Of a stretch of 64,000 nucleotides of DNA, positions 1 to 64,000 are shown one piece after another; positions within the stretch are counted from its first letter, which is position 1, and each line of letters begins with the position of its first letter. The DNA comes from an uncultured Gammaproteobacteria bacterium. GTDB lineage: Bacteria; Patescibacteriota; Microgenomatia; CAYXHB01; CAZYTL01. Location of the stretch: positions 4,018-68,017 of the forward strand of contig CAZYTL010000001.1 in assembly GCA_964650355.1 (NCBI GenBank). The letters run 5' to 3'. Position numbers and translations under genes: made by a program. The notes beneath the pieces are model-generated. The model ran no database searches, was not told the origin of the DNA, and worked only from the letters and a program-made list of their open reading frames with translations.

Positions 1-446
1 CAACTCTTTGGAATCGGCAAATCATGAGCATAAATGAAATTAATTATTTGTCCTTGGTGATGGGATTCATGCTCCACTAGAACCATATATTTCATCAATG
101 GGGTGGTACCATCTTCAAACTTCTGGAGTAAATCAGTTTCTTCGAGTACTTTCATTAAACTTTCATCTGCCTGCTTCATATGAGCAATGATCGTCTCCTT
201 AGTAACCTGCTTTTCCTCATCCAAACTGCACGCAAATCCTTTCCACTTACCCTCAGCAATAAAAGGAAGGTTACTCTCCTGGGTACCCACCATGCACCAA
301 AACTGATAACCCAGAGTTTGAGACTCAGGAAATGGCAGCTTTTTCTCTAAATCGCCTTCCTCAATCGCTTCAAGAAAATCATAGGTCATTCCGCGAAGTT
401 GTCGCCAATGATTTTTAAGTTCCTCTGGTAATGAACCTTTTGTCAT
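1..446 (-). CDS. DinB_2/YfiT-like metal-dependent protein, partial (runs off window start)
   Basis: Minus-strand ORF starts ATG at 446-444 (MTKGSLPEELK...) and is open to position 1. It contains an ...LVEHESHHQGQIINF... His-rich motif typical of the DinB_2 four-helix family. It is absent from the ORF track because it has no stop in the window. Confidence 0.45.
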   Translation of the reverse strand, partial: MTKGSLPEELKNHWRQLRGMTYDFLEAIEEGDLEKKLPFPESQTLGYQFWCMVGTQESNLPFIAEGKWKGFACSLDEEKQVTKETIIAHMKQADESLMKVLEETDLLQKFEDGTTPLMKYMVLVEHESHHQGQIINFIYAHDLPIPKS

Positions 447-518
447 CTCAACTTATTATACCCCAATCTTTCTAATTCCTTCCTTCAGGTAAATAAATTA
501 TCAAGATAATATCGTTGT

Positions 519-1052
519 TTAAGAATCTGCGGGAGGAGGCAATAACTCTCCGCTTTCTAACAAGTTAATCACTTCACTTGCATTTTCGCCTTCCACAAAA
601 TATCCCACAATATAATCCGCCCGATCAGGTTCTTCAGTTGAGGTCACTCTATATAGAAAAAATTCCGGCTGCTCCTCTAGTCCGTACATCATTAAATCTT
701 CTTCAAACAATATCGGTTCCTGAGGATGAGTTCTATAACAGGCAATCAACAGTTCAGGATGCTCTGGATTATCTCTTATCGGACCGATTCGCCATTCAGG
801 ATCTTGAGAGTTAATATCTACTCCTAATGCATCCAAAATTAGCCCTTCATACTTCTCATAACCAACATCAGTCATCTCTGTTGTTTCATCTACCAACCCC
901 GTATTCCAAGGATGAAGATCAATCAACCCTTCACCGACCGAAATCGCTGTCCTAAACAATATATTCTGTTTCATTTCTTCCAGCTGCTCCTTTTTCAACT
1001 CTACTTCAGGATCAACTAAATATCTTTCAGGGAGCTCTTCTAAACTACCCAT
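519..1052 (-). CDS. hypothetical acidic protein
   Basis: 177-aa ORF with no recognisable motif. The overlapping plus-strand ORF 578..814 is judged spurious. Confidence 0.4.
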   Translation of the reverse strand: MGSLEELPERYLVDPEVELKKEQLEEMKQNILFRTAISVGEGLIDLHPWNTGLVDETTEMTDVGYEKYEGLILDALGVDINSQDPEWRIGPIRDNPEHPELLIACYRTHPQEPILFEEDLMMYGLEEQPEFFLYRVTSTEEPDRADYIVGYFVEGENASEVINLLESGELLPPPADS

Positions 1053-1142
1053 AATATTAAAACTCTTTATACGATCTCATTTCCAGGTCTATCTTAACAT
1101 CTTCTCCACATTACCTATTCATTGGCCCTACTTTTTTCTTCA

Positions 1143-1874
1143 TCAAGAATATTTTTTTGCCTTTACACAATGCACCACTAGGAAGCTAGGCACATGCACT
1201 TCTCTGGAATAATTGGCTTTTTGTTTGGCGGTTTTTTCGTCCAGTTGGGGCTCAACCAGCTTTTTAATTTGACAACCCTGGTCAATCACAAAATTGATGT
1301 AGCTGCTCAAAGTCCTGTGGAATGAATAGCCAAAAGTCTGTTTTACACTATATTCTTTAAAATATTCTTTGATCTCCAGACAAGGATTTTTATCCCATTC
1401 GGTATCGGGAAAGAAACACGGATGAGAAATTGAAAAGATGAATGACCCGCCTGGCTTCAGAACCCGGATGCAATTTGCCATAGCGCTCTGATAATCAGGA
1501 ATATCCATGAACACCATGTTGGCCACCACCGCATCAAATTTTCCCCTTGATTTGTATCTGGATAAATCCGCTTTTATATAATTAATCCCCAACCGCTCTT
1601 TTTCCTCCTTATCTATTGCGTACTGGATGAAGTCACCGGCCGGTTCAAGCCCGGTGACCCTTGCACTCTTTTTAGCCAATAACCGCGATAAATATCCCTG
1701 CCCGCACCCAGCATCCAGGATTTTTTTGCCTTTTACATCTCCCAGCAGGGAAAATATTGCCGGATTAAGCAGATGTTGTCTGGCAAAGTCTCCGAAGTCG
1801 CCAAAATTATCCAAAAATTCCAGTGAAGCGGTTGACCATCCCTGAATATTCTGCTTGTTGGTAATTTTTGTCAT
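1143..1874 (-). CDS. class I SAM-dependent methyltransferase
   Basis: Motif I KILDAGCGQGYLS (GxGxG SAM-binding loop), an acidic residue after beta-2 (LEPAGD), and the post-motif FDAVVANMVF. Confidence 0.75.
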   Translation of the reverse strand: MTKITNKQNIQGWSTASLEFLDNFGDFGDFARQHLLNPAIFSLLGDVKGKKILDAGCGQGYLSRLLAKKSARVTGLEPAGDFIQYAIDKEEKERLGINYIKADLSRYKSRGKFDAVVANMVFMDIPDYQSAMANCIRVLKPGGSFIFSISHPCFFPDTEWDKNPCLEIKEYFKEYSVKQTFGYSFHRTLSSYINFVIDQGCQIKKLVEPQLDEKTAKQKANYSREVHVPSFLVVHCVKAKKYS

Positions 1875-1991
1875 CGTATGTAAATTCTTGGTAACTTTAT
1901 GGAGATGTCTGTCTCTAAGTATAGGGCGATTTCAATTCTAAACTCGAACTCCTAAGTTATAATTCCGTTAATGTTCTCTTTAATGCCTTCT

Positions 1992-2231
1992 TTAGCTCAC
2001 CTCTACCAAACCCGCTTTTAAGAAAACCTCCCGGGCTTTGGCATCTTCCTCATTTACAAAATAATCGTAATGTATAAGTTTTAAAGGCCTTCTATTTGCA
2101 GTTGATCTAACTTCACCTCTAGCATGTTGCGACAATCTATTGCGAAGATTTGTAGTAAAGCCGGTATAAAAACGTTTGTCTTTTAGACTTAGCAATGTAT
2201 AAACGTAATCGTGTTTACTTTGGAACGTCAC
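1992..2231 (-). CDS. GIY-YIG domain nuclease-family small protein
   Basis: YVYTLLS...FYTGFTTNLRNRLSQH matches the GIY...YIG core with a conserved Arg and His. 79 aa, stand-alone. Confidence 0.7.
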   Translation of the reverse strand: MTFQSKHDYVYTLLSLKDKRFYTGFTTNLRNRLSQHARGEVRSTANRRPLKLIHYDYFVNEEDAKAREVFLKAGLVEVS

Positions 2232-2256
2232 ACGTCTGTATTTGATATATATAAAT

Positions 2257-2281
2257 AAAAGCCAAGTCTGAGTTGGCTTTT
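2257..2281. terminator. bidirectional rho-independent terminator-like hairpin
   Basis: aaaagccaa-gtctgag-ttggcttt forms an 8-bp stem with a 7-nt loop, followed by T-runs on both strands (tttt on plus; ttttatttatatat on minus). Confidence 0.5.
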
Positions 2282-2660
2282 CGGGGGAAATCAGACTTCC
2301 CTGCGTCGCCTTCCTCCTGGAGGAGTCAGACTCCTTGAGCTGGGGACGGTACTCAGCTCGAACCTAAGATCTCTGGTTACGTCTGAACTCGAACTCCAGC
2401 TTCAAATTCTTAAAGAACATTTGAATATCAACTCGTTTGCTTCTTGTTAACACAGTTTTATTTTACTTCTAGGCTGATGTTTCCACAAGCTTATTACTGT
2501 CGATTAGTGTCAGTTGCTAACAAGTCAATTCTGATATATTGTATAATACTTATTACCTTAATTAAAGAGATTTCTTATTTGTAGGAATTGTTCGACCTGT
2601 CCCTCGAGGATTCTCATCTCGCAAAATAAATTAAGTAGAGTTATAGTTCAAGCAACCTAT

Positions 2661-2957
2661 ATGAGTAGAAAAAAGAAGCCACAATCGAAGATGACCGTTT
2701 TCGGGACCGCTCCGGTTAGTTCCAAGGGTCAGATTGTTATCCCAGCCAAACTAAGGAAAGCCCAAAATATTCAGGAAGGAGATACGTTGATATTTACAGG
2801 AAATCCTGAAGCTGGACACTTCCACGTTCTGAGTGCTAACTCATTTAAAGGTTTTACTGAAGATTTAAACAATCTTATTTTCAATGGAAATAAAACCTTA
2901 TCTGGACAATCTAAGAACAAAGAAGCCGATTCATCTAAACAAAAATCTAAAAGCTAA
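2661..2957 (+). CDS. AbrB/MazE/SpoVT-family DNA-binding protein
   Basis: SKGQIVIPAKLRKAQNIQEGDTL is the swapped-hairpin AbrB-type motif. The true start may be the internal ATG at 2691 (MTVFG...). An extended -10 (tgtataat, about 2546-2553) lies upstream. Confidence 0.6.
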   Translation: MSRKKKPQSKMTVFGTAPVSSKGQIVIPAKLRKAQNIQEGDTLIFTGNPEAGHFHVLSANSFKGFTEDLNNLIFNGNKTLSGQSKNKEADSSKQKSKS

Positions 2958-3179
2958 GTCGATTAAAATCGTGGCTATTGCAACTGCTACACTTACCTTC
3001 ACGGCAATTGTATTTACCTTTATTTTCAATTCACTAACATCATCTTGAAGCTGGTGTAGGTGATTGTCTTTTATCTCTTTTAACTCTTTTCCAATAAACT
3101 TAAAGCCACCATCAACTCGTTCTTCGAGTTTGGCGACTCTTTCGTGTATCTCAACAGTATTTAGGTTATTGTCTGACAT
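2931..3179 (-). CDS. XhlA-like lysis-associated membrane protein
   Basis: 82 aa with an N-terminal coiled-coil (ERVAKLEERV..., ...QLQDDVSELKIKV) and a single C-terminal transmembrane helix (VAVAIATILIDLAF). Terminal gene of the lysis cassette. Confidence 0.5.
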   Translation of the reverse strand: MSDNNLNTVEIHERVAKLEERVDGGFKFIGKELKEIKDNHLHQLQDDVSELKIKVNTIAVKVSVAVAIATILIDLAFRFLFR

Positions 3180-3182
3180 ATT

Positions 3183-3446
3183 TTAGAATGGGAGTTTATC
3201 AATAACACTGTCTTTATCTTCTGATCCAAAGGTATCACGTAGTAATTTCCCTACAGCGTTAATCCCTGCAATTCCGCCGGACAACAAAAACGGCAACACT
3301 AACGTATTGAGAAATCTATCCCAACTTGTAAGTGATTCTAGTTGAGCATTTACTAGTACCAGAGAGCCTGTAAAAAGGAATGCTGAAAGAAATATGCGAC
3401 CAAATCGCCATAAGACTTTTTTCCATTCAGGGTATTCAATGTTCAT
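3183..3446 (-). CDS. holin (two transmembrane helices)
   Basis: Two hydrophobic helices (IFLSAFLFTGSLVLV; LVLPFLLSGGIAGINAV) and a charged C-terminus. The start is probably the ATG at 3446 (MNIEY...), which abuts the stop of the peptidase gene. Confidence 0.55.
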   Translation of the reverse strand: MNIEYPEWKKVLWRFGRIFLSAFLFTGSLVLVNAQLESLTSWDRFLNTLVLPFLLSGGIAGINAVGKLLRDTFGSEDKDSVIDKLPF

Positions 3447-3447
3447 A

Positions 3448-4518
3448 TTAATCACCTCCCTTTCTTTGTAATAAGGTTCCAAAATATTGAATTGCTAGTG
3501 AGAAAATTATTTGAGGTGTGGGTTGAAGTGGGAGTTTATCTTTTTGGCAGGTTTCAAACTTACCTTTATATTCTTGAGCTTCGATCAGCGCTCGCCCCTT
3601 AGCTTTGTTTGCTTCATCTAGTTCGCCTTCCAATACCCCTATGCGAGCCTGTGCCAAGGGTAGTGCATCCGAGCCGTTTTTGAGTTGTTTATTTAGAGCG
3701 TCAATTAGGGATTTATAGTACTTTTCTTTATCTAGCAGTGACTTTTCTAACCTGCTCACTTGTTCAACCCTGTTATCAATTTCAGTGTTGGCTTTGTCTA
3801 CTTCAGTCTGTTTGTCATTTAGCTTGTTAGATAGGTCAGTTTCACGACTTTTATACCCTCCGATAACACTCTTAATTCTATCAGTGGGGGTAGTGTTGGG
3901 GTCATCATTTATCTCAAGTATCTTGAGTGCTTCAGGCCACTTTGTAGCAGAAGCAACAATCTGTTCATATTTGGTACGCCACTCTGGTGTATTGGGAACC
4001 AAACAACTATCTGGGACTGAATTCTCTCCGTTTTCTTTTTTATATTTCCTAAGTTCATCGAAGAATTCTTGAGGATTGATAGCGCCAAAGTAGCCGTTGT
4101 TATAGTTATCGCTTACAAACTTGCCACTTTGTAACTGTCCTCGTTTAACAGTGAGATGAAGGTGGCTCCCTGTGCTATTTCCAGTATTATCGCTAATAGC
4201 CATCGTGTCACCTTCGTTTTTAGTCTCAAAGTGCTCGATGGATTTACAGTGACCATAAGTCAGCTTGTATGTGTTATAAAGCTGGACAATCACTTCAAAA
4301 TATAAACCAAAGCCATCATTGCCTTCATTTCCTTGAGAGTAGAACTGAGACTTCCAGGAAGAGAAAATATATCTGAATCCTTGTGGGGTATCTGGAAACT
4401 TAGTTTTGAAATCCCAGCCGTTATGTCCTTTAAGACCAAAGCGAGCATAGGATTCAGGATTACCACCAAATCCTTGTGTAAGTTCAAATGGTTCTATTGG
4501 TCGAATTATGTCAGACAT
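3448..4518 (-). CDS. endolysin, M23/LytM-family peptidase with C-terminal coiled-coil region
   Basis: HxxxD (KGHNGWDF) and HxH (GSHLHLTV) zinc motifs of M23 peptidases. The position directly upstream of the holin supports an endolysin role. Confidence 0.7.
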   Translation of the reverse strand: MSDIIRPIEPFELTQGFGGNPESYARFGLKGHNGWDFKTKFPDTPQGFRYIFSSWKSQFYSQGNEGNDGFGLYFEVIVQLYNTYKLTYGHCKSIEHFETKNEGDTMAISDNTGNSTGSHLHLTVKRGQLQSGKFVSDNYNNGYFGAINPQEFFDELRKYKKENGENSVPDSCLVPNTPEWRTKYEQIVASATKWPEALKILEINDDPNTTPTDRIKSVIGGYKSRETDLSNKLNDKQTEVDKANTEIDNRVEQVSRLEKSLLDKEKYYKSLIDALNKQLKNGSDALPLAQARIGVLEGELDEANKAKGRALIEAQEYKGKFETCQKDKLPLQPTPQIIFSLAIQYFGTLLQRKGGD

Positions 4519-4521
4519 AGG

Positions 4522-7500
4522 TTATCGGTAAATCAAACTCTTAATACTTTGATTGTCGGTGGAACCACCCCCTTGTTTCAATGGAATAAGTGTTGATTCC
4601 TGTCCATTAGTATCACTATCTTGAGGAACCCCACCGGGAAGAGTTGTTTTCAATAGTCGTTGTAAGTCAGTAGCACTAAATGTGATACTGCTTTGGAATA
4701 GTGCAGCTTCCTTGGGATCGTCATTCATTAAGATAGGAACTATCTGTGGAATTAATTTTTCTGCTTCTTCATTCCACTGAAGAGCCATTTGTTGGGCACC
4801 TTGAAGATCGCCTTCTTCTATAAGTTTCTTCATTTGAAGACGAGTAGTGTTGTAGCCGACCTCAGCGTCATACTTAATATCCCAAGCAATACGCTGTCTT
4901 TCGCCACCGTGAGTTCTATAAAACCGATCCATTGTTAGCCCCAGAACATCTGCAGGACTTAATAATTCGCGCGCCAGGCTTCCTGTAAGCCCGTAAACGG
5001 CGTGAGTAAGCTTCATTGGGCTTACTCCTAGTGCTCTTCCGATAGTAATCGCTAAATCAGGCGTACGGCTGTCGTATTGTTCTGAAGGGGCTACTTTTTC
5101 CAATCGCCTTGGAACCACTGGAAACCCTGTAAAGAAATTCGTATTAGTGGCTATTTCAAGAGGTGTGCGAATAATTGGCGGAAGAGCTCCTGAGAAGAAA
5201 GCCTGGGAAGACAATTCACCGTCACGGGTGAAAGGCACAGGAGCCAACTGGCTCATCCACTCCAACCCAAGTTTAAATAGATTCTGAGGTTCCTGCTTTC
5301 TTATATATTCAAAAGAGTACATCAATGGATTGAAGAAAATCGTACCTATGTCACCTTTGGGAATCTGAACAACTTTAGGAACTCGATTACCTTCCTCGTC
5401 CCGATCCTCACCAACAATCACAATAAAATAGGTATCTTTAGCCCATTGAGGAATATCATCCCAGAGTTCTTCGTGGTTCATGACATTATAAAAATAGGTT
5501 GCCACACCAGGAAGGACGGTCATCGCCAATGCTCGAGCTGCCGTTCGAATAGGATTATCCTTCATAACCCGTCCAACATTAAGTAGCCCCTGCCATCGGG
5601 CATTCACAAATGGGACCCACATATTAATCAGCCGAGCCTCTACACCAGCTTTCGCAAAGTCAACGGTAACATTGCGTGCCTCAAAAGCTGCTTCAAGCGG
5701 AGAAGCTCCTTTGTTCATTGCTTTTTTGTAAATTCCCAATCGAGGAGCAAGCTCAATTGATTCAGAAAAGTTAGCTATTAACTCAAAGGGGTTAATTACT
5801 GCTTTAGTTCTTTCCATCCATTTTGGTCTAAACAATTGGTCAGAAGCCACAGCAAGACCTTTAGTAGATTCGATGTAGCTACCATAACCACCCTGATTCC
5901 TCATGAAGTCGTCATATGCTTGAGATTCCCACTTAAAGGCAGCTTTCAAGCCGTCTTTAAACCCCGATAGCCAAACCGCAGGATTAAACCCATATTTGGA
6001 GACCATTGTTGCTGTTTGGTAATCCCGAACTGCGTTCGAGAGAGTAAAGGGGAAATAAAGCGTAGTTGTTCCTGCTTTGAATGCTTTGGAAGATGTCATC
6101 ACCAACTTGCCCATCAAGCCCGCAGATGCAGGAGTCATGGTGTGCATCGATTCTGAAATATCTTTAGGAATTGCCCAGCGAGTAACTTTTCCTTTTATAA
6201 ATACGCTAATGGATTCCCAACCCTGGGGTGGATTCTCATCTTTGGGAAGAAACTTAATTAAATCTTTAGTGGCATCAGGGTGAGATTGCCTAAGACTGAC
6301 CAACTTCATAGCTACTTTGTTTCTCTCAACCAAACTAACGGCCTTAGTTAAATTATCAATAATGGAGACAAACGGATCACGGATTATTTTGTCAGTGCCT
6401 TCCAGGGCGCTCACGACACCCTGTTTGCTTACAGAAAATGTTTCCGAACCAATCACCATCTTGTCAGCTTCTTCTAGAGTGGGAATAAACTCCAGAACAT
6501 GGAACGGTAACCAGTTTTTATTCTTTTCTACAACAGCATTGAAGGCTCTATTGCTAAGTATTCCTGCATCCCTCATAGGCTCAAGAATTGCTTTGACTGC
6601 CCAATTCTGTACACTATTTCCAACCTGTTCGAGCGTTCTAAATGATTTTTGTCCTACCTTATTTTTTAACTCCTCAAGTGCTTTTTCAGCAGTATCCTGA
6701 CCAACTCCGAGTGGATTTTCTATACCCCGCGCAGCCCTTTCAGAAGTTCGTTGTGCCAGCAGATATCTAGTAAAATCTGCTCGCATTTTGCGAACTGGTT
6801 GAAGAGCTTTATAAAGGTCTTTGAAATTTCCCTCAACAATTCCAAATCTTCCCGCATACATCCTTGCTCCAACGTAGGCACTGGAATCAATATCTATGGA
6901 TTTTCCTTCAAGCTTGCTGACTTTATCTTCAAACTCTTTAATCGGTGCAAAACGATCAGTGAATAATCTGGGGAAAACTTGTATGGCTTTTTTAACCTTA
7001 TCTAGTAGATTTTGAGTTGTGGAGAGTTTGCCCACCATTGCATCAATTTTTCTAAGGGCGCTGTCCTCTGGTGGTAGATCATCTGAGTCAATTGAAGTTT
7101 CCTGTGGTGGTCGTGGTGGGCTCCCTGCAGGTGGTTCTTTTAGCTCATCTGCTCTTGGACTCTCAGGTGCAATTACGCTTCCATCCTGTCGCTCTTTAAA
7201 TACAGGTGAATTTTGAACTTCACTTGGATCTTTGGCCTGCTCGGCTTGTCGTAACTCAATTTCTTCAGGCTTAGTATATTTTTCTCTGACCTCTGCTGCT
7301 TTAACCGCAACTTTTTCTTCTTTGGAGAGTTTCTCCATGAGACCTGACACTTCAGGATCTTTGGCTGTATTTGGTAATTCATTTGTAGAAGGTATTTGCT
7401 CTCTGAAGGCTTTATCGTATCCGCGCCTAAATGTTTCTAGAGCACCATCTTCATCTGAATATACGTTGAGTACTTTTACGTCTTTAGGGTTGAGAGCTAC

Positions 7501-9924
7501 TAGTAAGTCTGCTTCTCCGGCAGCTTTCAGAACAACTGAGTCATATCCAGCTTTTCTAAGTGCCTTATCAACAAGCAATCTTGCAGATTTATTCTTTAAG
7601 TAGGTGTTTATGCTTTCATCGACGTTTGTTTTTTCTAAGACTTTATGAATAAACTCTCCCCAATTATTTGAACCAAAACCCATGAACTTTTCAGGTACCT
7701 CAATAACAAATGGTTTTTTGGGTGTGAACTCTGTCTCAACAATTGCTAAGTTTGCCCCCATTCCAGTCGGATCGGCACGTTTCCCATAGAAAAGTGCTCC
7801 TGACATGGCACCCTTATTCCCAGGTTGTAAATAAACGCCCTCACCATATTTTCTGCCTCCAGAAGCACTAAATGTTTCGGCATCTGGAACTTTGAATCCT
7901 GTCTTTTGAATAATGTCTGCGATTGCTCTGGTAGTACCGTGATAAGAGATTACTGGCTTATTTGGCAATATCTTTCCAGCTTGTTTAGCCAAGGCAAGGC
8001 CATGCTCATAACCTTCTTGAATGACTTGTTTACCTGCCTCCACACTTTCGTATTTATCCTTTATCCATTGAGGTATCTTTTCAAAAACATCATCAACAAT
8101 TGATTTTATAGAAGTACCTTGGTCAGATTTCTCCAACTCGAATTCAAACTTTTCAGGATTTAATACAACAGCTTCACCACTCGTTTCCAAGATAACGTCA
8201 TAGCCTTCTTGCTTTAACTGTTTTGCTACTTCAGTGGCTTCTTTAACGTTTTTGGTTTTACCCATTGTGTTGAGCCATTTTTCAGAATCGTCTCGAAGAA
8301 CGGATATTGTGGCATCTTTTTTAGGAGTAAGTTTTACAATTTGGTCACCATATGTTCCTGCAAAGTGGTCACTGCCTGATCCTTTTTCTGTACTGGCAAA
8401 TAAGGCATATGGAGCTTCATGTCCCTCCTTTACACTCTTTGATGGGTTAAAAGTCTGGCTTTTTACCAGAGATTTAGCATCTTCTGCGCTTGTGCCGTGG
8501 TAAAGGACCGTATTTTTATCTAGAATTTTTGCTGGAGGCCTTGAGGGAGTTACTTGTATCTTATTTTCCATCGCAACCGTCACTAGGTCAGCATCCGTTA
8601 GTTCAGCAACTTGCCCCAATCTGGTTTTAGCATTTTTACCACCAAGCGCAGTTACAATTTCGCTTCTTTGGTCATCATTCAAGGTTGCTCTAATTGATAA
8701 CCCTGCAGGCATATTTCTGACCGCGCGCACTACAATCGCTCGCTTATTTGGAACATCTCTCCAGAGCTGATAGTAAAGATCTTGGAACTCTTGCCTGAAT
8801 GTTTTACCTGTATATCCGGTAGGATTACTCACTTTCGATAAAAATTCATATGCCCTGTTAGCGGTATTCCATGCTTGATTGAATTGACCCATTTCTTGTG
8901 GTGTTTGTTTGGCTTGTGCAGGAAATTGATTTGTAATATCAACAACTTTATTTTTCCAAGCTTGTTTGATTTCCTGGGCTGTTGCTTTTTCGTTAACTCC
9001 CAAGTATTCCAGTGCCTGTTTCTTAGTTATTTTCAATTGTTCGCTCGCAGCTTTTTCTATCTGACTTTCCACAGCGGACTTGTTTGGAAGATATTTTGCG
9101 ACAGCAAAGTTAAGTGAGTGCAGCCCTATCATTGCTGCTGTATTTTTGAGAGCATCTTCGTTTGAGTCACCCTTTATCAAGGAGGTTACATAAGTTGCGG
9201 GGCCAATAATCGCAGAAGATTTAACAAATGATGGTTTCATCCCTGCGATAGAGAAGGCACCACCTAAGGCAAAATCACTAACAATGTCTTTAGCTCGCTG
9301 TTGGGCTGTCTTACTTGCTTCTTCTTTTTGTAACTGCGTAAGTCCAGCGAATGTTAGGCCGTTGGAAAGAACGCTGTATGTTTTCGGAGCAACAGTGGCC
9401 ACCTTGCTCATGAGGGGAACTCCTCTTAGTGCCCCTTGTACTAATTCGCCGCCAACAAGAAATGTTCCTATCGTTCCTAAAACCTCGAATTCAACCTCAG
9501 TCATCTTCCCAGCCATTTCTTCCACATCATTGGCATATTTGATTTCGGGATCCCACCAGCCAAAGGTCAAAGCCTGAGCTAGACCATCTCCGGCACCTTT
9601 GAGAGCTCCAATTGTAGCTTTGGGTAAACGTTCCAATACATCGGTATCACGATCTCCAAGCCCAAGCGTCTGTGCTGTTGCTTCTACGTATATATTCTTG
9701 AATGGCTTATATGATCCACTCGTTGGACCAGAAATGGAGAATTCACTTTGTTCTGGCTTTAATTTCTCTAAAGGTTTGAGAATGTCATCAATCTTTTGAG
9801 TGCCGATTTTTGCTACATTACCAACAGTTTGTTTAGATTTACCAAATAAATCACCAACCGTCTGCTCAGTAGACTGAATAGATGAGGTAATGTTCTTTTT
9901 TAGATTAGTTAAAAAATTGTCCAT
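4522..9924 (-). CDS. giant 1800-aa virion protein (internal/ejection-type polyvalent protein), function unknown
   Basis: Single uninterrupted 5.4-kb ORF placed between the fibre genes and the lysis cassette. It contains two tandem ~170-aa modules, each with a YHGT(S/T) motif and ending in AVVLNPEK / LLVALNPKD. There is a Pro/Glu-rich linker (PPAGSPPRPPQETS). Confidence 0.6.
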   Translation of the reverse strand: MDNFLTNLKKNITSSIQSTEQTVGDLFGKSKQTVGNVAKIGTQKIDDILKPLEKLKPEQSEFSISGPTSGSYKPFKNIYVEATAQTLGLGDRDTDVLERLPKATIGALKGAGDGLAQALTFGWWDPEIKYANDVEEMAGKMTEVEFEVLGTIGTFLVGGELVQGALRGVPLMSKVATVAPKTYSVLSNGLTFAGLTQLQKEEASKTAQQRAKDIVSDFALGGAFSIAGMKPSFVKSSAIIGPATYVTSLIKGDSNEDALKNTAAMIGLHSLNFAVAKYLPNKSAVESQIEKAASEQLKITKKQALEYLGVNEKATAQEIKQAWKNKVVDITNQFPAQAKQTPQEMGQFNQAWNTANRAYEFLSKVSNPTGYTGKTFRQEFQDLYYQLWRDVPNKRAIVVRAVRNMPAGLSIRATLNDDQRSEIVTALGGKNAKTRLGQVAELTDADLVTVAMENKIQVTPSRPPAKILDKNTVLYHGTSAEDAKSLVKSQTFNPSKSVKEGHEAPYALFASTEKGSGSDHFAGTYGDQIVKLTPKKDATISVLRDDSEKWLNTMGKTKNVKEATEVAKQLKQEGYDVILETSGEAVVLNPEKFEFELEKSDQGTSIKSIVDDVFEKIPQWIKDKYESVEAGKQVIQEGYEHGLALAKQAGKILPNKPVISYHGTTRAIADIIQKTGFKVPDAETFSASGGRKYGEGVYLQPGNKGAMSGALFYGKRADPTGMGANLAIVETEFTPKKPFVIEVPEKFMGFGSNNWGEFIHKVLEKTNVDESINTYLKNKSARLLVDKALRKAGYDSVVLKAAGEADLLVALNPKDVKVLNVYSDEDGALETFRRGYDKAFREQIPSTNELPNTAKDPEVSGLMEKLSKEEKVAVKAAEVREKYTKPEEIELRQAEQAKDPSEVQNSPVFKERQDGSVIAPESPRADELKEPPAGSPPRPPQETSIDSDDLPPEDSALRKIDAMVGKLSTTQNLLDKVKKAIQVFPRLFTDRFAPIKEFEDKVSKLEGKSIDIDSSAYVGARMYAGRFGIVEGNFKDLYKALQPVRKMRADFTRYLLAQRTSERAARGIENPLGVGQDTAEKALEELKNKVGQKSFRTLEQVGNSVQNWAVKAILEPMRDAGILSNRAFNAVVEKNKNWLPFHVLEFIPTLEEADKMVIGSETFSVSKQGVVSALEGTDKIIRDPFVSIIDNLTKAVSLVERNKVAMKLVSLRQSHPDATKDLIKFLPKDENPPQGWESISVFIKGKVTRWAIPKDISESMHTMTPASAGLMGKLVMTSSKAFKAGTTTLYFPFTLSNAVRDYQTATMVSKYGFNPAVWLSGFKDGLKAAFKWESQAYDDFMRNQGGYGSYIESTKGLAVASDQLFRPKWMERTKAVINPFELIANFSESIELAPRLGIYKKAMNKGASPLEAAFEARNVTVDFAKAGVEARLINMWVPFVNARWQGLLNVGRVMKDNPIRTAARALAMTVLPGVATYFYNVMNHEELWDDIPQWAKDTYFIVIVGEDRDEEGNRVPKVVQIPKGDIGTIFFNPLMYSFEYIRKQEPQNLFKLGLEWMSQLAPVPFTRDGELSSQAFFSGALPPIIRTPLEIATNTNFFTGFPVVPRRLEKVAPSEQYDSRTPDLAITIGRALGVSPMKLTHAVYGLTGSLARELLSPADVLGLTMDRFYRTHGGERQRIAWDIKYDAEVGYNTTRLQMKKLIEEGDLQGAQQMALQWNEEAEKLIPQIVPILMNDDPKEAALFQSSITFSATDLQRLLKTTLPGGVPQDSDTNGQESTLIPLKQGGGSTDNQSIKSLIYR

Positions 9925-9927
9925 AAT

Positions 9928-11001
9928 TTATACTCCTGGCGTGAATAATCTCCTTAAGAATCCCATTACTCCCGGTTGGGTTTTGAGTTGCCATTCTTCA
10001 TCGATAACAGCGGAAGCGCTCTTTCCTTTATCTGTAACTACACTTGATAAATTCGTTTTCAATTGATCAGCAGTGAAGCCTTGTTTCCAGGCTGCTCGTA
10101 TCTCAGTTCTCAGGTCACCTTCATTTACAGTGGTGTTTGTTGATTCCTCTGATGGCTGCTCATATAAACTAGTTGTTCCAGAGGTTGGATCAAAAAATCC
10201 AACCACGTTCCCAAAGGCATCTTTCACTTGCTGTTTGGCATATGTGCCACTACCTGAACCGCCGGCTTTTGCGCGATTGGTCTGAGCTTCATAGAGTTTT
10301 AATTCAAACTCTTTTTCCCAACGATCTTCTTCTTTTGTTGCAGCAAGTTCTGAGGATCTGACCTGGTTGTATGTATTTATTAACCCGCCTAAAAATTGGA
10401 GATCGTAACGGAGGTTATTTAGTTTTGCTTCCTTACCCTGAGTTTCCATTGCCACTTTGCGCGTAATTTCACCAAGTCTTGCGTTGTAATCTTCGGCTTT
10501 TGCATTTCGTTCCTCGATCAGGTTGTTAATCTTTGCATTGGCGAGCCTTTGAACTTCTCCAGATTCGCCTGTAATAGTAGCGGCCGAATATCCAGGGTTT
10601 TTCCTAATTTTGCTAACTGACTCATCACGAACATTTTTTTCTTTCGCAATGTCCGTATCCAAAGAGCTGATGGTGTCTTTCAAGGTATCCAGTTTTGCTT
10701 TGCTGTATTCTTCGTCATATCGTTTTGTCTGATATCCCTCAAGCTCACCTGAAAGCTCGTTTGCTTTTTTGTAAGTATCCTGAAAATTTGTGTTGAGGGT
10801 TCCGATGTCAAAACCCAGAATTTTATTCGAGCCACTACTTAGTTCAGAAAGACCTGAGCTAAGGTTTGTAGTCGATTGTTGTTTTGTTGGTTCAGTACCT
10901 TCTGTCCAAATGTCTTTTCCGGAGGAATCTGTACCCCACCAGCGGAGAGCCTTGTTGTCATTTGGTTGCCAGTACCAACCACCGTATTGCTTATCTGCCA
11001 T
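9928..11001 (-). CDS. phage structural protein (coiled-coil rich)
   Basis: 357-aa ORF in the tail module with no enzymatic motif. Confidence 0.4.
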   Translation of the reverse strand: MADKQYGGWYWQPNDNKALRWWGTDSSGKDIWTEGTEPTKQQSTTNLSSGLSELSSGSNKILGFDIGTLNTNFQDTYKKANELSGELEGYQTKRYDEEYSKAKLDTLKDTISSLDTDIAKEKNVRDESVSKIRKNPGYSAATITGESGEVQRLANAKINNLIEERNAKAEDYNARLGEITRKVAMETQGKEAKLNNLRYDLQFLGGLINTYNQVRSSELAATKEEDRWEKEFELKLYEAQTNRAKAGGSGSGTYAKQQVKDAFGNVVGFFDPTSGTTSLYEQPSEESTNTTVNEGDLRTEIRAAWKQGFTADQLKTNLSSVVTDKGKSASAVIDEEWQLKTQPGVMGFLRRLFTPGV

Positions 11002-11234
11002 TACGAAGCACCTCCTTTCTGACCTTTAGTTACCTGATTAATTTTTCCGCTACTAAGGTCAAAGGTGTATTCGCTGTTCACATCGAGTCCGTATTTGAAA
11101 TACTTATTAACAAGCCAACGATCTTTTTGTGATTCCAAAGCCTGAACAACTAACTTGTATTGATTAATCATCTGCATTCGCGCTTGCAGTTCATCGAGAT
11201 CTGATTTGTCTAGTTTTTTAGTTTTTTTGAACAT
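11001..11234 (-). CDS. small phage protein
   Basis: 77-aa ORF whose start and stop overlap the neighbouring genes by about one codon. Confidence 0.35.
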   Translation of the reverse strand: MFKKTKKLDKSDLDELQARMQMINQYKLVVQALESQKDRWLVNKYFKYGLDVNSEYTFDLSSGKINQVTKGQKGGAS

Positions 11235-12549
11235 AAGTATTGACCTCCTCTCTGCCTGACATAGTGATAAACTTTCGCCTGTAATCAGCGATTTTTTCTT
11301 CTATGTCGGGACCGCCTCGTTTTCGTATAAGGCTTATTTGGTGTTCAAGGTATCTTTGCTTGAAAGATGCTTCGTCTTCACCGTCTTGCTTGAGTAGTGG
11401 TTCACCTTCTGGTTCAAAATCAAAGTCAAAATAGCCATCACGGACGGTATAGACGCAGAAATCAAACGCTACATTCGAAACACCACCGAGCATTTCTTTT
11501 ACCAAGAGATACTCGTTAGTCAGTTCTGAGATATACAAACCGTTACAATCGGCTCGGGGAGTCAAGTATGCAGTTACATTTCGGGGATCGCTGACCGCTA
11601 TAAAGTGGTCTGGGAAGTCAATTCGTGTCTGTCCGTTACTGAGATTTACTGTTCCTCTATAAACGAGGAGAACTTCTGCTGCCTCGATACCAGTATACAC
11701 CAATCTATGGCCCTTTTTCCGGGGGTGTGGAATGGAGAAGTTGGATGTTCCTGTTTTATTAATGTTGCCAGCAACATTTAAAGCCTCCAAACCTGAGACT
11801 AAGATATTAACTTTGTCAAAATAGCCATAACCACCATAGATGCGATCGGCACTCATTTGTCCGGCATTTACCTTACCGGCATTCAAGTCATTGACTTCTG
11901 CGTTGGTTACAGCTAAATCCTGAATCTTTGCCGTAGAAATGGCCGCATTCATGATTCTGGAGTTTCCAACCTGAAGCAAACCTATTTTGGCATTGGTGAT
12001 AGTTGCATCTGCTATCTCTGCTGCAGTCACAGCTAAGTCCTGGATTTTAGCTGTACTGATAGCAGCGTTGGCGATTCTGGAGTTACCTACCTCTAAAGCT
12101 CCAATCTTGGCGTTGGTAATGGCAGCATCAGCAATTTCAGCATTGGTCACCGCCGCATCTTGTATTTTTGCTGTTGAAATTGCGGCATTGGCTATACGTG
12201 AGTTAGTGATCTGTGCCAAGCCAATATGTGCGGTTAGGATGATAGCTTCTTCAATCTGAGCTGAAAGAGTTATGACAGAACCGGCTTTATAAACCTTTGC
12301 TGCGGTTATGGCATCGTCCTTTATTTTTTGAGTTGCTACAGCCGCATTTGCTAGTTTTTCTTCAGTTACTGAAAAATCATCCAGCTCAGTGTCGCTAACA
12401 GCTCCTGGTTTTATGTTTACGCTATCTACAGAGTTCGGAGCTAAAAGTGGAGAATCAACTCCGTTATGCCTGTGAGGCACTACCTCAGGAAAAGGTTGGT
12501 CTTGTATCTTTTTGTTTTCTAGTACTTTTTTTATTTGTTTCGTTAACAT
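11218..12549 (-). CDS. tail fibre / receptor-binding-type protein with tandem 40-aa repeats
   Basis: Three tandem copies of NSRI(A/M)NAAISTAKIQD(A/L)AVT(N/A)AEIADA(A/T)ITNAKIG, then a Gly/Tyr-rich region. Confidence 0.5.
   Translation of the reverse strand: MLTKQIKKVLENKKIQDQPFPEVVPHRHNGVDSPLLAPNSVDSVNIKPGAVSDTELDDFSVTEEKLANAAVATQKIKDDAITAAKVYKAGSVITLSAQIEEAIILTAHIGLAQITNSRIANAAISTAKIQDAAVTNAEIADAAITNAKIGALEVGNSRIANAAISTAKIQDLAVTAAEIADATITNAKIGLLQVGNSRIMNAAISTAKIQDLAVTNAEVNDLNAGKVNAGQMSADRIYGGYGYFDKVNILVSGLEALNVAGNINKTGTSNFSIPHPRKKGHRLVYTGIEAAEVLLVYRGTVNLSNGQTRIDFPDHFIAVSDPRNVTAYLTPRADCNGLYISELTNEYLLVKEMLGGVSNVAFDFCVYTVRDGYFDFDFEPEGEPLLKQDGEDEASFKQRYLEHQISLIRKRGGPDIEEKIADYRRKFITMSGREEVNTYVQKN
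11860..12204. repeat. about 3 x 120-bp tandem repeat inside the fibre gene
   Basis: Repeated nucleotide blocks (gcaatttcagc..., gcggcattggc...) correspond to the 40-aa protein repeats. Confidence 0.6.
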
Positions 12550-12553
12550 AGTT

Positions 12554-13999
12554 TTATAAAATTCCTAACGGGTCAAAATAGGTTGTTGCTGAAATGATTT
12601 CCGGAGTGTCATTACCGTTTGGATGTAAGTTCATTGCCAATTCGTACTCCTCACCTGCGCCTGGATCTTCCTCATCACCGCCAGTTTCAATCGTGAATAT
12701 TGCCTTTGACTTTCCTTCCTTATCGAAAAGTTCAGCACCATCCTGCATCGTGGCTTTTTGCCAATCTGCTTGTTGGTTAACTTTGAAAAATACTTCAATA
12801 CTGCAGTCCTGAGGTAGTGGTTTCGTGACTAGCTTGATGTGTCGAAAACCTTTTTGAGTAAATGACTCTCCGCCATCAAAAACGAGCCCTTCATATCTGG
12901 CTTCCGCTTTGTTATCAGAATCGATAATATCCACACCAAAATCCGAGCCGTTCTTCCAGGAACAGTGGAGCTTGTCTTCATACATGGTTAAAGCTCCCAA
13001 CAACACGTTTTCTAGTTGGCCGTGAGAGGGTACATACTCAAGATTTAGAGCATAGGGGTCATTTTTGTTTAATCGGCCGTATGAATAAATACCGCATTTA
13101 TCACTACCATTAACTCCAAGTAGAGGTAAGCCACCCATAATAGTCACCCCGCCTGGATTTACCCAGCCATATTCCCCGGGAAGTTTCTTGATTCGTAGTA
13201 GGCTGGAGGTATCCCAAAAATAAAGCCCGCCTCTGACTCCTGCTTGAATTAGTAAAAATTCTCCTTGCAGTAATGCATTAATACCACGCTCTGCCACCAT
13301 TCTTCGCTGGATCCATGAAGGTTGAATCTTATCCCATGTCCATAGCCATCCTTCTTCTACCTTGTCACCTTTGGTTGATCCGAAAACTACCAATTGATCT
13401 AAACCGAATAAGCATTTGTTTCTATGACCTAAAGGAAGATCAATGGCATCTAAGTTAAAGCCTCCCTCGTAGTCAACCATTGCCAGATCTTTGGAGTCAC
13501 AAATAAGTAAAACGCCCAGAGCTTCGCTCATGGTGTGCCAGCTAGGATCACCGTCAAGTGACTGCCAATCATGCTCTACATCAGTAGACCAATTGCCTGA
13601 TAGTTTAATCCTGCTGAGCTTAGTTTCTGTTGCCCAATAAAGGTAAGGAACGTAATTATCAGAACCGTCATTGTTTGTATATTCTGCGGCTCCGATAATT
13701 GCGCCATTTGAGTCTGTGTAAACCAGTTCCCAGGCTCCACTGCCGCCCTGTTTCCTGTAAATGCGGCCAGTATCTCCAAAGCCGTACAGATTGCCGTTAG
13801 AAGCGGGAACAAAGAAGAGGATGAGGTCTGTAACTACCGTGTCGCTATCTATATCTTCTTTGAGTCGTTGATTGCATTTGAGTGTGTTTTCATCGCCACG
13901 AATGTTCAGACCATAGCCAAAACGGAAAGATTCCCTAACACCTTGATAGGGGTCATCTGCAATTCCGCCTCTAAAACCCTGTATTCTATATGCATTCAT
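12554..13999 (-). CDS. phage tail/baseplate-type structural protein
   Basis: 481-aa ORF in the tail module, Gly/Trp/Asp-rich (beta-rich look), no catalytic motif. Confidence 0.4.
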   Translation of the reverse strand: MNAYRIQGFRGGIADDPYQGVRESFRFGYGLNIRGDENTLKCNQRLKEDIDSDTVVTDLILFFVPASNGNLYGFGDTGRIYRKQGGSGAWELVYTDSNGAIIGAAEYTNNDGSDNYVPYLYWATETKLSRIKLSGNWSTDVEHDWQSLDGDPSWHTMSEALGVLLICDSKDLAMVDYEGGFNLDAIDLPLGHRNKCLFGLDQLVVFGSTKGDKVEEGWLWTWDKIQPSWIQRRMVAERGINALLQGEFLLIQAGVRGGLYFWDTSSLLRIKKLPGEYGWVNPGGVTIMGGLPLLGVNGSDKCGIYSYGRLNKNDPYALNLEYVPSHGQLENVLLGALTMYEDKLHCSWKNGSDFGVDIIDSDNKAEARYEGLVFDGGESFTQKGFRHIKLVTKPLPQDCSIEVFFKVNQQADWQKATMQDGAELFDKEGKSKAIFTIETGGDEEDPGAGEEYELAMNLHPNGNDTPEIISATTYFDPLGIL

Positions 14000-14005
14000 A
14001 GTGTT

Positions 14006-14713
14006 TTATGACCATCTGATATTTTTCGCTTGACCAATGAAGACGCTTGATGGTTCTTCGTCTTCACGGTCTTTTATTTGCTGTAACAAGGCATGCGCCT
14101 CAACAACCTCTTTTTCAGCGTCTTTTTTCCGACCTGGAGCCTTCGCTAGACAGGTACCCAGGGCCAATTTAAGAACTGGCTCATCCATTTCTTCAGGAGT
14201 AATCGGTTCATCGGTTTCTTCAACCAATCGAACAGGTCGGCGTTTATAAAATAAATCGATAACTTTCCCTTCAATTTCCAGTACTGGGTCCAAAAAGTAT
14301 TGATCGCCTATGACGGCGTAGACTTTTTGCCAACGCCAGTCTGTATGACTTGATGGATGTACAACGTCGAGAGAAGGATGGAATGTGGGAGCTATTTTGT
14401 TATCAGATTTTCTGCTTAGGTACTGGTTTTCAGTTACTTTATGATGCTCCTCACCATCAACAGACAAGAAAACCATTCCACCTGGCTTATAATCGAATGG
14501 TAAAAAGTAAGATTCTTTTCCGGATCCATCCGGATTAAGTTCGGTCAGTTGAGTGGCATGTTTGCTTAAAAACTTCCACCGTGCAAAATTGCAGGCACGG
14601 ATAATCGCTTTGTTAATCCAACGATCTTTAGCGGAATTCTTCCAGAAACCGCTTACTTTTGAAGCAGTTATTCTGGCATTTAAATCTTCTCTAAATTCTT
14701 GTAATTGCATAGT
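14006..14713 (-). CDS. phage structural protein
   Basis: The ORF track extends it to 14824, overlapping the upstream gene. The internal ATG at 14713 (MQLQEFREDL...) gives a non-overlapping gene. Confidence 0.35.
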   Translation of the reverse strand, partial: TMQLQEFREDLNARITASKVSGFWKNSAKDRWINKAIIRACNFARWKFLSKHATQLTELNPDGSGKESYFLPFDYKPGGMVFLSVDGEEHHKVTENQYLSRKSDNKIAPTFHPSLDVVHPSSHTDWRWQKVYAVIGDQYFLDPVLEIEGKVIDLFYKRRPVRLVEETDEPITPEEMDEPVLKLALGTCLAKAPGRKKDAEKEVVEAHALLQQIKDREDEEPSSVFIGQAKNIRWS

Positions 14714-14720
14714 TTTTTGT

Positions 14721-16385
14721 TTACTGGAGATTTCCAGTTGCTCGATAATGTTGAACATATGGCAACAGAGCGTTCCCCGGACAATTAGTTGCCGATTCAG
14801 GTACTTCTCCGTGACCCAAAACACGTTCTTTAGGGATACTTCGCTCTTGTCGCAACTCGTCGAGAACTGTTTGTAGGGTTTCTAATTGAGCTGCCGTAGG
14901 GGTTTCGTTGTTGTGGAAGTTGCCGCACAGGACTACACCAAGGGATCGGTAGTTCATCTTGTTGCTATCGCAGTGAGCTCCTATTACGTTATCTGGACGA
15001 CCTAAGATCAGGACTCCATCGCCATCAAGAGCACCGGCAACCCATTTGTGATATCCAATATCATCCCAACCGTAGCCGATATGAGCTTTTTTTATTGTTT
15101 GAAAATAGGTGTTGTCTCTGGGAGTTGCCGAATGGTGAACAATGATAAATTCTGGATAGTTTGCCTTGTTGTAGACCTCGATGTCTTTATCGCGCGTTGT
15201 AACTCTGCGCTCACGAGTCCAGGCAATCACTAACTGAGGCGCGTATTTACCAGAATCCTGGTTGTAGTCCCAGATATATTTAGTGTTTCCATGTCCCGAA
15301 AAATAGTTTTCTAAAATAATTCCAAGCTTGCTTCCTGCCCAGCCTGGACGATCAATAATTTCCTGAATTACTCCTTTTAACTCTGGAGACTCGTAAACAC
15401 TCTCTGCTGTCCAATGATCTCCTATAAGCACTCCTGCTTCAGCGTGGCCAGTATTCCATTGGATTTCTGAGGCTGTTTTACTTCTCAGAGAAGGTCTATT
15501 TGATCCATCTGATTGAAAAACTGCAGCATCGTCTTCAGCAATACCTTTTATGAGAATGTTGGCATGACCGTTATTCTGTATTGGGCTTGTTACGAGAAGT
15601 TTGGCTGAGAGAATCTCGACACCCTGAGGTAGAGAGATCGGGCTAAAGATAAATCCTGCATCATTGGCGGATTCGTCAGGATCTAGGCTACCATCATCAC
15701 CAAATGTGGTCATATTATTTTGATAACCACTCGGATACCAGGTTGTTTTGTAGTCTTCCTCTCCATCTCTGTCGTTACCTTGAATAAACCCAACAGTTAT
15801 TTGTTCGTGTAATCCCTGAGGCAGATAGTAGATTTCCAACTCTGCTTGATAACCATCCCCTTTACTGAAGTCAAAGCAGGTTTTTGATTGGTCTGAAGGG
15901 CTACCATCGTCTTCAATAACAAATGCAATAGCGTTCCCAGGTCTCCAGTTTGTTTGGGCAACAAGTTCTTCCACGATTAAGTTCAAATTAGGTGTTTGAA
16001 CCCATTCGTGGACATTCCATTTTTTGATGATGTCCCAATCCACAGAATTAACTGTTTTATTTCTCGTTGACGGACGGTCAGAGCCATCCGACTTGAATGG
16101 AGCGGGATCTGACTCTTTTATTCCCTTTATTTTTAGATTAACTGTAAAATCGCTACCATCGCTTACAGCAGGTCTTAGTTTTAGTCTTGCAAGAAAAATT
16201 TTTGAGAACTGAGGTATATCAATCCCCCTAAATCTAAAGGCGGCTGTTTGGGTTCCTGTATAGTTTCCAAACGTTATAATCCCTGACGAATTACCATCTT
16301 TATTCCAAGTTGAAGAGCCAGCTTCCTTGCCATCGTCAGAGTTCTGTTGAACTGTTGCTGTTATCTTCAGTACTTGGTTTGTCAT
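14721..16385 (-). CDS. tail-associated peptidoglycan hydrolase (N-acetylmuramoyl-L-alanine amidase, Amidase_2/PGRP domain) with N-terminal repeated modules
   Basis: C-terminal IIVHHSAT...GYH...GAHCDSN...ATNCPG carries the Zn ligands of Amidase_2. The N-terminus has two copies of a (F)xSDGS(D/N)RPS(T/L)R(N/S)KT module, also present in ORF 16676..17692. Confidence 0.7.
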   Translation of the reverse strand: MTNQVLKITATVQQNSDDGKEAGSSTWNKDGNSSGIITFGNYTGTQTAAFRFRGIDIPQFSKIFLARLKLRPAVSDGSDFTVNLKIKGIKESDPAPFKSDGSDRPSTRNKTVNSVDWDIIKKWNVHEWVQTPNLNLIVEELVAQTNWRPGNAIAFVIEDDGSPSDQSKTCFDFSKGDGYQAELEIYYLPQGLHEQITVGFIQGNDRDGEEDYKTTWYPSGYQNNMTTFGDDGSLDPDESANDAGFIFSPISLPQGVEILSAKLLVTSPIQNNGHANILIKGIAEDDAAVFQSDGSNRPSLRSKTASEIQWNTGHAEAGVLIGDHWTAESVYESPELKGVIQEIIDRPGWAGSKLGIILENYFSGHGNTKYIWDYNQDSGKYAPQLVIAWTRERRVTTRDKDIEVYNKANYPEFIIVHHSATPRDNTYFQTIKKAHIGYGWDDIGYHKWVAGALDGDGVLILGRPDNVIGAHCDSNKMNYRSLGVVLCGNFHNNETPTAAQLETLQTVLDELRQERSIPKERVLGHGEVPESATNCPGNALLPYVQHYRATGNLQ

Positions 16386-16650
16386 AATCTTTTTTGTTGT
16401 TTTTAACAGGAACGTCTAATTTGACGTTAATTCTGGCGTTACTTTTAACTCCAACCAGCTTCATGATTCTTCTGATTGCAGCTATAGTTGAACCACCTTT
16501 GCCGATAAGAGCGCCGGCATCCTGGTTGTCTAAGCGAACGATTAACAAGACACCCATTTCATCTACCTTGCGTTCAACTGCAACACTTTCCGGTTTATTG
16601 GTTATTGCTTTGACTATTTGTTCTAGTAGAGCTATATCGCTTCCTTGCAT
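16336..16650 (-). CDS. KH-domain RNA-binding-like small protein
   Basis: GALIGKGGSTIAAIRRI is the KH GxxG loop, in a KhpA/YlqC-like 104-aa protein. Confidence 0.55.
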   Translation of the reverse strand: MQGSDIALLEQIVKAITNKPESVAVERKVDEMGVLLIVRLDNQDAGALIGKGGSTIAAIRRIMKLVGVKSNARINVKLDVPVKNNKKDYDKPSTEDNSNSSTEL

Positions 16651-16675
16651 GGTTTGTTCACCTCCTTTTCATTTG

Positions 16676-17692
16676 TTAAATAGCATTTGGTTCTATTGTT
16701 AGTAACAGTTCGGCTGCATTTGCGGCTCCACTGTTAAAGTCCCAAATGTTTTCATATTGATTTGCTGGACTGGCATCATCCTCAATTGACAAAGCCAACG
16801 CTTTCCCGTCAAATTCTGCTTGCTGGATAATTTCATTTATTACTGAAGCTATGTCAGGAGACTCATACCAAGTGTTTAGAGCCCAATCTTCTGCAATATC
16901 CCAATCCACCCCAGCAGTCGTTTTGTTTCTGGTTGAAGGTCGATCACTCCCATCACCAGCGAATGTATCGGGGCTTGCTTCTAAAATTCCTCTGATTTTC
17001 AAAGTTGGCCGTTTAGTAGAATTCACAGCCGCTTTAACTCGTAGGATGGCACTTGTTACCTTGGCGTTGTTGGGAATGAAGGCTCGAAGGAATCTTAGAC
17101 CAGCATCACAACTGCCAGTGTTATCGTTGCCAATGCTTACTTGATTGGCAGTGAAGCCATTGGGATACCAGGTTGTATCGTAGTCTTCCTCGCCATCATC
17201 GTTGTTTCCCAATATTTTAAGTTTTGAGATGATGACCTTATCAAGTTTCGGGTCTAGTTCTGAAGGCGTTGCGAAATCTGTAGGATTTGATCCAGAATCT
17301 TTTGGTAAACCATTACTATCGAAGGCTACAAGATTGTTTTCAATAGCGCCGCTGACTCCAGCATGAGCGACTGGGTCATCCATGTCGTGTTGCCCAGGCG
17401 TTGCAGAAATAACCACCCAAGCAGAACCGTTATAAGTGTAAATTTTGTTTTCATCTTCTACCCAGCAGGCAAAGCCTTCGTTTGGAGTAGTGAAGATCCA
17501 AGTAGAGCCATTAAATTGTGCTATATCGTTGTCATGACCAGCCCATACTCCAGTGGCAGATCCGCCGATTAGATATCTGTCTCCTACTGATTCACCCCCT
17601 GGTGGAGCAGTAAGATCTTTATCGATTACAGAATCCTGCCAGTCAAGCATTTTCAGATCCGTAGCTGATTTTGCACTATTAAATTTGGCCAT
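16676..17692 (-). CDS. tail fibre/spike-like protein sharing a module with the amidase protein
   Basis: GEEDYDTTWYPNGF and GDGSDRPSTRNKTTAGVDWDI are paralogous to segments of ORF 14721..16385. Confidence 0.45.
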   Translation of the reverse strand: MAKFNSAKSATDLKMLDWQDSVIDKDLTAPPGGESVGDRYLIGGSATGVWAGHDNDIAQFNGSTWIFTTPNEGFACWVEDENKIYTYNGSAWVVISATPGQHDMDDPVAHAGVSGAIENNLVAFDSNGLPKDSGSNPTDFATPSELDPKLDKVIISKLKILGNNDDGEEDYDTTWYPNGFTANQVSIGNDNTGSCDAGLRFLRAFIPNNAKVTSAILRVKAAVNSTKRPTLKIRGILEASPDTFAGDGSDRPSTRNKTTAGVDWDIAEDWALNTWYESPDIASVINEIIQQAEFDGKALALSIEDDASPANQYENIWDFNSGAANAAELLLTIEPNAI

Positions 17693-17698
17693 ATGTAT

Positions 17699-17995
17699 TT
17701 ATTTTTCGGTTATTATCTCTACGACTTGTCCTGCTACTGACGAGCTGACCACTATCTGAGTTGTGTTTTTAATGCGCAAGGATAGGCTGTCACCAGGGTT
17801 ATCAATAATAAATGGTCCGTTTTTGCTATCATCATCATCGTGGGCAACATTTATTTCACCCGTATTGCCCGTCTTGCTTTTGATAACCACCTCACAACCT
17901 TCTCCGACTTTTATGTCAGGTAATGAGTACCATTCATCCTGATTTGTCAGAGTCACTTGGGCAGTAGTAAAAGTAGGTCTACTATTGCTGGACAT
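17699..17995 (-). CDS. small phage structural protein
   Basis: 98-aa ORF in the head-tail module. Confidence 0.35.
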   Translation of the reverse strand: MSSNSRPTFTTAQVTLTNQDEWYSLPDIKVGEGCEVVIKSKTGNTGEINVAHDDDDSKNGPFIIDNPGDSLSLRIKNTTQIVVSSSVAGQVVEIITEK

Positions 17996-18000
17996 AAGTT

Positions 18001-18642
18001 TTAAAACTTCGGCTGTTCAGCCGTACTCCTAACTCCGGTTACAGTCTTTTGGGCATCTGCGCCCTCAGCTGAACCTTTCATTTCAACCTCTTTCTGCTGA
18101 AGAGCTTTCTCTCTGGCAGCCAACTCTTTTTCTCGTTCTTCTAGAGTTCTGAACTTTTCTTGATAGAGTTGATCAACACTCTTACCACCTTTAAGATCAG
18201 CAGTATCGACTTTTCTGAATACATTGCCAAAATTTGGATGATTATCCAGATATTCAACTTCTTCTTGATTGCTAGTCTTGTAAACACCCTCATGGAATTG
18301 AATATATTTCCCTCTGATGATTAGAACTTTGCCACCAACTTCCTTAAGGTAGGAAGGATTCATGACTAGCTTTAATTCAAGGTAGCGGGAGATATAGACA
18401 ACCTCTTTAGGAGTTTCAGCTTTTTGGCTTGTTTGCTTTGTTTCAGGCTGTTGGACCGGAGCATTATCAGAGCCAAGTTCATCATCTTGAGGCGGTTTAT
18501 TTCCAGCAGATTTTTTTGCCTCTTTAATGCGAGCAATAAGCTCAGGTTTTTTGCCGTCTTTCGAGATACCAAGTTGCTTAGCTTCACTCCACAACTCAGC
18601 CATACTCATATCTTCTAGTTGTTTTTCGGTTGTTTCTGTCAT
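18001..18642 (-). CDS. phage protein with Rho-N/SAP-like N-terminal domain
   Basis: MAELWSEAKQLGISKDGKKPELIARIKEA matches the Rho termination factor N-terminal / SAP-like helix-hairpin. It sits immediately downstream of the capsid gene. Confidence 0.45.
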   Translation of the reverse strand: MTETTEKQLEDMSMAELWSEAKQLGISKDGKKPELIARIKEAKKSAGNKPPQDDELGSDNAPVQQPETKQTSQKAETPKEVVYISRYLELKLVMNPSYLKEVGGKVLIIRGKYIQFHEGVYKTSNQEEVEYLDNHPNFGNVFRKVDTADLKGGKSVDQLYQEKFRTLEEREKELAAREKALQQKEVEMKGSAEGADAQKTVTGVRSTAEQPKF

Positions 18643-18811
18643 AATTTTTTCACCTCACTTTCTTTTTTGTCTGATTAATATGGCTCCAGACTTGAGTGAA
18701 GGGGTGATAACGCCCACCCCTTCTTAGGCGACTACACTGAGTAAGAAAGTGTGTAGTGACTTCCAGTTTTTAGTTTGTTCATTCATAAGTTTTTTCAGTA
18801 ATAAGTGTGCT

Positions 18812-19978
18812 TTAGAGCGAGCCGACACTCATGATTGCGTGACGCTTCTCTTGCTCCATTTGCAGACCACATTCTGTTAGGTATTCATCAACCTGACTGT
18901 CTTCACCAGGGTTTTGACGGTTAGTCAAAAGCTTAGTGTCACGATTGGTCAGGTAGCGGTATGTCAAAGCCTCCATATCTAGACCAACGGCATAGTTACC
19001 GTAAGTCGTTCCAATTAAGAGTGGATGCTTGATGATGTGCAGAGTTCCATGCGGAGAGTCGTAAGTTACGATCCTTAATCCATAGGCTTTAGTAGGGTTA
19101 ACTACCTGGAGTTTCCCTTTAGCCCAACCATTAATCATTGAAACAACTGCTGCGGATGCAAACAGATATTTCTCAGTATTTCCGTGAGCGAAGAGACTCT
19201 CTAGCCATGAATCAAATTCTGATTCTGTGTCAACATTGGCGGTTGCATAGGTTGCGATTCTTCCAAGAATACCGTTAGTAAATCTTTTCGGATGCGTACC
19301 AGAAGTAATGACTCCTTTTTTACCAAACATAAAAGTACGCTCGATATCGACATAGTGTTCGATACCTTTTTTGCGCCTTTGGTAATCAAAGTCATTTTCT
19401 TTAACCCAGCCTTGAGTATTTCTAGCAGTTTCAGTAATACCCACTGGAGTTCGGAAGATCTGACAGTAGTTTGATACTTCGGCAATCGTAGTCGATTTGA
19501 TATCGCGCAAGCCCGCACCTTCTTCATTGGCGTTACCAATGAGCCAAACGTCTCCAACTGCAGAAGCAGCGGATCCAGTTGCCCCACCTAACTCAGCACC
19601 TACTGTTACAGTATTTGCGTCAACTATTGCTGTCACTTGGAAGACCCATTTTTGAGCAGCGACTAAAATTATGTCGCCAACTTGTAAGTATTGGGATTGT
19701 CCAGTGATAGTTAAGTTACCTCCGTCAGGATCAATCGTGCTGGAACCCGTCAATTGACGTTTTCCAAACTCATCTTCAAACCATTTGAATTCTGGATCTG
19801 AAGACTCTCTTTTTTTCAGAGCTTCACCTTCGCCGGTTGCCGGATCTTTTCCTGCGTTCGTCAGAATCGCTAAGAGAGGATATCTGTTGACATCCAATAG
19901 CGATACAACATCCGCCACGTCATATTTGCGTGTTGCACCTACATTACCTGTACCTCTAATTCCTGTTGCTGATGGCAT
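18812..19978 (-). CDS. major capsid protein (likely HK97-fold)
   Basis: 388 aa, immediately downstream of an acidic scaffold-like gene. Size and composition fit a major capsid protein. The call rests on position, without motif support. Confidence 0.5.
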   Translation of the reverse strand: MPSATGIRGTGNVGATRKYDVADVVSLLDVNRYPLLAILTNAGKDPATGEGEALKKRESSDPEFKWFEDEFGKRQLTGSSTIDPDGGNLTITGQSQYLQVGDIILVAAQKWVFQVTAIVDANTVTVGAELGGATGSAASAVGDVWLIGNANEEGAGLRDIKSTTIAEVSNYCQIFRTPVGITETARNTQGWVKENDFDYQRRKKGIEHYVDIERTFMFGKKGVITSGTHPKRFTNGILGRIATYATANVDTESEFDSWLESLFAHGNTEKYLFASAAVVSMINGWAKGKLQVVNPTKAYGLRIVTYDSPHGTLHIIKHPLLIGTTYGNYAVGLDMEALTYRYLTNRDTKLLTNRQNPGEDSQVDEYLTECGLQMEQEKRHAIMSVGSL

Positions 19979-20014
19979 ATTATTTTTTCACCTCCTTTCT
20001 TATTAATTAGGGGA

Positions 20015-20851
20015 TTAGATTCCTAATCCTCCTAAGGGGCTTTTTGACCCGCTTCCGGCGAGAGCTTTCTGGATGCGTTTTGTTTCGGCATCCGAGCTAT
20101 CGGGTTGAGTCGGAGCGCCCGCTCCACTCTCAACTTGAGCTTTTGCCTTTTTCAGACGGCTCTTTTCTTGATCTGATAATTCTTCAGATTCACCCTCATC
20201 GTTGTTCTCGGACTCATCACCTTTGTGCTTACCGAGAAAAGCATCGACCTGCATACAAGCTTCTTTTAGTGAAACTGTAGTGCCTTTGGCGTTAGCAGCA
20301 TCGATAATTGTTTGGACCATTTTTCGATAATCTGGTTCGTGGAGAGGATGATCTTTCTTGGCTTCTTCAATTTCTTTCTGTACTGCAGTACGCACTTTCT
20401 CCTGGACTTCGATTGTCCGCTTCACACCTTCATCAATACGGGCAAGTACCCATTTAGCAAAATCAGAAGGAGTCATTTTTTGCAGTTCTTCTGCACTAGG
20501 GAGATTTAGTTCTTCATTGCCATCCATTCCTTCTTTGTTATCCTTTTCCTGGGTTTCGTCATCTTCTGGCTTTTGGTTTTTCTCAAGAGCCTCATACTCT
20601 TTAATAATTTCTTCACGGCTTTTACCGTGCCAGCGATCCTGGTTTTTGGCATCTTTCTTTTTGTCTTTAGATTTATTTTTGTCTTCCATAGATTCATCTT
20701 TTTTGTCTGATTTAGATTTATCATTTGATTTGTCTACTTCCGGCTTTTCACCACCGTTAGCTCCGTCATCAGAGGGTTCTTCCTCATCAGAAGCATCAAG
20801 AAGGGCATTTAATTCTTCCTGTTCTTTTTGTTTCATTTGTTCTTCGTCCAT
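20015..20851 (-). CDS. scaffolding protein
   Basis: Highly charged low-complexity 278-aa protein (K/E/D runs) directly upstream of the capsid gene. Confidence 0.5.
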   Translation of the reverse strand: MDEEQMKQKEQEELNALLDASDEEEPSDDGANGGEKPEVDKSNDKSKSDKKDESMEDKNKSKDKKKDAKNQDRWHGKSREEIIKEYEALEKNQKPEDDETQEKDNKEGMDGNEELNLPSAEELQKMTPSDFAKWVLARIDEGVKRTIEVQEKVRTAVQKEIEEAKKDHPLHEPDYRKMVQTIIDAANAKGTTVSLKEACMQVDAFLGKHKGDESENNDEGESEELSDQEKSRLKKAKAQVESGAGAPTQPDSSDAETKRIQKALAGSGSKSPLGGLGI

Positions 20852-20855
20852 AGGT

Positions 20856-21110
20856 TTATTCCTTTCTTAAGCTCTGAGCGGTTTCATCGCGCTCTTTAAT
20901 AACGCCGTCAACCATGCTCAAAACTTTTTTGTAGGCCTTGATCAGCTGTTTATGTTCAAGGTCTTCTTCTACTGGGCAATCCAATAGATCTTTTGTTTCG
21001 ATCTCGACTTCTTTATCGATTAAGCCTTTGATTATTTGCCAACCTTCTGTTTGGGTCATTTCCCAGACAGCTCGTCCTCTTTCTAGTTTTTCGTCTAGTT
21101 CGTTAGTCAT
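20856..21110 (-). CDS. small phage protein
   Basis: 84-aa ORF tightly packed upstream of the scaffold gene. Confidence 0.3.
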   Translation of the reverse strand: MTNELDEKLERGRAVWEMTQTEGWQIIKGLIDKEVEIETKDLLDCPVEEDLEHKQLIKAYKKVLSMVDGVIKERDETAQSLRKE

Positions 21111-21112
21111 TT

Positions 21113-21496
21113 TTATAGGTTTGGATTGGCTGGAGGAGATTCTTCCTCTGGCTGCTCCTGGTCTTCTAATCCCATGCTTTTCTTTTGAGTACCCAAACCG
21201 CCAAGTGGTCTTACTTCGTTTTCTCTCATATCCTGTAGAGTAGCGATCAAACTATCGAGTACCTCAAGGAATGTTGATTGCCCTTCGAAGTATGTATTTC
21301 TAGCTACAGTGAACAAGGAATCAACCTTGTCCCAAGTCTGAGCCTCACCTTGTGTGTTGGCTTGGTTTGGCTCCTGAGTTGGTTTATCACCCTTTTCCTC
21401 AGGCATTGGTTTTTTATTTTGGTTAGTTTGTTCGTTTTCCATAATTACTCCTTTAAGTGAAAGGGAATGGTCTTTGAGCATTCCACAGTAAGGCAC
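21113..21496 (-). CDS. acidic phage protein
   Basis: 127-aa ORF rich in E/Q/P. Confidence 0.3.
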   Translation of the reverse strand: MPYCGMLKDHSLSLKGVIMENEQTNQNKKPMPEEKGDKPTQEPNQANTQGEAQTWDKVDSLFTVARNTYFEGQSTFLEVLDSLIATLQDMRENEVRPLGGLGTQKKSMGLEDQEQPEEESPPANPNL

Positions 21497-21851
21497 CTAT
21501 ATAAATTTCTGCAGACGGGGAAGAACCACCATCAATTGTCACAACTGCTCGAAGATATCTTTTCTTGCGATCAATCTGCATTTTGTAACCGGTATCTGCT
21601 TCAACGGTTACTTCTTCGCCACCAACTGCTACTGTCGCTCCACTTGAGAAGTCTGAAACATCAGATTCCTCAATTTTTACTTTTATTGATGTCTGGTCAC
21701 CAAGATCGCCAATAGCAATGTCGATGAGTCCAGAGTCATAAGCTGGTCTATTACTTAGATACGTATCAACACCAGTTGCTTCAGTTGTTTCTGTGATGAC
21801 TCCAATAGGAAGAAGAGTCGCAGTATGAATGTTTTGATTGAGTGTTTTCAT
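21453..21851 (-). CDS. phage head-associated protein (hypothetical)
   Basis: 132-aa ORF that overlaps the next gene by 44 nt. Confidence 0.3.
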   Translation of the reverse strand: MKTLNQNIHTATLLPIGVITETTEATGVDTYLSNRPAYDSGLIDIAIGDLGDQTSIKVKIEESDVSDFSSGATVAVGGEEVTVEADTGYKMQIDRKKRYLRAVVTIDGGSSPSAEIYIGALLWNAQRPFPFT

Positions 21852-22043
21852 ATTTTGTCCAGATATATTTTTCTAAGACCAAGCAAAAAGGGCTGCAACT
21901 TCTAAACACACGCTCATTTTGCGTATATTCAGAAGCCACAGCCCCGATTGTTTCGTTAGGCTTTACTTCCTAATGAATCCAGTCTAGTGAAGGAAAATCA
22001 AAACAGCAATAAACTTTCTGTTAGTTTATGGTGATTTAGAAAA

Positions 22044-22412
22044 TTATTTTTTAGAAGACATTTTGCGGCGCATATATAAACGCCTTTCACTGCTTGGGGA
22101 TATCATCTGAACAAAAGGGAGGCTACTTGAGTGATTCAAAAAATGATTAAGGGCGTTTCTGGCTATTTCCACATCTTTCCAATAACTGATACTCACCCAA
22201 TTCTTCCCAGATTTGAGAATTTCACATCTGATAAATCCATCTTGCTTTCTGAAGAAAGCGTATTGAGCCTTTTTAACAGCCTTTAACAAAGCTTCATCAG
22301 TGATACCTTCTATAGGGCTGAATTCGTAAAACTCTATAGCCATGTTTTTATTCATTTCAAGGCTAATTGTAGCATAAATGCTAGTTATCGTCTGTAGAGT
22401 TATTGTCTGCAA
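22044..22412 (-). CDS. hypothetical small protein
   Basis: 122-aa ORF with a vague ABM/Dabb-like alpha+beta look. Not assignable. Confidence 0.3.
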   Translation of the reverse strand: MQTITLQTITSIYATISLEMNKNMAIEFYEFSPIEGITDEALLKAVKKAQYAFFRKQDGFIRCEILKSGKNWVSISYWKDVEIARNALNHFLNHSSSLPFVQMISPSSERRLYMRRKMSSKK

Positions 22413-22439
22413 AAACCTACCCTTTTAGTCAAGGGTAGT

Positions 22440-22655
22440 ATGCCAAAATATAATGTTAGAAAAAAATTCGGTAAAAGACTGAGGTTCCTTAGAAAGGAGG
22501 CTCAATTGTCCCAAGAGGAGTTGGGTTTTAAAGCCAACATTCACAGGACATATATTGGTTCGGTTGAGAGGGGAGAACAAAATGTTTCCCTGGACAATAT
22601 TTACAGACTGGCCAAAGCTCTTAAAGTCGAAATGAAAGAACTATTCGCATTTTAA
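22440..22655 (+). CDS. XRE-family (Cro/C1-type) HTH transcriptional regulator
   Basis: LRFLRKEAQLSQEELGFKANIHRTYIGSVERGEQNVSLDNIYRLAKAL is a canonical XRE helix-turn-helix. It is convergent with the retroelement RT, and its stop lies 4 nt from the RT stop. Confidence 0.75.
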   Translation: MPKYNVRKKFGKRLRFLRKEAQLSQEELGFKANIHRTYIGSVERGEQNVSLDNIYRLAKALKVEMKELFAF

Positions 22656-22658
22656 TTA

Positions 22659-23696
22659 CTAATTAGTCTGAAAATAGTGGGCGTGGTTTTTTATTTCTTG
22701 AGACAGCTTATAACCATTGCAATGAGATAAATGCCCCAAATAAGACTGTAGTGCTTGTTCCAATGCTTCTGGTGGCAAGATTCCATCTTTTATTTTTTGA
22801 GAGGTTTCTGCTAACTTTCTGAAAATTCTTTTCTTTGTTTTTGTTCTAGGTAGAATGTACTTGGGGAAAATTACATAACCCAGAAAATCAACACCAAGAT
22901 AATAATCTACAATATGTATCTTGTTTGGATGTAGAGAAAGCTTTAGTTCTGTGGCAAGAAAACTCTCCAGTTCTAAGAGTATTTTTTCTAAATATTCACG
23001 ATTATCAGACAATACTGCAAAATCATCCGCATATCGTATGTAATGTTTTACCCTCAGCTTGTGCTTCACAAGCTGATCCAGCGGATCCATGTAAATATTG
23101 GCGAAAAGCTGTGACGTTAGATTCCCAATAGGCATACCACTATTTTGATTTGGAGACTTAAAGCTTGTGATTATCTCTGTTAAGAGGTTAACAAAATCAT
23201 CGTCTTTTATCTTTGTTCTCAGAAGTTTAATCAATATCTGGTGGTCAACATTGGCAAAAAACTTCTTGATATCACATTTTAGTACCAGTAGTTTTGAGGT
23301 ATTGTTTTTACTGGCTTTTCTGGACATTTTTATGAAAGCCTGAACAGCCTTATGGGTTCCTTTTCCTTTTCGGCAGGAGTAGGAGTGAGGGTAAAAAGTC
23401 GGATCAAAAAGTTCTTCCAGCACTTTGCTGGTAAGGTGGTGAACCACTCTATCTTTTACACAGGCCTTGTGAATATGACGAACCTTAGGATCTCTAACAT
23501 AAAACTCCTGATAGCTACCATGACGATAGGTTTTTTCCTCCAGCTCTTTGTGCAAACTAAATATATTATCTTCTAAATTTCGCCCGAATAACTGAACGTC
23601 AGCTTTGCTTTTCTTTCCTTTGATAAATTCTTCCCATGCCTGGAATAAATTCTCAAGTGTTATAATCTCAGTGTAATTACTATGCCAGATTCTCAT
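22659..23696 (-). CDS. diversity-generating retroelement (DGR) reverse transcriptase
   Basis: RT motifs are present: motif 2 SYSCRKGKGTHKA, motif 3 LKCDIKKFF, motif 4 MPIGNLTSQLFANIYM, YADD, and thumb FLGY. Motif 4 reads IGxxxSQ as in DGR RTs rather than QG as in group II introns. At 345 aa it lacks X/En domains. Avd and a TR/VR pair lie alongside. Confidence 0.85.
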   Translation of the reverse strand: MRIWHSNYTEIITLENLFQAWEEFIKGKKSKADVQLFGRNLEDNIFSLHKELEEKTYRHGSYQEFYVRDPKVRHIHKACVKDRVVHHLTSKVLEELFDPTFYPHSYSCRKGKGTHKAVQAFIKMSRKASKNNTSKLLVLKCDIKKFFANVDHQILIKLLRTKIKDDDFVNLLTEIITSFKSPNQNSGMPIGNLTSQLFANIYMDPLDQLVKHKLRVKHYIRYADDFAVLSDNREYLEKILLELESFLATELKLSLHPNKIHIVDYYLGVDFLGYVIFPKYILPRTKTKKRIFRKLAETSQKIKDGILPPEALEQALQSYLGHLSHCNGYKLSQEIKNHAHYFQTN

Positions 23697-24068
23697 AAAA
23701 GTTTTGAACCGGGCAGGCTTAATTTAGACATACCGGTTTTTCAGAAAACATACGAGCTCTACAAATTCTTTTACCAACTTGTAGCTCATTTTCCTAAAAA
23801 AGACCGGTATGCTATCGGGCAGAAAATCGAAAATGGGATACTAGGTTTAATTGAGGATATTATCACCGCAAGCCAACTATCGAAGTCTGAAAAAGTGCCT
23901 ACTTTGCAGAACGCTAGTATAAAGCTTGATGTGCTTAAAGTTCTCATACGATGTTGTAAAGATTTAAAGATTATTGATAACAAAAATTACCTCCTACTTG
24001 AGTCAATGCTACAGGAAATAGGTAGGATGCTTGGTGGCTGGATTAAAGCATCTACCTATAACTCCTGA
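23682..24068 (+). CDS. avd: Avd (accessory variability determinant), four-helix-bundle protein
   Basis: 128 aa. FPKKDRYAIGQKIENGILGLIEDIITA and the C-terminal EIGRMLGGWIKA closely resemble the TIGR02436 four-helix-bundle / Bordetella phage Avd pattern (EVGRILGSWIAR). It is encoded divergently from the RT, and the two 5' ends overlap by 15 nt. Confidence 0.75.
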   Translation: MPDSHKSFEPGRLNLDIPVFQKTYELYKFFYQLVAHFPKKDRYAIGQKIENGILGLIEDIITASQLSKSEKVPTLQNASIKLDVLKVLIRCCKDLKIIDNKNYLLLESMLQEIGRMLGGWIKASTYNS

Positions 24069-24108
24069 TTTGATTTGGGGCAGTTTGTTTGTGCAGTCAG
24101 AGATAAGA

Positions 24109-24240
24109 CTACAGTGACACGGAAACCAACGTTGTCATTCGAGTTCGCCGGATGATTCCAATTGGCGTTGGCGGCACCACCATTGTCGGAGTTGCCAACA
24201 ATGACACGGTTAGACTCGCCGTCATCACGTTTCGCATTGC
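24109..24240 (-). repeat. DGR template repeat (TR)
   Basis: About 130-bp near-copy of the target gene's 3' end. On the coding (minus) strand it is adenine-rich (encodes NRVIVGNSDNGGAANANWNHPANSNDNVGFRVTVVL). The ORF 24056..24310 spanning it is regarded as non-coding template. Confidence 0.8.
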
Positions 24241-24611
24241 TTACTTTCTTTCCTGAAAGGGTATTAAACCTTTCATTATTACCACTGGCTTCTTTAACGT
24301 ACAGTTTCAAGCTTTTACTTCTTTACCAAGATTGTCCTTAATTTCTTAAGAACTCTCTCCTGTATTTTATTTGGCTCAGGTTACCCCAAGGCCTTCAAGA
24401 GTAAGCAAGTAGTTTTATCTCTCCTTAGTCAGCACTCTCCTTATAGCCGTAACCACAAGGACTCTGGCCTAGCTCTATAGAAGAGCGACTTTGTGAAATA
24501 CAGGCTTACCCGTATTTTCATTAACAAAATCTAACTTGAAGTATAAAGAAGGAGAGCGTAAAAAATCAAGGGTAAATGCTATTTATAGACTTCATATTGA
24601 AGATTGGTAAT

Positions 24612-24642
24612 TTTTCAAAAAAAGCGACCCGCTTCGCGGGTC
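24612..24642 (-). terminator. GC-rich hairpin / rho-independent terminator just 3' of the VR
   Basis: gacccgc-ttc-gcgggtc forms a 7-bp GC stem. On the minus strand it is followed by gcttttttttgaaaa. It lies about 50 nt beyond the target gene stop. Confidence 0.6.
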
Positions 24643-24688
24643 AAGGGACCAAGAATCAAGAAACCAAAAGAACCAATAATTTAAGAGA

Positions 24689-26632
24689 TCAAGTTCCAAG
24701 AACTACAGTGACACGGAAACCAACGTCGTCAGACGAGTACGCCGGAGGAGCCCAAAAGGCGTAGGCGGCACCACCACAGTCGGAGTCGCCAACAACGACA
24801 CGGCGAGACCCGCCGTCACCACGCGCTTCAGTATTAGTCCACTCGTATGTGTTGGTAGAACCCCAACCCTCACGATTTGCCAATAAATTCCATTCAACAG
24901 CTTCAAGCATCCTTACATCGGCTGATGATGGTAAACCAATTTCACTAAGAAGTTCACGTTTATTGTTTTCAATAGCTCTGTGTGCATCGTCCCAGGAAAC
25001 ATTAAAACGGTCATCAATCCCTAGTCCTTCACTTACTGGCGTTCTATCATAGTGTTCACCATAAGAAGGTTTTTGCATGGTTTCTACAGCCACCCATGTA
25101 CCTGGTAATTGAGGAAGCTCCATTCTGCCATCTTTTGCTAATCCCCAGAACCATTCTTCAAGGTTTCTTCCAACTCTATGATCTTCTCTTTCCTCGCTGG
25201 ACAAAGTTTCATATCTACGCCAGTTCGGATAACGACGTTGGATTTCATCCAAGAACCTCTCCTGGCCGTTTCTCTGGAGTTCATCCAAAATGCCAATATC
25301 AAGTTTAGGGATATATCTTAACTCAAATCCGAGACGTTCAAGATTTCTTTGAACCTCAGGAGTAACTTCTGCAGGTAGTGGTGGAACTTCTACATTTGTA
25401 CCTAAAGCTTCATTCCAAGCATCTTGCTCCTGAGATACTTCAACCGTTTCCCTTTGTCTCTCGGGAACAGCAGTCGAGCTTCGATCAAAACCACGTCTAG
25501 GAGAAACATTTTGAGGTGCAACATATTCTACGTGGCGAATCAATTCTTCAAGCTTTTGTTTGTCAACATCAGAATCAAGTTTATTTGAATAGTAATAACG
25601 GAGAGCAGCTTGAAAAGTTTCGTTGATATCACCACTATAAAACCTGAGAATAAAATCTCTAACCCTTCTGGGTTCCATACGGTCGTCATACGTAAAGGGT
25701 TGAGGTTGATCGGCAGCTATTCTTCTACCCTTAACCAGCTCTTTTGCAGCCTTATGAAATTCTTTGTATTTTCCTAAAATTGAATCTATCCCTGGAATTT
25801 CCTGTAGCTGCTCTGGTTGAAGAGCGTAGTCTTGAGAAACCAAGAAATCTTCCGGCGAGACACCTTCTTCCTGAGGAGCTAAGGTGAATAGAGCATCAGT
25901 TGAATAAGAAAATGTATCATCAGGTAACTCAGAAGGAGCTTTGAGATATACCCAACGCCTTAACTGTGCAGGATCTAGTGGTTCACGACCAAAATATCCT
26001 TTCCCGGGGGGATTCATAAGAGCAACTACTTTGGTAGTTTCTTTACTAACAGGAATCGACTCTGATGCATCTTCCGATAAAACAACTGACTCTCCACGAT
26101 TAATTGCATCTAAGACTTCGTGAAGTCTGATTACAATATTTGGAGCAGCTGAATTAAATTCATCCAAAATAATTACCTTGACCTTACCGTCTTCTTGCCT
26201 CAAACCAGAAGTAACTTTTCCGTCAGCGAATATATACTCAGGATCATCTGCACTTCTTTTGTCCGGATTGGGGATATATCTGCCCATTAGATCCTCAACA
26301 TCGGTTGCTCCGTTTAAATTAGCGTAATGTACTTCCCAACCCAAATCTGCCGCCATTTTTCTAACAGTAGTAGTTTTTCCTATGCTGGTTCCACCCTCGA
26401 TTAATATCGGATCTCCCTGTAGCCAGCTGACGGCTATATCCTTTTGCAGACCAAGTGAAAATTTATCATTAATATAGTCAGCGTATTGTTCACGGCTAGG
26501 TACAAAATGCCCCCCATCATTTTCAGCTTTGGGTAAGCGGACACCTAAGTAGGCGACAGTGTCATGACTCTCCTCAACAGGATATTCTGGTGGTGGCGTA
26601 AATTGGTGTCTTTCCATAGATTCGTCTGGCAT
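24689..26632 (-). CDS. DGR target protein: MoxR-like AAA+ ATPase with C-terminal C-type-lectin/FGE-like variable domain
   Basis: Walker A ILIEGGTSIGKTTTV, Walker B KVIILDEFN, sensor-1 VVALMNP, and RR Arg finger. The C-terminal ...SRRVVVGDSDCGGAAYAFWAPPAYSSDDVGFRVTVVLGT has the CLec-type VR signature ending GFRV. Confidence 0.75.
   Translation of the reverse strand: MPDESMERHQFTPPPEYPVEESHDTVAYLGVRLPKAENDGGHFVPSREQYADYINDKFSLGLQKDIAVSWLQGDPILIEGGTSIGKTTTVRKMAADLGWEVHYANLNGATDVEDLMGRYIPNPDKRSADDPEYIFADGKVTSGLRQEDGKVKVIILDEFNSAAPNIVIRLHEVLDAINRGESVVLSEDASESIPVSKETTKVVALMNPPGKGYFGREPLDPAQLRRWVYLKAPSELPDDTFSYSTDALFTLAPQEEGVSPEDFLVSQDYALQPEQLQEIPGIDSILGKYKEFHKAAKELVKGRRIAADQPQPFTYDDRMEPRRVRDFILRFYSGDINETFQAALRYYYSNKLDSDVDKQKLEELIRHVEYVAPQNVSPRRGFDRSSTAVPERQRETVEVSQEQDAWNEALGTNVEVPPLPAEVTPEVQRNLERLGFELRYIPKLDIGILDELQRNGQERFLDEIQRRYPNWRRYETLSSEEREDHRVGRNLEEWFWGLAKDGRMELPQLPGTWVAVETMQKPSYGEHYDRTPVSEGLGIDDRFNVSWDDAHRAIENNKRELLSEIGLPSSADVRMLEAVEWNLLANREGWGSTNTYEWTNTEARGDGGSRRVVVGDSDCGGAAYAFWAPPAYSSDDVGFRVTVVLGT
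24703..24834 (-). repeat. DGR variable repeat (VR) at 3' end of target gene
   Basis: Aligns base-for-base with the TR. Every mismatch (about two dozen) falls where the TR coding strand has A (plus-strand T), for example TR AAC codons becoming S/R/D/C/Y/F/P codons. An identical 3' block (cgttggtttccgtgtcactgtag) acts as an IMH-like end. Confidence 0.8.
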
Positions 26633-26640
26633 AGTTTTTC

Positions 26641-27048
26641 TTAGCTTTGATATGTAATACCTGCTATTTCAAGAATCCTAAAACCTGATTCTTGGGTTTT
26701 CTTAAGAGCAGCTTTAGTTAATACATAAATAATTGTAACGCCTTTATAAATTGGTGTTACCATCTGAGATTTCAGATTGAACTTATCATAAATCTCAACC
26801 TGGCCTGTGGGGTACTGTACCGCAAAATCATATAGGTCTTTAGGCAAAACATCTTTAATCACCACAAAAGACTTAGAAGCTTTTTCAACTTGTTTAAATA
26901 AATCTGATGTATCAACTGCTTGTCTGAACTCGCCTTCACTCAATTTTTTTATAAAATCCTCAAGCTCATTTTCGTCCTTGGCGATCATGAGTGAAACCTC
27001 TTTTTGTGAATTGGCGAATTTTAGAAAATCTTTTATCGTATTTGTCAT
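26641..27048 (-). CDS. hypothetical protein between the AAA+ and vWA genes
   Basis: 135-aa ORF packed tightly between the two genes. Confidence 0.35.
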   Translation of the reverse strand: MTNTIKDFLKFANSQKEVSLMIAKDENELEDFIKKLSEGEFRQAVDTSDLFKQVEKASKSFVVIKDVLPKDLYDFAVQYPTGQVEIYDKFNLKSQMVTPIYKGVTIIYVLTKAALKKTQESGFRILEIAGITYQS

Positions 27049-27065
27049 ATATTATTCATAGTATA

Positions 27066-29162
27066 CTAAAAAGTGTCGTAATTGGCGACCACTTCTCTGA
27101 TAACGTCTGCTAATTTATCGGACATTTCCCTCACTCCTATATTTGCCACACTATTTGGATAATATCTGCCTACGTGATCTGTGCCGGGACCAATGCCTAA
27201 CCCTATCAATTTCTGATCTGTATTTTGCATTATTTGATCAACTGTTTTACCTAGCTCGAATTCCGGTCCGGAATGAGCGCTTGATTCTTCAGGAAGACCA
27301 TCAGAAAGAACAAACAGGAATTTTTCTGCTGATTTTTGACGGGCCAAACGTTCCGATGCTTGTTGAACAGCCCAACCGTCATCATTGTAAGCTGCAGCAG
27401 AGCTGTCTACCTCCTGGAGCATACCTCCCATATGTTCCCTAACTTCACGACCCATATCGTGTCCGAAAGGTTGATATTCATATAACCTATCATTAAAACC
27501 CAAAACCTCCGTGTTGATTGAAAGCCTATTAAGAACTTCTGCTAAGACAATTGCAGCTCTAAAAGTTTCCCTTATTTTTTGACCTCTCATTGAACCGGAT
27601 AAATCAACCAACAGACTAATTGCATAATCTTTCTCCTGAGGAATTTCCCGTTTCTGCCAGGCTCTACTTTCAACAGGTGAAATACCTAATGCTTTTTCCT
27701 GCATTCTTCGTTTAATGTCGATACGTTTTCCTGACTTAAAACCTGTCTGCCACTTCTGAGCTCGTCTGGCTACAAAAATTTCTCTCAAATCCGCTTCTAG
27801 AGTGTCAATAAGCGGGAGAACATCCCTTCGGTATTCTTCATAGATATTTTCATCTCCGCGCAAAGCTTTTTCAATTAAATCCTTAAATCGCTTCTGATCC
27901 GGAGTTTGCTCTGGTTTCGTTTTCCCTTCCTGTTCATCGTCTGAGGCTGAATCCCTATCTCGTTTTGTTCCTTCTACGGCTTCTCCACGCTGAGCCTGCT
28001 TTTCCGGATTGTCTGAAAGTTTGCCTTCGAATTCTTCATTAACTTCTCGCTCAAACCCCTGTAATGCTTGCTGTGCTTTCTCTGCCAGCTCACGTTTGAC
28101 ATCTTCAGGCAAAGAGTCAATATAGTCTTTTATTTTTTGTTTTAATCCCTCAGACAAAGAGTCAAGATCAATAGCTCTGGGTTGCCCGCTACCTTCCTGC
28201 TCAGCTTGGTTGCCTTGCTGAGCATTTTCAATAGCTTCTTCAAGCTCTTTTTGTTCTTCTTCTGTTAGTGAATCTGCCAACTCCTGAGGGAGTCCTTGTT
28301 GTCCTTCTCCTTCGCCACCTCCCTGCATATCCTCCATAAATTCCTGCATTTCCTGATCTTGCATATCCTGTTCAACCAACTTCTGAAATTCCGGCCATAC
28401 CTCATCCCGATTAATTTCATAGCTGACATTAGCGTACCTTCTGATTAAGTCTTCACTTTCATCTGCTTCGTGTTTTGAAGGGTATCGTAGCCAGGAATCT
28501 CTGGCACTTTCTAGCGTTTGACTAACCACCGCTTTTACTTCTTCCGGCAAATCTTCACTCAGTGCCCCAAATTCTTTTCCCTGAGTTTCTCCATACCACT
28601 GGCGTATATACTCAAAACCTGCTTGCATGAATCGAGGAGTATACCCCAGCTGGTCGTGAGCTTTTTCTTTAGCCTTGCCTTCAAAATCCAGATCTTCCTG
28701 ATATGCAATATCCATCTGATCACGAAAGCGGGGGTAAGCTTCTGCCACAAAATTATTTGTTCGAGGATCTTCAATGGCATTCATCATAAAAGAGAACCCT
28801 GGTTGTCTCCAGGTTTCTGTGGGAATGTCCTCAGTTCGAGATACACGCCTGTGACCGCCCTCATGAGAAATAACAAAACGTAAGTAGTCCATATCCTTCT
28901 GAAGCAGGTCTTGGGGGTCGATGCGGATTTTATTTTGTCCAAAATCCCAATGCCAGCCGGCACCTGGTTGGTTAAGCTCGACAGGTATCTGAAAATCTTT
29001 ACCTATAAAATAGGCCAATGAAGAAAGAATTTGTTGCCTATGCTGAATTTCCTGCTGTTGGTCAGGAGAAAAATGTCCGAGTATCTCGGTTTGATTATCT
29101 TTACGTAGAGCGTGTAGGGTTGTCTGTGATTCTCGTTCCATAAAATCAGTTTTTTGTTCCAT
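27066..29162 (-). CDS. vWA-domain protein with N-terminal HExxH zincin-like motif (partner of the MoxR-like ATPase)
   Basis: C-terminal MIDAS DLSGSM (DxSxS) plus FVLSDG and a downstream Thr/Asp pattern of vWA domains. N-terminal FVISHEGGHRR is an HExxH motif. Long acidic coiled-coil linker. Confidence 0.7.
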   Translation of the reverse strand: MEQKTDFMERESQTTLHALRKDNQTEILGHFSPDQQQEIQHRQQILSSLAYFIGKDFQIPVELNQPGAGWHWDFGQNKIRIDPQDLLQKDMDYLRFVISHEGGHRRVSRTEDIPTETWRQPGFSFMMNAIEDPRTNNFVAEAYPRFRDQMDIAYQEDLDFEGKAKEKAHDQLGYTPRFMQAGFEYIRQWYGETQGKEFGALSEDLPEEVKAVVSQTLESARDSWLRYPSKHEADESEDLIRRYANVSYEINRDEVWPEFQKLVEQDMQDQEMQEFMEDMQGGGEGEGQQGLPQELADSLTEEEQKELEEAIENAQQGNQAEQEGSGQPRAIDLDSLSEGLKQKIKDYIDSLPEDVKRELAEKAQQALQGFEREVNEEFEGKLSDNPEKQAQRGEAVEGTKRDRDSASDDEQEGKTKPEQTPDQKRFKDLIEKALRGDENIYEEYRRDVLPLIDTLEADLREIFVARRAQKWQTGFKSGKRIDIKRRMQEKALGISPVESRAWQKREIPQEKDYAISLLVDLSGSMRGQKIRETFRAAIVLAEVLNRLSINTEVLGFNDRLYEYQPFGHDMGREVREHMGGMLQEVDSSAAAYNDDGWAVQQASERLARQKSAEKFLFVLSDGLPEESSAHSGPEFELGKTVDQIMQNTDQKLIGLGIGPGTDHVGRYYPNSVANIGVREMSDKLADVIREVVANYDTF

Positions 29163-29200
29163 AGATCTCTTAAATTATATAAAAAATCTGTGAAAAAGTC

Positions 29201-30763
29201 TTACAGAAACTGAGAGGTATCAGCATACATATTCATAATTGGTTTTTTGCTTGCCTTGTGCTTTTTCTCCTCCTCAACATTTACAAAATTAATCAAATAA
29301 ATAATTGCTGCCTTGGTGAGGCACATAAGATTAATTGTCTCTTGGAAGAGAGTATCAGAATCAATGTTGTGCTTATCTGTTTCATCATCAACGCTTGTTA
29401 TTAATGAATCGAAGACTATTAGTCGTCTGTGGGTAAGTGCATTTCTGATTTGTTTTATCTTTTGATATCTATTGAGTTTGAAATCCCGGTATATGTCATA
29501 TAAAGCATAAAGGCTTAAATTATCAGAATTGAGTATTTCTTTCCTGATAACTTCTTTATGTTCCCAGACTGAGGCTGTGGAAAAGTAGATATTATTTTCC
29601 TTAAGCCTCAGATCGTAATAGTCGTTAATAAATACAGCAATTTTGTCCAATATATTGAAAGCATCCTTAAATGCCGATTTTAATAGACCTACATAAAGAT
29701 TGAATTGTGAGTAGTCCAGGGCGTATACATAGCTGGTTCTCTTGCTAATACTGTCGAAAGTCTTTTGTTTGTATTGAGATTGAACCAGATTGAGCCTGGC
29801 TACTGCGTAATCTTCTTTAATTTGATTGAGTTGTTTGGCGAAATTATAGAATGTGTCGTTGTCGTCAATTTTTGTGATCAGCCTGATAAATACTGGGTCC
29901 TCAATTGCGGCTTCACAAAAATCATCATGGATATGGAAATTGAGAAATAGCTTTTCCCTGCTGCAGAAATCTAAGTAATACTGTTCGAATTTAGTCAACC
30001 CTTTTGTTTTATATTTGGGATGCTTGATACTTTTCTTAAGTAATGATTTATCTTGAAAAAGAGATTCGATGTAATCAAGTTCGCGCTCGAAAGCTTTTTT
30101 AGCATCAGTACCTCCAACTTGTACCAGCTTCGGATCGTCTAAAACTGATTTGATATCTTGGTAAGCGGTTACATATATTGAAGCCCGATATTTGTCAGAG
30201 ATATCAGCAAATGCCCGAAGTGCTTTGGCTCTGTTTGCTACTGCCATTGGGAAGTTTTTGTTCAAGTCGAGCGCTTCGTTGTAGGCAGTTATGGCTTCAA
30301 TCCCTCGACCTAATGTGTCTAAACAGTTGCCTAGATTAACTAACACTTGTGTCTTTAGGTTTGGGTCATCAAATTCATTATTTGTCGCTTGAATTAAATG
30401 TTGTTTGGCTTGTAATAGATTTGTACTTTGCGGTATTGTGCGATCTACAGCGCCACCCATTCTTTCTGTAAGCTGATATAAACTTGTATACCCATTTGCC
30501 AGACAATAGTGAAGGTAAGCCTTCGTCTTGCCATTCTTTGTTTGTATTAGTGTGGATTCACCAAAATCAATACCTTCTCTTATGATATTTTCGTCCCTGA
30601 GATCGTTTCCTATATCAACTAAAAAGCCAGGTTTATAAAATATCAGTCTCTTGTCATCAGGGTTTTCCTTTTCGAATTCAGTTAATTTTTCAAGTGCCTT
30701 TTTTGCTTCTCCTGAATTGATAAGTAGTGAGATTGTTTGGAATGAGAGAGTCTTTTTATCCAT
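29201..30763 (-). CDS. TPR-repeat protein with C-terminal HEPN-like (Rx4H) domain, Abi/defence-like
   Basis: The N-terminal half reads as TPR-like helical repeats (AITAYNEALDLNKNFPMAVANRAKAL...). The C-terminal region contains IRNALTHRR (R-x4-H HEPN catalytic motif). Confidence 0.5.
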   Translation of the reverse strand: MDKKTLSFQTISLLINSGEAKKALEKLTEFEKENPDDKRLIFYKPGFLVDIGNDLRDENIIREGIDFGESTLIQTKNGKTKAYLHYCLANGYTSLYQLTERMGGAVDRTIPQSTNLLQAKQHLIQATNNEFDDPNLKTQVLVNLGNCLDTLGRGIEAITAYNEALDLNKNFPMAVANRAKALRAFADISDKYRASIYVTAYQDIKSVLDDPKLVQVGGTDAKKAFERELDYIESLFQDKSLLKKSIKHPKYKTKGLTKFEQYYLDFCSREKLFLNFHIHDDFCEAAIEDPVFIRLITKIDDNDTFYNFAKQLNQIKEDYAVARLNLVQSQYKQKTFDSISKRTSYVYALDYSQFNLYVGLLKSAFKDAFNILDKIAVFINDYYDLRLKENNIYFSTASVWEHKEVIRKEILNSDNLSLYALYDIYRDFKLNRYQKIKQIRNALTHRRLIVFDSLITSVDDETDKHNIDSDTLFQETINLMCLTKAAIIYLINFVNVEEEKKHKASKKPIMNMYADTSQFL

Positions 30764-30764
30764 G

Positions 30765-31016
30765 TTATTTATTCAGGCTTTTATAGCAATCATTTGTAAA
30801 CTTAGTTTCATCATCGATTAGCTTCTTCCAAGAGTCAGAGCCAAAATCGGTTATCCCCAACTCTTTTTTACCAATTTCAAGATAAGCCCCACCAAGTTCT
30901 GCACAGTTGGTGGGTTTGGAGCCAATGCCAATTTTGTAGCCAACAAACAGACAAATAACTGAAAATACAAAGGCCAGTAATATTATCACTGGGAGTTTTA
31001 CTTTTCTTACCTTCAT
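30765..31016 (-). CDS. small single-pass membrane protein coupled to the TPR-HEPN gene
   Basis: N-terminal transmembrane helix (LPVIILLAFVFSVICLFVGY). The stop lies 1 nt from the start of the downstream gene. Confidence 0.4.
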   Translation of the reverse strand: MKVRKVKLPVIILLAFVFSVICLFVGYKIGIGSKPTNCAELGGAYLEIGKKELGITDFGSDSWKKLIDDETKFTNDCYKSLNK

Positions 31017-31059
31017 AACTCAATTATATTCACTCAAGGTGAGAAATCAAAGACAATCG

Positions 31060-32967
31060 CTAGTTAGTAAGCATCTTTCCTAGTCCAGGAATTTTTCCGA
31101 TTAGTTGTCGAATTTTGTTCTTATTCGCTACTAGTGGCTCATTGGTCGTTTCTTTCTGTAAAGTGCCGTTAGAAGGCGACACAGGGGCTACAACTTCTGC
31201 CTCTGTTGATGTTTCATCTGATTTTTCCTGTTTTTCCGTTATTTCCGGACCAAGTAGAATATCGACATACTGGTCAAGGTCTAACTCTTCCAAAATCATC
31301 TTTTGCAAAGCTCGCTTACGAATCAGCCACTGCTTTATACCAATTGGGTCACTTGGGTCCGGCTTGTCCTGGGCAATGAATTTGTCATATAGCAACAATA
31401 TCTGGTTGAGTCTTGCTTGTTTGTCAGGCGGAATTACTGGCTCAACTTCGACAATTGCATCTACGCTAACTTTTTTATCTTCAGATTTAAATTCCTTAAA
31501 ATCAACATTATTTCCTACTATCCTGTAGAGCTTATCCTCGCTGAGGAACTCTCTATTTAACTGGATGAGGATATTAGCCACAGTAGTTAAAGCGTTTGAA
31601 ATATTTTGAGCATTTATGCTTAACCGTAGGTTGCTTTGACCAAGGAGCATTGCAACTTTCCCTAGTGGTTCGCTGGACGACTTTGGTAGCCCCTGCAAAT
31701 ATTCACCTAGCGCCAGAGTCCTCGATATCTCATCTCGCAGCATCTTATCTTCGTTGAGCCCCATCAAACTTATTTCTGGAGGTCGCTCAATAACCACATC
31801 ATCCATTTTTCTGAGCTCCCAAACAGCTCCAGGAGAGAAAATAATGTCATTCTTGGTGATGCCGGTATCTTTACGGATCTTAACTACTGGATCTAGCATC
31901 AGAATTACATCATCCATGCGTTGGTTACGCAGGTCAGCAATCTCCATAATGGTACTTTCAACAGGCTCAACATGACCGGTTGCCCAGAATTCCCAGAGAA
32001 GAGACATATCTGGCAAATCAACAAAGATGTGTCCATTGTTGATATCCAAGTATGGGTTCTCGTCATCCCTAATTACCACTTCACCATTGGCAATAACTAC
32101 CAGTTCATCTTCCTCATAGTCCCAACATTCCCATAACTCCAGTTGCTTCTCTTGATCACTTTTTACAGGCAGGACTTTTTGTTCACCGGTGTCGGCTTTC
32201 TTAAGATCGCCATCAATCTGAGACATTTTTTTGGTGTTTATTTCATATCGTTCTTTTTTCCAATCCTCAACATTCTTGGGGTTACAAAATTCAAGATTCT
32301 TGTATATATGGTTTTCTCCACGGTTTTCTTCTTCTTTTGTAATTTTTTCCTTAGTTTTAACTATCCTGTGGATTAGCCAAGGGCACCCATCCTGCAGATC
32401 CTCTGTTTCTGGTGCCGGCAGGAAGTCCCACAAGTCGCATAGAATCATGGTTGGATCGTCATATAAGACTTTGAATGTTTCATCCGATTTTTTCCTGCTT
32501 TGAACTTTCCAGGCTAATTTAACAATTCCGTTTCCATACAATACTGATGACTCAATCCAGTGGGGAAGCTTTTTGGCTAGTTCAATAATGTCAAAGTCAT
32601 AGTTGACCAAGTCATCCCAAGAAGATAATGCTCTTGACTCTACATCTCTCTTGTCTCTGGGAATGACTCGTGTTTTGCGTTTAGCAGTCGCTAGTCTAGA
32701 TACAACCGTCTTGACGATTTCAAATGCTATTGGGGGCATGAGGCGAGTGTTGTAGGCGTAGTTTTGTTTGTGCTGATAAGCCCGGTAGAGCTTATACATC
32801 CTCAGCCACTTAGCTTGGTATGGATCACGAAACTCTTTTGCCCGCTTAAATCGAGCTTTCCATTTTTTGAGGAGTTTTTCATCACGTTCCGTAGGTTCGT
32901 ATCTTTTTCCTGGTGAAATTTTTGTTTCTTTGACTTTAGGGTTTGGCATAGTAATTTTGGCCAACAA
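31060..32967 (-). CDS. portal (head-tail connector) protein
   Basis: 635 aa, upstream of the head module. The N-terminal RAKEFRDPYQAKWLRMYKLYRAYQ region is interpreted as portal-like, and the C-terminus is acidic. The assignment rests on size and position and is not backed by a motif. Confidence 0.45.
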   Translation of the reverse strand: MLAKITMPNPKVKETKISPGKRYEPTERDEKLLKKWKARFKRAKEFRDPYQAKWLRMYKLYRAYQHKQNYAYNTRLMPPIAFEIVKTVVSRLATAKRKTRVIPRDKRDVESRALSSWDDLVNYDFDIIELAKKLPHWIESSVLYGNGIVKLAWKVQSRKKSDETFKVLYDDPTMILCDLWDFLPAPETEDLQDGCPWLIHRIVKTKEKITKEEENRGENHIYKNLEFCNPKNVEDWKKERYEINTKKMSQIDGDLKKADTGEQKVLPVKSDQEKQLELWECWDYEEDELVVIANGEVVIRDDENPYLDINNGHIFVDLPDMSLLWEFWATGHVEPVESTIMEIADLRNQRMDDVILMLDPVVKIRKDTGITKNDIIFSPGAVWELRKMDDVVIERPPEISLMGLNEDKMLRDEISRTLALGEYLQGLPKSSSEPLGKVAMLLGQSNLRLSINAQNISNALTTVANILIQLNREFLSEDKLYRIVGNNVDFKEFKSEDKKVSVDAIVEVEPVIPPDKQARLNQILLLYDKFIAQDKPDPSDPIGIKQWLIRKRALQKMILEELDLDQYVDILLGPEITEKQEKSDETSTEAEVVAPVSPSNGTLQKETTNEPLVANKNKIRQLIGKIPGLGKMLTN

Positions 32968-32970
32968 AAA

Positions 32971-33019
32971 GGGGCTTGGGTTTTCCTACTTTCTTAAAAA
33001 ATAGAGAAACCTAAGCCCC
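32971..33019 (-). terminator. long stem-loop (13-bp stem) followed by T-run on the minus strand
   Basis: ggggcttgggttt...aaacctaagcccc. On the minus strand it is followed by tttttgttgg. It lies at the boundary between the portal gene and the defence cassette. Confidence 0.45.
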
Positions 33020-33035
33020 GATAGATTCGTTAGGC

Positions 33036-33060
33036 GGATTTATTTATGCCTTCAGAGTAC
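33036..33060 (+). repeat. left copy of about 24-bp imperfect direct repeat flanking the RM/SIR2-HerA cassette
   Basis: ggatttatttatgccttcagagtac compared with ggatttacttatgccttcagggttc at 44147..44170. Confidence 0.55.
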
Positions 33061-33173
33061 CGATTTACCAGTCAAATGGCTAGTTGTTTAATGTCACTAT
33101 GTGTAATTACCTAGTTGAAGCTATAAAAAGCTGTTGAAATAAATCGAATTTTTTTATATCCTATTGGTATATA

Positions 33174-33386
33174 TTGTTAAGTAAATTTATCAACAGTAAT
33201 ACTATGGAAGAACTTCTAACGATAGGCGAAGCCGCTCAGATTTTGAAGGTTCATCCCAACACTTTACGTTTGTGGGATAAAAACGGCATCTTGAAAGCTG
33301 TGAGAATTGGTGTGAAAAAAACTCGCAGATACAGAAAAGAGGATATCGAGAAGTTTATTAAAGAAGGTAAAAATAATAAGGAATAA
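33174..33386 (+). CDS. excisionase/MerR-like HTH DNA-binding protein
   Basis: LTIGEAAQILKVHPNTLRLWDKNGILKAVRIG is the MerR/excisionase-family HTH. The likely start is the ATG at 33204 (MEELLTIGEA...). It is a paralogue of ORF 48019..48213. Confidence 0.6.
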   Translation: MLSKFINSNTMEELLTIGEAAQILKVHPNTLRLWDKNGILKAVRIGVKKTRRYRKEDIEKFIKEGKNNKE

Positions 33387-33391
33387 AAACT

Positions 33392-35614
33392 ATGACTCAA
33401 GCTCAAAAACAGCAACTAGAAAAACAACTTTGGGCAGTTGCCAATGTTCTTCGAGGCAAGATGAATGCTGACGAATACAAGAACTATATCTTGGGGTTTA
33501 TTTTTTACAAATATCTTTCAGAAAAACTTGCTCGATACATAGATGAGAAACTATTATCCAACGAGAAGTTTGATTTTTCCGAAATTGATGAATCTAGCAA
33601 AGATGGTCAAAAAATCATTGATGCTGTCAAGAAAGCCTGTATTGATCACTTAGGATTTTTCCTTAAACCTAAGGACCTTTTCTCTTATCTCGTAAAGAAA
33701 GGTAATGGAGAAATTAAGAGTCAAAGCACCTTTATCCTAGAAAACCTTAAAGACGTTCTTAACTCCATTGAACAAACTTCTATGGGAACAGCTAGTGAAG
33801 ATGATTTCAAAGGACTTTTTGACGACGTGGACTTAACTTCATCCAAATTAGGTAAATCGGAAAACAAGAAAAATCAAGTAATTGTGGAAGTATTGACACT
33901 ACTTGGCGCTATTGATTTTAAGCTAGAAGATTCTAAAAGTGATTTACTTGGTGATGCTTATGAATACTTGATCGGAGAATTCGCAGCCGGAGCGGGTAAA
34001 AAAGGTGGAGAGTTCTACACTCCAGCCCAAGTTTCTAGATTGCTTTCTAAGATAGTGATTCGCGGCAAGAAAAAAATTAAATCTGTTTACGATCCTACTT
34101 GTGGATCAGGCTCTCTTCTACTTCGCATAGGCGAGTATGTAGATGTAAAGGCTTATTATGGGCAAGAACTAAACCCTACAACCTACAACTTAGCTCGAAT
34201 GAACATGATCTTGCATGGAGTCCACTTTGATGATTTCAGTATTCGCCAAGGAGATACATTAACCGACGACATGCACTTAGATTTAAAGGCAGAAGCAGTT
34301 GTTGCTAATCCTCCCTTCTCAGCTGACTGGAAGGGTGATAAAGACCCAGCTTTGGTGCACGATGAGAGATATTCTCAATACGGAAGATTGGCTCCAAAAA
34401 GCAAAGCAGATTATGCTTTTGTTACGCACATGCTACATCATTTATCTGATAACGGAATAATGGCTGTGGTTTTACCTCATGGTGCGCTATTCAGGAGTGG
34501 AGCTGAAGAACAGATTCGTAAATATATAATCGAAAAACAGAATTACCTTGATGCGGTAATAGGTTTGCCACCAAATATTTTTTATGGAACAAAGAAACCT
34601 TTTGCAATATTAGTATTTAAAAAATGTAGAAGCGAAGATCAAGACATATTTTTTATTGATGGTTCAAACGAGTATGTTGTTGGAGAAAAAAAGAACCTGA
34701 TGACAGATCAAAACATTAATAAAATATTTAACATATATGAAAATCGCCAAGAAATCGATGAATTTTCTTATAGAGCAAAATTATCTGAGGTAAAGAAAAA
34801 TAATTTTGACCTTTATATTTCTCGATATGTAAAAATAATTGAAAAAGAACAAGAAATCTCAATCGCTGAGGTTGCAAAAAAACTGTATAGACTTCAAGAG
34901 CTAGAACAACCCCATCAAGAAAGAGTTAAAAAATATTGCGATAAATTAGGATGTCCGCCTCCAATTGGATCTAATACTCAACTTCTTACCGATTATAAGC
35001 GTGGTTTAATTCAGAAGCTTTTTTCAAGAGAAATTAGGTTTAGAGATAAAAAACAGAAAGATTTTCCAGATTGGACAATCTATAAACTCGAGAATGTTTT
35101 ACACGAACATGGAAAAAAAAGTACCGGAAAAGAAAAAGTGTACTCTGTTTCTGTGCATAAAGGTTTGGTTGACCAGATTGAACATCTTGGAAGAAGTTAT
35201 GCAGCTAAATCAACAAGCCACTACAATTTAGTAAAACCAGGAGATGTTGTATACACAAAAAGTCCAACTGGTGATTTCCCTCTAGGAATTATAAAACAAA
35301 GCAAAATTAGTAAGACAGTCATAGTCTCTCCGCTTTACGGAGTATTTACCCCCAAAACATTTGATTTGGGATTTATTCTAGATGCCTATTTTGAATCAAC
35401 TGCCAATACGAACAACTACCTATCACCCATTGTTCATAAAGGTGCAAAAAACACCATTGCAATTACTAACAGCACTTTTTTGTCTGGCGAACTATCACTG
35501 CCTGTTTCTGAAGAAGAAATACAAATAGTTGCAGACTTTATAAGGTCTATTGACCAGATAATTCTCTTAAAGAGCGGATCTTTTTCGCAAAATGTCAAAA
35601 GTCACGAAGTTTAA
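33392..35614 (+). CDS. hsdM: Type I restriction-modification HsdM methyltransferase fused to a single-TRD HsdS specificity module
   Basis: HsdM motifs: SAM-binding VYDPTCGSGSLLL and catalytic VVANPPFS (NPPF). The C-terminal ~250 aa has HsdS features: conserved boundary DFPDWTIYKLENV, one target-recognition domain, and the terminal LPVSEEEIQIVADFIRSIDQII repeat. Confidence 0.75.
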   Translation: MTQAQKQQLEKQLWAVANVLRGKMNADEYKNYILGFIFYKYLSEKLARYIDEKLLSNEKFDFSEIDESSKDGQKIIDAVKKACIDHLGFFLKPKDLFSYLVKKGNGEIKSQSTFILENLKDVLNSIEQTSMGTASEDDFKGLFDDVDLTSSKLGKSENKKNQVIVEVLTLLGAIDFKLEDSKSDLLGDAYEYLIGEFAAGAGKKGGEFYTPAQVSRLLSKIVIRGKKKIKSVYDPTCGSGSLLLRIGEYVDVKAYYGQELNPTTYNLARMNMILHGVHFDDFSIRQGDTLTDDMHLDLKAEAVVANPPFSADWKGDKDPALVHDERYSQYGRLAPKSKADYAFVTHMLHHLSDNGIMAVVLPHGALFRSGAEEQIRKYIIEKQNYLDAVIGLPPNIFYGTKKPFAILVFKKCRSEDQDIFFIDGSNEYVVGEKKNLMTDQNINKIFNIYENRQEIDEFSYRAKLSEVKKNNFDLYISRYVKIIEKEQEISIAEVAKKLYRLQELEQPHQERVKKYCDKLGCPPPIGSNTQLLTDYKRGLIQKLFSREIRFRDKKQKDFPDWTIYKLENVLHEHGKKSTGKEKVYSVSVHKGLVDQIEHLGRSYAAKSTSHYNLVKPGDVVYTKSPTGDFPLGIIKQSKISKTVIVSPLYGVFTPKTFDLGFILDAYFESTANTNNYLSPIVHKGAKNTIAITNSTFLSGELSLPVSEEEIQIVADFIRSIDQIILLKSGSFSQNVKSHEV

Positions 35615-35620
35615 ATACAT

Positions 35621-38416
35621 ATGGCACAATCAGAACTACAACTAGAAAACGAATTAATATCTCAACTTAATACATTAGGTTTTGATATTGTTTCTATTCC
35701 CAACGTTGATTCGCTTCATCAGAATTTACAATCTCAACTTGAAAAATTCAATCAAACTAAATTCTCTGATCTTGAATTCTCTCGAATTTTAAACTACTTA
35801 ACTAAGAGTGATCGTTTTCAAAAAGCAAAAACTTTGCGAGATAGATTTGCCCTAAAGCGCGATGATGAAAGCACTTTGTGGGTACGCTTTTTCAACATGG
35901 ATAAGTGGTGTAAGAACGAATATCAAGTTACACATCAGGTTACCCAAGCCGGAAGATATGAGAATCGTTACGACGTAACTTTGCTTATTAACGGTTTGCC
36001 ATTGGTTCAGATTGAACTCAAACGTCGTGGTGTTGAAATGAAAGAAGCGTTTAATCAAATTCAACGCTATCATCGTCATTCTTTCACAGGGACCCTGTTT
36101 GAATATATTCAAGTATTTGTAATTTCTAATGGCGTTAACACTAAATACTTTTCGAATAATCCTAGACAATCATTTGAACAAACATTTTTTTGGACAGATG
36201 TAAACAATAAAAAAATAACTCAACTTAATGAGTTTGCTGATGTGTTTTTAGAAAAATGCTCTTTGTCAGCAATGATCGCTGAATATATTGTTCTTCATGA
36301 ATCACTTAAGATTCCAATGATCTTACGTCCCTATCAGTATTTTGCAGTTAAAGCTATTGAACAACGAGTAAAAGAATCAGATAAAAATGGTTACATTTGG
36401 CACACCACTGGATCTGGAAAAACTTTAACCTCATATAAGGCGAGCCAGATTCTCTCTCAGCTACCGGAAATTAAGAAGGTTTTATTCGTTGTTGATCGAA
36501 AAGATTTAGACATTCAGACCACCAAAGAATTTAATTACTTCTCTGATGGCTCAGTAGATGGTACCGATAACACACGAAATTTAGTTGCTCAACTTAAAGA
36601 TCCAAATCGAAAACTCATAGTTACTACCATTCAAAAACTAGATAGGGCTGTTTCGAGAGAATCATATATTCATCAATTTGAAGCTCTCCAAAATGAAAAA
36701 CTGGTCATTATTTTTGATGAATGTCACCGAAGTCAATTTGGATTAACACATTCAAGAATTAAAGGTGCTTTAAAAAATGCTCAGTTGTTTGGTTTCACTG
36801 GTACGCCAATCTTTGCAGACAACAATGTCGGTGGTGTAACTACCAAAGATGTGTTTGGCGAGTGTCTGCACAAGTACATTATCACTCATGCCATTGATGA
36901 TAATAATGTGCTCGGTTTTGCAGTTGAGTATGTTGGTAAATATAAGAAAAAAGATCAAGATACTTTGGACGCAGATATTTTTGCTGAAACTTTAGTAGAA
37001 GGTATTAATACCAAAGAAGTTCTTGAAAGCGATGAGCGTCTAGAAAAAATTACTGAGTACATTCTTCAAGATTGGAAACGAAAAACTAAAAAAGGTAAAT
37101 TCAACGCAATTTTTGCCACAAGCAATATTAGTGTTTTGAAAAGATACTACAAGTTGTTTGCTGACCAAAAACCTGACGATTTCAAAGTAGCGACAATATT
37201 TACTTATCAAGCCAATGAAGATGATAGCTCCGACATGCTTGACGTTGATATTTTTGCTGGTGAAGGTACTACCGGTAACCAACATTCTAGAGATTTCTTA
37301 GAGTCATGCATAAAAGATTACAACACTCTCTATGGAACAAATTATTCAACTGACCGCTTCTACGACTATTATCGAGATTTACAAAAACGAATTAAAGAAA
37401 AGCAAGTTGATTTAGTTATTGTGGTGAACATGTTCCTAACAGGTTTTGATAGTCCGAGACTCAATACCTTGTTCGTAGATAAAAACCTAAGATATCACGG
37501 TCTAATCCAAGCGTACTCACGTACTAACCGTCTACTTAATTCAGACAAACCACATGGGAATATTGTTTCCTTTAGGAATCTAAAACTAGCCACTGATAAA
37601 GCATTAGCATTGTTTGGTGATGAGAACGCTAAAGAAGTTGTTTTCAAAAAACCGTATGAGATTCAGAAAAAAGAATTTGAACAAAAATTATCAGAAGTAA
37701 AGAAAAAGGTTCCTACTGTAGATTCAGTTGATGATTTGCAGGGAGAAGAAGAAAAGGCTTCATTTGTTAAAAGCTTTAGAGATCTTTTGAGAATTAAATC
37801 CTCTCTAGAAACTTTTGCTGAATTTTCATTTGATGACTTAGGTATATCTGAGCAAGAATTTTATGATTACCAAAGCAAATATCTCGACATTCATGAAGAG
37901 CGCAAAAAACACGATCCTGAAAAGGAATCTATATTAGATCAAATCGACTTTGAGCTTGAACTTACAGTAAGAGATGTTGTTGATTTTGACTATATTATTC
38001 AACTTATTGCTGGGTTGAAAGACATTAGCTCAGATGCTGTTAGAGAAAAGAAGACTGAAGAAATCTTGAAGCTATTTGACCGTGATGTAAAACTTCGCAA
38101 GAAGAAAGAGCTAATCAAGAAATTTATTGAAGAAAATCTTCCCAAGGTTGGTAAAGATGGAAACGTCGAAGAAGCCTTTGAGAAATTCTGGTCAAGTGAA
38201 AGATCTACTGCTTTAAAAGATGTGGCTCAGACTGAAAATATTCCTCTAGAAAAATTTGAACAAGTTATTGGTGAGTACTTGTATACCCAAAAACTTCCAC
38301 ATAGTCAGGACATTATTGATCTACTCCCAGAAGCTCCCAAGATCTTAGAGCGTCAAGGAATCATCGATAGGATTAAAAATGCAATTGAAAATATAGTGGA
38401 TATTTTTGAATGGTAA
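35621..38416 (+). CDS. hsdR: Type I restriction enzyme HsdR (endonuclease/helicase subunit)
   Basis: N-terminal PD-(D/E)xK (DVTLLINGLPLVQIELK), helicase motif I HTTGSGKT, and motif II IIFDECHRS (DECH box). Confidence 0.8.
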   Translation: MAQSELQLENELISQLNTLGFDIVSIPNVDSLHQNLQSQLEKFNQTKFSDLEFSRILNYLTKSDRFQKAKTLRDRFALKRDDESTLWVRFFNMDKWCKNEYQVTHQVTQAGRYENRYDVTLLINGLPLVQIELKRRGVEMKEAFNQIQRYHRHSFTGTLFEYIQVFVISNGVNTKYFSNNPRQSFEQTFFWTDVNNKKITQLNEFADVFLEKCSLSAMIAEYIVLHESLKIPMILRPYQYFAVKAIEQRVKESDKNGYIWHTTGSGKTLTSYKASQILSQLPEIKKVLFVVDRKDLDIQTTKEFNYFSDGSVDGTDNTRNLVAQLKDPNRKLIVTTIQKLDRAVSRESYIHQFEALQNEKLVIIFDECHRSQFGLTHSRIKGALKNAQLFGFTGTPIFADNNVGGVTTKDVFGECLHKYIITHAIDDNNVLGFAVEYVGKYKKKDQDTLDADIFAETLVEGINTKEVLESDERLEKITEYILQDWKRKTKKGKFNAIFATSNISVLKRYYKLFADQKPDDFKVATIFTYQANEDDSSDMLDVDIFAGEGTTGNQHSRDFLESCIKDYNTLYGTNYSTDRFYDYYRDLQKRIKEKQVDLVIVVNMFLTGFDSPRLNTLFVDKNLRYHGLIQAYSRTNRLLNSDKPHGNIVSFRNLKLATDKALALFGDENAKEVVFKKPYEIQKKEFEQKLSEVKKKVPTVDSVDDLQGEEEKASFVKSFRDLLRIKSSLETFAEFSFDDLGISEQEFYDYQSKYLDIHEERKKHDPEKESILDQIDFELELTVRDVVDFDYIIQLIAGLKDISSDAVREKKTEEILKLFDRDVKLRKKKELIKKFIEENLPKVGKDGNVEEAFEKFWSSERSTALKDVAQTENIPLEKFEQVIGEYLYTQKLPHSQDIIDLLPEAPKILERQGIIDRIKNAIENIVDIFEW

Positions 38417-39602
38417 GAAAAATTTTATGAAAATTATAGACGATAAATCATTAGAAGAACTTAAAAATATAGTTCAAGATTGTAATGTAAACTTTTTACT
38501 TGGTTCAGGCATGTCCATGCCCTATCTTTCTACTCTTGGGAAAATTGAACAATTTTTAACAGAACTTGCACAAAAAAAAGAAAAAGGAGAAGTAACAAAC
38601 GAACAAGAAAAGATTATTAGAGTATCTTTGTATAAAAAATTTTTTGATGGCGCAATAGTAAAGAATTTAGATGTTCTAAAAGAAAGTGTTGATGCTAAGA
38701 AGGTATTGGATAACTACGAGAATTTTTTAGTAATTCTTAATTCTATTTTACTTAATAGAAAAAGCAGCATCCTAAATAAACAATTAAATATCTTTACAAC
38801 AAATGTAGATATTTTTTTAGAAAAATCACTGGAAAATACAAACGTAGAATATAACGATGGGTTTAGTGGAAGATTTTCTCCGAAATTTAATTTAACCAAT
38901 TTTAAAAAGTCGTTTTATAAAACTAGTCTTCATTATGACAATGTTTCAGAGCTACCAGTGTTTAATTTAATGAAAATTCACGGCTCACTGACTTGGGATA
39001 AAAGAGAGAAAGAAGATATTTTGTTCTCATCCAAACTAAATATTGTCGATAAAATTAAATCTAAAACAATAACTGGAAATACACTTATTGATATTGATGA
39101 TGAAGAAACAATAGATGAACTTATTACCAAAGCCAATACTAAGACCCCAGATTCGTCAGTAGATGAATTTATAGTTGAATACGAAAAGCTTGCGATTGTA
39201 AATCCGACAAAAGAAAAATTCAGAGAAACTGTTTTAAACAGAAATTATTATGAATTACTCAGGATTTATTCAAATGAACTTGAAAAAGAAAACACAATTC
39301 TTATTGTTGCTGGATTTTCATTCGCTGATGAACATATTCGAGATGTAACAATAAGAGCCGCCAATTCAAATCCAACTTTAAAAATCTATATACTTTCCCA
39401 TTCAAGTGATGCCGACGAAGGATCATTAATAGTCAAAGATAAGTCGATAAACGGCAATGTTGAGATTGTTGTACCACCGCAAAAGCAAGATGATCCTGAA
39501 CAAGAACCAGTAGATGAGTTCAAATATAACTTAAAAAACATAAATGAAAAAATCTTTACAGAATTACTTAAAAAGATTGGTGAGAGAAAAGAAGATAAAT
39601 AA
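38406..39602 (+). CDS. SIR2-family (NAD-dependent deacetylase-fold) defence protein
   Basis: FLLGSGMS (GxGxS Rossmann loop of SIR2), TTNVD (TTNYD-like) and KIHGS (HG catalytic His). The start overlaps the hsdR stop. An alternative start is at 38427. Confidence 0.7.
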   Translation: MNGKKNFMKIIDDKSLEELKNIVQDCNVNFLLGSGMSMPYLSTLGKIEQFLTELAQKKEKGEVTNEQEKIIRVSLYKKFFDGAIVKNLDVLKESVDAKKVLDNYENFLVILNSILLNRKSSILNKQLNIFTTNVDIFLEKSLENTNVEYNDGFSGRFSPKFNLTNFKKSFYKTSLHYDNVSELPVFNLMKIHGSLTWDKREKEDILFSSKLNIVDKIKSKTITGNTLIDIDDEETIDELITKANTKTPDSSVDEFIVEYEKLAIVNPTKEKFRETVLNRNYYELLRIYSNELEKENTILIVAGFSFADEHIRDVTIRAANSNPTLKIYILSHSSDADEGSLIVKDKSINGNVEIVVPPQKQDDPEQEPVDEFKYNLKNINEKIFTELLKKIGERKEDK

Positions 39603-39611
39603 TCCTAAAAC

Positions 39612-41471
39612 ATGAATAGCAAGCAAATACTCAAAGATTCTATATTCAAAGTTGGTAAGGTCATATCAGTTGATGGGCGAATTGTTAGAATAAAGGTTGA
39701 TAAAACAAAGAACTCTTCGAACTTACTATATAATGGCAAGTTGCTTAAAAATATTTCTGTAGGTGGGTATGTAAAAATAATCAAAGGTTTCACAAAGATA
39801 ATTGGCAAGGTCGATGGAGAATATATTAATGAAGAAAAAACCTTTTCAAATAAGGAATATGCAAGCGGAAAAGAAAAAATCAGCCGCGTGCTTAATGTTA
39901 GTTTGTTAGGTTTTTTTGGGGATAAAGGTTTTGAGAGAGGCATAAAAGAATTGCCTTTAATAGACAATGAGTGTTTTTTGCTTGAAAATGAAGAGTTTGG
40001 TTCAGTTCACCATTTTGTTAAAAAAGATGATGAGCCAATAACCGTAGGAAGTCTTTCTTTAGAAAAAGGTCAAGAAATCAAAGTTGGAGTTAATAGTTTG
40101 TTTGCGAGCCATATAGGAATTTTTGGGAATACTGGTAGCGGAAAATCATATACGTTAGCAAAAATTTATAGGGAATTATTTAAAAAGTATGAAGGGAGAG
40201 AAAATTTTCGGAACAATGGTATGTTTCTCTTGTTTGATTTTAATGGAGAATATGCAGATGAGAAGTGCATAATCGAAGGAAAAAAAATTTACAACCTAAC
40301 CACCAAAAAGACACTTAATACAATTAATAATGACGATAAATTTCCATTAAATGAGAATGACTTAATTGATTTGGAGCTTATTTCTATTCTTGCTAACGCA
40401 ACAGAAAAAACTCAGAGACCATTCTTATCCAGATCGTTAGACTTTTATAAAAAAATAAATGATGCCGATGACTCTCTTGAGTTTTTCAAAAATGTTTTAA
40501 AAAAACGGACAAAAGAAGTTCTAAGGATGGCAGATAAAGATAAAGCGCACGTTCTTATCGATTATTTAATTAATATTTTAGAAAAACCAGAAGAAAACTT
40601 AAACGAAGATCTTTTCGCCGCTATCGAATGGAACAATACAAATCATCACTTCATGCCTAGAAATGGCCAAAGCAGAGAATTAACGGATAGCGAAATTGAA
40701 GGAACAATTTTATATACATCCGCTAATAGCTATCAATTTCCCCAAAATATACTTACAAAAGTCATTCATTTTCTATACTTACAAGTAATTTTTGATATTT
40801 ACAACGACAAGGCTCAAAACGAACATATTGCCCCGGCCATTAATAAATTGAAGAGTAAACAAAAAGATATAGAGAAAGTTTTGAATACTAGCAGTACAAC
40901 CAACGACTTCTTTGTAGATAGCAATTTTGTGGTATTGAATCTTAAAGACGTTAATATCGAAATGAGAAAGACATTGCCTCTACTACTATCCAAAAAGGCT
41001 TATTCAGAACATAAACACAAACATAGACGAGATGAGAAGAAGTATTTAAATATTATTATTGATGAGGCTCACAATATATTATCCAAAGAATCTTTTAGAG
41101 AGGCTGAGAGCTGGAAAGATTATCGACTGGAAACATTTGAAGAGATAATTAAAGAGGGGCGTAAGTTTGGGGTCTTTCTAACAATAGCGAGTCAGCGACC
41201 CCATGATATATCCGCGACTATTATTTCCCAGCTGCACAATTATTTCCTACATAGATTGATAAATAATCACGACATTGTGGCTGTAGAAAGAACTATTGCT
41301 TATCTTGATAAATTGTCTGTTGAGTATTTATCTATTTTACCTACTGGTACATGTGTATTAGCAGGTTTGCTTGCACAGGTTCCTGTAGTTATTGATATTG
41401 GCAAAATAGAACCCAAAGAGCACGAACCTAACAATAAAACTATCAACTTAATAGAAAGTTGGAGTGACTGA
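39612..41471 (+). CDS. herA: HerA-like hexameric ATPase/helicase
   Basis: Walker A GIFGNTGSGKSYT, Walker B LNIIIDEAHN, FLTIASQRP, and an N-terminal HAS-barrel-like region. It sits immediately after the SIR2 gene. Confidence 0.75.
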   Translation: MNSKQILKDSIFKVGKVISVDGRIVRIKVDKTKNSSNLLYNGKLLKNISVGGYVKIIKGFTKIIGKVDGEYINEEKTFSNKEYASGKEKISRVLNVSLLGFFGDKGFERGIKELPLIDNECFLLENEEFGSVHHFVKKDDEPITVGSLSLEKGQEIKVGVNSLFASHIGIFGNTGSGKSYTLAKIYRELFKKYEGRENFRNNGMFLLFDFNGEYADEKCIIEGKKIYNLTTKKTLNTINNDDKFPLNENDLIDLELISILANATEKTQRPFLSRSLDFYKKINDADDSLEFFKNVLKKRTKEVLRMADKDKAHVLIDYLINILEKPEENLNEDLFAAIEWNNTNHHFMPRNGQSRELTDSEIEGTILYTSANSYQFPQNILTKVIHFLYLQVIFDIYNDKAQNEHIAPAINKLKSKQKDIEKVLNTSSTTNDFFVDSNFVVLNLKDVNIEMRKTLPLLLSKKAYSEHKHKHRRDEKKYLNIIIDEAHNILSKESFREAESWKDYRLETFEEIIKEGRKFGVFLTIASQRPHDISATIISQLHNYFLHRLINNHDIVAVERTIAYLDKLSVEYLSILPTGTCVLAGLLAQVPVVIDIGKIEPKEHEPNNKTINLIESWSD

Positions 41472-42985
41472 TGAATATGACATTATCTAAATCCGACTAC
41501 ATGCTTTTTCTTCGTCACCCAGCTTGGCTGTGGTTGAAGAAGTTCAACAAAAATAAACTTCCCCCGATTGATGAGGATACGCAGGCTTTATTTGACGCTG
41601 GTCATGAATTTGAAAGTTACACAGAAAAGCTGTTTCCTGATGCCATCCGTTTAGGTTTTAACAATTTCGATGAGTATCTTTCACTACCCAATAAAACCCT
41701 TCAAGAGATTAATAGTGGCACTCAAACTATTTTTCAAGGTCGATTAGAGATAGATGGTTTAACTTGTATTTTTGACGTTTTGCAAAAAGTTGGGGAGAAG
41801 GAATTTGACTTAATTGAAATAAAAGCCACTACCAGAGCTAAGCCAGAACACGAATACGATCTAGCATTTCAACTGTTAGTTTTGGAGAGGTCTGGTTACT
41901 CGGTTAGAAATATTTCTGTTGTTCATGCCAATAAAGAGTATGAGAGAAATGGGGATATAGATCCAAAACTTCTTTGTGACCAAACTAATATCACTGAAAA
42001 AGTAAAAGCTCTGAGAGAAGTAACTGAGCAACAGGTATCTGCAGCTCAGACGATGCTGGGCGAAAAAACAATTCCTGACATTTCTCCTCGGTACGTGAAC
42101 AAAGTTAACATTCCTGGCGTTTCTCAATGGTTCCAAGAATGGCTGGATATCTACAAGATACTGAAACCAAATAATGATCCCTACAATATTTACGAGCTTA
42201 GTTACCCTAGTGCTGAACAAATAGCTAGTTTAGAGGACGAGGGCATAACAAGGATAGCTGATGTGCCTGATGAGTTAGTTTTAAGACCAAAACAATTTGC
42301 TCAAGTAAAAACCACCAGAGAAGATAGGCCAATTTTAGATAAAGAAAAGATCAGAGAATTTTTAGATTCTTTTCAGTACCCACTTTACTTTTTTGATTAT
42401 GAAACGATGTCCTCAGTAGTCCCCGTGTTTGATCGCATGAGCCCTTATAAAGACTATCCATTTCAGTACTCCTTGCACGTTCTTCGATCCCCAGATGCTG
42501 AAGTCGAGCATCATGAATATCTGCATTCGGAGAATTCAAATCCGATGCCAAGACTTCTTAGTCAGCTCACACAAGATATTGGCAATGAAGGCACTGTTCT
42601 CACTTGGAATATGAGTTATGAAAAAGGATGCAATGACCGCATGGTCGCACTATACCCAGAATATTCAGAGTTTTTGGCAGAACTTAACGAGAGAATAAAT
42701 GATCTAATGATTCCATTCTCTGAGATGTGGTATTTCCATAAGGATTTCTTTGGTAGTGCATCAGTTAAAAAAGTAATGCCTGTATTGGCTCCTGAGTTAA
42801 GTTACAAGGAGCTCAATGTTGGCAATGGACTCCTTGCTAGGAGAATGTGGACCCAAACTATTTTAGAAGACAAACACCAAGATCAACGAGATAAAATTAT
42901 GGAGGATTTGAGCAAATATTGCACTCTAGATACATTTGCTATGGTTCGAATTTTGGAGGTATTGAGGGAAATTATTAATGAATAA
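41471..42985 (+). CDS. predicted two-domain nuclease (PD-(D/E)xK-like N-terminus + DEDD/RNase H-like C-terminus; DUF2779-like)
   Basis: N-terminal IFDVL...DLIEIKAT (D...ExK). C-terminal YFFDYETMS (Exo I FDxET) and YCTLD (Exo III YxxxD). Its ATG overlaps the HerA stop (tgaTGAatATGa), which implies translational coupling. Confidence 0.5.
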   Translation: MNMTLSKSDYMLFLRHPAWLWLKKFNKNKLPPIDEDTQALFDAGHEFESYTEKLFPDAIRLGFNNFDEYLSLPNKTLQEINSGTQTIFQGRLEIDGLTCIFDVLQKVGEKEFDLIEIKATTRAKPEHEYDLAFQLLVLERSGYSVRNISVVHANKEYERNGDIDPKLLCDQTNITEKVKALREVTEQQVSAAQTMLGEKTIPDISPRYVNKVNIPGVSQWFQEWLDIYKILKPNNDPYNIYELSYPSAEQIASLEDEGITRIADVPDELVLRPKQFAQVKTTREDRPILDKEKIREFLDSFQYPLYFFDYETMSSVVPVFDRMSPYKDYPFQYSLHVLRSPDAEVEHHEYLHSENSNPMPRLLSQLTQDIGNEGTVLTWNMSYEKGCNDRMVALYPEYSEFLAELNERINDLMIPFSEMWYFHKDFFGSASVKKVMPVLAPELSYKELNVGNGLLARRMWTQTILEDKHQDQRDKIMEDLSKYCTLDTFAMVRILEVLREIINE

Positions 42986-43021
42986 CTGTAATAAGTCATG
43001 ATTGAACTTAAAATAAAATAA

Positions 43022-44113
43022 ATGAAAAATGTTTCATCAATTGTCAGATTTTGCATTCTACTAGCCTTATTATTTGGTTTGATCTATACAAACAAGCAAC
43101 TCGGTGAGACTAATGCACGACTGGAGAAAGTTGAGATCAAGCTTGGCGGTGCAGAAAAAATTGATTGCAACGAAAAGGATTCCATTGAAAAAGTTCGTCA
43201 ATCTGTCGTTAGAATCATCGGGGGAGAAGCTGAAGGATCTGGTTTTGCTATTAAATCAGGTGGAGTAATTCTCACAAATTTCCATGTTATCGAGTTTGAA
43301 CCCACGCCGAAGGTTGTCTTACCAGATAATTCATTCGAAACAGCAGAAGTGCTTATGGCTGATAAAAATGCAGATCTCGCCATAATAAAGATCAATAAAG
43401 AATTGCCTGTTATTTCTTGGGGTGAGCCATCAGAACTTGATCCGGCAGAAGAATTACTTGCCATAGGCTTTCCGTTAGGTGGTCAGCTTAGCGGTGAAGC
43501 ATCGGTTAACAAAGGCTCCCTTTCTGGGCGAAGAAGGTCGAAAGATGTCGGTATCGAGTACTTACAAACTGATACTACTTTGAATCCTGGAGTAAGCGGT
43601 GGGCCTATGATTAATATTTGTGGCGAGGTAGTTGGTATAAACACAGCTGGTCTATCTGGATTAGGCCTTGGTATATCTTCCGACTCAATTAAGCAAAAAT
43701 GGCTTGAAATGGCCACGGCAGAGGATCCATTGGCTGATGTTCAGAAGATTGACTTTAAACCCGAGGAAAGCTCGTTAGAGGCGGTCAGAGCGTTCTATAA
43801 CTACCTCAAGGCTCGCAAACTAGAGAAAGCATTTGATTTGCTGTCAGATAATTTTAAGAAAGGTTATGATTTTGACTACTGGAAACAGGGGTATGAACCC
43901 CTTCTAGACACCAGTGTTATTAAAATCGAGGATGACCCAGAAATAGAAAATAGGGTAATTATCAAGCTGTCAACTAAGGACTTCGTTGATGAGGAAATTG
44001 TTTATAAGTACTTCGAGGGCTATTGGGACGTTAAAGATGTTGATGGTCGCTGGTTGCTTTGGGACCCTGAAATAAAAGAGGTAGATCCAGATTTTCTCTG
44101 GTTCTATGAATAG
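43022..44113 (+). CDS. membrane-anchored/secreted trypsin-like serine protease (S1 family)
   Basis: N-terminal transmembrane/signal helix. Catalytic triad context: TNFHV (His), DLAII (Asp), GVSGGP (Ser). Confidence 0.65.
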   Translation: MKNVSSIVRFCILLALLFGLIYTNKQLGETNARLEKVEIKLGGAEKIDCNEKDSIEKVRQSVVRIIGGEAEGSGFAIKSGGVILTNFHVIEFEPTPKVVLPDNSFETAEVLMADKNADLAIIKINKELPVISWGEPSELDPAEELLAIGFPLGGQLSGEASVNKGSLSGRRRSKDVGIEYLQTDTTLNPGVSGGPMINICGEVVGINTAGLSGLGLGISSDSIKQKWLEMATAEDPLADVQKIDFKPEESSLEAVRAFYNYLKARKLEKAFDLLSDNFKKGYDFDYWKQGYEPLLDTSVIKIEDDPEIENRVIIKLSTKDFVDEEIVYKYFEGYWDVKDVDGRWLLWDPEIKEVDPDFLWFYE

Positions 44114-44146
44114 ATATCATGAAAATTAAACACGAGACGATATTGG

Positions 44147-44170
44147 GGATTTACTTATGCCTTCAGGGTT
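44147..44170 (+). repeat. right copy of about 24-bp imperfect direct repeat
   Basis: ggatttacttatgccttcagggtt, with 21 of 24 positions identical to 33036..33060. Confidence 0.55.
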
Positions 44171-44185
44171 CTAGTTGAGTTAAAT

Positions 44186-46564
44186 CTAAAACATTCTTCG
44201 ACTTTGTGTCTTGATTTTGGCCTTCCAAACTTCAAAAATAAATTTATTAACATCTTCTTCGTTTACTAAGCGTACGATGATTTCATTGGATCTTCCCAGC
44301 ATTGGTACTCTGTTGTATCTATCCCTAATGGCCTCTACTAAGCCATAAACTTCCATCATTAGTTGTTTTTCTGTAGGAGATGACAACTTGACTCCGTCAG
44401 GAACATCAGAAAACCATTTATTGGCATAAGCTTTCTCAAATGGTTTGATGAACTCTTTCAGATAGTTAACAATTCCCATTTTATCTTGCTTAAGTGCCAA
44501 TATCCCAATAAAACATGCTCTCTCCATGATTCTGGGTTCTGTAAATCCATAACTATCTCCGGTTTCTTTTGTGAGCATTTTACTTGCAAAATTATTGATT
44601 ATTTTGATTGCGTCCCTGGCGACTTGGTCTTGGTTTTTCTGCAAAGCTCTAATACCAATTTTTGCTGCTGCCTCGACAAGAGAGTCAAGTGATTGATCTT
44701 TCCTAATTTTTTCTACATCGTGAGTAAACCACTCAGTCTGGAAGATGTACCAACCTACTTGTTTTAATAATTCTTCCTTATCTTGTTGCCACTTCTCATC
44801 TTCTGTTAAATCTAAAAGAAGGCATCCGATATCTGCAATTAAGTTTCCAAAAGTGTTCACCAACAAATGGTTGGGGTTTTTCATTTTTTCTGATAGATAG
44901 CGTAGCGTAGAGCGAAGTTCTTCAACAACCACAAAGAAGATTCCTTTCCATTCTTTGCGGTCATCTTCCTTTTTTGCACTATTAGCAGCTTTTGCAATTT
45001 GAAAGATCAAAGATGACGTATTTTCAAATGGGTTGGATAGGTTGGTTTGCATTACGAAGCTGCTGTCTAGAGCTCCCGCCATCATGGAGAGGTAAGCATA
45101 ATAAATTATTTGTCTAAGATGTTCCCACAAAGAACCCAATTCCATCTCTAGGTTGAAGTATTTAGAAGTTATAAGTTGAGTTAATATCGAGTTGTAAGTA
45201 TTAATGACCTCACCTAACACAACATTGTATTTATTTCCCAAAGCACTGAAGGCAATTTTATCGAGCATCCCGTAAATTGAGATGAACTCATAGTGGAGAT
45301 TTTGCTTTATTGCAATAGGAGCTATCTGACCGTAAGCGACTGCACCTTGAAATAAGGCTTCTTGATATTTAAATTTGATCGCGCTTTGAAGTAGTTGATC
45401 GAGGTAACCTCGACACTGTTCCATTATTGGACTTTCTACCTTTCTTTTGGTTAGGTAGTTAATTTGACTAGCAGATTGAGATAATTGGACAAAAATGTTA
45501 ATTACTTGGGTTATTCCCTGGTTATCATTTTCTCGCATATAGTTTTCACCAACGGCAACCAGCCTCTCTAGAGGCGGAGTCAAGAAAGCTCTTGAATCAC
45601 TAGTTGTTGCAAGCACAAATCCTGCAGGTAACACGAAAGAAGAATCTTTTCTAACTTCAAAATATTTTTGCAAAATACTTGTTATTACTTGTAATACTTG
45701 AAGTGCAGAGCTCCTTTCGTTTGTAGACACAAGTCGATCATGGTAATCGAAAAGATAATTTAGCCTGCTATTAATGTAAGCAAATTCTGGCTGCATGTAC
45801 TGAAAAGATGTCGCCAGAGCTTCTTGTTTAGTTACCTTTTTATCTAGCTTTGGTTGTTTCATTAAGACATCAGCTATTTCTTGAGCTCGCTTGTAAATAG
45901 ATTCAATTTTATGAAGAGCTTGCTCTGAAGCGATTTTCAAAACATTGTTAGGGTTCAGCCTAGTCCTAACTCTCTGATAGAGGATAAATGTTAGGTAGAA
46001 AACAAAACCTACTAAAATTAAGGAGAGCTGAAGCGAGGCTGTCGATAGCCCTAATCCAAAATTCCCAAAGAGCAGAGAAAAGGAAAAGACAACCAAGGCA
46101 CAGGCACTAATTAAGAAGAAAATTAAATCATGGACATTATCTTTCGCGGCAGTTTCATAAAACCCTACTGGTATTCTCTCAGCAGCGTTTCCCATAAGCA
46201 AAATGCTCAAAGAAAAAATTATTGCCAAGATTCCACCAATCATAGCTGCTACTGCAGTAAAAAAGGTCAGAGCATCACTTCTGTCAAAGATTGAAATATA
46301 AGGGCCAAGAAAATAAACCAAACAAAGGAGAAGAACAAAATATAACAATCCGCCAAGCAAGTTCCTTTTCGACTTTAAGTAAAGAGACAATCTGTAGCGA
46401 ATAAAATTTAGGATCCTAAGCTTAATCAAGTAGAAATAGAAAACTGCTGTTTTCTTGAGAGATCTCAGCTGACTCAACAACTTTTTCTTGTTTTGAAAAA
46501 ATAATCTACAGACTTTTTTTGAGCCTTTCAAAAATGATTGTTTAGAGGATTTCTTTTTTGCCAT
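44186..46564 (-). CDS. large multi-pass membrane protein with long cytoplasmic domain (candidate defence effector)
   Basis: 792 aa. The N-terminal basic leader is followed by about 4-5 hydrophobic helices, then about 600 aa of soluble domain with no known motif. It is the last gene of an HTH-led operon. Confidence 0.45.
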   Translation of the reverse strand: MAKKKSSKQSFLKGSKKVCRLFFQNKKKLLSQLRSLKKTAVFYFYLIKLRILNFIRYRLSLYLKSKRNLLGGLLYFVLLLCLVYFLGPYISIFDRSDALTFFTAVAAMIGGILAIIFSLSILLMGNAAERIPVGFYETAAKDNVHDLIFFLISACALVVFSFSLLFGNFGLGLSTASLQLSLILVGFVFYLTFILYQRVRTRLNPNNVLKIASEQALHKIESIYKRAQEIADVLMKQPKLDKKVTKQEALATSFQYMQPEFAYINSRLNYLFDYHDRLVSTNERSSALQVLQVITSILQKYFEVRKDSSFVLPAGFVLATTSDSRAFLTPPLERLVAVGENYMRENDNQGITQVINIFVQLSQSASQINYLTKRKVESPIMEQCRGYLDQLLQSAIKFKYQEALFQGAVAYGQIAPIAIKQNLHYEFISIYGMLDKIAFSALGNKYNVVLGEVINTYNSILTQLITSKYFNLEMELGSLWEHLRQIIYYAYLSMMAGALDSSFVMQTNLSNPFENTSSLIFQIAKAANSAKKEDDRKEWKGIFFVVVEELRSTLRYLSEKMKNPNHLLVNTFGNLIADIGCLLLDLTEDEKWQQDKEELLKQVGWYIFQTEWFTHDVEKIRKDQSLDSLVEAAAKIGIRALQKNQDQVARDAIKIINNFASKMLTKETGDSYGFTEPRIMERACFIGILALKQDKMGIVNYLKEFIKPFEKAYANKWFSDVPDGVKLSSPTEKQLMMEVYGLVEAIRDRYNRVPMLGRSNEIIVRLVNEEDVNKFIFEVWKAKIKTQSRRMF

Positions 46565-46570
46565 ATATTG

Positions 46571-47284
46571 CTATTCCAACCAACCAAAATCTTTGTTTAA
46601 ATATTTTTTATCGATTTGGTTGTTTATCTCTTTTCTAACTTTTTCTTTGGATCCGGTTCTTTTTAGTTCCAAAACATTCGGAACTTTGTTTTGTTTATAA
46701 AGAAAAGCAATTTCTCCAACGTTTATATACCCGATTTGGATATCTAGATTCAATACTGTTAAAGAAACGATTGTATCTGGGGTCGTTTGTATGATTTGAA
46801 GAGCCCATACAGCGAATTTTATTTGATGTTTGATCAAAAACTGGTTTACTTCTTGGTAATTAGGTTCTATACCATCTTCAACTTTCACTAGGAGCACGTA
46901 TTGCTCACCGTACTTCGTATATTTTGAGTTAATTTTGTCAGATGACAGAAGTTGTTGTAGTAATGTTTGCCCATTTTTAGCATCGTATCGAGTTAGTTCT
47001 ATTGTCGAAATATCAAAATCTCCCAGACGCTCTTTTGATTCTTGTCCGATGTAACCATCAGGAGGATCTTGTTTAGACACTTGGACAAGGGGCAACTCGT
47101 GCGTTTTTTTGTTCAATGCGTAAATAGCTAAGGCGGTGAGGGAAAGATCGTATGACTCTATTAATTTTTTATATTTTCGCTCTTTCTTTAGTTGTTCTAT
47201 TCCTTTATTTTGAACCAATTCAACACAACACTGATGAATAAAGGCAGGACAGAACCAGATCTTGTTAGGGTGTTTCCATGCCAT
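46571..47284 (-). CDS. hypothetical protein (operon partner)
   Basis: 237-aa ORF spaced 3-6 nt from its neighbours. Confidence 0.4.
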   Translation of the reverse strand: MAWKHPNKIWFCPAFIHQCCVELVQNKGIEQLKKERKYKKLIESYDLSLTALAIYALNKKTHELPLVQVSKQDPPDGYIGQESKERLGDFDISTIELTRYDAKNGQTLLQQLLSSDKINSKYTKYGEQYVLLVKVEDGIEPNYQEVNQFLIKHQIKFAVWALQIIQTTPDTIVSLTVLNLDIQIGYINVGEIAFLYKQNKVPNVLELKRTGSKEKVRKEINNQIDKKYLNKDFGWLE

Positions 47285-47287
47285 AAA

Positions 47288-48022
47288 TTATTTCTTTATA
47301 TAATTTTGTTTATACTTTTTTTGAATTTCTTTTAGACGATACGGCTCGAATCTAGAAAGGTAATCAATAACTAAGGCTACGTGATGCTTAGCATTATTTT
47401 CTACATGGTGATACATCCAAGTTTCGTCATTCAATTTGCCAGAAATTGTGTTGAGTATTTTCTCTATTGTTTTAAATAACTCTTTAACTTCAGCAGCACT
47501 AATACTAGGCAATTTTGGTTTTCTAACGTCGTCGTGAACAAGCCACTTGTCTCGATAGGTTTTCGCTTTTTTGATAGCTTTGTTTTGTTTTTCAAGCATT
47601 TTTCTTATTAAAGCTAGATCTGAATATTGCAAACCTTTGTACCTCTCTGTTAGTTCTTTTAAGAGTTGACGATCTTGATTGTATTCAGTGAAAGCATCAA
47701 TTGTTAAGTGTTTTAGTTTGCTCTCCGTGAAGTTAACAATTTTGTTGATATGCAGTGACTGATCTGATACATCTAGGAGCTTTCCCAATTCAAGGAAAAA
47801 GTAAGTGCGGAGCGCTTCCTGAGTAGGAACAAAAAAATTCCTATATTTATCCATGGTTTTTACATTTGCTTTTGCGCGTGATGGTCCAACAACGTTTGGA
47901 GCTGCAGCTTCCTTCATTCCTTCGTAAGCGTAAAAAGCAGATAGGGCGTGGAAATATCTACTTTGCAACTTCTTGATGTAGGACATTAGGGTTTTGAATT
48001 CTGTATTTTTTGGTTTGGTCAT
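47288..48022 (-). CDS. hypothetical alpha-helical protein with Rx5H (HEPN-like) motif
   Basis: 244 aa. YRDKWLVHDD gives R-x5-H in an all-alpha context, resembling HEPN/AbiU2-type proteins. Confidence 0.4.
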   Translation of the reverse strand: MTKPKNTEFKTLMSYIKKLQSRYFHALSAFYAYEGMKEAAAPNVVGPSRAKANVKTMDKYRNFFVPTQEALRTYFFLELGKLLDVSDQSLHINKIVNFTESKLKHLTIDAFTEYNQDRQLLKELTERYKGLQYSDLALIRKMLEKQNKAIKKAKTYRDKWLVHDDVRKPKLPSISAAEVKELFKTIEKILNTISGKLNDETWMYHHVENNAKHHVALVIDYLSRFEPYRLKEIQKKYKQNYIKK

Positions 48023-48213
48023 GTATTTTTCGTTTTGATAAATTGATCGATAGATTTTGGATCATATCTTCTATCCCCGCGCTCGTTTACTTTAATTGCT
48101 TTTAGTTTTCCGCTCTTATCCCATCGCCTAAGGGTCTCGACATGAACATTCAAAACTTCCGCCGCTTGGCGAATATTTAGTAGTTTCGGTAATGCAATGT
48201 TTTTCTTCGACAT
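48019..48213 (-). CDS. excisionase/MerR-like HTH DNA-binding protein (paralogue of 33174..33386)
   Basis: LLNIRQAAEVLNVHVETLRRWDKSGKLKAIKV. It overlaps the start of the downstream gene by 4 nt. Confidence 0.6.
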   Translation of the reverse strand: MSKKNIALPKLLNIRQAAEVLNVHVETLRRWDKSGKLKAIKVNERGDRRYDPKSIDQFIKTKNT

Positions 48214-48269
48214 AACTCAACTTAATTATACAAAAATATAGCCTAAGTTGATATACTTGTAATACAACC

Positions 48270-49922
48270 ATGAGTGCAAAAAAAACTAACAATCATGTAC
48301 CATCGCATAGTGACAACGACTTTACAGATAAAGAGTCAGTAAGTCTTATTGAAAATATTTTAGCTCGCCATAAACGAGTCATGCCGAAGCTGTATTCGAG
48401 CGACAAATGGCCAAATATTGATGGCCATATTGAAGTCCAAGACGCTGGCCATACGTTGGTAGGTCGCTCATTTGTGCAGGCCAAAACCCTCCCAGGCGAT
48501 CATAATTTGAAATTTGCTTGCCCGGTCTCGTTCTTTTCAAGTTGTGAGATAGACCCGTGTTTTTTGTTTGGTGTTGATAATCAAAATGGGAGGGTTTATT
48601 GGCTTTACTTCGATGCTAACGTTATAAAGGAAATTGATTTTGATGGGAACACCTCAACAAAAACAATTGAATTTAATGAATCACAATACTTCGATAAGGA
48701 TAAGACTGATTATATTGAGGAGTGGAAAAAAATCATCAGAGATAACCAACAAAAATTTAAGCAGTATAACGAGCTAAAAGAGTCGTACGAGCTTATTCTC
48801 AGTAGTTCCAATAGAGCCATGGGGAAAACTGATAAAAACTTTTCTAAAATTCATTTGTTTCTTGATGAACTAAATAGAGGACTTGATCATCAATTTCAGA
48901 TAGTAAAAGATATTTTTTACCCAAAAACTTGGAAAATAGGGCTTGCGTACTATAACTATGAAGACACAAAGGTTGCCTACATTTCGTTTCCAATCCCAAT
49001 CGATCAGAATGATGTTCAAATAAAAGAGGTTGATGATGATCTACGAGATAAATTGAAGCAGCAAGGCCTTGGGTTTACTGGACACTTTGCTGAAAACCCT
49101 ATTGAGGTTAGGCCAAGAGAATATGCGAAAGAAATTATAGGTTCAAAAGTGACATCTATCTTGGAGAGGCAACTTCTAAACCACAGAGGGCATGAGTTGT
49201 TGGCTCAAGAAACTGTATTCAACTTCATTAATAGTTACCACGACCACTTAGATTTACCTAAAAAAGACTCTTACCCTCTCGAAGAAGTAAAAAGCAGCAA
49301 AGAATTGATGCGGATGAAAAACACTTCCTTATTATCTATAAACGCAAAACACATCAATCTAAGCATTTTTTGGGAACTCTTAAATTTCTTGGAATCAAAA
49401 CAACTTCCAATCAGCAGAGTGTATAAGGCAAAAGATTTTTCAAGAATTCCCAATGGTGGTTGGGTTTGGAATGTTTTCTCAAAACCGGATACAGAACATA
49501 ACCTAAATATTGTCTTTGATAATCTTTCTTCTGCTTACGAACAGATCATCCTCAATAACTTCCCTTTGCTTAAAAAGGATTTTTCTCTCTTTCAGGAAGC
49601 AAACAAAATTCTCGTCCGCTATAAACTTAAAGAAAAATATACAGATTTCGGATCGGGACCAACTTACGAAATGTTCTATCTCAAAGCGGACAACAATGCT
49701 ACACAAAAATCAATTGAAGTAATAGAAGATAGTGAAGCAAACACCCTTAATAAGTTATTTTATTCTGGTGGTCCATATAAATATGAATATAAAGGTGGTC
49801 GATACACCTTACTTTCGGCACAGCATAGCGTTTTAGATTTTATCTACGATGACACTCCGCTATTTAGCTTAGTGTACGAAATACTAGTTCGAAGAGTTAA
49901 TCAATATTTTGAAAAATCATGA
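48270..49922 (+). CDS. hypothetical 550-aa protein, possible N-terminal PD-(D/E)xK-like motif
   Basis: WPNIDGHIEVQD...FVQAKT is a possible D...E.Q...QAK arrangement, which is weak. The remainder has no recognisable domain. Confidence 0.35.
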   Translation: MSAKKTNNHVPSHSDNDFTDKESVSLIENILARHKRVMPKLYSSDKWPNIDGHIEVQDAGHTLVGRSFVQAKTLPGDHNLKFACPVSFFSSCEIDPCFLFGVDNQNGRVYWLYFDANVIKEIDFDGNTSTKTIEFNESQYFDKDKTDYIEEWKKIIRDNQQKFKQYNELKESYELILSSSNRAMGKTDKNFSKIHLFLDELNRGLDHQFQIVKDIFYPKTWKIGLAYYNYEDTKVAYISFPIPIDQNDVQIKEVDDDLRDKLKQQGLGFTGHFAENPIEVRPREYAKEIIGSKVTSILERQLLNHRGHELLAQETVFNFINSYHDHLDLPKKDSYPLEEVKSSKELMRMKNTSLLSINAKHINLSIFWELLNFLESKQLPISRVYKAKDFSRIPNGGWVWNVFSKPDTEHNLNIVFDNLSSAYEQIILNNFPLLKKDFSLFQEANKILVRYKLKEKYTDFGSGPTYEMFYLKADNNATQKSIEVIEDSEANTLNKLFYSGGPYKYEYKGGRYTLLSAQHSVLDFIYDDTPLFSLVYEILVRRVNQYFEKS

Positions 49923-49937
49923 ATAAAACCAGGCAAT

Positions 49938-50501
49938 TTATTCAAAGCTCACACTCGATAATATTTGATCAGTAATTGCCTTATTTTCCTCTGTTGGAGG
50001 ATATGTGGAGAATGACATAAGTTTGTCATCCTTGACTATGATTGTTTGGTATCTGCCCTTAGGACCTGTAACTAGCCCCTCAATGCCCCTGTAGCCGCCC
50101 ACAACGGCTTCCTTGATCGATTCCTTGGACATATCCTTCTTGGCTTGCTCTAGCCCTTCCACAGCCATATTTTTGTTTGGCTGGTAAACCGTATAAAGCT
50201 GATATGTAGGCTTATCCTCTGAACCTGATTCGATATAAAAATTTACGGCGTGTTCAGTAGCCGGATCTTGCCTGAAATTCATATCTTCGGGAACAACTAC
50301 ATAAAGGCTCATTGTTCCGATAAACTTTTCACCCTCTTTGAGCTTTCTGCCAGGAGTCGCTTCCGGCAAAGGAGATGGCTTTACATTTTCCAGAACTATT
50401 GGTGAAGAAGGGACTTTCGTTGAATCTTTACGTGAGTAAATGTAGACCCCACATATAAGGATAACTATTATTGCGATAACTGTAGTTGCACGTATTTTCA
50501 T
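49938..50501 (-). CDS. membrane-anchored/secreted protein
   Basis: N-terminal transmembrane/signal helix (TTVIAIIVILICGVYIY). Confidence 0.4.
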   Translation of the reverse strand: MKIRATTVIAIIVILICGVYIYSRKDSTKVPSSPIVLENVKPSPLPEATPGRKLKEGEKFIGTMSLYVVVPEDMNFRQDPATEHAVNFYIESGSEDKPTYQLYTVYQPNKNMAVEGLEQAKKDMSKESIKEAVVGGYRGIEGLVTGPKGRYQTIIVKDDKLMSFSTYPPTEENKAITDQILSSVSFE

Positions 50502-50503
50502 AA

Positions 50504-51046
50504 TTATTCACTCGGTCGGACTTGTGGTTCGCCCATATAAGGACCGCCAGGCATAAACATATAACCATAATCCGTTTTTACTTCCTGAGGATAGTTAAGG
50601 AGAATCCTGGCTACTTCCCAGGTGGTCATTTTAGTTCCCAAGCCATAAACTCCCCTGTCGATAGTATTTCTTCCAACTTTTATTGCGTTTTCTTCACCAA
50701 GGTTAGTGTCTTCCGAGTTCTCCAGGGCGTATCTTAAAGCCTGCTCATCCCTAACAAATCCATAGTAGTGTAGGTTGCTTACGAGAGCATCCAGTGTCAT
50801 ATTTTCGGTTACATAGAAGCTGGCACCCAATTCTTCTGCATCCTGGGCTTCTTCCGGAGTCATACGAAGTCTCTCAATGAAGTAATCTGCTACCGTTTTG
50901 CCGTCCCAGGTACTTTTATCGACAGCCTGGAATTTTGATTGATCTATTTTGGGCCGGAACATTTGAAAGGAGACTGTTGCTACAATGAGTATTGCCAGTC
51001 CGTATAGTAAGTAATATTTTATTGATTTTTGCCTTGAGTTTTTCAT
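50504..51046 (-). CDS. membrane-anchored protein
   Basis: The ORF track starts it at 51094. The internal ATG at 51046 (MKNSRQKSIKYYLLYGLAILIVA...) gives a typical signal-anchor. Confidence 0.4.
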   Translation of the reverse strand: MKNSRQKSIKYYLLYGLAILIVATVSFQMFRPKIDQSKFQAVDKSTWDGKTVADYFIERLRMTPEEAQDAEELGASFYVTENMTLDALVSNLHYYGFVRDEQALRYALENSEDTNLGEENAIKVGRNTIDRGVYGLGTKMTTWEVARILLNYPQEVKTDYGYMFMPGGPYMGEPQVRPSE

Positions 51047-51182
51047 ATTTACCTGCTTTTCCAACATTATCTCCAGGAAGATAAGGAAAGTCAAATTATT
51101 CTTACTTTACTTACATATTGCCTATAGGAACAGGAAATCTAGCCCCTTTCAGAGCTAGAATTTCCTTGCCTCATCCTTCAGA

Positions 51183-51803
51183 TTAAGGATTGTGGCTACC
51201 TGGACAATAGGCGCTTGATGAGTTTGCTTCATGACAAATTTCGGTATCATCGAAACCAATTTGTCTAGTAGTGCCCTCACAGGTTACGTCAGTCAACCAA
51301 GTGTTCATAATCTGATAGTAGTTGCTTGTTGTAGGCAACGAAATCCATCGATTATAGTAAGCATTTTGATTGATCGTGAAGCTGTAACCGCTTCCGCCGT
51401 TGTAGGTAATCTGATATGGGGCTGCCGTTGTCGTGGCATAGTTACTTGGAACAAAAGTGTACCAGTAGCTCCACTGGGCAATATTACCCATATTCCATCT
51501 CGCATAGTTGCTCAGAGAACAACCTGAGTAGGTCTTCCACATACTGTAGGGAGCCCCGTTGTATGGGGACTGATTTGAGCATTGACCATTCTCACACCAG
51601 TTGTTTGGGTTATGGCACCAGCCATAATCTCCATGCTCCCACCAGTATTGGCCTGGCCCATACCTGTCAAAGTATGCACCGCCAGAACAGACGATCGTTC
51701 TCTCGTTATATGCCGAGACCTGCGGGGTAACTCCAAAGAGAGCAATACCAGCTACCATTGCCAAGCTTAGAAACAATTTTGATAGAACATTTAGTTTTTT
51801 CAT
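51183..51803 (-). CDS. secreted Cys/Trp/Tyr/Asn-rich protein (toxin/bacteriocin/lectin-like)
   Basis: Signal peptide (LFLSLAMVAGIALFGVTPQVSA). The mature part has about 10 Cys and many W/Y/N. Confidence 0.45.
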   Translation of the reverse strand: MKKLNVLSKLFLSLAMVAGIALFGVTPQVSAYNERTIVCSGGAYFDRYGPGQYWWEHGDYGWCHNPNNWCENGQCSNQSPYNGAPYSMWKTYSGCSLSNYARWNMGNIAQWSYWYTFVPSNYATTTAAPYQITYNGGSGYSFTINQNAYYNRWISLPTTSNYYQIMNTWLTDVTCEGTTRQIGFDDTEICHEANSSSAYCPGSHNP

Positions 51804-52582
51804 AGATTGTCAAAAAAGCCTGCGTTGGTATAGCCAATCAATTGCCCACCTTGGGTAAATGCTACCTGCAAGGACTTACCATCTTCTCCGTGCCAGGTAA
51901 AGAAATACGTACCGACTTTTTGACCTCTTTCGAGTTCAAGTTTGTCGAGATCGACACCGAGATCCTGATCGGAAATTACATCCTTAGCCATTTGCTCTAA
52001 CTGAGCAGCGTCATAGCGAGGAGTCATATCCATGAACTCTTTTGGCTCGCCAACTTCTTTTGGACGAATGTAAGCGTCAAGAACTTTTCCAGTGGCAACA
52101 TCAACCTGATACGCATAATCTTGTGAGAAGTAGACCTCAACTCCATCTTTTTTGAAATTCTGGATACCGCCAATCTTGCGGGAATATTGCACTTCCTGCT
52201 TTGGCTGATCCTGAACTTTGTAGAGAAAACGATCATTCCAGTTGTTGATAGCGTTAATCGTTACTGCTCTCTCAGCTTCTGGACGCGCTTCCAGGCCTCT
52301 GATTTCGTTAGAGACATCTTCATGAAGTTTCTTCATCTGCACAGCTGTCTCACCGGCGTAAACTCTTTCACCAAATTCGTTAGTTGTAAATTCACCGTTC
52401 TGTTGAGCATCAGCTATAGCATCCTGAAGTTTTTTGGTCAGTGCTTCTACCTTCGCCTGTACAGGGTCCTGCTGTGCTCCGACTGGTGTCGTCTTTGATG
52501 CAACCACACCAACGAGGGCAAAGACCGCTAATAGGGGAAGAATTGCGAGATACTTTTTGGAAAGTTGATTATGTACCTTCAT
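51800..52582 (-). CDS. secreted protein, paralogous C-terminal domain to the anti-sigma factor
   Basis: Signal peptide. The C-terminal FFTWHGEDGKSLQVAFTQGGQLIGYTN parallels FFTWKGERK...TLTQGGQLVNFTN of ORF 52891..53910. Confidence 0.45.
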   Translation of the reverse strand: MKVHNQLSKKYLAILPLLAVFALVGVVASKTTPVGAQQDPVQAKVEALTKKLQDAIADAQQNGEFTTNEFGERVYAGETAVQMKKLHEDVSNEIRGLEARPEAERAVTINAINNWNDRFLYKVQDQPKQEVQYSRKIGGIQNFKKDGVEVYFSQDYAYQVDVATGKVLDAYIRPKEVGEPKEFMDMTPRYDAAQLEQMAKDVISDQDLGVDLDKLELERGQKVGTYFFTWHGEDGKSLQVAFTQGGQLIGYTNAGFFDNL

Positions 52583-52890
52583 AGCTTTTTATTTTTTTCA
52601 CCTCCTTTCTACCAGCTTTATTTATAAAAAAACCCAGACTACGCTGTTAATCTGAGTTTGCTGAGGAAAAGGAATTGAAAAGCTCTTTTGTGGAGTCTGA
52701 GTGAAGCTAAATTGAGTATGTAGAGTAAGTATATTCTTACTATTCTTACTTTTCATACATCAATAATTACAAATAGTTTTGAGAATGTCAAGCCCTGTTT
52801 ATTAGTGGTGATTTCTGTATCTCTAAAGCTATAAAAATTTCGAAGACGAGAGGAAATACCAGATGGCCTTGTTCAGAAGAGAAGAGTGAA

Positions 52891-53910
52891 TTAATCACCG
52901 AGTTCGTTCGTAAAGTTGACGAGTTGCCCACCCTGAGTTAAAGTAACTGTCAGTTGAGGAGTATAGTATTCTTTTTTCACCGTTATGCACGGTAATCCCT
53001 CCTCAAAGCTATCAGCATCCTCATTTTTTATATCCGCCCGGCAGGTAGTATAAGGATGATCAAGTTTTCGCTGTTTTCGCTCTCCCTTCCAGGTGAAGAA
53101 AAAGTTTAGGTCCTGGTCGTTTTCACCCTTACTACCGGTCTCAAGTGAGAGCTTAGTTAGATCTATTTTACCGATTGCTTTCTGATGATCCTGAATGAAC
53201 TCTCTAACTAAGATTTCAGCTTCAGCCAGGTTGTAACGAGGTGTGTAATCATATTCTTTTTGGGGACTAAACCAATGAGAACCATCTTTATTTTTACCCC
53301 AGTTGCCTTCTTTGGGAGACATTTCAACTACAAGATTTGTTTCTGTATCGATAATAAACCGGTCAAAATCCACGAGATAACTTTCAACTCTTATATGTTC
53401 TTCATCGTTGTCATTGGGATTTCTAATGCACTCATAAGTGACGTTAGCATCCGGCCTGTCGAGAAACTCTCTGACAGCCGCCACAGACTTCTCTTGTTCC
53501 TCAGCCGGTCTCGCGCTTACTGAACACCATTCTTGTTGAGCCTGTTTGTATTTCTGGCTATTTTTATCCCTGTAGTCAGGATCATTTGTAAGTAGTGATG
53601 TAAGCTCCTCTTGTAATTGATTTCTAAGACTTATGAGTGCATCAATAATTGATCCCTTGGCTGAAACGGGAGACTTTGTACTCAAAAAACCAACAAATAA
53701 GATTACCAAAGCTATGGATGCGAAAGCCAAAGGCAATCGAAATGACCAAAATGGATTTGGGGGAGGAGAGAATGTTTTGTTCAGATTTTCTTCAAGTTGC
53801 TTTTCTTCCCTAATTCTTTCGAGAATCTGTCTTTCCAAAACACTAATGTGCTTGAACTCTTTTTTACTCTCTTTGAGAAAATATGATCTAATAATGTTTT
53901 TTAGTTTCAT
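52891..53910 (-). CDS. anti-sigma factor-like single-pass membrane protein
   Basis: Cytoplasmic N-terminus, one transmembrane helix (LAFASIALVILFVGFL), and an extracytoplasmic domain. Its start overlaps the stop of the ECF sigma gene by 4 nt. Confidence 0.5.
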   Translation of the reverse strand: MKLKNIIRSYFLKESKKEFKHISVLERQILERIREEKQLEENLNKTFSPPPNPFWSFRLPLAFASIALVILFVGFLSTKSPVSAKGSIIDALISLRNQLQEELTSLLTNDPDYRDKNSQKYKQAQQEWCSVSARPAEEQEKSVAAVREFLDRPDANVTYECIRNPNDNDEEHIRVESYLVDFDRFIIDTETNLVVEMSPKEGNWGKNKDGSHWFSPQKEYDYTPRYNLAEAEILVREFIQDHQKAIGKIDLTKLSLETGSKGENDQDLNFFFTWKGERKQRKLDHPYTTCRADIKNEDADSFEEGLPCITVKKEYYTPQLTVTLTQGGQLVNFTNELGD

Positions 53911-54407
53911 ATCAGTGATTCTTTCAATTTGACGACTGCTCTATAAAAACGCATTTTCACTGCTGGCTCTTTAGAGTCGAGAGCGGTGGCAATATCGCAA
54001 AACTGCATCTCCTCATTAACCCTAAGCCTGATTATTTCCTGTTCAACCGGCTTTAGTTTTTTGAGTGCTGCCGTAACTTTTTTAATATCTTCCTCTTGAG
54101 TAATTTTGGCCTCTAGTAAGACTTCCACATCGCTGTCATCAAATAGTTGAATATTGTTTTGCTCAATTGAAAGATGATGCTTATTTGCTCTAAACATATC
54201 TGTAATTACATGTCTGCAGATGGTAAGTAACCAGCTCTTGAGCTGTCCTTCACTTTTAAATTTGAAATTGTCGTATGCTTTCATAGCTTTTAAAAATGTT
54301 TCCTGGACAGCGTCATCAACGTCGTCCTGTTGGGACAAGGACTTTTTAGCAAAAAAATATACTAATCTTATGTAGTCCCGGACTACATCTTCAAAAGGTG
54401 GTTTCAT
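53907..54407 (-). CDS. ECF-type sigma-70 family sigma factor
   Basis: Region 2 (AVQETFLKAMKAYDNF) and a region-4 HTH (EEMQFCDIATALDSKEPAVKMRFYRAV). Confidence 0.65.
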   Translation of the reverse strand: MKPPFEDVVRDYIRLVYFFAKKSLSQQDDVDDAVQETFLKAMKAYDNFKFKSEGQLKSWLLTICRHVITDMFRANKHHLSIEQNNIQLFDDSDVEVLLEAKITQEEDIKKVTAALKKLKPVEQEIIRLRVNEEMQFCDIATALDSKEPAVKMRFYRAVVKLKESLI

Positions 54408-54656
54408 CGTATTTAAGTGTCCCGTCCCACCCTTCTATATAAGTAAACGGATGAGTTAGGAAAAGTAACATTTTTACTTCTTACGCAATTATATATAAAT
54501 TCTATGGAAGAGGTTGGAGCTATCGCTCTTTTGGTGGGGCTAAGTTAATCTTTTTCATCAATTCCTTGATTTCGTTGACTAATGTTTGGGCTTTGTCTAG
54601 TTTTCTGAGAATGATGTATTTGGTTTTTTGTTCTTCATCATTGTCTATTTTCTGTG

Positions 54657-54839
54657 TCATGTTTCTGTCACCTCCCATCGTTTCTTATACTTGCGGTAGT
54701 TTGTCATTATTTCTAAGATTTTCTCTCTTGAGAGACCGGATAGCTTTACTACATTCCTGAGGTCAAACATATTGGTTTTTCCTGAGCTTTGCACTTTTAA
54801 ATAGGCCTGAAAATCATCTTTTGTTATCTTAATAGCCAT
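54657..54839 (-). CDS. small hypothetical protein
   Basis: 60-aa ORF between the sigma and terminase blocks. Confidence 0.25.
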   Translation of the reverse strand: MAIKITKDDFQAYLKVQSSGKTNMFDLRNVVKLSGLSREKILEIMTNYRKYKKRWEVTET

Positions 54840-55002
54840 AGGATTCCTTTAACTGCTAACAGAGCGATGACAATGATGTAAATTGTGCCGAAGAAGTAAG
54901 CGAGGCATTTTTCTAACTTGGGATTGGCGTAATTTTCTGGACGTTTCATAGCGATTCAACAAGCAATTATCATCAAACACCTCAAGAAGTCAAATTTTCT
55001 TA

Positions 55003-55224
55003 TCAAAGCTCAACAGCACTTTGTTTCTTGGACATTTCACCGGCACTACCTCCATTTTCAGGCATGATTCTTCGTTGTTCGGTCACTTCTTTTCTGAAAG
55101 GTTTCCCATTTTGAATAAAAACTTCAACTCTCCCAAATTTCACCTGACGTATATCTTCAATTATTTTCCTTTCAGCTTTGCTGAGAATTATTTGATTGGT
55201 AGTTTGTTTATTTGTTTGGCTCAT
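55003..55224 (-). CDS. small hypothetical protein
   Basis: 73-aa ORF that overlaps the stop of the large terminase gene. Confidence 0.25.
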   Translation of the reverse strand: MSQTNKQTTNQIILSKAERKIIEDIRQVKFGRVEVFIQNGKPFRKEVTEQRRIMPENGGSAGEMSKKQSAVEL

Positions 55225-56764
55225 ATTTCATTCTCTTTTTTAGGGCGATGTGCCAATAGATAAGGGATAGCCAAAAATCATTTGGACCTGTGTTAGCCCA
55301 TTCTCTTTTTGGTTGCCCAAGTTTGTCAGTAACAGTTCTGGCATACATCGTTTGAGCGTGTTTTATTAACTCTTTGAATGCTGGGTGGTCAGGAGATACC
55401 GCAAATTTTATATTGCCCTGGCGAAGCGAGGAAATGGTTTCATCCATTATTCTGGTTCTGGAAGAGAGGACTTTTACTTCATCTTCAAAGGCCACGTCCT
55501 TACCTTCTTTTTCATCAAAAAATCTAACTACCTCAAGCATTTTTGGGTCATCCTTAAACCAGCTCAGATATACTCTGTATGGAAATTCTTTCGCCAGAGC
55601 AAAGGCTTCTTGGGTATAAGGTTGGCCATCAATGACAATTACTCTTACATCGAAGAATTTTATTAAATCACTGGTTTGTTTCCATCTATCAATCCCCTCA
55701 TGATCTTGGAGTACACCAATCCAGAAAATACCTCGCCTGTTTCCTATCATGACATGGTTGCCTTTACCGGATCCCATGCCTGTATCAATACCCATTACGT
55801 TGAAATCTTCCGAAGCGTTAACTTTCGAGTCTGTTAAGTTACGAACAAATAAACTTGAGGGTATTTTCTGCTCACTTGATAAATAAGGAAGTCCTAAAAC
55901 AAAGTTGTAGAAGTAGGTGTCATCATCAGCATCTTTTTTCTCCTTGATTAAATCTGCAGCACTTTTCCAGGGACAATGCATTTGGCTAATCCAGTATCCT
56001 GAGATTTGTCTTCCCGGATATCTGGCTTCCCAGCTACCCAGATCGTTTATTTGTCTTGGAGTAATCAGTTTCTGGCACTTTTGGCATACATAGATTCCAC
56101 GATTTTCATCTACATTATTATCCCACTCCATGTGTTGTCTGAAGTCACAGTGTGGGCAATTAAATCGCCAGTGCTTTTGATCTGACTCTTCAAATATTTT
56201 GTCTACGCCAAAGTCTGGAGTAGTGGGGGTAGAGAAAAAATGCTGGCTTCTTATCTTTGAGTAACCCATACGAGAGGTGTAATCTCTCACCACTTCTGGT
56301 TTTGATTTATCCAGCTCATCGTGGATATTACGATCCGAAGTAAGCATTATGGCTTCCTTCTCGGTAAACGTGCCTTTGAAAAACAAAAAGGATTTGCCTA
56401 TTTGTTTCTGCTCAATAGAGTCAACGTCTTTTGAACCAACACCTTCTAAAATACATGGATTGACTTTAATCAGCCTATTTACCTTGCTTTTGACGAATTC
56501 GCTGACATCATCAACTGTGGGGAGAGTGTATATCTGGTTAATTCCCCAGAATCTAGCCGCATGAAAGGCTCGTAGGATCTCCATTGTGCTGGCGCCTACC
56601 TGAGAACCTTTTCTAATCACCTGGACTGGTGAACGATCCGAATAGACATCCAGCATGAAGCTATGGTCCTCAAACTCAATAGGATTACCGTTTTCATTTT
56701 TTATTTCGTTCTCGGTTATCCAATAAAGTATGCTATTTTTTTGATGTTCTTCGTTTTTTGTCAT
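55208..56764 (-). CDS. terminase large subunit (GpA-like)
   Basis: Deviant P-loop IRKGSQVGAST (compare lambda gpA KSARVGYS). CxxC...CxxC cluster (CPHC...CQKC). C-terminal nuclease acidic residues (MGIDTGMGSG, VIVIDGQPY). Confidence 0.6.
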   Translation of the reverse strand: MTKNEEHQKNSILYWITENEIKNENGNPIEFEDHSFMLDVYSDRSPVQVIRKGSQVGASTMEILRAFHAARFWGINQIYTLPTVDDVSEFVKSKVNRLIKVNPCILEGVGSKDVDSIEQKQIGKSFLFFKGTFTEKEAIMLTSDRNIHDELDKSKPEVVRDYTSRMGYSKIRSQHFFSTPTTPDFGVDKIFEESDQKHWRFNCPHCDFRQHMEWDNNVDENRGIYVCQKCQKLITPRQINDLGSWEARYPGRQISGYWISQMHCPWKSAADLIKEKKDADDDTYFYNFVLGLPYLSSEQKIPSSLFVRNLTDSKVNASEDFNVMGIDTGMGSGKGNHVMIGNRRGIFWIGVLQDHEGIDRWKQTSDLIKFFDVRVIVIDGQPYTQEAFALAKEFPYRVYLSWFKDDPKMLEVVRFFDEKEGKDVAFEDEVKVLSSRTRIMDETISSLRQGNIKFAVSPDHPAFKELIKHAQTMYARTVTDKLGQPKREWANTGPNDFWLSLIYWHIALKKRMKYEPNK

Positions 56765-57335
56765 AGTAGTTTTTTATTGCCTGGTCGATCTCTTTTCCTA
56801 GCTCGTCTTCTTCAGGTGTGGGAGGATTCTGATCTTCTTCATTGATGGTATGAGCCACTTCGGATTTACCTGTAGATAGTCCAAGCTCTGTCCTAAACAT
56901 CTCCCACAATGCTTTAACATCACTAGTCGAGACATTTTCCCCTTTACGAAGTTGTTTAATTTTCAGATCAAGTGTGCGTTTAAAGGCTTCTGCCACTTTA
57001 TGTTTTCGGTTTGTAGCTATTCGTTTGGTTTCTTTTCTTAGTGCAATTAAATCTTCCTCTAGCTTTAAGTCGGTTCGTTTTACCCACTGATATTTTTTGG
57101 ACCATTTGGCAATACTTCTTCTGCTTACTGGGATACCTAATCGGTTTTTTAAATTGCTCAATTCCGGTGAACTTTCAGTGAACCCTTGGTGAACCCCTTT
57201 CCAGGCGTTTAGTAGTTTATCGATTGTTCCAAAATCACAGTAAAGTAGCCAAGCAACGTACTGCCTTTCAGTTTCTCCTGGCAACTTGGTGGTCGCCAAT
57301 TTAATTGTGGTTTTTCTTTTTTTCTTAGTTGCCAT
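56733..57335 (-). CDS. terminase small subunit
   Basis: 200-aa basic protein with an N-terminal HTH-like region, immediately upstream of and overlapping the large subunit. Confidence 0.4.
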   Translation of the reverse strand: MATKKKRKTTIKLATTKLPGETERQYVAWLLYCDFGTIDKLLNAWKGVHQGFTESSPELSNLKNRLGIPVSRRSIAKWSKKYQWVKRTDLKLEEDLIALRKETKRIATNRKHKVAEAFKRTLDLKIKQLRKGENVSTSDVKALWEMFRTELGLSTGKSEVAHTINEEDQNPPTPEEDELGKEIDQAIKNYYDKKRRTSKK

Positions 57336-57337
57336 AT

Positions 57338-58597
57338 TTAATTCAGTTTGAGACGTTGAGTTCTCTTGCGAATCAGGTCACAAAACTTTTCATCTCGCTC
57401 CATCAGGTAGGCAGTTCGACCTACTTTATGTGCAGCCATAAGAGTACTTCCTGAGCCTCCGAATAAATCGAGGACTATTTGTCCGCGCCTACTACCGCCT
57501 TTAATTGCCTTCATAATCAGCCATTCAGGTTTTTCTGTTGGATGGACCATTTCAGTTACTGCTTTTCTTGGCATATTCCAGACATCACTTTCATTTGTCT
57601 CTCCGGTAAAAACGTGCTTTTCTCCTTGCTTCCATCCGTAAATAATTCCCTCAGCTTTGGTTTTACCTTTACCTTTTTTACCTTTCATAATCTGTTCATA
57701 TTGTTTCTTGTAGTCGCTCCAGCCAACTGCAAAAGAGGGTTTAACCCAAACAATGGCACTACTAAATACAAACCCAGAGTTAAGCATTTGGTAGTAAAAC
57801 AACGGATAGGAAGTGTAGCCAGTGCAGACATAAATAATTCCTCCAGGCTTAAGAGATTCGTGCATGGTTGTGAAAAAACCATAGGTGAATTTTTTGAAGT
57901 CTTCTTCGTTTTGGTCATCGCCAAGAATAATTCCTTTTTCAGTATGGAATTTGCCCTGTTTTTCTTTGCTAGTATGAGCAACGTTATAAGGGGGATCTGT
58001 GAACACCATGTCTGCAGATTTATCGCCCATTAGTTTTTTTACGTCCTCTAAGTTCGTAGAATCGCCACACATGAGCCGATGAGGACCAACTTGGTATACC
58101 TCCCCATATTTTGAAATGGGGTCTGTTATTTGTTTGATTTCTTCCTCTGTATCCCAAGGTTTTTCTTCTTCTTGTTCCAGAAGCATGGTTGTATCTAAAA
58201 GATTGCTTACTTCTACTTCGTTAAAACCTGTAATAGAAATATCAAAGTCTGATTGAGTGAGGTCTGTTATTATTTGGGCGAGTTTTTCTTCATCCCATTG
58301 ATCTTCAATCTTATTAAGAGCAAGGTTTAGTGCCTTTTCCTTTTGTAGTGGAATATCAACGGAACTGAAGGGAATCTCTGTCCAACCTAACTCTGTTGCC
58401 GCACGTACTCTTTTTTCGCCACCCACGATGACATTTTCTCTGCCTTTGCGAGTATTAATAACAATAGGCAAGGGACACCCGAACTCCTGAAGTGAGCGCT
58501 TTAATTGTTCAATAACACTCCTGGTTACTTTACGAGGATTGTATTCCGCAAATCTGAGTGAACTTATAGCTATGGTTGGGTATGTTTTTTCAGTCAT
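57338..58597 (-). CDS. ParB-like nuclease domain fused to DNA N6-adenine/N4-cytosine methyltransferase
   Basis: N-terminal ParB motif VIVGGEKRVRAA. Methyltransferase motif IV VFTDPPY. C-terminal motif I LDLFGGSGSTLMAA. Confidence 0.7.
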   Translation of the reverse strand: MTEKTYPTIAISSLRFAEYNPRKVTRSVIEQLKRSLQEFGCPLPIVINTRKGRENVIVGGEKRVRAATELGWTEIPFSSVDIPLQKEKALNLALNKIEDQWDEEKLAQIITDLTQSDFDISITGFNEVEVSNLLDTTMLLEQEEEKPWDTEEEIKQITDPISKYGEVYQVGPHRLMCGDSTNLEDVKKLMGDKSADMVFTDPPYNVAHTSKEKQGKFHTEKGIILGDDQNEEDFKKFTYGFFTTMHESLKPGGIIYVCTGYTSYPLFYYQMLNSGFVFSSAIVWVKPSFAVGWSDYKKQYEQIMKGKKGKGKTKAEGIIYGWKQGEKHVFTGETNESDVWNMPRKAVTEMVHPTEKPEWLIMKAIKGGSRRGQIVLDLFGGSGSTLMAAHKVGRTAYLMERDEKFCDLIRKRTQRLKLN

Positions 58598-58766
58598 AGT
58601 TGTTTTAATCTTTTTTTAATAAATACCTTAAGCTCTAGAAATAGACGTACATAAATTGGCATTTTTAAACCGTCTGCTGGCATTAAGGGAATCATTCGTT
58701 TCTGTGTTTCATTTTGTAGTTTTCTTGAGATGTATCCCTCTTTTAATAACGGGTATATAAAATTTT

Positions 58767-58997
58767 TCATTTCTTAGTTTTAAAACTTTCTCCCTCTAAT
58801 GCTTCAAGAAGTAAACCTAGCCAAGTACGTTTACCGATTTCATCAATTAATTTTTCATTGAGGTCAATCCACTGCTTTTTTGTAAGCATTTGCGCATCAA
58901 GCCAACTAGCGGTAAACATTTTGTATATCCTAATCACAAATATAGGGTTTACCTGAGCAAGCCTAACATCTTTGTTAGCAATCTTAATTTTTGTCAT
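58767..58997 (-). CDS. small hypothetical protein
   Basis: 76-aa ORF. Confidence 0.25.
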   Translation of the reverse strand: MTKIKIANKDVRLAQVNPIFVIRIYKMFTASWLDAQMLTKKQWIDLNEKLIDEIGKRTWLGLLLEALEGESFKTKK

Positions 58998-58999
58998 GG

Positions 59000-59311
59000 T
59001 TAACTTACTTTCATTTTTTTGATAATACCTAACACTTTCTTGCGTTTTTCGATGTCTTCAGAGTACTTGGCTAAAATATCCTTCTTGGTTAAGTTTTCTT
59101 CTCTTGCACCAAGGGGAGATCTTTTGACTACTGTCTCAATAACTTTGTCATCTGGAACATCGTCTAAGGTCGCAATTGCAATCTCCATGCGGATAATCTC
59201 CTCATGAACTGTGTTATATATTTCTTCTAGTAATTCTGTTTTTGTTTTAATCATATTTTTAGTACTCAACTTGAGATTCATTTTTCTTGAAAGTTTTCTC
59301 ATTCCATTCAA
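59000..59311 (-). CDS. small hypothetical protein
   Basis: 103-aa ORF. Confidence 0.25.
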   Translation of the reverse strand: MNGMRKLSRKMNLKLSTKNMIKTKTELLEEIYNTVHEEIIRMEIAIATLDDVPDDKVIETVVKRSPLGAREENLTKKDILAKYSEDIEKRKKVLGIIKKMKVS

Positions 59312-59428
59312 GTATTTTGTTTGTTTTTAAATCGAGGACCATATAGACCTTATTACCATCTTGGTCATTTTTAGTACCTTCAAAATGATATTTAGGATTT
59401 TTGGAAACTGATCCTTTTTGTCCTGGCT

Positions 59429-60526
59429 TCATAAGTAATTCACCTCCTTTATGAGTAATTTTGCTAATTCAGTTATTACAGTCGTTGTTACCGCATTCCC
59501 TAGGCACTTGTATCTTTGAGTGTCACTTAATTCCTCAGTCCAGCCATCTGGAAAACCTTGCAAGCGCTCGCATTCAGTAGGTGTTAGTCGTCTGATTTTT
59601 AAGCCGTCAAATACTCCATGCCTATCCTGACTAGTCAGAGTAAAGGCTGGCTCTCCATGAGTTTTGAAACGACGACCGTTTTGACGCTTCTTTTTTCTGT
59701 CTGGAGTTAAGACTGGTATGGCGTAGAGACCTGTTTTCCCACCAAGCCCACCAGCATTGCCAGCAAGGGTCGAAGCAATACCATCAGCCGCATATACTCG
59801 TTGGCCTTGACTAAAGTTTCTGCTATGTTGTTTTTTGTCTTTGATCCACATATCTCTTTTTCCTGTAATACCTCCTATGTAGTGGAGGTAGGTTTCTCCT
59901 GAATTTCGCAGGGACCCATAACGGGCATCAATCGTGCTCGAAACCCTCGTCCCGATTCTTTGTTTTGTTGGCTTCTTCTTATTAAGAACTGCGTAGCTTT
60001 CTCCGATAGGAAATACTTTGGGTCTACTGTTTTCTCTAAGATGTCCAACAATGAAGACTCTCTCCCTGTTTTGGGGAACTCCGAAATTTTTGCTGTTAAG
60101 AACTTGCCATTGATGCTCGTACCCCAGGTCGGTGAGAACCCCAAGTATTGTCTGGAAAGTTTTTCCTTTGTCATGACTAAGTAGCCCCTTAACATTTTCA
60201 AGGAGAAAATATCGGGGTCTTTTGTCTCGGAGAATCCGAGCGATTTCAAAAAAGAGAGTCCCTCTGGTGTCTTCAAACCCCAATCTTTTTCCGGCGATGC
60301 TAAACGATTGACAAGGGAAACCAGCACAGAGAAGGTCGTGGTCTGGTATTTCTGCTGTGTCGACAGACCTGATGTCTCTTGAATCACACTCCTGATAGTG
60401 TTTTTTGTAGACTTGGTTTGCATATTTGTCCCATTCATTTGAGTATTTGCATTTAAACTTTGGACTGGCTTTTTCAAGTCCATATCTAAATCCTCCTATT
60501 CCAGCGAATAAATCTATAAACTTCAT
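59429..60526 (-). CDS. DNA (cytosine-5)-methyltransferase
   Basis: Motif I FAGIGGF, motif IV GFPCQSFS, motif VI LLENVKGL, and motif VIII VPQNRERVF. Confidence 0.85.
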   Translation of the reverse strand: MKFIDLFAGIGGFRYGLEKASPKFKCKYSNEWDKYANQVYKKHYQECDSRDIRSVDTAEIPDHDLLCAGFPCQSFSIAGKRLGFEDTRGTLFFEIARILRDKRPRYFLLENVKGLLSHDKGKTFQTILGVLTDLGYEHQWQVLNSKNFGVPQNRERVFIVGHLRENSRPKVFPIGESYAVLNKKKPTKQRIGTRVSSTIDARYGSLRNSGETYLHYIGGITGKRDMWIKDKKQHSRNFSQGQRVYAADGIASTLAGNAGGLGGKTGLYAIPVLTPDRKKKRQNGRRFKTHGEPAFTLTSQDRHGVFDGLKIRRLTPTECERLQGFPDGWTEELSDTQRYKCLGNAVTTTVITELAKLLIKEVNYL

Positions 60527-61257
60527 AATTCATGTTGTGCGTTTGCTAAGGCTTTTTGATTTGCCTTGATTAGTATTTCGACTACTTCTTTTGTTATGCC
60601 CGAGGACGTTTCTGAATGACTTTTAAGTGCTAATGTATTCACCCCTAGCTCTCGAATTGATTTATCCGAGGGAGTTAGTGTTGCCAGTTCCTTAATTGAT
60701 AAAACCAGCTCTCGTTCCTGAAGGTCGGTCTTGGTGCTATCGACTGTTTCAATCCAATGTTCTGTATTGCAGCCTGAACTAGATGGGCAATAAACTCTCG
60801 CCAGATCAGTCACCTCACCACTTTGTTGATATTGCTTGTAGTAACTCAGTGTGGTAATTCCGTTTGCAACATCCTGACAGGAATCATATAAACTGGTGTA
60901 TTCCGTTCGACAGCTACCCCAGCCAAAGGGATTTCCACCACAAGCTTTTTTCCCAAAGGTGCTTTCTATTCGACTAATGCCTATAAGAATATAAGGGTCA
61001 GCATGATTGTCATCTGCGCAACTCACTAGAGTTTCGCTACTAAGCGGACTGTCAACCTCAGTTAACAGTTCTTTAACTGCCTTTAAGCGAAAGTCTTTTA
61101 CATACGAACTTGTATCCGGAGTTAGTGTTTGAAGTGGTGTAGATTCAGGAATAGGAGAAATGAGCTCCTGTTCTTTATGTCCGAAAGGAATCCCCATGGC
61201 CATGCTCCCTAAGAACATTGCAGTGACCATTAGTGGTATTAATATTATTTTTCTCAT
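60523..61257 (-). CDS. secreted Cys-rich hypothetical protein
   Basis: Signal peptide (ILIPLMVTAMFLGSMAMG) and about 8 Cys. A weak ESTFG segment falls short of a lytic-transglycosylase call. Confidence 0.35.
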   Translation of the reverse strand: MRKIILIPLMVTAMFLGSMAMGIPFGHKEQELISPIPESTPLQTLTPDTSSYVKDFRLKAVKELLTEVDSPLSSETLVSCADDNHADPYILIGISRIESTFGKKACGGNPFGWGSCRTEYTSLYDSCQDVANGITTLSYYKQYQQSGEVTDLARVYCPSSSGCNTEHWIETVDSTKTDLQERELVLSIKELATLTPSDKSIRELGVNTLALKSHSETSSGITKEVVEILIKANQKALANAQHEL

Positions 61258-61991
61258 ATAGCTTCATTGGCACACCGCCAGTAGAACAATTTCTCAATAT
61301 CTCGAACTCCTACCGCATCCTTGCAGTAAGACAGTGCTACAGCCAGACGACCTTGTTGGTTTTTAGTAAATGCTCGCTTAATGTGTTTGGCGAATTCTTG
61401 ACTTGGACTACCGTTTAACCCGAGCTGACTCCAAAGCCTAATAGCTTCTACTTGCCATTCATGCTTAATCTGACTATTAATTTGATCTGGAAGTTGGTAT
61501 TGATTAAGAACATCCCCAATAGCCGCCACACCGTTTCCATTTATTAAATTTTTTTGACGAACACTATCGTTGTTTATTTCTTTGTCTATATCTTTGTTTG
61601 CTCTCATTTTGATACTTAGATTTGTCTCACTTTGAGATTCTTGGGATCTCACTTTGAGACTGTTAGTCTCATATTGAGACTCAGTTTTAATCATCACTGA
61701 GTCGAACCAATTACTGGTTGCCTTGAGTAGAGCTGGCTGATCTGGATGCTTCTCAAGGAGATCTATGCTTAATCCTTTTTTGATAGCTCGAAATACAGTT
61801 GCTCGACCTAAATCAAGATAGCCAGCTAGCGTTTCCTTCCTGGCATAGCACCATCCCATTTGGGCATTCTTAGGATTGCTGGCAAGGTTATGGATTAGGT
61901 CGAACACGCAATACTCGTTGATTGTCAGACCAAGCCGCACTCTGGCCTCGTGATTTATAATCGTGTAGTTGATGCGGACTACTTTGTTCAT
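61254..61991 (-). CDS. replication initiator-like protein (N-terminal HTH) containing internal iterons
   Basis: The N-terminus has a winged-helix look (GYLDLGRATVFRAIKKGL). Three to four 13-bp palindromic repeats lie within the coding sequence, as in lambda O-type origins. Confidence 0.4.
   Translation of the reverse strand: MNKVVRINYTIINHEARVRLGLTINEYCVFDLIHNLASNPKNAQMGWCYARKETLAGYLDLGRATVFRAIKKGLSIDLLEKHPDQPALLKATSNWFDSVMIKTESQYETNSLKVRSQESQSETNLSIKMRANKDIDKEINNDSVRQKNLINGNGVAAIGDVLNQYQLPDQINSQIKHEWQVEAIRLWSQLGLNGSPSQEFAKHIKRAFTKNQQGRLAVALSYCKDAVGVRDIEKLFYWRCANEAI
61600..61685. repeat. iteron-like repeats (candidate origin of replication)
   Basis: TCTCAcTTTGAGA at 61625, 61647 and 61667 (with one variant TCTCAtaTTGAGA), plus a degenerate copy (ctctcattttgat) at about 61602. 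Each unit is itself an inverted repeat. Confidence 0.55.
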
Positions 61992-62036
61992 CTTGGTATT
62001 TGGTTAGACCTTTATTCATAGGCGTTACAATCGTGA

Positions 62037-62336
62037 CTAGCTGTTATTGTTTTCAGAAACACTTTCATGTCCTACGGATTCGCGCTCGATGTACCATTTG
62101 CTTGCTGGAATATCTAAGTAATCTCCAATCTTTTTTACTGTTGAAGGTCTTGGGTCACCGCCGGCAACTAAAACACGCCTAACTGTTTGGGGGGAGAGCT
62201 CAACATCTATTGCCAATTGAAACCTAGAGAGTCCTTTAGTAAGCCTTATTTCATCAAAGAGCTCACTGTTAACTCTCTTGTCTTTATTGATGTAGATTGT
62301 TTTTTCCTGGGCAGTTTTTGTCATCTTTAATACCAA
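62037..62336 (-). CDS. Cro-like XRE-family HTH regulator
   Basis: RLTKGLSRFQLAIDVELSPQTVRRV is an XRE-type HTH. It is divergent from the CI-like gene. Confidence 0.6.
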   Translation of the reverse strand: MVLKMTKTAQEKTIYINKDKRVNSELFDEIRLTKGLSRFQLAIDVELSPQTVRRVLVAGGDPRPSTVKKIGDYLDIPASKWYIERESVGHESVSENNNS

Positions 62337-62480
62337 AGTACAGACTGTTGTAATTTAGCTCAATAAACTTTATGATGATTTATGTTCATTTATGTAAACT
62401 AATGTCATTATAGTAAGAAATCTCTTACATTTCATACAGTATTTGCTACAATAAAAATTAGCTATAAAAAATTAATCATC

Positions 62481-62939
62481 ATGAAAAGAGACCAAAATCC
62501 TAAAACCAAATTTCAGGGACCCGATGATTTTGACTCTGTGGGGCAATATCTTAGTAGTTTGCGTGAGGCCAAAGACTTTACAATGAGTGCGGTTGTTGAG
62601 GAGGTCAAAAGTCTTATAGATTCCGGCAAACTGGATAAGCAATCGGCTGTTTCCCGAGGTTATCTTTCTAGTCTTGAATCTGACAAATACTTACATCCTT
62701 CACCTTTTAAATTGAAAGCATTGGCTCATGTCTACAAAATTCCGTATGAACTGCTACTAAACAAAGCAGGCTATTGGGATAAGACGAACAAAAATATCAA
62801 AGAAGATGCAACGTTCACTCTGATGTTAAAAGAAGTCCAGGATATGACACCTGGCGAAAGAGAATCTGTTCTGGAATACATTGAATTTGTTAAGTCCAGA
62901 AGGAATCAAAAATATGACAAAAGCCCAAAGAAGGGCTAG
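62481..62939 (+). CDS. CI-like repressor (XRE-family HTH; ImmR-type)
   Basis: SVGQYLSSLREAKDFTMSAV...SRGYLSSLE is an XRE-type HTH. It is followed by, and overlaps, the ImmA-like protease gene. Confidence 0.6.
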   Translation: MKRDQNPKTKFQGPDDFDSVGQYLSSLREAKDFTMSAVVEEVKSLIDSGKLDKQSAVSRGYLSSLESDKYLHPSPFKLKALAHVYKIPYELLLNKAGYWDKTNKNIKEDATFTLMLKEVQDMTPGERESVLEYIEFVKSRRNQKYDKSPKKG

Positions 62940-63366
62940 GCAAATTTTACGAAAGTATAATTTGTCTACTGCCCCGATAAACTTACAGAAAATAGTTGAT
63001 GGAGAAAACTTAGTTCTTGATGAGTGGGACTTTCATGGTAGGGTCAAGGAAGTTTACCTGGGTGACAGTATAGGAATTGATAACAGTGTCGACCATAAAA
63101 AACAGCGTGAGTTAATAGCTCACGCATTAGGTCATCATTTCCTTCACACAGGGAATCATCTTTACTTTGAAAGTAATGACCAGTTCACCACCTTCAAACA
63201 GGAGCATGAAGCTCAGTGTTTTGCTGCAGAATTGCTCATGCCCAGAGAGATGCTCGTTTGCCGGAAGAACCTGCCGATTAAGGAAGTTGCCGATTACTTT
63301 AATGTCCCAATTGATTTTACGGGGTTTGGCATGAATGTTGTTTTAAAGGGGGGTCTATGTCACTAG
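62914..63366 (+). CDS. immA: ImmA/IrrE-family metallopeptidase (anti-repressor protease)
   Basis: HExxH zinc motif (HALGHHFLH) and the downstream AQCFAAELLMP typical of ImmA/IrrE. The start is chosen at the ATG at 62914, whereas the ORF track starts at 62881. Confidence 0.65.
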   Translation: MTKAQRRARQILRKYNLSTAPINLQKIVDGENLVLDEWDFHGRVKEVYLGDSIGIDNSVDHKKQRELIAHALGHHFLHTGNHLYFESNDQFTTFKQEHEAQCFAAELLMPREMLVCRKNLPIKEVADYFNVPIDFTGFGMNVVLKGGLCH

Positions 63367-63992
63367 CAATGCTTATTTTCATGGACGAGTCTGGAGATAC
63401 TGGATTTAAGTTAAAAACTGCCTCCAGCCGATTTTTTGTTCTCACCATAGTCATCTTTGATAATTTAGAATCAGCGGAAAAAGCGAACGAAGCTATTAAA
63501 GAATTGCACACTGAATTAAGTTTCTCAAACCAAAAAGAGTTTAAATTCAGTACCGGAACCTCAAATAAATTTAAGGTGGCTTTTCTACAAAAACTTTCCC
63601 GCCAGGACTTTCGATACCGATCGATAGTAATTGACAAAACAAAACTTGCACAAATGAACCCTAAAAATCCGGAGGATAGTTTATATATGCTGGTAACTGA
63701 CCAGCTATTTTTGAGGGCACAGGATAGAATCAAAAACGCTTCTTTATTTATCGATCAAACCGCTCAGTCGAAAAAATTTATACAAAAATTTAACACCTAT
63801 CTGAAACGTAAACTTAATACTGACATAAGGAAAGTTATAGGAGAAGTTAGACACAAAGACTCAAAGCGCAATAACTTACTCCAACTGGCAGATATGGTGT
63901 GTGGAGCAATTTACCGTAAGTACAACAAAAAGGATGACAAATTCTATAAACTGATTAAAAAGAGGGAAGAAGATTTATGGAAGCCTTACTAA
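63357..63992 (+). CDS. DUF3800-family protein
   Basis: N-terminal IFMDESGDTGF (the DESG motif characteristic of DUF3800), 211 aa. Confidence 0.5.
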   Translation: MSLAMLIFMDESGDTGFKLKTASSRFFVLTIVIFDNLESAEKANEAIKELHTELSFSNQKEFKFSTGTSNKFKVAFLQKLSRQDFRYRSIVIDKTKLAQMNPKNPEDSLYMLVTDQLFLRAQDRIKNASLFIDQTAQSKKFIQKFNTYLKRKLNTDIRKVIGEVRHKDSKRNNLLQLADMVCGAIYRKYNKKDDKFYKLIKKREEDLWKPY

Positions 63993-64000
63993 CCTAAAAA

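What the first reader, a model, noticed from the sequence alone, without database searches (positions are those of the whole stretch)
33392..38416. Type I RM with HsdM fused to a single-TRD HsdS
The 740-aa product has a complete HsdM (NPPF motif, SAM loop). It is followed in-frame by one target-recognition domain flanked by HsdS conserved regions, and no separate hsdS gene is present. A half-S fused to M would recognise a symmetric bipartite site as a dimer. This is an uncommon organisation.
Basis: partly seen in the sequence, partly recalled or inferred. Interest (0 to 1): 0.5.

Follow-up and report, generated by a model that had tools for sequence, protein, structure and literature searches.

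The report
Two-gene Type I restriction system, M–half-S fusion

Summary
ORF 33392-35614 (740 aa) is a complete HsdM with motifs DPTCGSG and NPPF. It continues in frame into one HsdS target-recognition domain (TRD) flanked by two half-length conserved-region helices. A complete EcoR124I-like HsdR follows 6 nt later. No other hsdS-like sequence exists in any frame of the 64-kb window.

The tail is a genuine HsdS half:
- PADLOC Specificity_I gives E 5e-33 and maps it onto the second half of a two-TRD profile.
- Its TRD is 60-68% identical to TRDs of ordinary HsdS proteins.
- An AlphaFold model (pLDDT 92.5) finds only HsdS structures in the PDB.

The fusion is not an assembly artefact. The identical protein is recorded in two sources. 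About 25 of the 119 closest HsdM relatives, which include named Patescibacteria, are fusions with varied TRDs. None of eight other fused loci has a separate hsdS.

It is not new. A natural M1S1/2 fusion from Vibrio vulnificus has a solved structure (PDB 7EEW). An engineered M-½S fusion methylates ACCN5GGT and restricts with HsdR. The name "Type IMS" was proposed in 2012.

Verdict: a new member of a known kind, of modest interest. The recognition sequence remains unknown.

The parts
33174..33386 (+). Small HTH_17/MerR-type DNA-binding gene directly upstream of hsdMS. It is 70 aa from a TTG start; gene callers use the ATG at 33204, giving 60 aa. It is a candidate transcriptional controller of the operon, and its membership of the system is tentative.
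   Evidence: Pfam HTH_17 E 6e-13 and MerR_1 E 1e-9. PADLOC mad1 E 3.4e-14. PHROG excisionase/regulator phrog_66 E 3e-11. The same small gene sits immediately upstream of the fusion in L004, L005 and L086.
33392..35614 (+). hsdMS, a 740-aa fusion of HsdM and half an HsdS (a 'Type IMS' or M1S1/2 protein).
   Evidence: The identical protein is on record from NCBI and from Logan, and an independent 23-kb Logan contig carrying it was read.
33416..33898 (+). HsdM N-terminal domain, residues 9-169.
   Evidence: Pfam PF12161 HsdM_N, E 1.6e-22.
33935..34849 (+). Gamma-class N6-adenine methyltransferase catalytic domain, residues 182-486. SAM-binding motif DPTCGSG is at residue 234 and catalytic NPPF at residue 306.
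   Evidence: Pfam PF02384, E 8e-102. Motifs located. EcoR124II HsdM 7bst_D E 5e-109 and 3lkd_A E 1e-115.
34862..34948 (+). HsdM C-terminal tail helix, residues 491-519. Unfused relatives end about six residues after this helix.
   Evidence: Secondary structure of the AlphaFold models. Alignment A1 shows unfused P0006 and P0034 ending with ...EELNIEKPF and ...EELGIDNPF at the junction.
34949..34975 (+). Pro-rich fusion linker, residues 520-528 (LGCPPPIGS).
   Evidence: Non-helical in both models. A P-x-P-x-G-N-N junction motif recurs in the fusions.
34976..35077 (+). Pre-TRD conserved region, residues 529-562. It corresponds to the second half of an HsdS conserved-region helix plus the IRF...FP.W lead-in to the TRD.
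   Evidence: 46% identity over 41 aa (E 2e-9) to residues 193-233 of the HsdS of unfused relative L003. Mean pairwise identity among 26 fusions is 44%, against 20% in the TRD.
35078..35500 (+). The single target-recognition domain, residues about 563-703.
   Evidence: 60-68% identity to TRDs of ordinary HsdS proteins. 66-69% identity to plasmid HsdS of Neotabrizicola, Roseicitreum and Enterobacter. The tail model, which spans this domain and its flanking helices, has the HsdS fold: 1yf2, 7vs4_C, 3okg, 2y7c_A, 5ybb_D, 1ydx and 7bst_A at probability 1.00.
35501..35599 (+). Post-TRD conserved region, residues 704-736. It corresponds to the first half of an HsdS conserved-region helix (P..EE.....F....D..I motif) and stops short of the usual KKGLMQ end.
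   Evidence: [quoted passage not shown] Helix 707-728 appears in both models. P704 and E708 are nearly invariant in A1. Mean pairwise identity among fusions is 46%.
35621..38416 (+). hsdR, 931 aa. Complete EcoR124I-type restriction and translocase subunit.
   Evidence: TIGR00348 hsdR at 491 bits. Pfam HSDR_N, SWI2_SNF2/ResIII, T1R_D3-like and EcoR124_C. EcoR124I HsdR 2w00_A E 7e-164. Nuclease motif D118...E132-x-K134, Walker A GSGKT at 264 and DECH at 366 are intact.

Best explanation
This is a functional two-gene Type I restriction-modification system of the EcoR124I (IC-like) lineage, with the specificity function carried by the methyltransferase polypeptide.

Each 740-aa HsdMS chain supplies one methyltransferase and one TRD. 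Two chains are inferred to pair through their conserved-region helices. The post-TRD half helix of one chain would line up with the pre-TRD half helix of the other, rebuilding the two antiparallel helices of a normal HsdS. The two HsdM tail helices would pack alongside. The resulting (M-S½)2 core has the same make-up as a classical M2S1 methyltransferase, but with two identical TRDs in inverted orientation.

Such a core should bind and N6-adenine-methylate a palindromic bipartite site: a half-site, a spacer of roughly 5-8 nt, then the reverse complement of the half-site. On unmethylated sites it would recruit two HsdR subunits, which translocate DNA using ATP and cut at a distance.

Shown here: the domain composition, intact catalytic motifs, the absence of any other hsdS, and conservation of the architecture with varied TRDs.

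Inferred: dimerisation, the palindromic target, and restriction activity.
For: Architecture and intact motifs.

The tail equals half an HsdS, namely the second half of one conserved-region helix, a TRD, then the first half of a conserved-region helix.

The helix lengths add up. The models give a pre-TRD helix at 529-544 and a post-TRD helix at 707-728, 38 residues in all. The single central helix of the related two-TRD HsdS is about 40 residues.

The conservation pattern is that of a working HsdS. Among 26 fusions the flanking helices are 44-46% identical on average and the TRD is 20% identical.

No other hsdS-like ORF is present in the window.

Nine of nine fused loci have hsdR within 0-2 genes and no separate hsdS. 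These are the window, L001, L004, L005, L087, L088, L089, L090 and L091.

An unfused close relative, 83% identical over the M part, has M(525)-S(390, two TRDs)-R(932). The fusion therefore replaces hsdS rather than adding to it.

Precedent:
- The engineered S. aureus CC398-1 M-½S fusion methylates palindromic ACCN5GGT and restricts when HsdR is supplied (PMC6158711).
- Half-HsdS derivatives of IC enzymes recognise symmetric sites, for example EcoDXXIΔC with TCA N8 TGA (PMC3874165).
- The natural V. vulnificus M1S1/2 fusion is reported to pair and recapitulate M2S1 (PMC12429846).
- Its structure, 7eew_A, is the only Type I methyltransferase chain listed in the PDB search that aligns across both the M and TRD parts of the full-length model, over 703 columns at E 1e-20.
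Against: No experiment or methylome exists for this organism, and the recognition sequence is unknown.

Dimerisation could not be modelled, because only single-chain prediction was available.

The conserved-region helix here is split into two short pieces. In the engineered fusion the half HsdS carries the whole central conserved region after its TRD, and from memory of its abstract the Vibrio protein has a single conserved-region helix. This permuted topology has no direct structural precedent.

The full-length model is only moderate (pLDDT 75.5).

Only 64 kb of the genome could be searched for a partner hsdS.
Confidence: 0.78

Rival explanations
1. HsdMS works as a monomer, like a split Type ISP or MmeI-like enzyme. 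One chain would recognise a short asymmetric half-site and methylate one strand. HsdR-driven cleavage would then need two head-to-head sites rather than one palindromic bipartite site.
For: Type ISP enzymes such as LlaGI carry one gamma-MTase and one TRD and act on continuous asymmetric 6-7 bp sites (PMC3874165; PMC6158711). The conserved-region helices here are short, at 16 and 22 residues. That might weaken a coiled coil.
Against: Both half helices keep the HsdS conserved-region motifs across fusions with unrelated TRDs, which is not expected if they no longer pair. Together they add up to one full helix. HsdR is a separate classical EcoR124I-type subunit. Both characterised M-½S fusions are reported as dimers.
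Confidence: 0.1
2. HsdMS pairs with a specificity partner encoded outside the window, either a free half-HsdS with its own HsdM or a second HsdMS. The enzyme would then be a heterodimer with an asymmetric bipartite target.
For: Only 64 kb of the genome was available. Free half-size HsdS proteins of about 200-230 aa carrying this TRD type exist elsewhere.
Against: There is no hsdS-like ORF in the window or within about 6-8 kb of eight related fused loci. The 1:1 M:TRD ratio of a homodimer already satisfies Type I stoichiometry, so no partner is needed.
Confidence: 0.07
3. The locus is a decaying or methylation-only remnant. The fusion would be a deletion product that still methylates, or does nothing, and restriction would have been lost.
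For: A related fusion in an Akkermansiaceae MAG (L006) is frameshifted inside its TRD. The engineered fusions restricted phage only weakly (PMC6158711).
Against: All three reading frames are intact with complete catalytic motifs in M and R. The architecture is conserved across many lineages with diversified TRDs and intact hsdR genes, which indicates selection for function.
Confidence: 0.04
4. The fusion is an assembly or sequencing artefact that joins hsdM to a truncated hsdS.
For: MAG assemblies do contain frameshifts; L006 is an example.
Against: The identical 740-aa protein is recorded in both NCBI and Logan, and an independent 23-kb Logan contig carrying it was read. Dozens of homologous fusions share the junction motif. 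hsdR starts 6 nt after the stop codon, leaving no missing sequence.
Confidence: 0.01

Closest known systems
Vibrio vulnificus YJ016 'minimal intact methyltransferase' M1S1/2 (PDB 7EEW; Seo et al. 2022, Int J Biol Macromol 208:381, as cited in PMC12429846)
   Same: A natural single polypeptide joining a Type I HsdM to a truncated single-TRD HsdS in a Type I operon. Two fusion proteins are reported to recapitulate the classical M2S1 assembly. 7eew_A matches the M part by sequence (E 9e-12) and the tail by fold (E 2.5e-4). It aligns with the full-length model over 703 columns.
   Different: It belongs to a different Type I family. Identity in the structural alignment is only 16%, and sequence similarity is confined to the MTase core. 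The chain is shorter, at 638 aa. From my memory of its abstract, not checked here, its S½ part is a TRD followed by one conserved-region helix. The window protein has half a helix on each side of the TRD.
Engineered M-½S fusion ('M½Sfus') of the S. aureus CC398-1 Type I system (Bower et al. 2018, PMC6158711)
   Same: HsdM is fused in frame to one TRD plus a conserved region. It dimerises, methylates a palindromic bipartite site (ACCN5GGT), and restricts when a separate HsdR is supplied.
   Different: It is man-made. It uses the N-terminal half of HsdS with the whole central conserved region after the TRD. The authors treat it as a hypothetical evolutionary intermediate, not as a natural form.
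'Type IMS' as proposed for the EcoKI M-S fusion (Roberts et al. 2012, PMC3510504)
   Same: [quoted passage not shown] That definition fits this locus exactly.
   Different: The EcoKI construct keeps both TRDs, so it needs an extra free HsdM for activity in vitro. The single-TRD form here is stoichiometrically self-sufficient.
Free half-HsdS Type IC derivatives: EcoR124I-NT, EcoDXXIΔC and EcoDXXIΔN
   Same: They belong to the same enzyme family (EcoR124I-like M and R). A single-TRD S dimerises and gives symmetric targets such as TCA N8 TGA and GAAY N5 RTTC (PMC3874165; PMC3320862).
   Different: The half-S is a separate polypeptide, and these forms arose by laboratory truncation or transposition.
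Type ISP (LlaGI, LlaBIII) and Type IIG/IIB enzymes
   Same: A gamma-class N6-adenine MTase is fused to a single C-terminal HsdS-like TRD (PMC3874165).
   Different: Those enzymes also fuse the nuclease, with or without a motor, into the same chain. They act on continuous asymmetric sites or lack ATP-driven translocation. Here HsdR is a separate classical subunit.

Membership tests
Type I restriction-modification system (EcoR124I / IC-like lineage) | HsdR with a PD-(D/E)xK nuclease, an SF2 DEAD-box motor and a C-terminal assembly domain | tested here: met
   TIGR00348 at 491 bits. HSDR_N, SWI2_SNF2, T1R_D3-like and EcoR124_C domains. EcoR124I HsdR 2w00 E 7e-164. Motifs D118/E132/K134, GSGKT and DECH present.
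Type I restriction-modification system (EcoR124I / IC-like lineage) | HsdM: gamma-class N6-adenine MTase with an HsdM_N domain and a C-terminal tail helix | tested here: met
   TIGR00497 at 458 bits, above its 243-bit cut-off. EcoR124II HsdM 7bst_D E 5e-109. NPPF and DPTCGSG present. Tail helix at 491-519.
Type I restriction-modification system (EcoR124I / IC-like lineage) | A separate HsdS subunit with two TRDs and two conserved-region helices (M2S1 core) | tested here: not met
   There is only one TRD, and it is fused to HsdM. No other hsdS is present in the window. This is the feature that makes the system a variant.
Type I restriction-modification system (EcoR124I / IC-like lineage) | ATP-dependent translocation with cleavage far from a bipartite site; subunit complementation within family IC | not testable with these tools
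   Needs biochemistry or genetics.
'Type IMS' / M1S1/2 fusion systems (Roberts 2012 definition; V. vulnificus 7EEW) | HsdM and HsdS (one or two TRDs) in one polypeptide | tested here: met
   A single 740-aa ORF with HsdM at residues 5-497 and an HsdS half at residues 530-727. The identical protein is on record from NCBI and Logan, and an independent Logan contig carrying it was read.
'Type IMS' / M1S1/2 fusion systems (Roberts 2012 definition; V. vulnificus 7EEW) | A separate HsdR subunit encoded with it | tested here: met
   hsdR at 35621-38416, 6 nt downstream.
'Type IMS' / M1S1/2 fusion systems (Roberts 2012 definition; V. vulnificus 7EEW) | Homodimerisation to an (M-S½)2 core that methylates a palindromic bipartite site | not testable with these tools
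   Only monomer structure prediction was available and there are no methylome data. It is inferred from the conserved half helices and from precedent.
Type ISP (LlaGI-like) | Nuclease, motor, MTase and TRD all in one polypeptide | tested here: not met
   The R functions are on a separate 931-aa protein.
MADS (methylation-associated defence system) | Full mad1-mad8 gene set with a MAD2 methyltransferase | tested here: not met
   The NCBIfam MADS2 match scores 53.5 bits against a 720-bit cut-off. The PADLOC mad1, mad2 and mad8 matches are domain-level only, and for the M and HerA proteins they are far weaker than the Type I and HerA models.

The most novel reading that the evidence does not exclude
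The most novel reading not excluded is that this represents a natural, repeatedly evolved class of minimal two-gene Type I systems. The class would be concentrated in Patescibacteria and in phage or prophage-associated DNA.

Its distinguishing feature would be a circularly permuted half-HsdS, with half a helix, then the TRD, then half a helix. The specificity coiled coil would then be rebuilt from four helix pieces swapped between two chains.

Fused and unfused HsdM proteins interleave in a rough tree of the M part. At least three junction topologies exist. Together these suggest frequent interconversion. That would make these loci the natural counterpart of the intermediate that Bower et al. 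(2018) postulated between Type I and Type IIG/ISP enzymes.
Probability: 0.4. Interest if true: 0.45.

Novelty: new member of a known kind. Interest (0 to 1): 0.28.

Why it matters
It shows that the M-½S fusion is a recurrent, conserved, natural solution in small-genome bacteria and in phage-associated DNA. Until now it was known from one Vibrio crystal structure and from engineered constructs.

Such two-gene systems are compact and stoichiometrically self-sufficient, and their specificity can be changed by swapping one TRD. That makes them convenient for methylome prediction, since the motif should be a palindromic bipartite m6A site, and for engineering.

Annotation pipelines label these proteins simply as 'subunit M'. 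Systems like this one may therefore be scored as lacking a specificity subunit, or as incomplete. Pfam's Methylase_S model misses this particular TRD altogether.

Tried and rejected
- Pfam on the isolated tail found no Methylase_S match even at E up to 10, and phmmer against PDB sequences found nothing relevant. This TRD type lies outside those models' reach. PADLOC, homologue searches and the fold search were needed instead.
- A third large protein search with a 121-aa junction fragment, meant to count fusions, returned essentially nothing because of the word index. It was wasted.
Apparent junction-spanning tblastn matches turned out to be ordinary HsdS central regions. It gives only a rough frequency.
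- 'hsdMS' in the literature mostly means the hsdM-hsdS operon. The P. aeruginosa PAO1 case that I recalled as a fusion has separate genes.
- I tried to predict the half-site from TRD relatives on plasmids. None has a known specificity in the tools available.
- A promoter, terminator and repeat scan upstream of the HTH gene gave nothing above chance.
- MADS membership was rejected, because only domain-level hits were found.
- A frameshifted second TRD was rejected, because there are only 6 nt between hsdMS and hsdR and no S-like ORF in any frame.
Full report
**What is there**

The + strand between 33.1 and 43 kb carries a tight gene string:
- a 70-aa HTH gene at 33174-33386;
- a 740-aa ORF at 33392-35614;
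- a 931-aa ORF at 35621-38416, starting 6 nt after the previous stop codon;
- SIR2 (38406-39602), HerA (39612-41471) and a DUF2779/Cas4-like protein (41471-42985).

The 740-aa protein has a complete HsdM. TIGR00497 covers residues 5-497 at 458 bits against a cut-off of 243. Pfam finds HsdM_N and N6_Mtase. DPTCGSG is at residue 234 and NPPF at residue 306.

The 931-aa protein is a complete HsdR. It has HSDR_N, SWI2_SNF2, T1R_D3-like and EcoR124_C domains and matches TIGR00348 at 491 bits. The nuclease motif D118/E132/K134, Walker A GSGKT and DECH are intact.

The best solved relatives are EcoR124II HsdM (7bst_D, E 5e-109) and EcoR124I HsdR (2w00, E 7e-164). The system therefore belongs to the IC-like lineage.

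**Is the tail really half an HsdS?**

Pfam's Methylase_S model does not see it. Everything else does.
- PADLOC Specificity_I (PDLC03087) matches residues 530-727 at E 4.9e-33. The match falls on profile positions 192-391 of 418, which is the second half of a two-TRD model.
- A close unfused relative (L003; its HsdM is 83% identical over the M part) is followed by a 390-aa two-TRD HsdS. Residues 530-570 of the window protein are 46% identical (E 2e-9) to the second half of that HsdS's central conserved helix. The end of the TRD plus the post-TRD helix align with the end of its TRD1 and the first half of the same helix.
- The TRD is 60-68% identical to TRDs in hundreds of ordinary HsdS proteins, with E down to 1e-91. 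Sources include Bacteroidota, Polaribacter, Aequorivita and Methanobrevibacter. It also matches HsdS genes on plasmids.
- An AlphaFold2 model of the tail (pLDDT 92.5, pTM 0.89) has a helix, an alpha/beta domain, then a helix. Eleven of its 14 best PDB matches are HsdS-type specificity-subunit chains: 1yf2, PacII S, 3okg, EcoKI S, 5ybb_D, BsaXI S, 1ydx, EcoR124I S and the V. vulnificus fusion protein 7eew_A. The other three are the HsdS-like protein Esub1.
- A profile of fusions plus HsdS proteins hits 1yf2_A at E 1e-25, over its second TRD and helix.

**No second TRD and no separate hsdS**

The gap to hsdR is 6 nt. A six-frame scan of all 548 stop-to-stop ORFs of at least 40 aa in the window, using 121 HsdS queries, hits only this ORF.

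**Not an artefact, and a family**

The identical protein is on record from both NCBI and Logan. The independent 23-kb Logan contig that was read has the same neighbours.

Among the 119 closest HsdM homologues, about 25 are 706-758-aa fusions. Many of these have a precomputed Methylase_S hit. The rest are 525-aa unfused HsdMs. Where the sources name them, they are Patescibacteria such as Daviesbacteria, Levyibacteria and Roizmanbacteria.

The alignment shows that unfused HsdMs stop exactly where the fusions continue into a P-x-P-x-G-N-N linker. Three junction types occur:
- half a helix before the TRD and a short helix after it, as in the window protein;
- no pre-TRD helix and a full-length helix after the TRD, as in P0005, P0018, P0079 and P0089;
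- both a pre-TRD helix and a long post-TRD helix, as in P0013, P0020, P0027 and P0036.

Among 26 fusions the mean pairwise identity is 78% in the MTase core, 44% in the pre-TRD segment, 20% in the TRD and 46% in the post-TRD helix. This is the classic HsdS pattern of conserved regions around a hypervariable TRD.

In a rough neighbour-joining tree of the M part, fused and unfused proteins interleave. The window's M part is closest to unfused proteins, at 83% against 78% for the best fused one. This suggests repeated fusion, fission or recombination. The tree is crude.

**Context of fused loci**

Besides the window, eight other fused loci were read: L001, L004, L005, L087, L088, L089, L090 and L091. 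In every one the fusion is followed by a 928-969-aa EcoR124-type hsdR. The two genes are adjacent or separated by one or two accessory genes (AAA_15/21, Abi_C, HATPase_c). No separate hsdS-like ORF is present.

**How common?**

The layout is uncommon overall.
- Only 1 of the 150 best 50%-identity cluster representatives matching the tail is a fusion (P0243, 708 aa). Nearly all the rest are about 400-aa two-TRD HsdS proteins that carry this TRD in either position.
- Among 80 species-representative genome loci, none is an intact fusion. One, an Akkermansiaceae MAG (L006), is a fusion with the same junction motif but a frameshift in its TRD.
- Two of 80 IMG/VR loci are fusions.

These are samples, not censuses. 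The scans were truncated, and fusions may be hidden under unfused cluster representatives.

**Mechanism**

The models place an HsdM tail helix at 491-519, a Pro-rich linker at 520-528, a pre-TRD helix at 529-544, the TRD, and a post-TRD helix at 707-728. Pre- and post-TRD helices together correspond to one full conserved-region helix of the related HsdS, broken just before its LLEKYKKG segment.

The most economical model is a homodimer. The post-TRD helix of chain A would continue into the pre-TRD helix of chain B, and the reverse on the other side. That rebuilds the antiparallel helix pair of HsdS, with the two M tail helices alongside. The (M-S½)2 core would have two identical inverted TRDs and hence a palindromic bipartite m6A target. 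Two HsdR subunits would be recruited for ATP-driven translocation and distant cleavage.

This step is inferred. It rests on precedent rather than on a test of this protein.

**What is already known**

- Roberts et al. (2012) fused EcoKI hsdM and hsdS. They proposed the name 'Type IMS' for M-S fusions with one or two TRDs plus a separate HsdR (PMC3510504).
- Bower et al. (2018) built an M-½S fusion of a S. aureus system. It methylates palindromic ACCN5GGT and restricts when HsdR is supplied. They treated it as a hypothetical evolutionary intermediate (PMC6158711).
- Half-HsdS derivatives of IC enzymes give symmetric sites (PMC3874165).
- A natural fusion has been described. The V. vulnificus YJ016 Type I operon encodes an HsdM-S1/2 protein. 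Two copies of it 'recapitulate a classical HsdM2HsdS1 assembly' (PMC12429846, citing Seo et al. 2022).
- That structure, 7EEW, is hit by the M part by sequence and by the tail by fold. It is the only Type I MTase chain listed that aligns over the whole full-length model, across 703 columns at 16% identity and E 1e-20.

**Verdict**

The organisation is real, intact, conserved and uncommon, but it is a new member of a known kind.

Two things appear not to have been described in the literature I could search. One is its recurrence in Patescibacteria and in phage-associated contigs. The other is the permuted 'half helix, TRD, half helix' topology. These are modest additions.

The recognition sequence and the oligomeric state remain untested.

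Noticed in passing
window 22659-26632 (- strand): A diversity-generating retroelement. The reverse transcriptase is at 22659-23696 (phrog_1423, E 2e-117). A 122-nt template repeat lies at about 24108-24229. An 85%-identical variable repeat lies at about 24702-24823, at the 3' end of the 647-aa ORF 24689-26632. Read on the minus strand, every mismatch inside the repeat is at an adenine of the template copy, which is the DGR signature.
   Followed up: partly
window 1-33000 (- strand): A phage-like block. It includes a portal/adaptor gene (31060-32967), a major head protein (18812-19978), tail-fibre proteins (11218-12549 and 16676-17692), an endolysin/amidase (14721-16385) and a 1800-aa protein (4522-9924). 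It also includes a HEPN_LA2681+TPR protein (29201-30763) and a VWA/CobT_C protein (27066-29162). The RM operon starts about 200 nt from the portal gene, in divergent orientation. The same adjacency is seen in an independent assembly (L086). Two fused systems also lie on IMG/VR contigs.
   Followed up: partly
window 38406-41471 (+): A SIR2-HerA defence pair directly after hsdR. SIR2 matches PADLOC PDLC04080 at E 3e-66 and HerA matches PDLC04097 at E 1e-182. The SIR2 ORF overlaps the hsdR stop codon by 11 nt. G+C falls to 0.30-0.35 across 34-42 kb, against 0.40-0.42 in most of the flanking sequence, which suggests an acquired defence island.
   Followed up: partly
window 41471-42985 (+); also L001, L003, L005: A DUF2779 protein with weak Cas4/RecB-like nuclease similarity closes the island. 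It recurs downstream of the hsdR genes of related fused and unfused loci. It may be a conserved accessory partner of this Type I lineage.
   Followed up: no
window 33174-33386 (+); L004 7793-7963; L005 7811-7990; L086 813-995: A small HTH_17/MerR-like gene is conserved immediately upstream of the M-S fusion. It hits PADLOC mad1 (E 3e-14). It might act like the RptR repressor recently described upstream of Type I systems (PMC12255303) or like a C protein. No convincing operator repeat was found.
   Followed up: partly
A1 alignment; P0005, P0018, P0079, P0089 versus P0013, P0020, P0027, P0036 versus the window protein: There are three different junction topologies among natural M-½S fusions. Fused and unfused HsdM proteins interleave in a rough tree, which suggests several independent fusion events.
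   Followed up: partly
L139, L142, L146, L148, L150, L151, L153-L156, L158, L160, L161, L163-L167, L169 (IMG/VR contigs): Another class of HsdM homologues of 800-930 aa. These have a 330-440-aa C-terminal extension that does not match the HsdS queries. Most are followed by 1000-1160-aa HsdR proteins. The extension was not analysed.
   Followed up: no
L006 4592-6836 (Akkermansiaceae MAG JAYTOE010000066.1): An M-½S fusion with the same junction motif (LGLPFPAGHN...LLEAYKKGVMQKLF), found outside Patescibacteria. It is interrupted by a frameshift inside its TRD and another near the N-terminus. It could be a pseudogene or an assembly error.
   Followed up: partly

Follow-up and report, generated by a model that had tools for sequence, protein, structure and literature searches.

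The window, by which is meant the whole stretch of 64,000 nucleotides that was analysed, contains a plus-strand gene array in the order HTH_17, HsdM-S fusion, HsdR, SIR2, HerA, DUF2779 and trypsin-like protease. The array lies in a (pro)phage, with the terminase side on one hand and the portal gene on the other, and terminase, portal, major head protein and endolysin genes were found. The features are as follows:

33174..33386, plus strand: HTH_17 / MerR-excisionase-like small DNA-binding protein (Pfam HTH_17, E = 6e-13; NCBIfam excisionase-family domain)
33392..35614, plus strand: type I methylase fused to one HsdS half (Pfam N6_Mtase, E = 8e-102, and HsdM_N; PADLOC MTase_I, E = 5e-155)
35621..38416, plus strand: HsdR, type I restriction subunit (PADLOC REase_I, E = 6e-297; Pfam HSDR_N, SWI2_SNF2, T1R_D3-like and EcoR124_C)
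38427..39602, plus strand: predicted SIR2 NADase (PADLOC SIR2 PDLC04080, E = 3e-66; Pfam SIR2_2, E = 2.7e-9)
39612..41471, plus strand: predicted HerA ATPase (PADLOC HerA PDLC04097, E = 1e-182; Pfam DUF87, E = 2.6e-22)
41471..42985, plus strand: DUF2779 two-nuclease protein, 504 aa, conserved start probably the ATG at 41477 (Pfam PF11074, E = 2e-38)
43022..44113, plus strand: predicted membrane-anchored trypsin/HtrA-like serine protease (Pfam Trypsin_2, E = 1e-26)
44186..49922, no strand: second variable region, missing from the related loci L011 and L001
within 44186..49922, strand not given: proteins of 792 aa and 237 aa, no assigned function
47288-48022, minus strand: AbiU2 HEPN protein (Pfam HEPN_AbiU2, E = 9e-14)
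48270-49922, plus strand: 550-aa protein of the second variable region, no assigned function

The restriction-modification system is of type I: HsdM and HsdS (as the HsdM-S fusion) and HsdR are co-oriented and have strong Pfam and PADLOC matches, and a PADLOC Specificity_I match covers residues 530-727 of the fusion. The HTH_17 gene, which also stands at the head of the islands in L005, L006, L008 and the P0086 locus, is the conserved left border of the variable slot, and its predicted product is likely a regulator of the operon. The GC content changes in steps, from 0.309 in SIR2-HerA to 0.347 in the restriction-modification genes, 0.382 in DUF2779 and 0.41 in the phage.

The SIR2-HerA pair and the DUF2779 protein

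The SIR2 product carries GSGMS (residues 26-30), TTNVD (124-128) and IHG (184-186), and HerA carries a Walker A motif, GNTGSGKS (172-179), and a Walker B motif, IIIDEAH (481-487), confirming the motifs that the initial annotation had read in both proteins (GxGxS, TTNVD and HG in the one, Walker A and B in the other). The HAS-barrel-like N-terminus of HerA is likewise borne out, since the PADLOC HerA match spans residues 10-618 and thus takes in the barrel region. The SIR2 reading frame had been drawn from 38406; a frame does exist there, and the TTG at 38406 is a possible start, but the ATG at 38427, 10 nt past the HsdR stop, is the more likely one, because homologues align from it. The two genes lie on one strand, SIR2 first, with a gap of 9 nt. 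In a set of 43 loci anchored on HerA, SIR2 precedes HerA in all those whose upstream sequence was available, except L137; this set comprised 14 metagenome loci, in which HerA is 55-82% identical to the present one, and 29 viral-contig loci, in which it is mostly 31-44% identical, two fragmentary matches being higher. With its SIR2 motifs, its adjacent and co-oriented HerA with Walker motifs and its conservation as a unit, the pair belongs to the SIR2-HerA systems, and as both sequences score well under the NCBIfam equivalog cut-offs, it is a divergent member.

Characterised SIR2-HerA systems work with two genes (PMC11472057, PMC11514289), and their activity is modulated by DNA ends (PMC13434337). 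The present pair shares their gene order, intact motifs and strong full-length model matches, and differs in its setting, a Patescibacteria (pro)phage in which it is placed between a type I restriction-modification system and DUF2779. By extension from the characterised systems, it would be a self-contained two-gene abortive-infection system in which the HerA ATPase controls an NAD+-depleting SIR2. The known system has no third gene, and none is supported at this locus either; the pair is one more divergent member, in a Patescibacteria phage, and otherwise offers nothing new.

The 504-aa protein downstream of HerA matches the DUF2779 profile PF11074 at 131.8 bits (cut-off 23.3) over profile positions 1-126 of 126. 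It has a Cas4-like PD-(D/E)xK domain at the N-terminus and a DEDDy 3'-5' exonuclease domain at the C-terminus, the layout that the initial annotation had proposed from short motifs; structure matches agree with it, and the PD-(D/E)xK core and C-terminal acidic residues are intact here and invariant among homologues. The family has been classified as RNase H-like family F.17 (PMC3985635) and includes MMSYN1_0389, a quasi-essential protein of the minimal Mycoplasma JCVI-syn3.0 (PMC13621843). The present protein has the same Cas4/DUF83-like PD-(D/E)xK plus DEDD(y) layout as described in these two papers, with the same D...ExK, DxE and Y-x3-D residues and no four-cysteine cluster; both cover the domains only, whereas a position at the end of defence operons that begin with a restriction-modification system, as seen here, is absent from them. 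Only two cysteines, C99 and C484, are invariant among the homologues. An assignment as Cas4 was rejected (Cas_Cas4 scores 17.8 bits against a cut-off of 22.7), the resemblance being one of fold only, and no cas genes occur among the annotated neighbours. The NCBIfam UU173-family model is matched at 47 bits, far short of its cut-off of 225. Protein searches returned at least 3,621 DUF2779 homologues, a family for which PADLOC has no model.

Cassette borders and DUF2779 neighbourhoods

DNA comparison places the breakpoints of the SIR2-HerA cassette at gene borders, 38436 and 41475. The sister phage L011 is homologous up to 33318 and again from 41486. In L005, L019 and L021, HsdR shows about 77% DNA identity that ends at 38415-38438, and homology is found again in DUF2779 from 41474-41478, the cargo between the two being different; in L091 and L092, homology is limited to SIR2-HerA itself (38433-41428), with 74% DNA identity in SIR2 from 38433. 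The DUF2779 homology to L001, L011, L014 and L024 starts at 41475-41486. Judged from these comparisons, DUF2779 is the conserved right border of a cargo slot, and the slot that precedes it, bounded upstream by the last restriction-modification gene, is occupied in sister elements by Gabija, by a DUF4365 protein or by an AAA_13 (RloC-like) protein, or contains no cargo. As in a phage-borne defence hotspot, the island lies in a phage genome, its flanks are 90-95% identical to those of L011, L001 and L012, and its cargo is replaced. This (pro)phage of a Patescibacteria (CPR; Woesebacteria-like) bacterium bears a modular defence island with an ordinary two-gene SIR2-HerA system as a swappable cassette.

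The closest relatives of the DUF2779 protein (82-96% identity) come after Gabija or a DUF4365 protein, not after SIR2-HerA. Loci L001 (DUF2779 93% identical) and L002 (82%) have the order PLD-SNF2, methylase, GajA, GajB, DUF2779, and L005 (84%) has the same type I system as here, followed by Gabija and DUF2779. A layout of HTH_17, restriction-modification system, optional two-gene system and DUF2779 is repeated elsewhere, with restriction-modification of type I, type III, type ISP/MmeI-like or PLD-SNF2 with methylase. HsdR is followed directly by DUF2779 in L006, L008 and L009 (gaps of 17, 18 and -4 nt), type III-like Mod-Res comes before DUF2779 in the P0086 and P0036 loci, and in the P0101 locus a type ISP enzyme and four small genes precede DUF2779. 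When DUF2779 copies are clustered at 70% identity or more, cargo differs within each cluster, and even relatives of 31-35% identity have type I restriction-modification genes within a few kb.

Across 76 DUF2779 loci, the gene just upstream encodes HsdR, GajB, HerA, MmeI-type methylases, GmrSD, Schlafen-type helicases or AAA_13 proteins; it is co-stranded with DUF2779 in 66 of the 76, lies no more than 60 nt away in 51 and overlaps DUF2779 in 18. Defence-like genes make up 43% of the neighbours at position -1, 38% at -2, 11% at -5 and 3% at +1, an asymmetry that is somewhat overstated because the defence labels come partly from a reference set of upstream genes. Pfam matches downstream of DUF2779 include a few Mrr, GmrSD and NERD genes.

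Readings of the DUF2779 nuclease

The initial annotation had raised the possibility that SIR2, HerA and DUF2779 form one three-gene defence system, with DUF2779 as its dedicated DNase or RNase effector, translationally coupled to HerA. The stop codon of HerA, the TGA at 41469-41471, indeed shares a nucleotide with an ATG at 41471 (TGATG), with GGAG 6 nt upstream; DUF2779 homologues and DNA homology begin at a second ATG, 41477 (MTLSKSDY...), so the two genes either overlap by 1 nt or are 5 nt apart. The claimed overlap is thus present in the DNA, but the conserved start is not the overlapping one, and comparably tight junctions occur elsewhere between DUF2779 and unrelated upstream genes. SIR2-HerA also lies directly upstream of DUF2779 in four further loci (L050, L052, L060 and L076), and since the activity of SIR2-HerA is modulated by DNA ends (PMC13434337), interaction of the pair with a nuclease that processes such ends is plausible. 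Against this, characterised SIR2-HerA works with two genes, the recombination breakpoints lie exactly at the cassette borders, and none of the 43 HerA-anchored loci carries a DUF2779 relative within the available flanks, while among the 76 DUF2779 loci HerA is the upstream gene in 4 (GajB in 8, HsdR in 6). The five SIR2-HerA-linked DUF2779 copies are 49-66% identical among themselves and do not cluster together, whereas each has relatives of 75-96% identity on other cargo, the nearest adjoining Gabija, GmrSD, methylases or DUF4365, indicating independent insertions in one slot and not an inherited unit. Absence of the third gene from homologous loci, together with unrelated neighbours elsewhere, had been named as the outcome that would tell against the proposal, and this is what the co-occurrence analysis returned; a three-gene system is therefore highly improbable.

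The likely reading is a modular phage-borne island in which SIR2-HerA is a swappable two-gene cassette and DUF2779 is the constant last gene, serving the whole island and not SIR2-HerA specifically. DUF2779 would then be co-transcribed with whatever gene precedes it, and is probably a DNA-end-processing enzyme common to DNA-cutting defences. One chain is predicted to combine a 5'-end (Cas4-like) and a 3'-end (DEDDy) nuclease, and DNA ends left by the upstream DNA-cutting systems may be degraded or processed by it. RecBCD and AddAB degrade restricted DNA, and by analogy DUF2779 could play the post-restriction role that they have in other bacteria; the proposed likeness lies in nucleases acting on both strand ends of restriction-made linear DNA, but DUF2779 has no helicase motor. 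It is a tentative extension that DUF2779 is a so far unrecognised and widely shared accessory nuclease of immunity in small-genome bacteria, a motor-less, two-ended exonuclease co-expressed as the last gene of operons of at least four restriction-modification types and of embedded SIR2-HerA, Gabija, Shedu and RloC-like cassettes, which finishes or processes ends, replaces RecBCD/AddAB and is needed for full protection.

Alternatively, DUF2779 might be a housekeeping repair or recombination nuclease of small-genome bacteria that has no defence role and acts as a conserved homologous-recombination anchor where cassettes gather. The Saccharibacteria copies (about 50% identical) lie among the housekeeping genes FKBP, NTPase_I-T, AhpC and SDR, away from any defence genes, core genes (BipA, for one) are among the downstream neighbours, copies from many lineages show 60-96% identity with varying cargo, and the breakpoints fall at its 5' end; quasi-essentiality in JCVI-syn3.0 (PMC13621843) further suggests that the family may have a general role in DNA metabolism and be only a recombination anchor here. 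Against this, several genomes have two copies on different mobile elements (in JACKFW01, a prophage and a serine-recombinase island), DUF2779 is located inside mobile elements, between HTH_17 and recombinase and not flanking them, and it is co-oriented and tightly packed or overlapping with the last gene of four restriction-modification types; we consider a purely housekeeping role possible though doubtful. That DUF2779 belongs to the phage or mobile element itself, for example as a RecE/lambda-Exo-like recombination exonuclease or an anti-defence factor, serving the element and not host immunity, is improbable: it matches no PHROG family, many copies are in non-mobile chromosomal contexts, and it is always 3' of defence genes, not in replication or recombination modules.

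Defence hotspots in phages and satellites such as P2 and P4 were reportedly described by Rousset et al. in 2022. The present island resembles these in having conserved flanks and interchangeable defence cargo among close phage genomes; it differs in its Patescibacteria host, in its position between the terminase side and the portal gene, and in that one flank is a nuclease gene also found with restriction-modification outside phages. Solo Cas4-family nucleases are known beside restriction-modification in DPANN archaea, with UvrD-Cas4 accompanying type III systems, and solo Cas4 is over-represented in the small genomes of Patescibacteria and DPANN (PMC5704561). These and the Argonaute-associated ACE1 (PDB 9iac) are, like DUF2779, non-CRISPR Cas4-family nucleases beside DNA-targeting defence, but DUF2779 has an extra DEDDy exonuclease domain and its Cas4 similarity is remote, below the Pfam cut-off. 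A connection of DUF2779 with restriction-modification in Patescibacteria appears not to have been reported before, and it makes a large uncharacterised family a candidate restriction-modification partner. If functional in defence, DUF2779 would help to account for the disposal of restricted DNA in bacteria whose DNA-repair equipment is minimal. The HTH_17/restriction-modification/cassette/DUF2779 layout is also a predictable slot in Patescibacteria genomes and phages, in which uncharacterised genes, such as the DUF4365 protein and proteins of 205-260 aa at position -1, are likely to be defence genes.

Beyond DUF2779, the trypsin-like protease has 91-100% protein identity in L001, L011-L014, L024 and L025, and is thus kept with DUF2779 in the phage lineage, outside SIR2-HerA. 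Homology to L011 breaks at 44112 and picks up at 49938, on either side of the second variable region, and a homologue of the 550-aa protein there (43% identity) directly follows DUF2779 in L076.

The SIR2-HerA cassette and its borders

The window is a (pro)phage, which besides the genes listed here encodes a 1,800-aa tail-region protein, phage methylases and a sigma factor. Its island (33174-49922) is flanked on one side by the terminase region and on the other by the portal gene, and begins with seven close-packed plus-strand ORFs lying head-to-tail (33174-44113); the rest of the window consists mostly of minus-strand genes. ORF identities were taken from Pfam, PADLOC and NCBIfam.

Phage genes and the gene array of the island
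14721-16385, endolysin
18812-19978, major head protein
31060-32967, portal/adaptor
33174-33386, plus, HTH_17/MerR-excisionase-like protein
33392-35614, plus, type I methylase fused to a specificity half
35621-38416, plus, HsdR
38406/38427-39602, plus, SIR2 (PADLOC E = 3e-66)
39612-41471, plus, HerA (PADLOC E = 1e-182, full length)
41471-42985, plus, DUF2779 protein (PF11074 E = 2e-38; sub-threshold Cas4 match at aa 98-183)
43022-44113, plus, trypsin/HtrA-like protease
55208-56764, large terminase (phrog_675, E = 1e-91)

All of the motifs cited in the initial annotation were found in the encoded proteins, and the stop codon of HerA shares a base with an ATG, as it had stated (TGATG). Homologues of the DUF2779 protein start at the next ATG, 41477 (MTLSKSDY...), and DNA homology to sister loci begins at 41475, so that the two genes either overlap by 1 nt or lie 5 nt apart. 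The SIR2 gene most likely starts at ATG 38427, 10 nt past the HsdR stop. A promoter and terminator scan of 32900-44400 yielded no more sites than shuffled sequence and was uninformative on operon structure. SIR2-HerA here is an ordinary two-gene system that appears to be intact.

The pair is a discrete cassette (~38427-41470) that fills the slot between HsdR and DUF2779, as defined by the borders of DNA homology and by steps in GC content. The closest genome (L011, a Woesebacteria MAG), whose DUF2779 protein is 96% and protease 100% identical, matches the window DNA at 31507-33318 (90%) and 41486-44112 (94.6%); between these matches a PLD-SNF2 protein, a methylase and a DUF4365 protein replace the type I restriction-modification genes and SIR2-HerA. 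Three loci (L005, L019 and L021) have window-like HsdM and HsdR (~77%, ending at 38415-38438) and match the window DUF2779 from 41474-41478, with Gabija or an AAA_13 protein in between, and two others (L091, L092) match SIR2-HerA only (38433-41428, 74%). GC content, at 0.309 for SIR2-HerA, 0.347 for the restriction-modification genes, 0.382 for DUF2779, 0.41 for the protease and ~0.40 for the phage backbone, steps in agreement with the DNA homology borders. The HsdR-DUF2779 slot is nested inside a larger one running from HTH_17 to DUF2779. Cassette sites of an integron-like or att type were rejected because the border junctions (10 nt; -1/5 nt) are too short to contain them, which makes homologous recombination in the conserved flanking genes more likely. 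Sister phages (L001, L011-L014, L024, L025 and the IMG/VR contigs L105 and L106) have likewise kept DUF2779 and the protease and changed the cargo.

In three of them the position before DUF2779 (L011:8331-10004, L024:8297-9955, L025:8301-9959) holds a protein of 552-557 aa whose N-terminal domain is DUF4365 (restriction-endonuclease-like) and which may form a single-gene defence system. Homology to L011 is lost again in a second variable region (44113-49937), which is also lacking in L001. Besides an AbiU2 HEPN protein (47288-48022), it encodes two proteins (792 aa and 237 aa) that match no family and a 550-aa protein (48270-49922) of unassigned function; the last may be an uncharacterised defence gene, since in locus L076 a homologue (43% identity) comes straight after DUF2779.

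The DUF2779 protein and the genes that precede it

The two nuclease domains that the initial annotation saw in the third gene are borne out by an alignment of 31 sequences (60-93% identity to the window protein), in which the invariant residues include D102, E116, K118, Q134, D309, E311, E384, D411, Y483 and D487, and by an AlphaFold model (pLDDT 86) that matches two groups of structures. This fold comparison was made because a PDB sequence search with the DUF2779 profile gave no meaningful match; a PHROGs scan gave none. A true Cas4 was ruled out by a Pfam score below the cut-off, the presence of only two invariant cysteines rather than an Fe-S cysteine set, and the lack of nearby cas genes, and with it a CRISPR-linked role. 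The architecture was predicted in 2014 as RNase H-like family F.17 with a DUF83 domain (PMC3985635) and re-analysed in 2026 in MMSYN1_0389, a quasi-essential protein of JCVI-syn3.0 (PMC13621843). Both SIR2-HerA and this domain architecture of DUF2779 are already known. The literature on DUF2779/PF11074 gave domain-level descriptions only, our searches under both names found no report of a link to restriction-modification or defence islands, and PADLOC v2 has no DUF2779 model.

The search found at least 3,621 homologues; the top 120 show 60-93% identity and come almost entirely from Patescibacteria. Patescibacteria-type loci also occur in MAGs labelled Pseudomonadales, Gammaproteobacteria, Flavobacteriales, Omnitrophota and Woesearchaeota (including JACKFW010000001.1, L012, L015, L016, L019, L024 and L025); these labels appear to be taxonomic errors or the product of contaminated bins, and the isolate name HK-STAS-PATE-15 suggests Patescibacteria.

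The Pfam-annotated surroundings of ten close homologues were read.

Genes preceding DUF2779 in close homologues
P0001 (93%), P0002 (82%): PLD-SNF2, methylase, GajA, GajB
P0004: same type I system as the window, Gabija; serine recombinase after DUF2779
P0007, P0117: HsdM, HsdS, HsdR
P0042: HsdM, HsdS, Shedu, HsdR
P0086, P0036: type III-like Mod-Res
P0101: type ISP enzyme, small genes
P0065: no obvious restriction enzyme at the locus

A scan of GTDB genomes returned at least 529 relatives; the 80 best loci were retained, and 76 non-redundant ones served for the statistics. The upstream gene lies on the same strand in 66 of the 76; it is no more than 60 nt away in 51 and overlaps DUF2779 in 18. 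It is a UvrD/GajB helicase in eight loci, HsdR in five or six, a protein with a ResIII domain (HsdR and other helicases) in 11 and HerA in four; MmeI-type methylases, Schlafen-type helicases and DUF4365 proteins account for three each, and AAA_13, C5 methylases and GmrSD for two each. The fraction of defence-like neighbours is 43% at position -1, falls to 11% at -5 and is ~3% at +1, as labelled with a reference set drawn mostly from upstream genes; Pfam does detect a few Mrr, GmrSD and NERD genes downstream. DUF2779 is a conserved terminal gene common to many restriction-modification systems and the defence cassettes embedded in them.

The role of DUF2779

The initial annotation raised the possibility that SIR2, HerA and the third gene form one system, a reading we consider very improbable. 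SIR2-HerA precedes DUF2779 in four loci besides the window (L050, L052, L060, L076), and the five linked DUF2779 copies share only 49-66% identity, while closer relatives (75-96%) of every copy accompany Gabija, GmrSD, methylases or DUF4365; cargo varies inside every DUF2779 cluster at 70% identity or more. Compared by sequence, these associations are independent insertions into one slot. The reverse comparison also told against an integral third gene. A single-protein HerA scan of metagenomes, for which poorly conserved peptides were chosen, gave only 14 loci (HerA 55-82% identical), with SIR2 upstream of HerA wherever upstream sequence exists, heterogeneous downstream genes and DUF2779 in none. 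An alignment-based scan of viral contigs, added as a supplement, gave 29 HerA loci (mostly 31-44% identical, with two fragmentary matches higher) and DUF2779 within 6 kb of none, even with 76 diverse DUF2779 queries. Absent from these HerA loci and preceded mostly by other genes, DUF2779 shows the distribution that the initial annotation had named as refuting an integral third gene.

The locus can be described as a defence hotspot or island in which an uncharacterised accessory nuclease recurs. DUF2779 is probably transcribed together with the genes before it. Since it joins a 5'-end nuclease to a 3'-end exonuclease, it would act on the DNA ends left by the DNA-cutting systems encoded upstream, degrading or processing them in a RecBCD/AddAB-like clean-up. 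Such end-processing would fit the reported influence of DNA ends on SIR2-HerA activity (PMC13434337), and a clean-up role would fit the distribution of solo Cas4-family genes, reported to be over-represented in Patescibacteria and DPANN archaea and, in the latter, to adjoin restriction-modification systems (PMC5704561). The main rival, a housekeeping nuclease that serves solely as a passive anchor for recombination, seems to us possible but rather unlikely. It draws on the quasi-essential family member in Mycoplasma and on Saccharibacteria copies (~50% identical) amid the housekeeping genes FKBP, NTPase_I-T, AhpC and SDR. However, several genomes carry two copies, duplicates reside on mobile elements, and DUF2779 is tightly co-oriented behind four types of restriction-modification system. 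Outside this phage lineage the same module is found in mobile elements of other kinds: in islands bounded by HTH_17 and a serine recombinase and adjoining uvr genes (L005, L008), beside Prim-Pol (L006) or beside type IV secretion genes (L009).

In its housekeeping surroundings in Saccharibacteria (L066, L075, L084, L077), DUF2779 repeatedly adjoins an NTPase_I-T (DUF84, inosine/xanthosine triphosphatase) gene, a hint that it is connected with the metabolism of nucleotides or DNA precursors.

Further features of the phage and related loci

Two metagenome contigs (L101, Ga0334883_1004142; L102, Ga0334884_1004592) carry SIR2-HerA inside a type I restriction-modification operon, in the order HsdM, small gene, HsdS, SIR2, HerA, 530-aa gene, HsdR, a further case of SIR2-HerA carried in restriction-modification loci. 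Among the phage structural genes of the window, adjoining the portal, a minus-strand gene of low GC content (29201-30763, GC 0.358) encodes a 520-aa TPR and HEPN_LA2681 protein (E = 2e-31), probably another defence or abortive-infection moron. Two minus-strand phage genes (57338-58597 and 59429-60526), for a ParB-like nuclease-methyltransferase fusion and a C5 cytosine methylase, probably protect the phage from host restriction. The window also holds a diversity-generating retroelement (22659-26632, minus strand), in which every mismatch within the repeat is at an adenine of the template copy.

Diversity-generating retroelement
22659-23696, minus, reverse transcriptase (Pfam RVT_1 E = 5e-29)
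~24108-24229, template repeat
~24702-24823, variable repeat, at the 3' end of a 647-aa gene (24689-26632)

Follow-up and report, generated by a model that had tools for sequence, protein, structure and literature searches.

We identified a series of four co-directional genes in the 64,000-nucleotide stretch of DNA analyzed here (the window). The coordinates of the genes, taken from the ORF listing, and of a promoter-like sequence preceding them are as follows.

48235..48263, minus strand: weak sigma-70-like promoter match (ATTACA-17-TATATT), just 5' of the HTH gene
48213..48019, minus strand: HTH gene, 64 aa
48022..47288, minus strand: gene for a 244-aa protein (HEPN_AbiU2)
47284..46571, minus strand: gene for a 237-aa protein
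46564..44186, minus strand: gene for a 792-aa protein

The genes are as tightly spaced as originally predicted. The HTH gene overlaps the gene for the 244-aa protein by 4 nt (ATGA, a spacing of -4), and the two gaps that follow are 3 nt (244-aa to 237-aa) and 6 nt (237-aa to 792-aa). Each of the four ORFs runs intact over its full length, conserved motifs are retained, and no terminator-like sites were found between the genes on the minus strand. The promoter match (48263-48235) agrees with the consensus at 9 of 12 positions. The region as a whole is poorer in such matches than its own shuffles, and this sequence is at most a plausible promoter for the HTH-led operon.

The protein encoded by the first gene matches the Pfam families HTH_17 (8e-11) and MerR_1 (2e-9) and scores 30.6 bits against the NCBIfam 'excise' model (cut-off 28.8). 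Members of its family (c1) open 12 related operons, in some of which they are fused to HNH_5. The protein is of the MerR/excisionase type and probably regulates the operon that its gene opens. It also matches the PADLOC model mad1 (1e-12). Membership in MADS (methylation-associated defence system) was rejected, as the 244-, 237-, and 792-aa proteins match no mad model in PADLOC, and the NCBIfam MADS1 score of 12.6 bits lies below the cut-off of 80.

The 244-aa protein is, by sequence match, clearly a member of the AbiU2 family of the HEPN superfamily. The match to Pfam HEPN_AbiU2 (PF18734; 51.8 bits, cut-off 26.8, E 9.3e-14) spans residues 56-214, corresponding to profile positions 33-189 of 193. 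The Rx5H motif RDKWLVH had been proposed to be HEPN-like, and the above-threshold family match supports this assignment. The two motif residues (R157-DKWLV-H163) do not vary among 26 aligned homologues (42-70% identity), and all 110 homologous clusters are annotated as PF18734. The protein is predicted to be an abortive-infection-type RNase. Lactococcal AbiU2 has given its name to an abortive-infection family that has already been linked to restriction-modification (R-M) operons (PMC3710099). The statement that the operon has no match to known named systems consequently fails for this protein. The 237- and 792-aa proteins match no system-specific protein model of PADLOC-DB v2 (Zorya, Kiwa, and all other systems) at E <= 1. 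Elsewhere the genes 3' of AbiU2 homologues are unrelated, and their products include a 270-aa Rx4H protein, one of 209 aa, and Mod. Because the downstream gene changes between loci, we rejected the idea that AbiU2 and the 237-aa protein form a toxin-antitoxin pair.

The 237-aa protein belongs to a small family (12 clusters) and is predicted to adopt a restriction-endonuclease-like (PD-(D/E)xK) alpha/beta fold. Two invariant residues, D76 preceding strand 2 and E96 within strand 3, are candidates for the active site. The Lys position of the (D/E)xK motif is occupied by an invariant Thr98, and K134 is absent from the homologue in the related locus L041. Searches of Pfam, NCBIfam, PADLOC, and PHROGs gave no usable match, a sequence-profile search of the PDB returned only noise, and a comparison with a NOV_C neighbour using hhalign gave a probability of 0.1. 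The homologue in locus L050 is 78% identical and is followed by a different gene, not by a 792 gene. A presumed pairing of an AbiU2 homologue (P0098) with a 237-aa homologue (P0066) on one 2,273-bp contig proved wrong, as L050 contains no AbiU2 gene.

The 792-aa protein contains four transmembrane (TM) segments by Kyte-Doolittle analysis (residues 69-87, 105-123, 147-165, and 177-195), preceded by an N-terminal tail (residues 1-66) with 20 K/R and zero D/E residues. The predicted topology is N-in/C-in, with four TM helices and ~590 aa in the cytoplasm. This agrees with the original prediction of a large protein with N-terminal TM helices and a cytoplasmic domain, for which 4-5 helices and ~600 aa had been given. 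In the AF2 model (pLDDT 82.8, pTM 0.76) residues 205 to 780 are all-helical, and the cytoplasmic part is predicted to form a HEAT/ARM-like alpha-solenoid of ~590 aa. No catalytic or ligand-binding fold was recognised, and the structural matches are all generic helical repeats; against BFVD the model retrieves generic repeat proteins only, with TM-scores of 0.1-0.2. Given such matches, it is the architecture and the context that suggest a sensor or scaffold role. Sequence-profile searches of the PDB gave noise only, and no usable match came from Pfam, NCBIfam, PADLOC, or PHROGs. A reading of 'DYHD' (residues 273-276) as an HD-phosphohydrolase motif was discarded, as H275 is unconserved in the wider family and the second His/Asp set is absent.

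Relatives of this protein (the 792 family) form 808 cluster representatives at 50% identity. The window protein does not match DUF2254 (PF10011) at E <= 1, whereas 8 of 38 relatives do match this profile weakly, at positions 15-159 of 368 only. The best match is 1.5e-6 (19 bits for P0063, cut-off 28.8). This remote signal suggests that the four-TM module of the family is related to the membrane part of DUF2254, a domain that is itself uncharacterised according to our literature search. However, the matches cover the membrane part only, and the 590-aa solenoid is unrelated. We found no description of the 792 family in the literature on DUF2254 and on R-M-linked membrane accessory genes. It is a widespread, undescribed membrane protein family.

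We compared ~50 related loci, which represent ~22 distinct contexts and are phylogenetically clustered and mostly from Patescibacteria metagenomes. The constant element across them is the 792 family. Its gene usually closes an R-M operon of Type III or Type I, to which it is tightly, and in relatives translationally, coupled. The gene lies on the same strand as the upstream gene at a spacing of mostly -8 to +21 nt, and start/stop overlaps or gaps of 1-21 nt recur in very different operons. The main associations are listed below.

Type III Mod-Res: L001-3, L009, L011, L014, L022, L026, L027, L029, L041
Type I HsdM/S/R: L007, L012, L013, L015, L017, L031, L037/38
Helicase and Eco57I-type methylase: L018/19
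Adjacent gene of the 237-aa family: window, L006/8, L027, L041

The neighbouring gene is usually a small gene of the nuclease, HEPN, TIR, or SNase type. In addition to the 237-aa family, adjacent genes encode NOV_C and PDDEXK_1/Cas4, NucS_C/YhcG, Mrr_cat, HEPN_Cthe2314, ThsB_TIR (E 2e-24), SNase, DUF4238, and c23, which has a conserved C-terminal Rx4H motif. The clades of the 792 family track operon and partner type, which argues for long-term co-inheritance and against chance adjacency. Together with the recurrent tight spacing to the upstream gene, this correlation points to functional coupling beyond co-location.

The three genes following the HTH gene had been described as a unit, but the AbiU2-237-792 arrangement was found in the window alone among the ~50 related loci, and most 792 loci lack both AbiU2 and 237-aa genes. 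The closest relative of the window operon, L041, has the order HTH-AbiU2-Mod-Res-237-like-792-like, so the window contains the same genes minus Mod-Res. The identities to the window proteins are 74% for the HTH protein that opens the L041 operon, 70% for AbiU2, 31% for the 237-like protein (E 3e-29), and 70% for the 792-like protein. In L006/L008 the arrangement is HTH-237-806, with neither R-M genes nor AbiU2. The HTH and AbiU2 proteins are closest to L041 and the 237-aa protein is closest to L006, and these mosaic identities indicate independent recombination of the genes. The operon is a mosaic of separately recombining parts and no fixed three-gene system. The four window genes include no Mod/Res or Hsd genes, and the window operon is not itself an R-M operon. 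Its 792-aa protein belongs to the Type III R-M-linked clade.

Several genes elsewhere in the window have recognizable functions in defense.

33392-35614: Type I HsdM
35621-38416: HsdR
38406-39602: SIR2_2
39612-41471: HerA (PADLOC HerA, E 1e-182)

The Type I system (33392-38416) lies on the opposite strand to the four genes and within a separate insertion. Other neighbours encode a DUF2779 nuclease and a trypsin-like protease. These R-M and SIR2-HerA neighbours are as originally described. However, the setting is better called the cargo of a prophage-like element than a chromosomal defense island; the same window contains the phage-type genes TerL, portal, SU10-type capsid protein, amidase, and LPD38. 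The four genes are cargo of this prophage-like element in a Patescibacteria-type genome.

Zorya (ZorAB with ZorC/D/E) and Kiwa (KwaA/KwaB) are two-part defense systems that combine a membrane component with a nuclease partner. A similar logic can be proposed for the window operon, with a membrane component that perceives infection at the envelope and a cytoplasmic nuclease-type partner that executes the response. The likeness is one of analogy, not homology: the TM topology and HEAT-like solenoid of the 792-aa protein are unlike the MotA-like ZorA and the small KwaA. Similarly, the P2/P4-type hotspots of prophages and satellites have conserved flanks around interchangeable defense cassettes within a temperate-phage backbone. 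In the window a 550-aa gene and the HTH gene would form one such flank, and the 792 gene and the portal gene the opposite one. However, this hotspot belongs to a Patescibacteria-type element, where it lies between the terminase and portal genes, and one of its 'flanks', the 792 gene, seems itself to be defense machinery.

The 244-aa protein resembles AbiU2 of the Lactococcus lactis AbiU locus in its Pfam match, its invariant Rx5H dyad, and its defense context. AbiU2 HEPN genes have been listed in R-M operons by the same paper that sets out a HEPN-plus-R-M 'multi-pronged defence' concept (PMC3710099), and L041 has just such an R-M operon with AbiU2. A HEPN-plus-R-M layout also occurs in the relatives L014, L022, L007, and L013. 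The partners differ, being a protein of predicted restriction-endonuclease fold and a predicted membrane solenoid in the window and Sel1-repeat or Bxe_C0808 proteins in the published operons (PMC3710099). The same concept covers PrrC-EcoprrI and RloC, where a latent toxin gene is co-inherited within an R-M operon and proposed to fire upon restriction failure (PMC3710099). However, the window operon has neither the ABC-ATPase/anticodon-nuclease architecture nor R-M genes, and PrrC systems have no counterpart of the constant membrane solenoid partner.

Our analysis shows to which families the proteins belong, how they are built, how the genes are linked, that the operon is a mosaic, and that it sits on a mobile element. 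We tentatively favor, with confidence just short of even, a modular operon directed against phages or other mobile genetic elements. It is carried as prophage-like cargo and built of independently recombining parts, and the 792-aa protein would be a membrane-tethered sensor or scaffold that licenses the adjacent nuclease. The MerR/excisionase-type HTH protein opens the operon and probably regulates it, and the AbiU2 HEPN protein would be a latent, abortive-infection-type RNase. The 237-aa protein, with its predicted restriction-endonuclease fold, and the membrane-anchored alpha-solenoid would form a two-gene module. In such a module, the solenoid would respond to a sign of infection on the membrane's inner face, for example a phage protein ejected into the cell, DNA on its way in, or a linked restriction enzyme that has failed. 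It would then license the neighbouring nuclease, and perhaps also the four membrane helices of its own protein, as a second line of defense behind restriction. We infer any enzymatic activity, the sensor and effector roles, and the protection of the host against phage.

A bolder form of this proposal, which we consider unlikely, is that the 792 family represents a new and widespread class of defense component, a membrane-tethered HEAT-like solenoid that serves as an inner-membrane checkpoint. It would couple physically both with Type I, Type III, and IIG-like restriction enzymes and with small, interchangeable effectors that act as nucleases or NADases. The solenoid might position or license nucleases where DNA enters the cell, or it might guard the R-M complex and trigger a back-up once a phage disables R-M. 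If so, HTH-AbiU2-237-792 would be a minimal R-M-free version convenient for dissection.

R-M systems are the most common prokaryotic defense. To our knowledge, little has been described of accessory genes that travel with them beyond a few HEPN cases such as PrrC, and very few defense systems and phages of Patescibacteria have been characterised. The new element here is an 808-cluster family outside Pfam, NCBIfam, PADLOC, and PHROGs whose gene repeatedly comes last in R-M operons, be they Type I, Type III, or IIG-like. Were its coupling to R-M functional, restriction would gain a membrane-based layer, and there would be a handle on immunity in Patescibacteria. The window, as a compact R-M-free variant, and L041, as an R-M-containing one, are suited to direct comparison. 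Should the coupling prove non-functional, the locus would be one more mosaic of Abi-type prophage genes.

It is possible, if on the unlikely side, that the three genes after the HTH gene are instead self-sufficient, single-gene defense or addiction genes that share one promoter in a mobile-element hotspot. In that case the 792-aa protein would bring about abortive infection on its own, sensing with its solenoid and disrupting the membrane with its four helices. Every gene does occur without the others, AbiU2 with other partners, the 237-aa gene in L050, and the 792 gene in L020/35 and L048, and the mosaic identities are consistent with this independence. In L020/35 and L048 the 792 gene adjoins neither a nuclease nor an R-M gene, so the protein may act alone, and its usual adjacency may reflect the crowding of defense genes on mobile elements. 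However, the tight upstream spacing in very different operons and the correlation of clades with partner type both point to functional coupling beyond co-location.

The position of the 792 gene between the terminase and portal genes of the prophage-like element raises a different reading, in which the protein is a phage-encoded inner-membrane factor for superinfection exclusion that blocks the entry of rival phage DNA, and the nuclease and R-M genes are unrelated cargo. In eight loci the gene precedes the portal gene by ~150-170 nt, in L034 it is itself directly preceded by a TerS-like gene, one syntenic contig is listed in IMG/VR, and a membrane site with a large cytoplasmic face would suit interference at DNA entry. 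However, no match was found in 50,697 sequenced phage genomes (INPHARED), and three scans of IMG/VR gave that one contig only. Many members occur in R-M operons with no phage genes nearby, some beside serine recombinases or T4SS genes, and in L001 the surrounding genes are cellular. We regard this reading as improbable.

It is more improbable still that the operon is a decayed remnant of a Type III R-M operon that lost both Mod-Res and its defense function: the window 792-aa protein does fall in a clade whose other members are Type III R-M-linked, and L041 has the same four genes plus Mod-Res, but the four ORFs are intact and full length, the HTH-237-806 arrangement of L006/L008 is independently R-M-less, and the 31% identity of the window and L041 237-aa proteins indicates that the window operon is not a recent deletion derivative.

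The original prediction described an operon of tightly spaced genes, and the ORF listing agrees, with four co-directional genes on the minus strand.

Operon genes in the window (ORF listing)
48213-48019, minus strand, HTH gene, 64 aa
48022-47288, minus strand, 244-aa gene, start overlapping the HTH stop by 4 nt
47284-46571, minus strand, 237-aa gene, 3-nt gap after the 244-aa gene
46564-44186, minus strand, 792-aa gene, 6-nt gap after the 237-aa gene

A weak promoter-like match lies upstream of the HTH gene at ~48.2 kb, and no terminator-like site was found between the four genes on the minus strand. The HTH protein matches Pfam HTH_17 and MerR_1 as well as PADLOC mad1, scores just over the cut-off of the NCBIfam 'excise' model, and is classed here as a MerR/excisionase-type protein. 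The 244-aa protein scores 51.8 bits against the Pfam family HEPN_AbiU2 (PF18734, cut-off 26.8) and is by this match a clear member. Its homologous clusters, almost all in Patescibacteria-type assemblies, carry the PF18734 annotation without exception (110/110). The Rx5H motif, RDKWLVH, corresponds to R157-x5-H163, and both R157 and H163 are invariant across 26 homologues. With this match and these invariant residues, the earlier guess that the protein is HEPN-like was right. The accompanying statement that nothing in the operon matches a named system fails for this gene, since AbiU2 is an abortive-infection family that already has a name. Anantharaman et al., in their survey of HEPN proteins, list AbiU2 'in R-M operons' (PMC3710099); both the family of this gene and its kind of context are known. 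A PADLOC model search did not identify the locus as MADS, Zorya, Kiwa or any other PADLOC system.

The 792-aa protein begins with a tail (residues 1-66) containing 20 lysine or arginine and zero acidic residues, followed by four hydrophobic helices (69-87, 105-123, 147-165, 177-195) and a basic stretch. This arrangement implies an N-in/C-in topology, and therefore a C-terminal domain that would be cytoplasmic. In the AF2 model (pLDDT 82.8, pTM 0.76) residues 205-780 form an unbroken stack of helical hairpins. An exhaustive profile search recovered 808 cluster representatives of the family, 188 of them below 1e-30 and nearly all 750-830 aa long. Pfam DUF2254 gives weak matches to 8 of 38 diverse members, in the membrane part only, and does not match the window protein. 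Conservation peaks in TM2 and residues 250-450, which are 82-92% identical among homologues at least 67% identical to the window protein, and is lowest in the N-terminal tail and the C-terminal third. In these same homologues the basic tail is 21-42% identical and the C-terminal third 50-70%. The variable parts, residues 1-100 and 500-792 (window 46265-46564 and 44186-45065), could form a diversifying recognition surface. As far as searches of these libraries and the literature show, the family is undescribed except for its remote DUF2254-like membrane module, and its systematic position as the closing gene of R-M operons seems not to have been described before.

Approximately 50 loci (labelled L001, L002 and so on) were gathered around homologues of the operon genes, and their genes were called and clustered. 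The AbiU2-237-792 order is seen only in the window among these loci, and the proposed three-gene 'system', conserved as a unit, does not hold. The constant element is the 792 family, whose gene is almost always last or second-to-last in a co-directional operon, and usually lies -8 to +21 nt from its upstream neighbour.

Operons carrying a 792-family gene
Type III R-M (N6_N4 Mod and ResIII/RE_endonuc Res): L001-3, L009, L011, L014, L022, L026/29, L027, L041
Type I R-M (HsdM/S/R): L007, L012, L013, L015, L017, L031, L037/38
Helicase and Eco57I-type methylase pair: L018/19
Smaller sets, by heading gene: DUF4238 (L004), ThsB-TIR (L032), SNase (L040)

The exceptions are L020/35 and L048, where the 792 family stands alone, and L050, which carries a 78%-identical 237-aa homologue and then a different gene. 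Very often a small nuclease-type protein is encoded directly next to the 792 homologue: a member of the 237 family (window, L006/8, L027, L041), NOV_C and PDDEXK_1/Cas4, NucS_C/YhcG, Mrr_cat, HEPN_Cthe2314, or a 460-aa protein (cluster c23) with a conserved C-terminal Rx4H motif. Clades of 792 homologues track operon type. The clade at ≥67% identity to the window protein occurs with Type III R-M, that at 48-50% with Type I R-M, that at ~33% with another Type I arrangement, that at ~40% with the helicase and Eco57I-type methylase, and that at ~45% with DUF4238. This correspondence argues for durable co-inheritance of the family with its operon partners rather than random adjacency.

Cluster c23 (L014 5857-7239, L022 8545-9927) and cluster c99 (~270 aa; L022 3724-4527, L024 1531-2376, L042 6759-7571) have conserved Rx4H motifs (FNRHKIIHG and DRHSFIHR, respectively) and no match in Pfam. 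Both may be unrecognised HEPN families. In L042, c99 lies directly 3' of AbiU2; a 'Bxe_C0808 HEPN in operon with AbiU2' appears in PMC3710099, to which c99 may correspond.

The 237-aa protein has no family match in Pfam, NCBIfam, PADLOC or PHROGs, and its family is small (12 homologous clusters). The AF2 model is confident (pLDDT 82.8, pTM 0.84). D76 and E96 are invariant and fall where the acidic residues of PD and (D/E)xK would sit; the lysine position of the latter motif is Thr98. The protein is probably a divergent REase-fold protein, and the family is a small new one, predicted to be REase-like.

Beyond the protein identities, architecture, gene linkage and mosaic structure established in this analysis, we tentatively favour, at somewhat below even probability, a reading of the operon as a whole in which an HTH regulator and a latent AbiU2 RNase accompany a 792-aa membrane sensor or scaffold that acts with an adjacent nuclease. 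The HTH protein would regulate the operon, and AbiU2 would act as a latent abortive-infection RNase, the role put forward for HEPN genes of R-M operons in PMC3710099. The membrane-tethered solenoid would work with the small nuclease and, in relatives, also with the restriction enzyme. It might provide a second defensive line, by licensing the nuclease or through its own membrane domain. We rate the locus as a multi-layer defence operon of the R-M/HEPN type, carried by a mobile element and including a new membrane partner. What makes it worth pursuing is that a large, uncharacterised family of membrane solenoids is coupled, repeatedly and in a clade-specific way, to restriction enzymes and small nucleases. 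That the operon instead holds three independent modules, merely co-transcribed, is a less probable though serious alternative.

The closest relative, L041, is a single operon of HTH, AbiU2, Type III Mod, Res, 228-aa and 803-aa genes. Its HTH and AbiU2 proteins are 74% and 70% identical to those of the window, the 803-aa protein is 70% identical to the 792-aa protein, and the 228-aa protein is a homologue of the 237-aa protein (31% identity, E 3e-29). The window thus has the 'shell' genes of L041 but no Mod-Res. With only 31% identity between the two 237-family proteins, it is not the product of a recent deletion. The window 237-aa protein is instead 73% identical to its homologue in L006, where the operon is HTH-237-806. 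A contig syntenic with the window (L026/L029, IMG/VR UViG_3300025010_001927) encodes, in order, a 550-aa protein (87% identical to that of the window), an HTH-HNH fusion, Mod, Res, an 803-aa protein (68-70%), portal (86%) and HEPN_LA2681-TPR (82%). DNA similarity to this contig is lost in the HTH gene, immediately past the HTH domain, and returns where the 792 gene starts, so the intervening cassette has been exchanged. The window operon is a recombinational mosaic.

Operons linked to Type III R-M carry this HTH domain as part of a 426-428-aa fusion protein, joined to an HNH_5 endonuclease domain and ~300 further residues (L001 2720-4000, L011 3653-4939, L026 4640-5920). The 550-aa gene, divergent from the HTH gene (window 48270-49922, plus strand; L001 1028-2662; L026 2915-4582), borders the variable cassette and is itself conserved; its product shows 86-87% identity across syntenic loci, and no family library gives a match.

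In its entirety the window resembles the genome of a prophage or phage infecting a Patescibacteria-type host, and its capsid and portal are of SU10/podophage type.

Phage-type genes in the window (same strand as the operon unless no strand is stated)
3448-4518, same strand, M23 peptidase
4522-9924, same strand, LPD38 giant protein
14721-16385, same strand, amidase
18812-19978, same strand, SU10-type major capsid protein (tblastn match to podophage capsids)
31060-32967, same strand, SU10-type portal
53907-54407, ECF sigma
55208-56764, same strand, TerL
57338-58597, same strand, ParB-methylase
59429-60526, C5-MTase

The operon sits in cargo between TerL and portal. This cargo spans ~22 kb, with another ~11 kb from portal to capsid gene, an unusual site for defence cargo. 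In such a setting the 792-aa protein might be a prophage superinfection-exclusion membrane protein, which we consider improbable. A functionless remnant is the least likely reading.

An SU10-portal-like gene lies ~150-170 nt 3' of the 792-family gene in eight loci (L001 10584-12473 and equivalents in L009, L011, L026 and L028 among them; the window's portal is at 31060-32967). In L001 it is followed by cellular genes (MFS transporter, AlaX, histidine biosynthesis) with no capsid gene near, so that a solitary portal may have been retained or domesticated there. In L034, a Terminase_2-like small-subunit gene (178-531; Pfam 4e-5, just under the cut-off) lies 48 nt 5' of a 36%-identical 792 homologue, a second hint that phages carry the family.

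The operon had been placed inside a defence island, and R-M and SIR2-HerA genes are indeed beside it, in a separate acquisition.

33392-44113, plus strand, block with Type I R-M, SIR2-HerA, DUF2779 and trypsin-like protease

A 23-nt direct repeat, GGATTTAYTTATGCCTTCAGRGT, brackets the block (33036-33058 and 44147-44169, 21/23 identical), with two copies only in the window and none expected by chance. Related contigs without the block have one 154-171-nt spacer carrying the repeat-equivalent sequence once. Because the repeat occurs singly in uninterrupted spacers, the block is identified as a discrete insertion of 11.1 kb that interrupts the 792-portal spacer and whose ends are att-like or a target duplication. 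Its membrane-anchored trypsin-like protease (43022-44113, plus strand), convergent with the 792 gene, shares 76% identity with a 527-aa protein of L024 (7296-8879), whose gene lies three genes 3' of the 792 homologue and in the same orientation, a second and unexplained recurrence of the neighbourhood.

The portal-capsid cargo (22659-30763) holds further candidate defence modules.

22659-23696, reverse transcriptase
24689-26632, AAA_5 MoxR-like ATPase, paired with the VWA/CobT protein
27066-29162, VWA/CobT protein
29201-30763, HEPN_LA2681-TPR protein, 82% identical in L026
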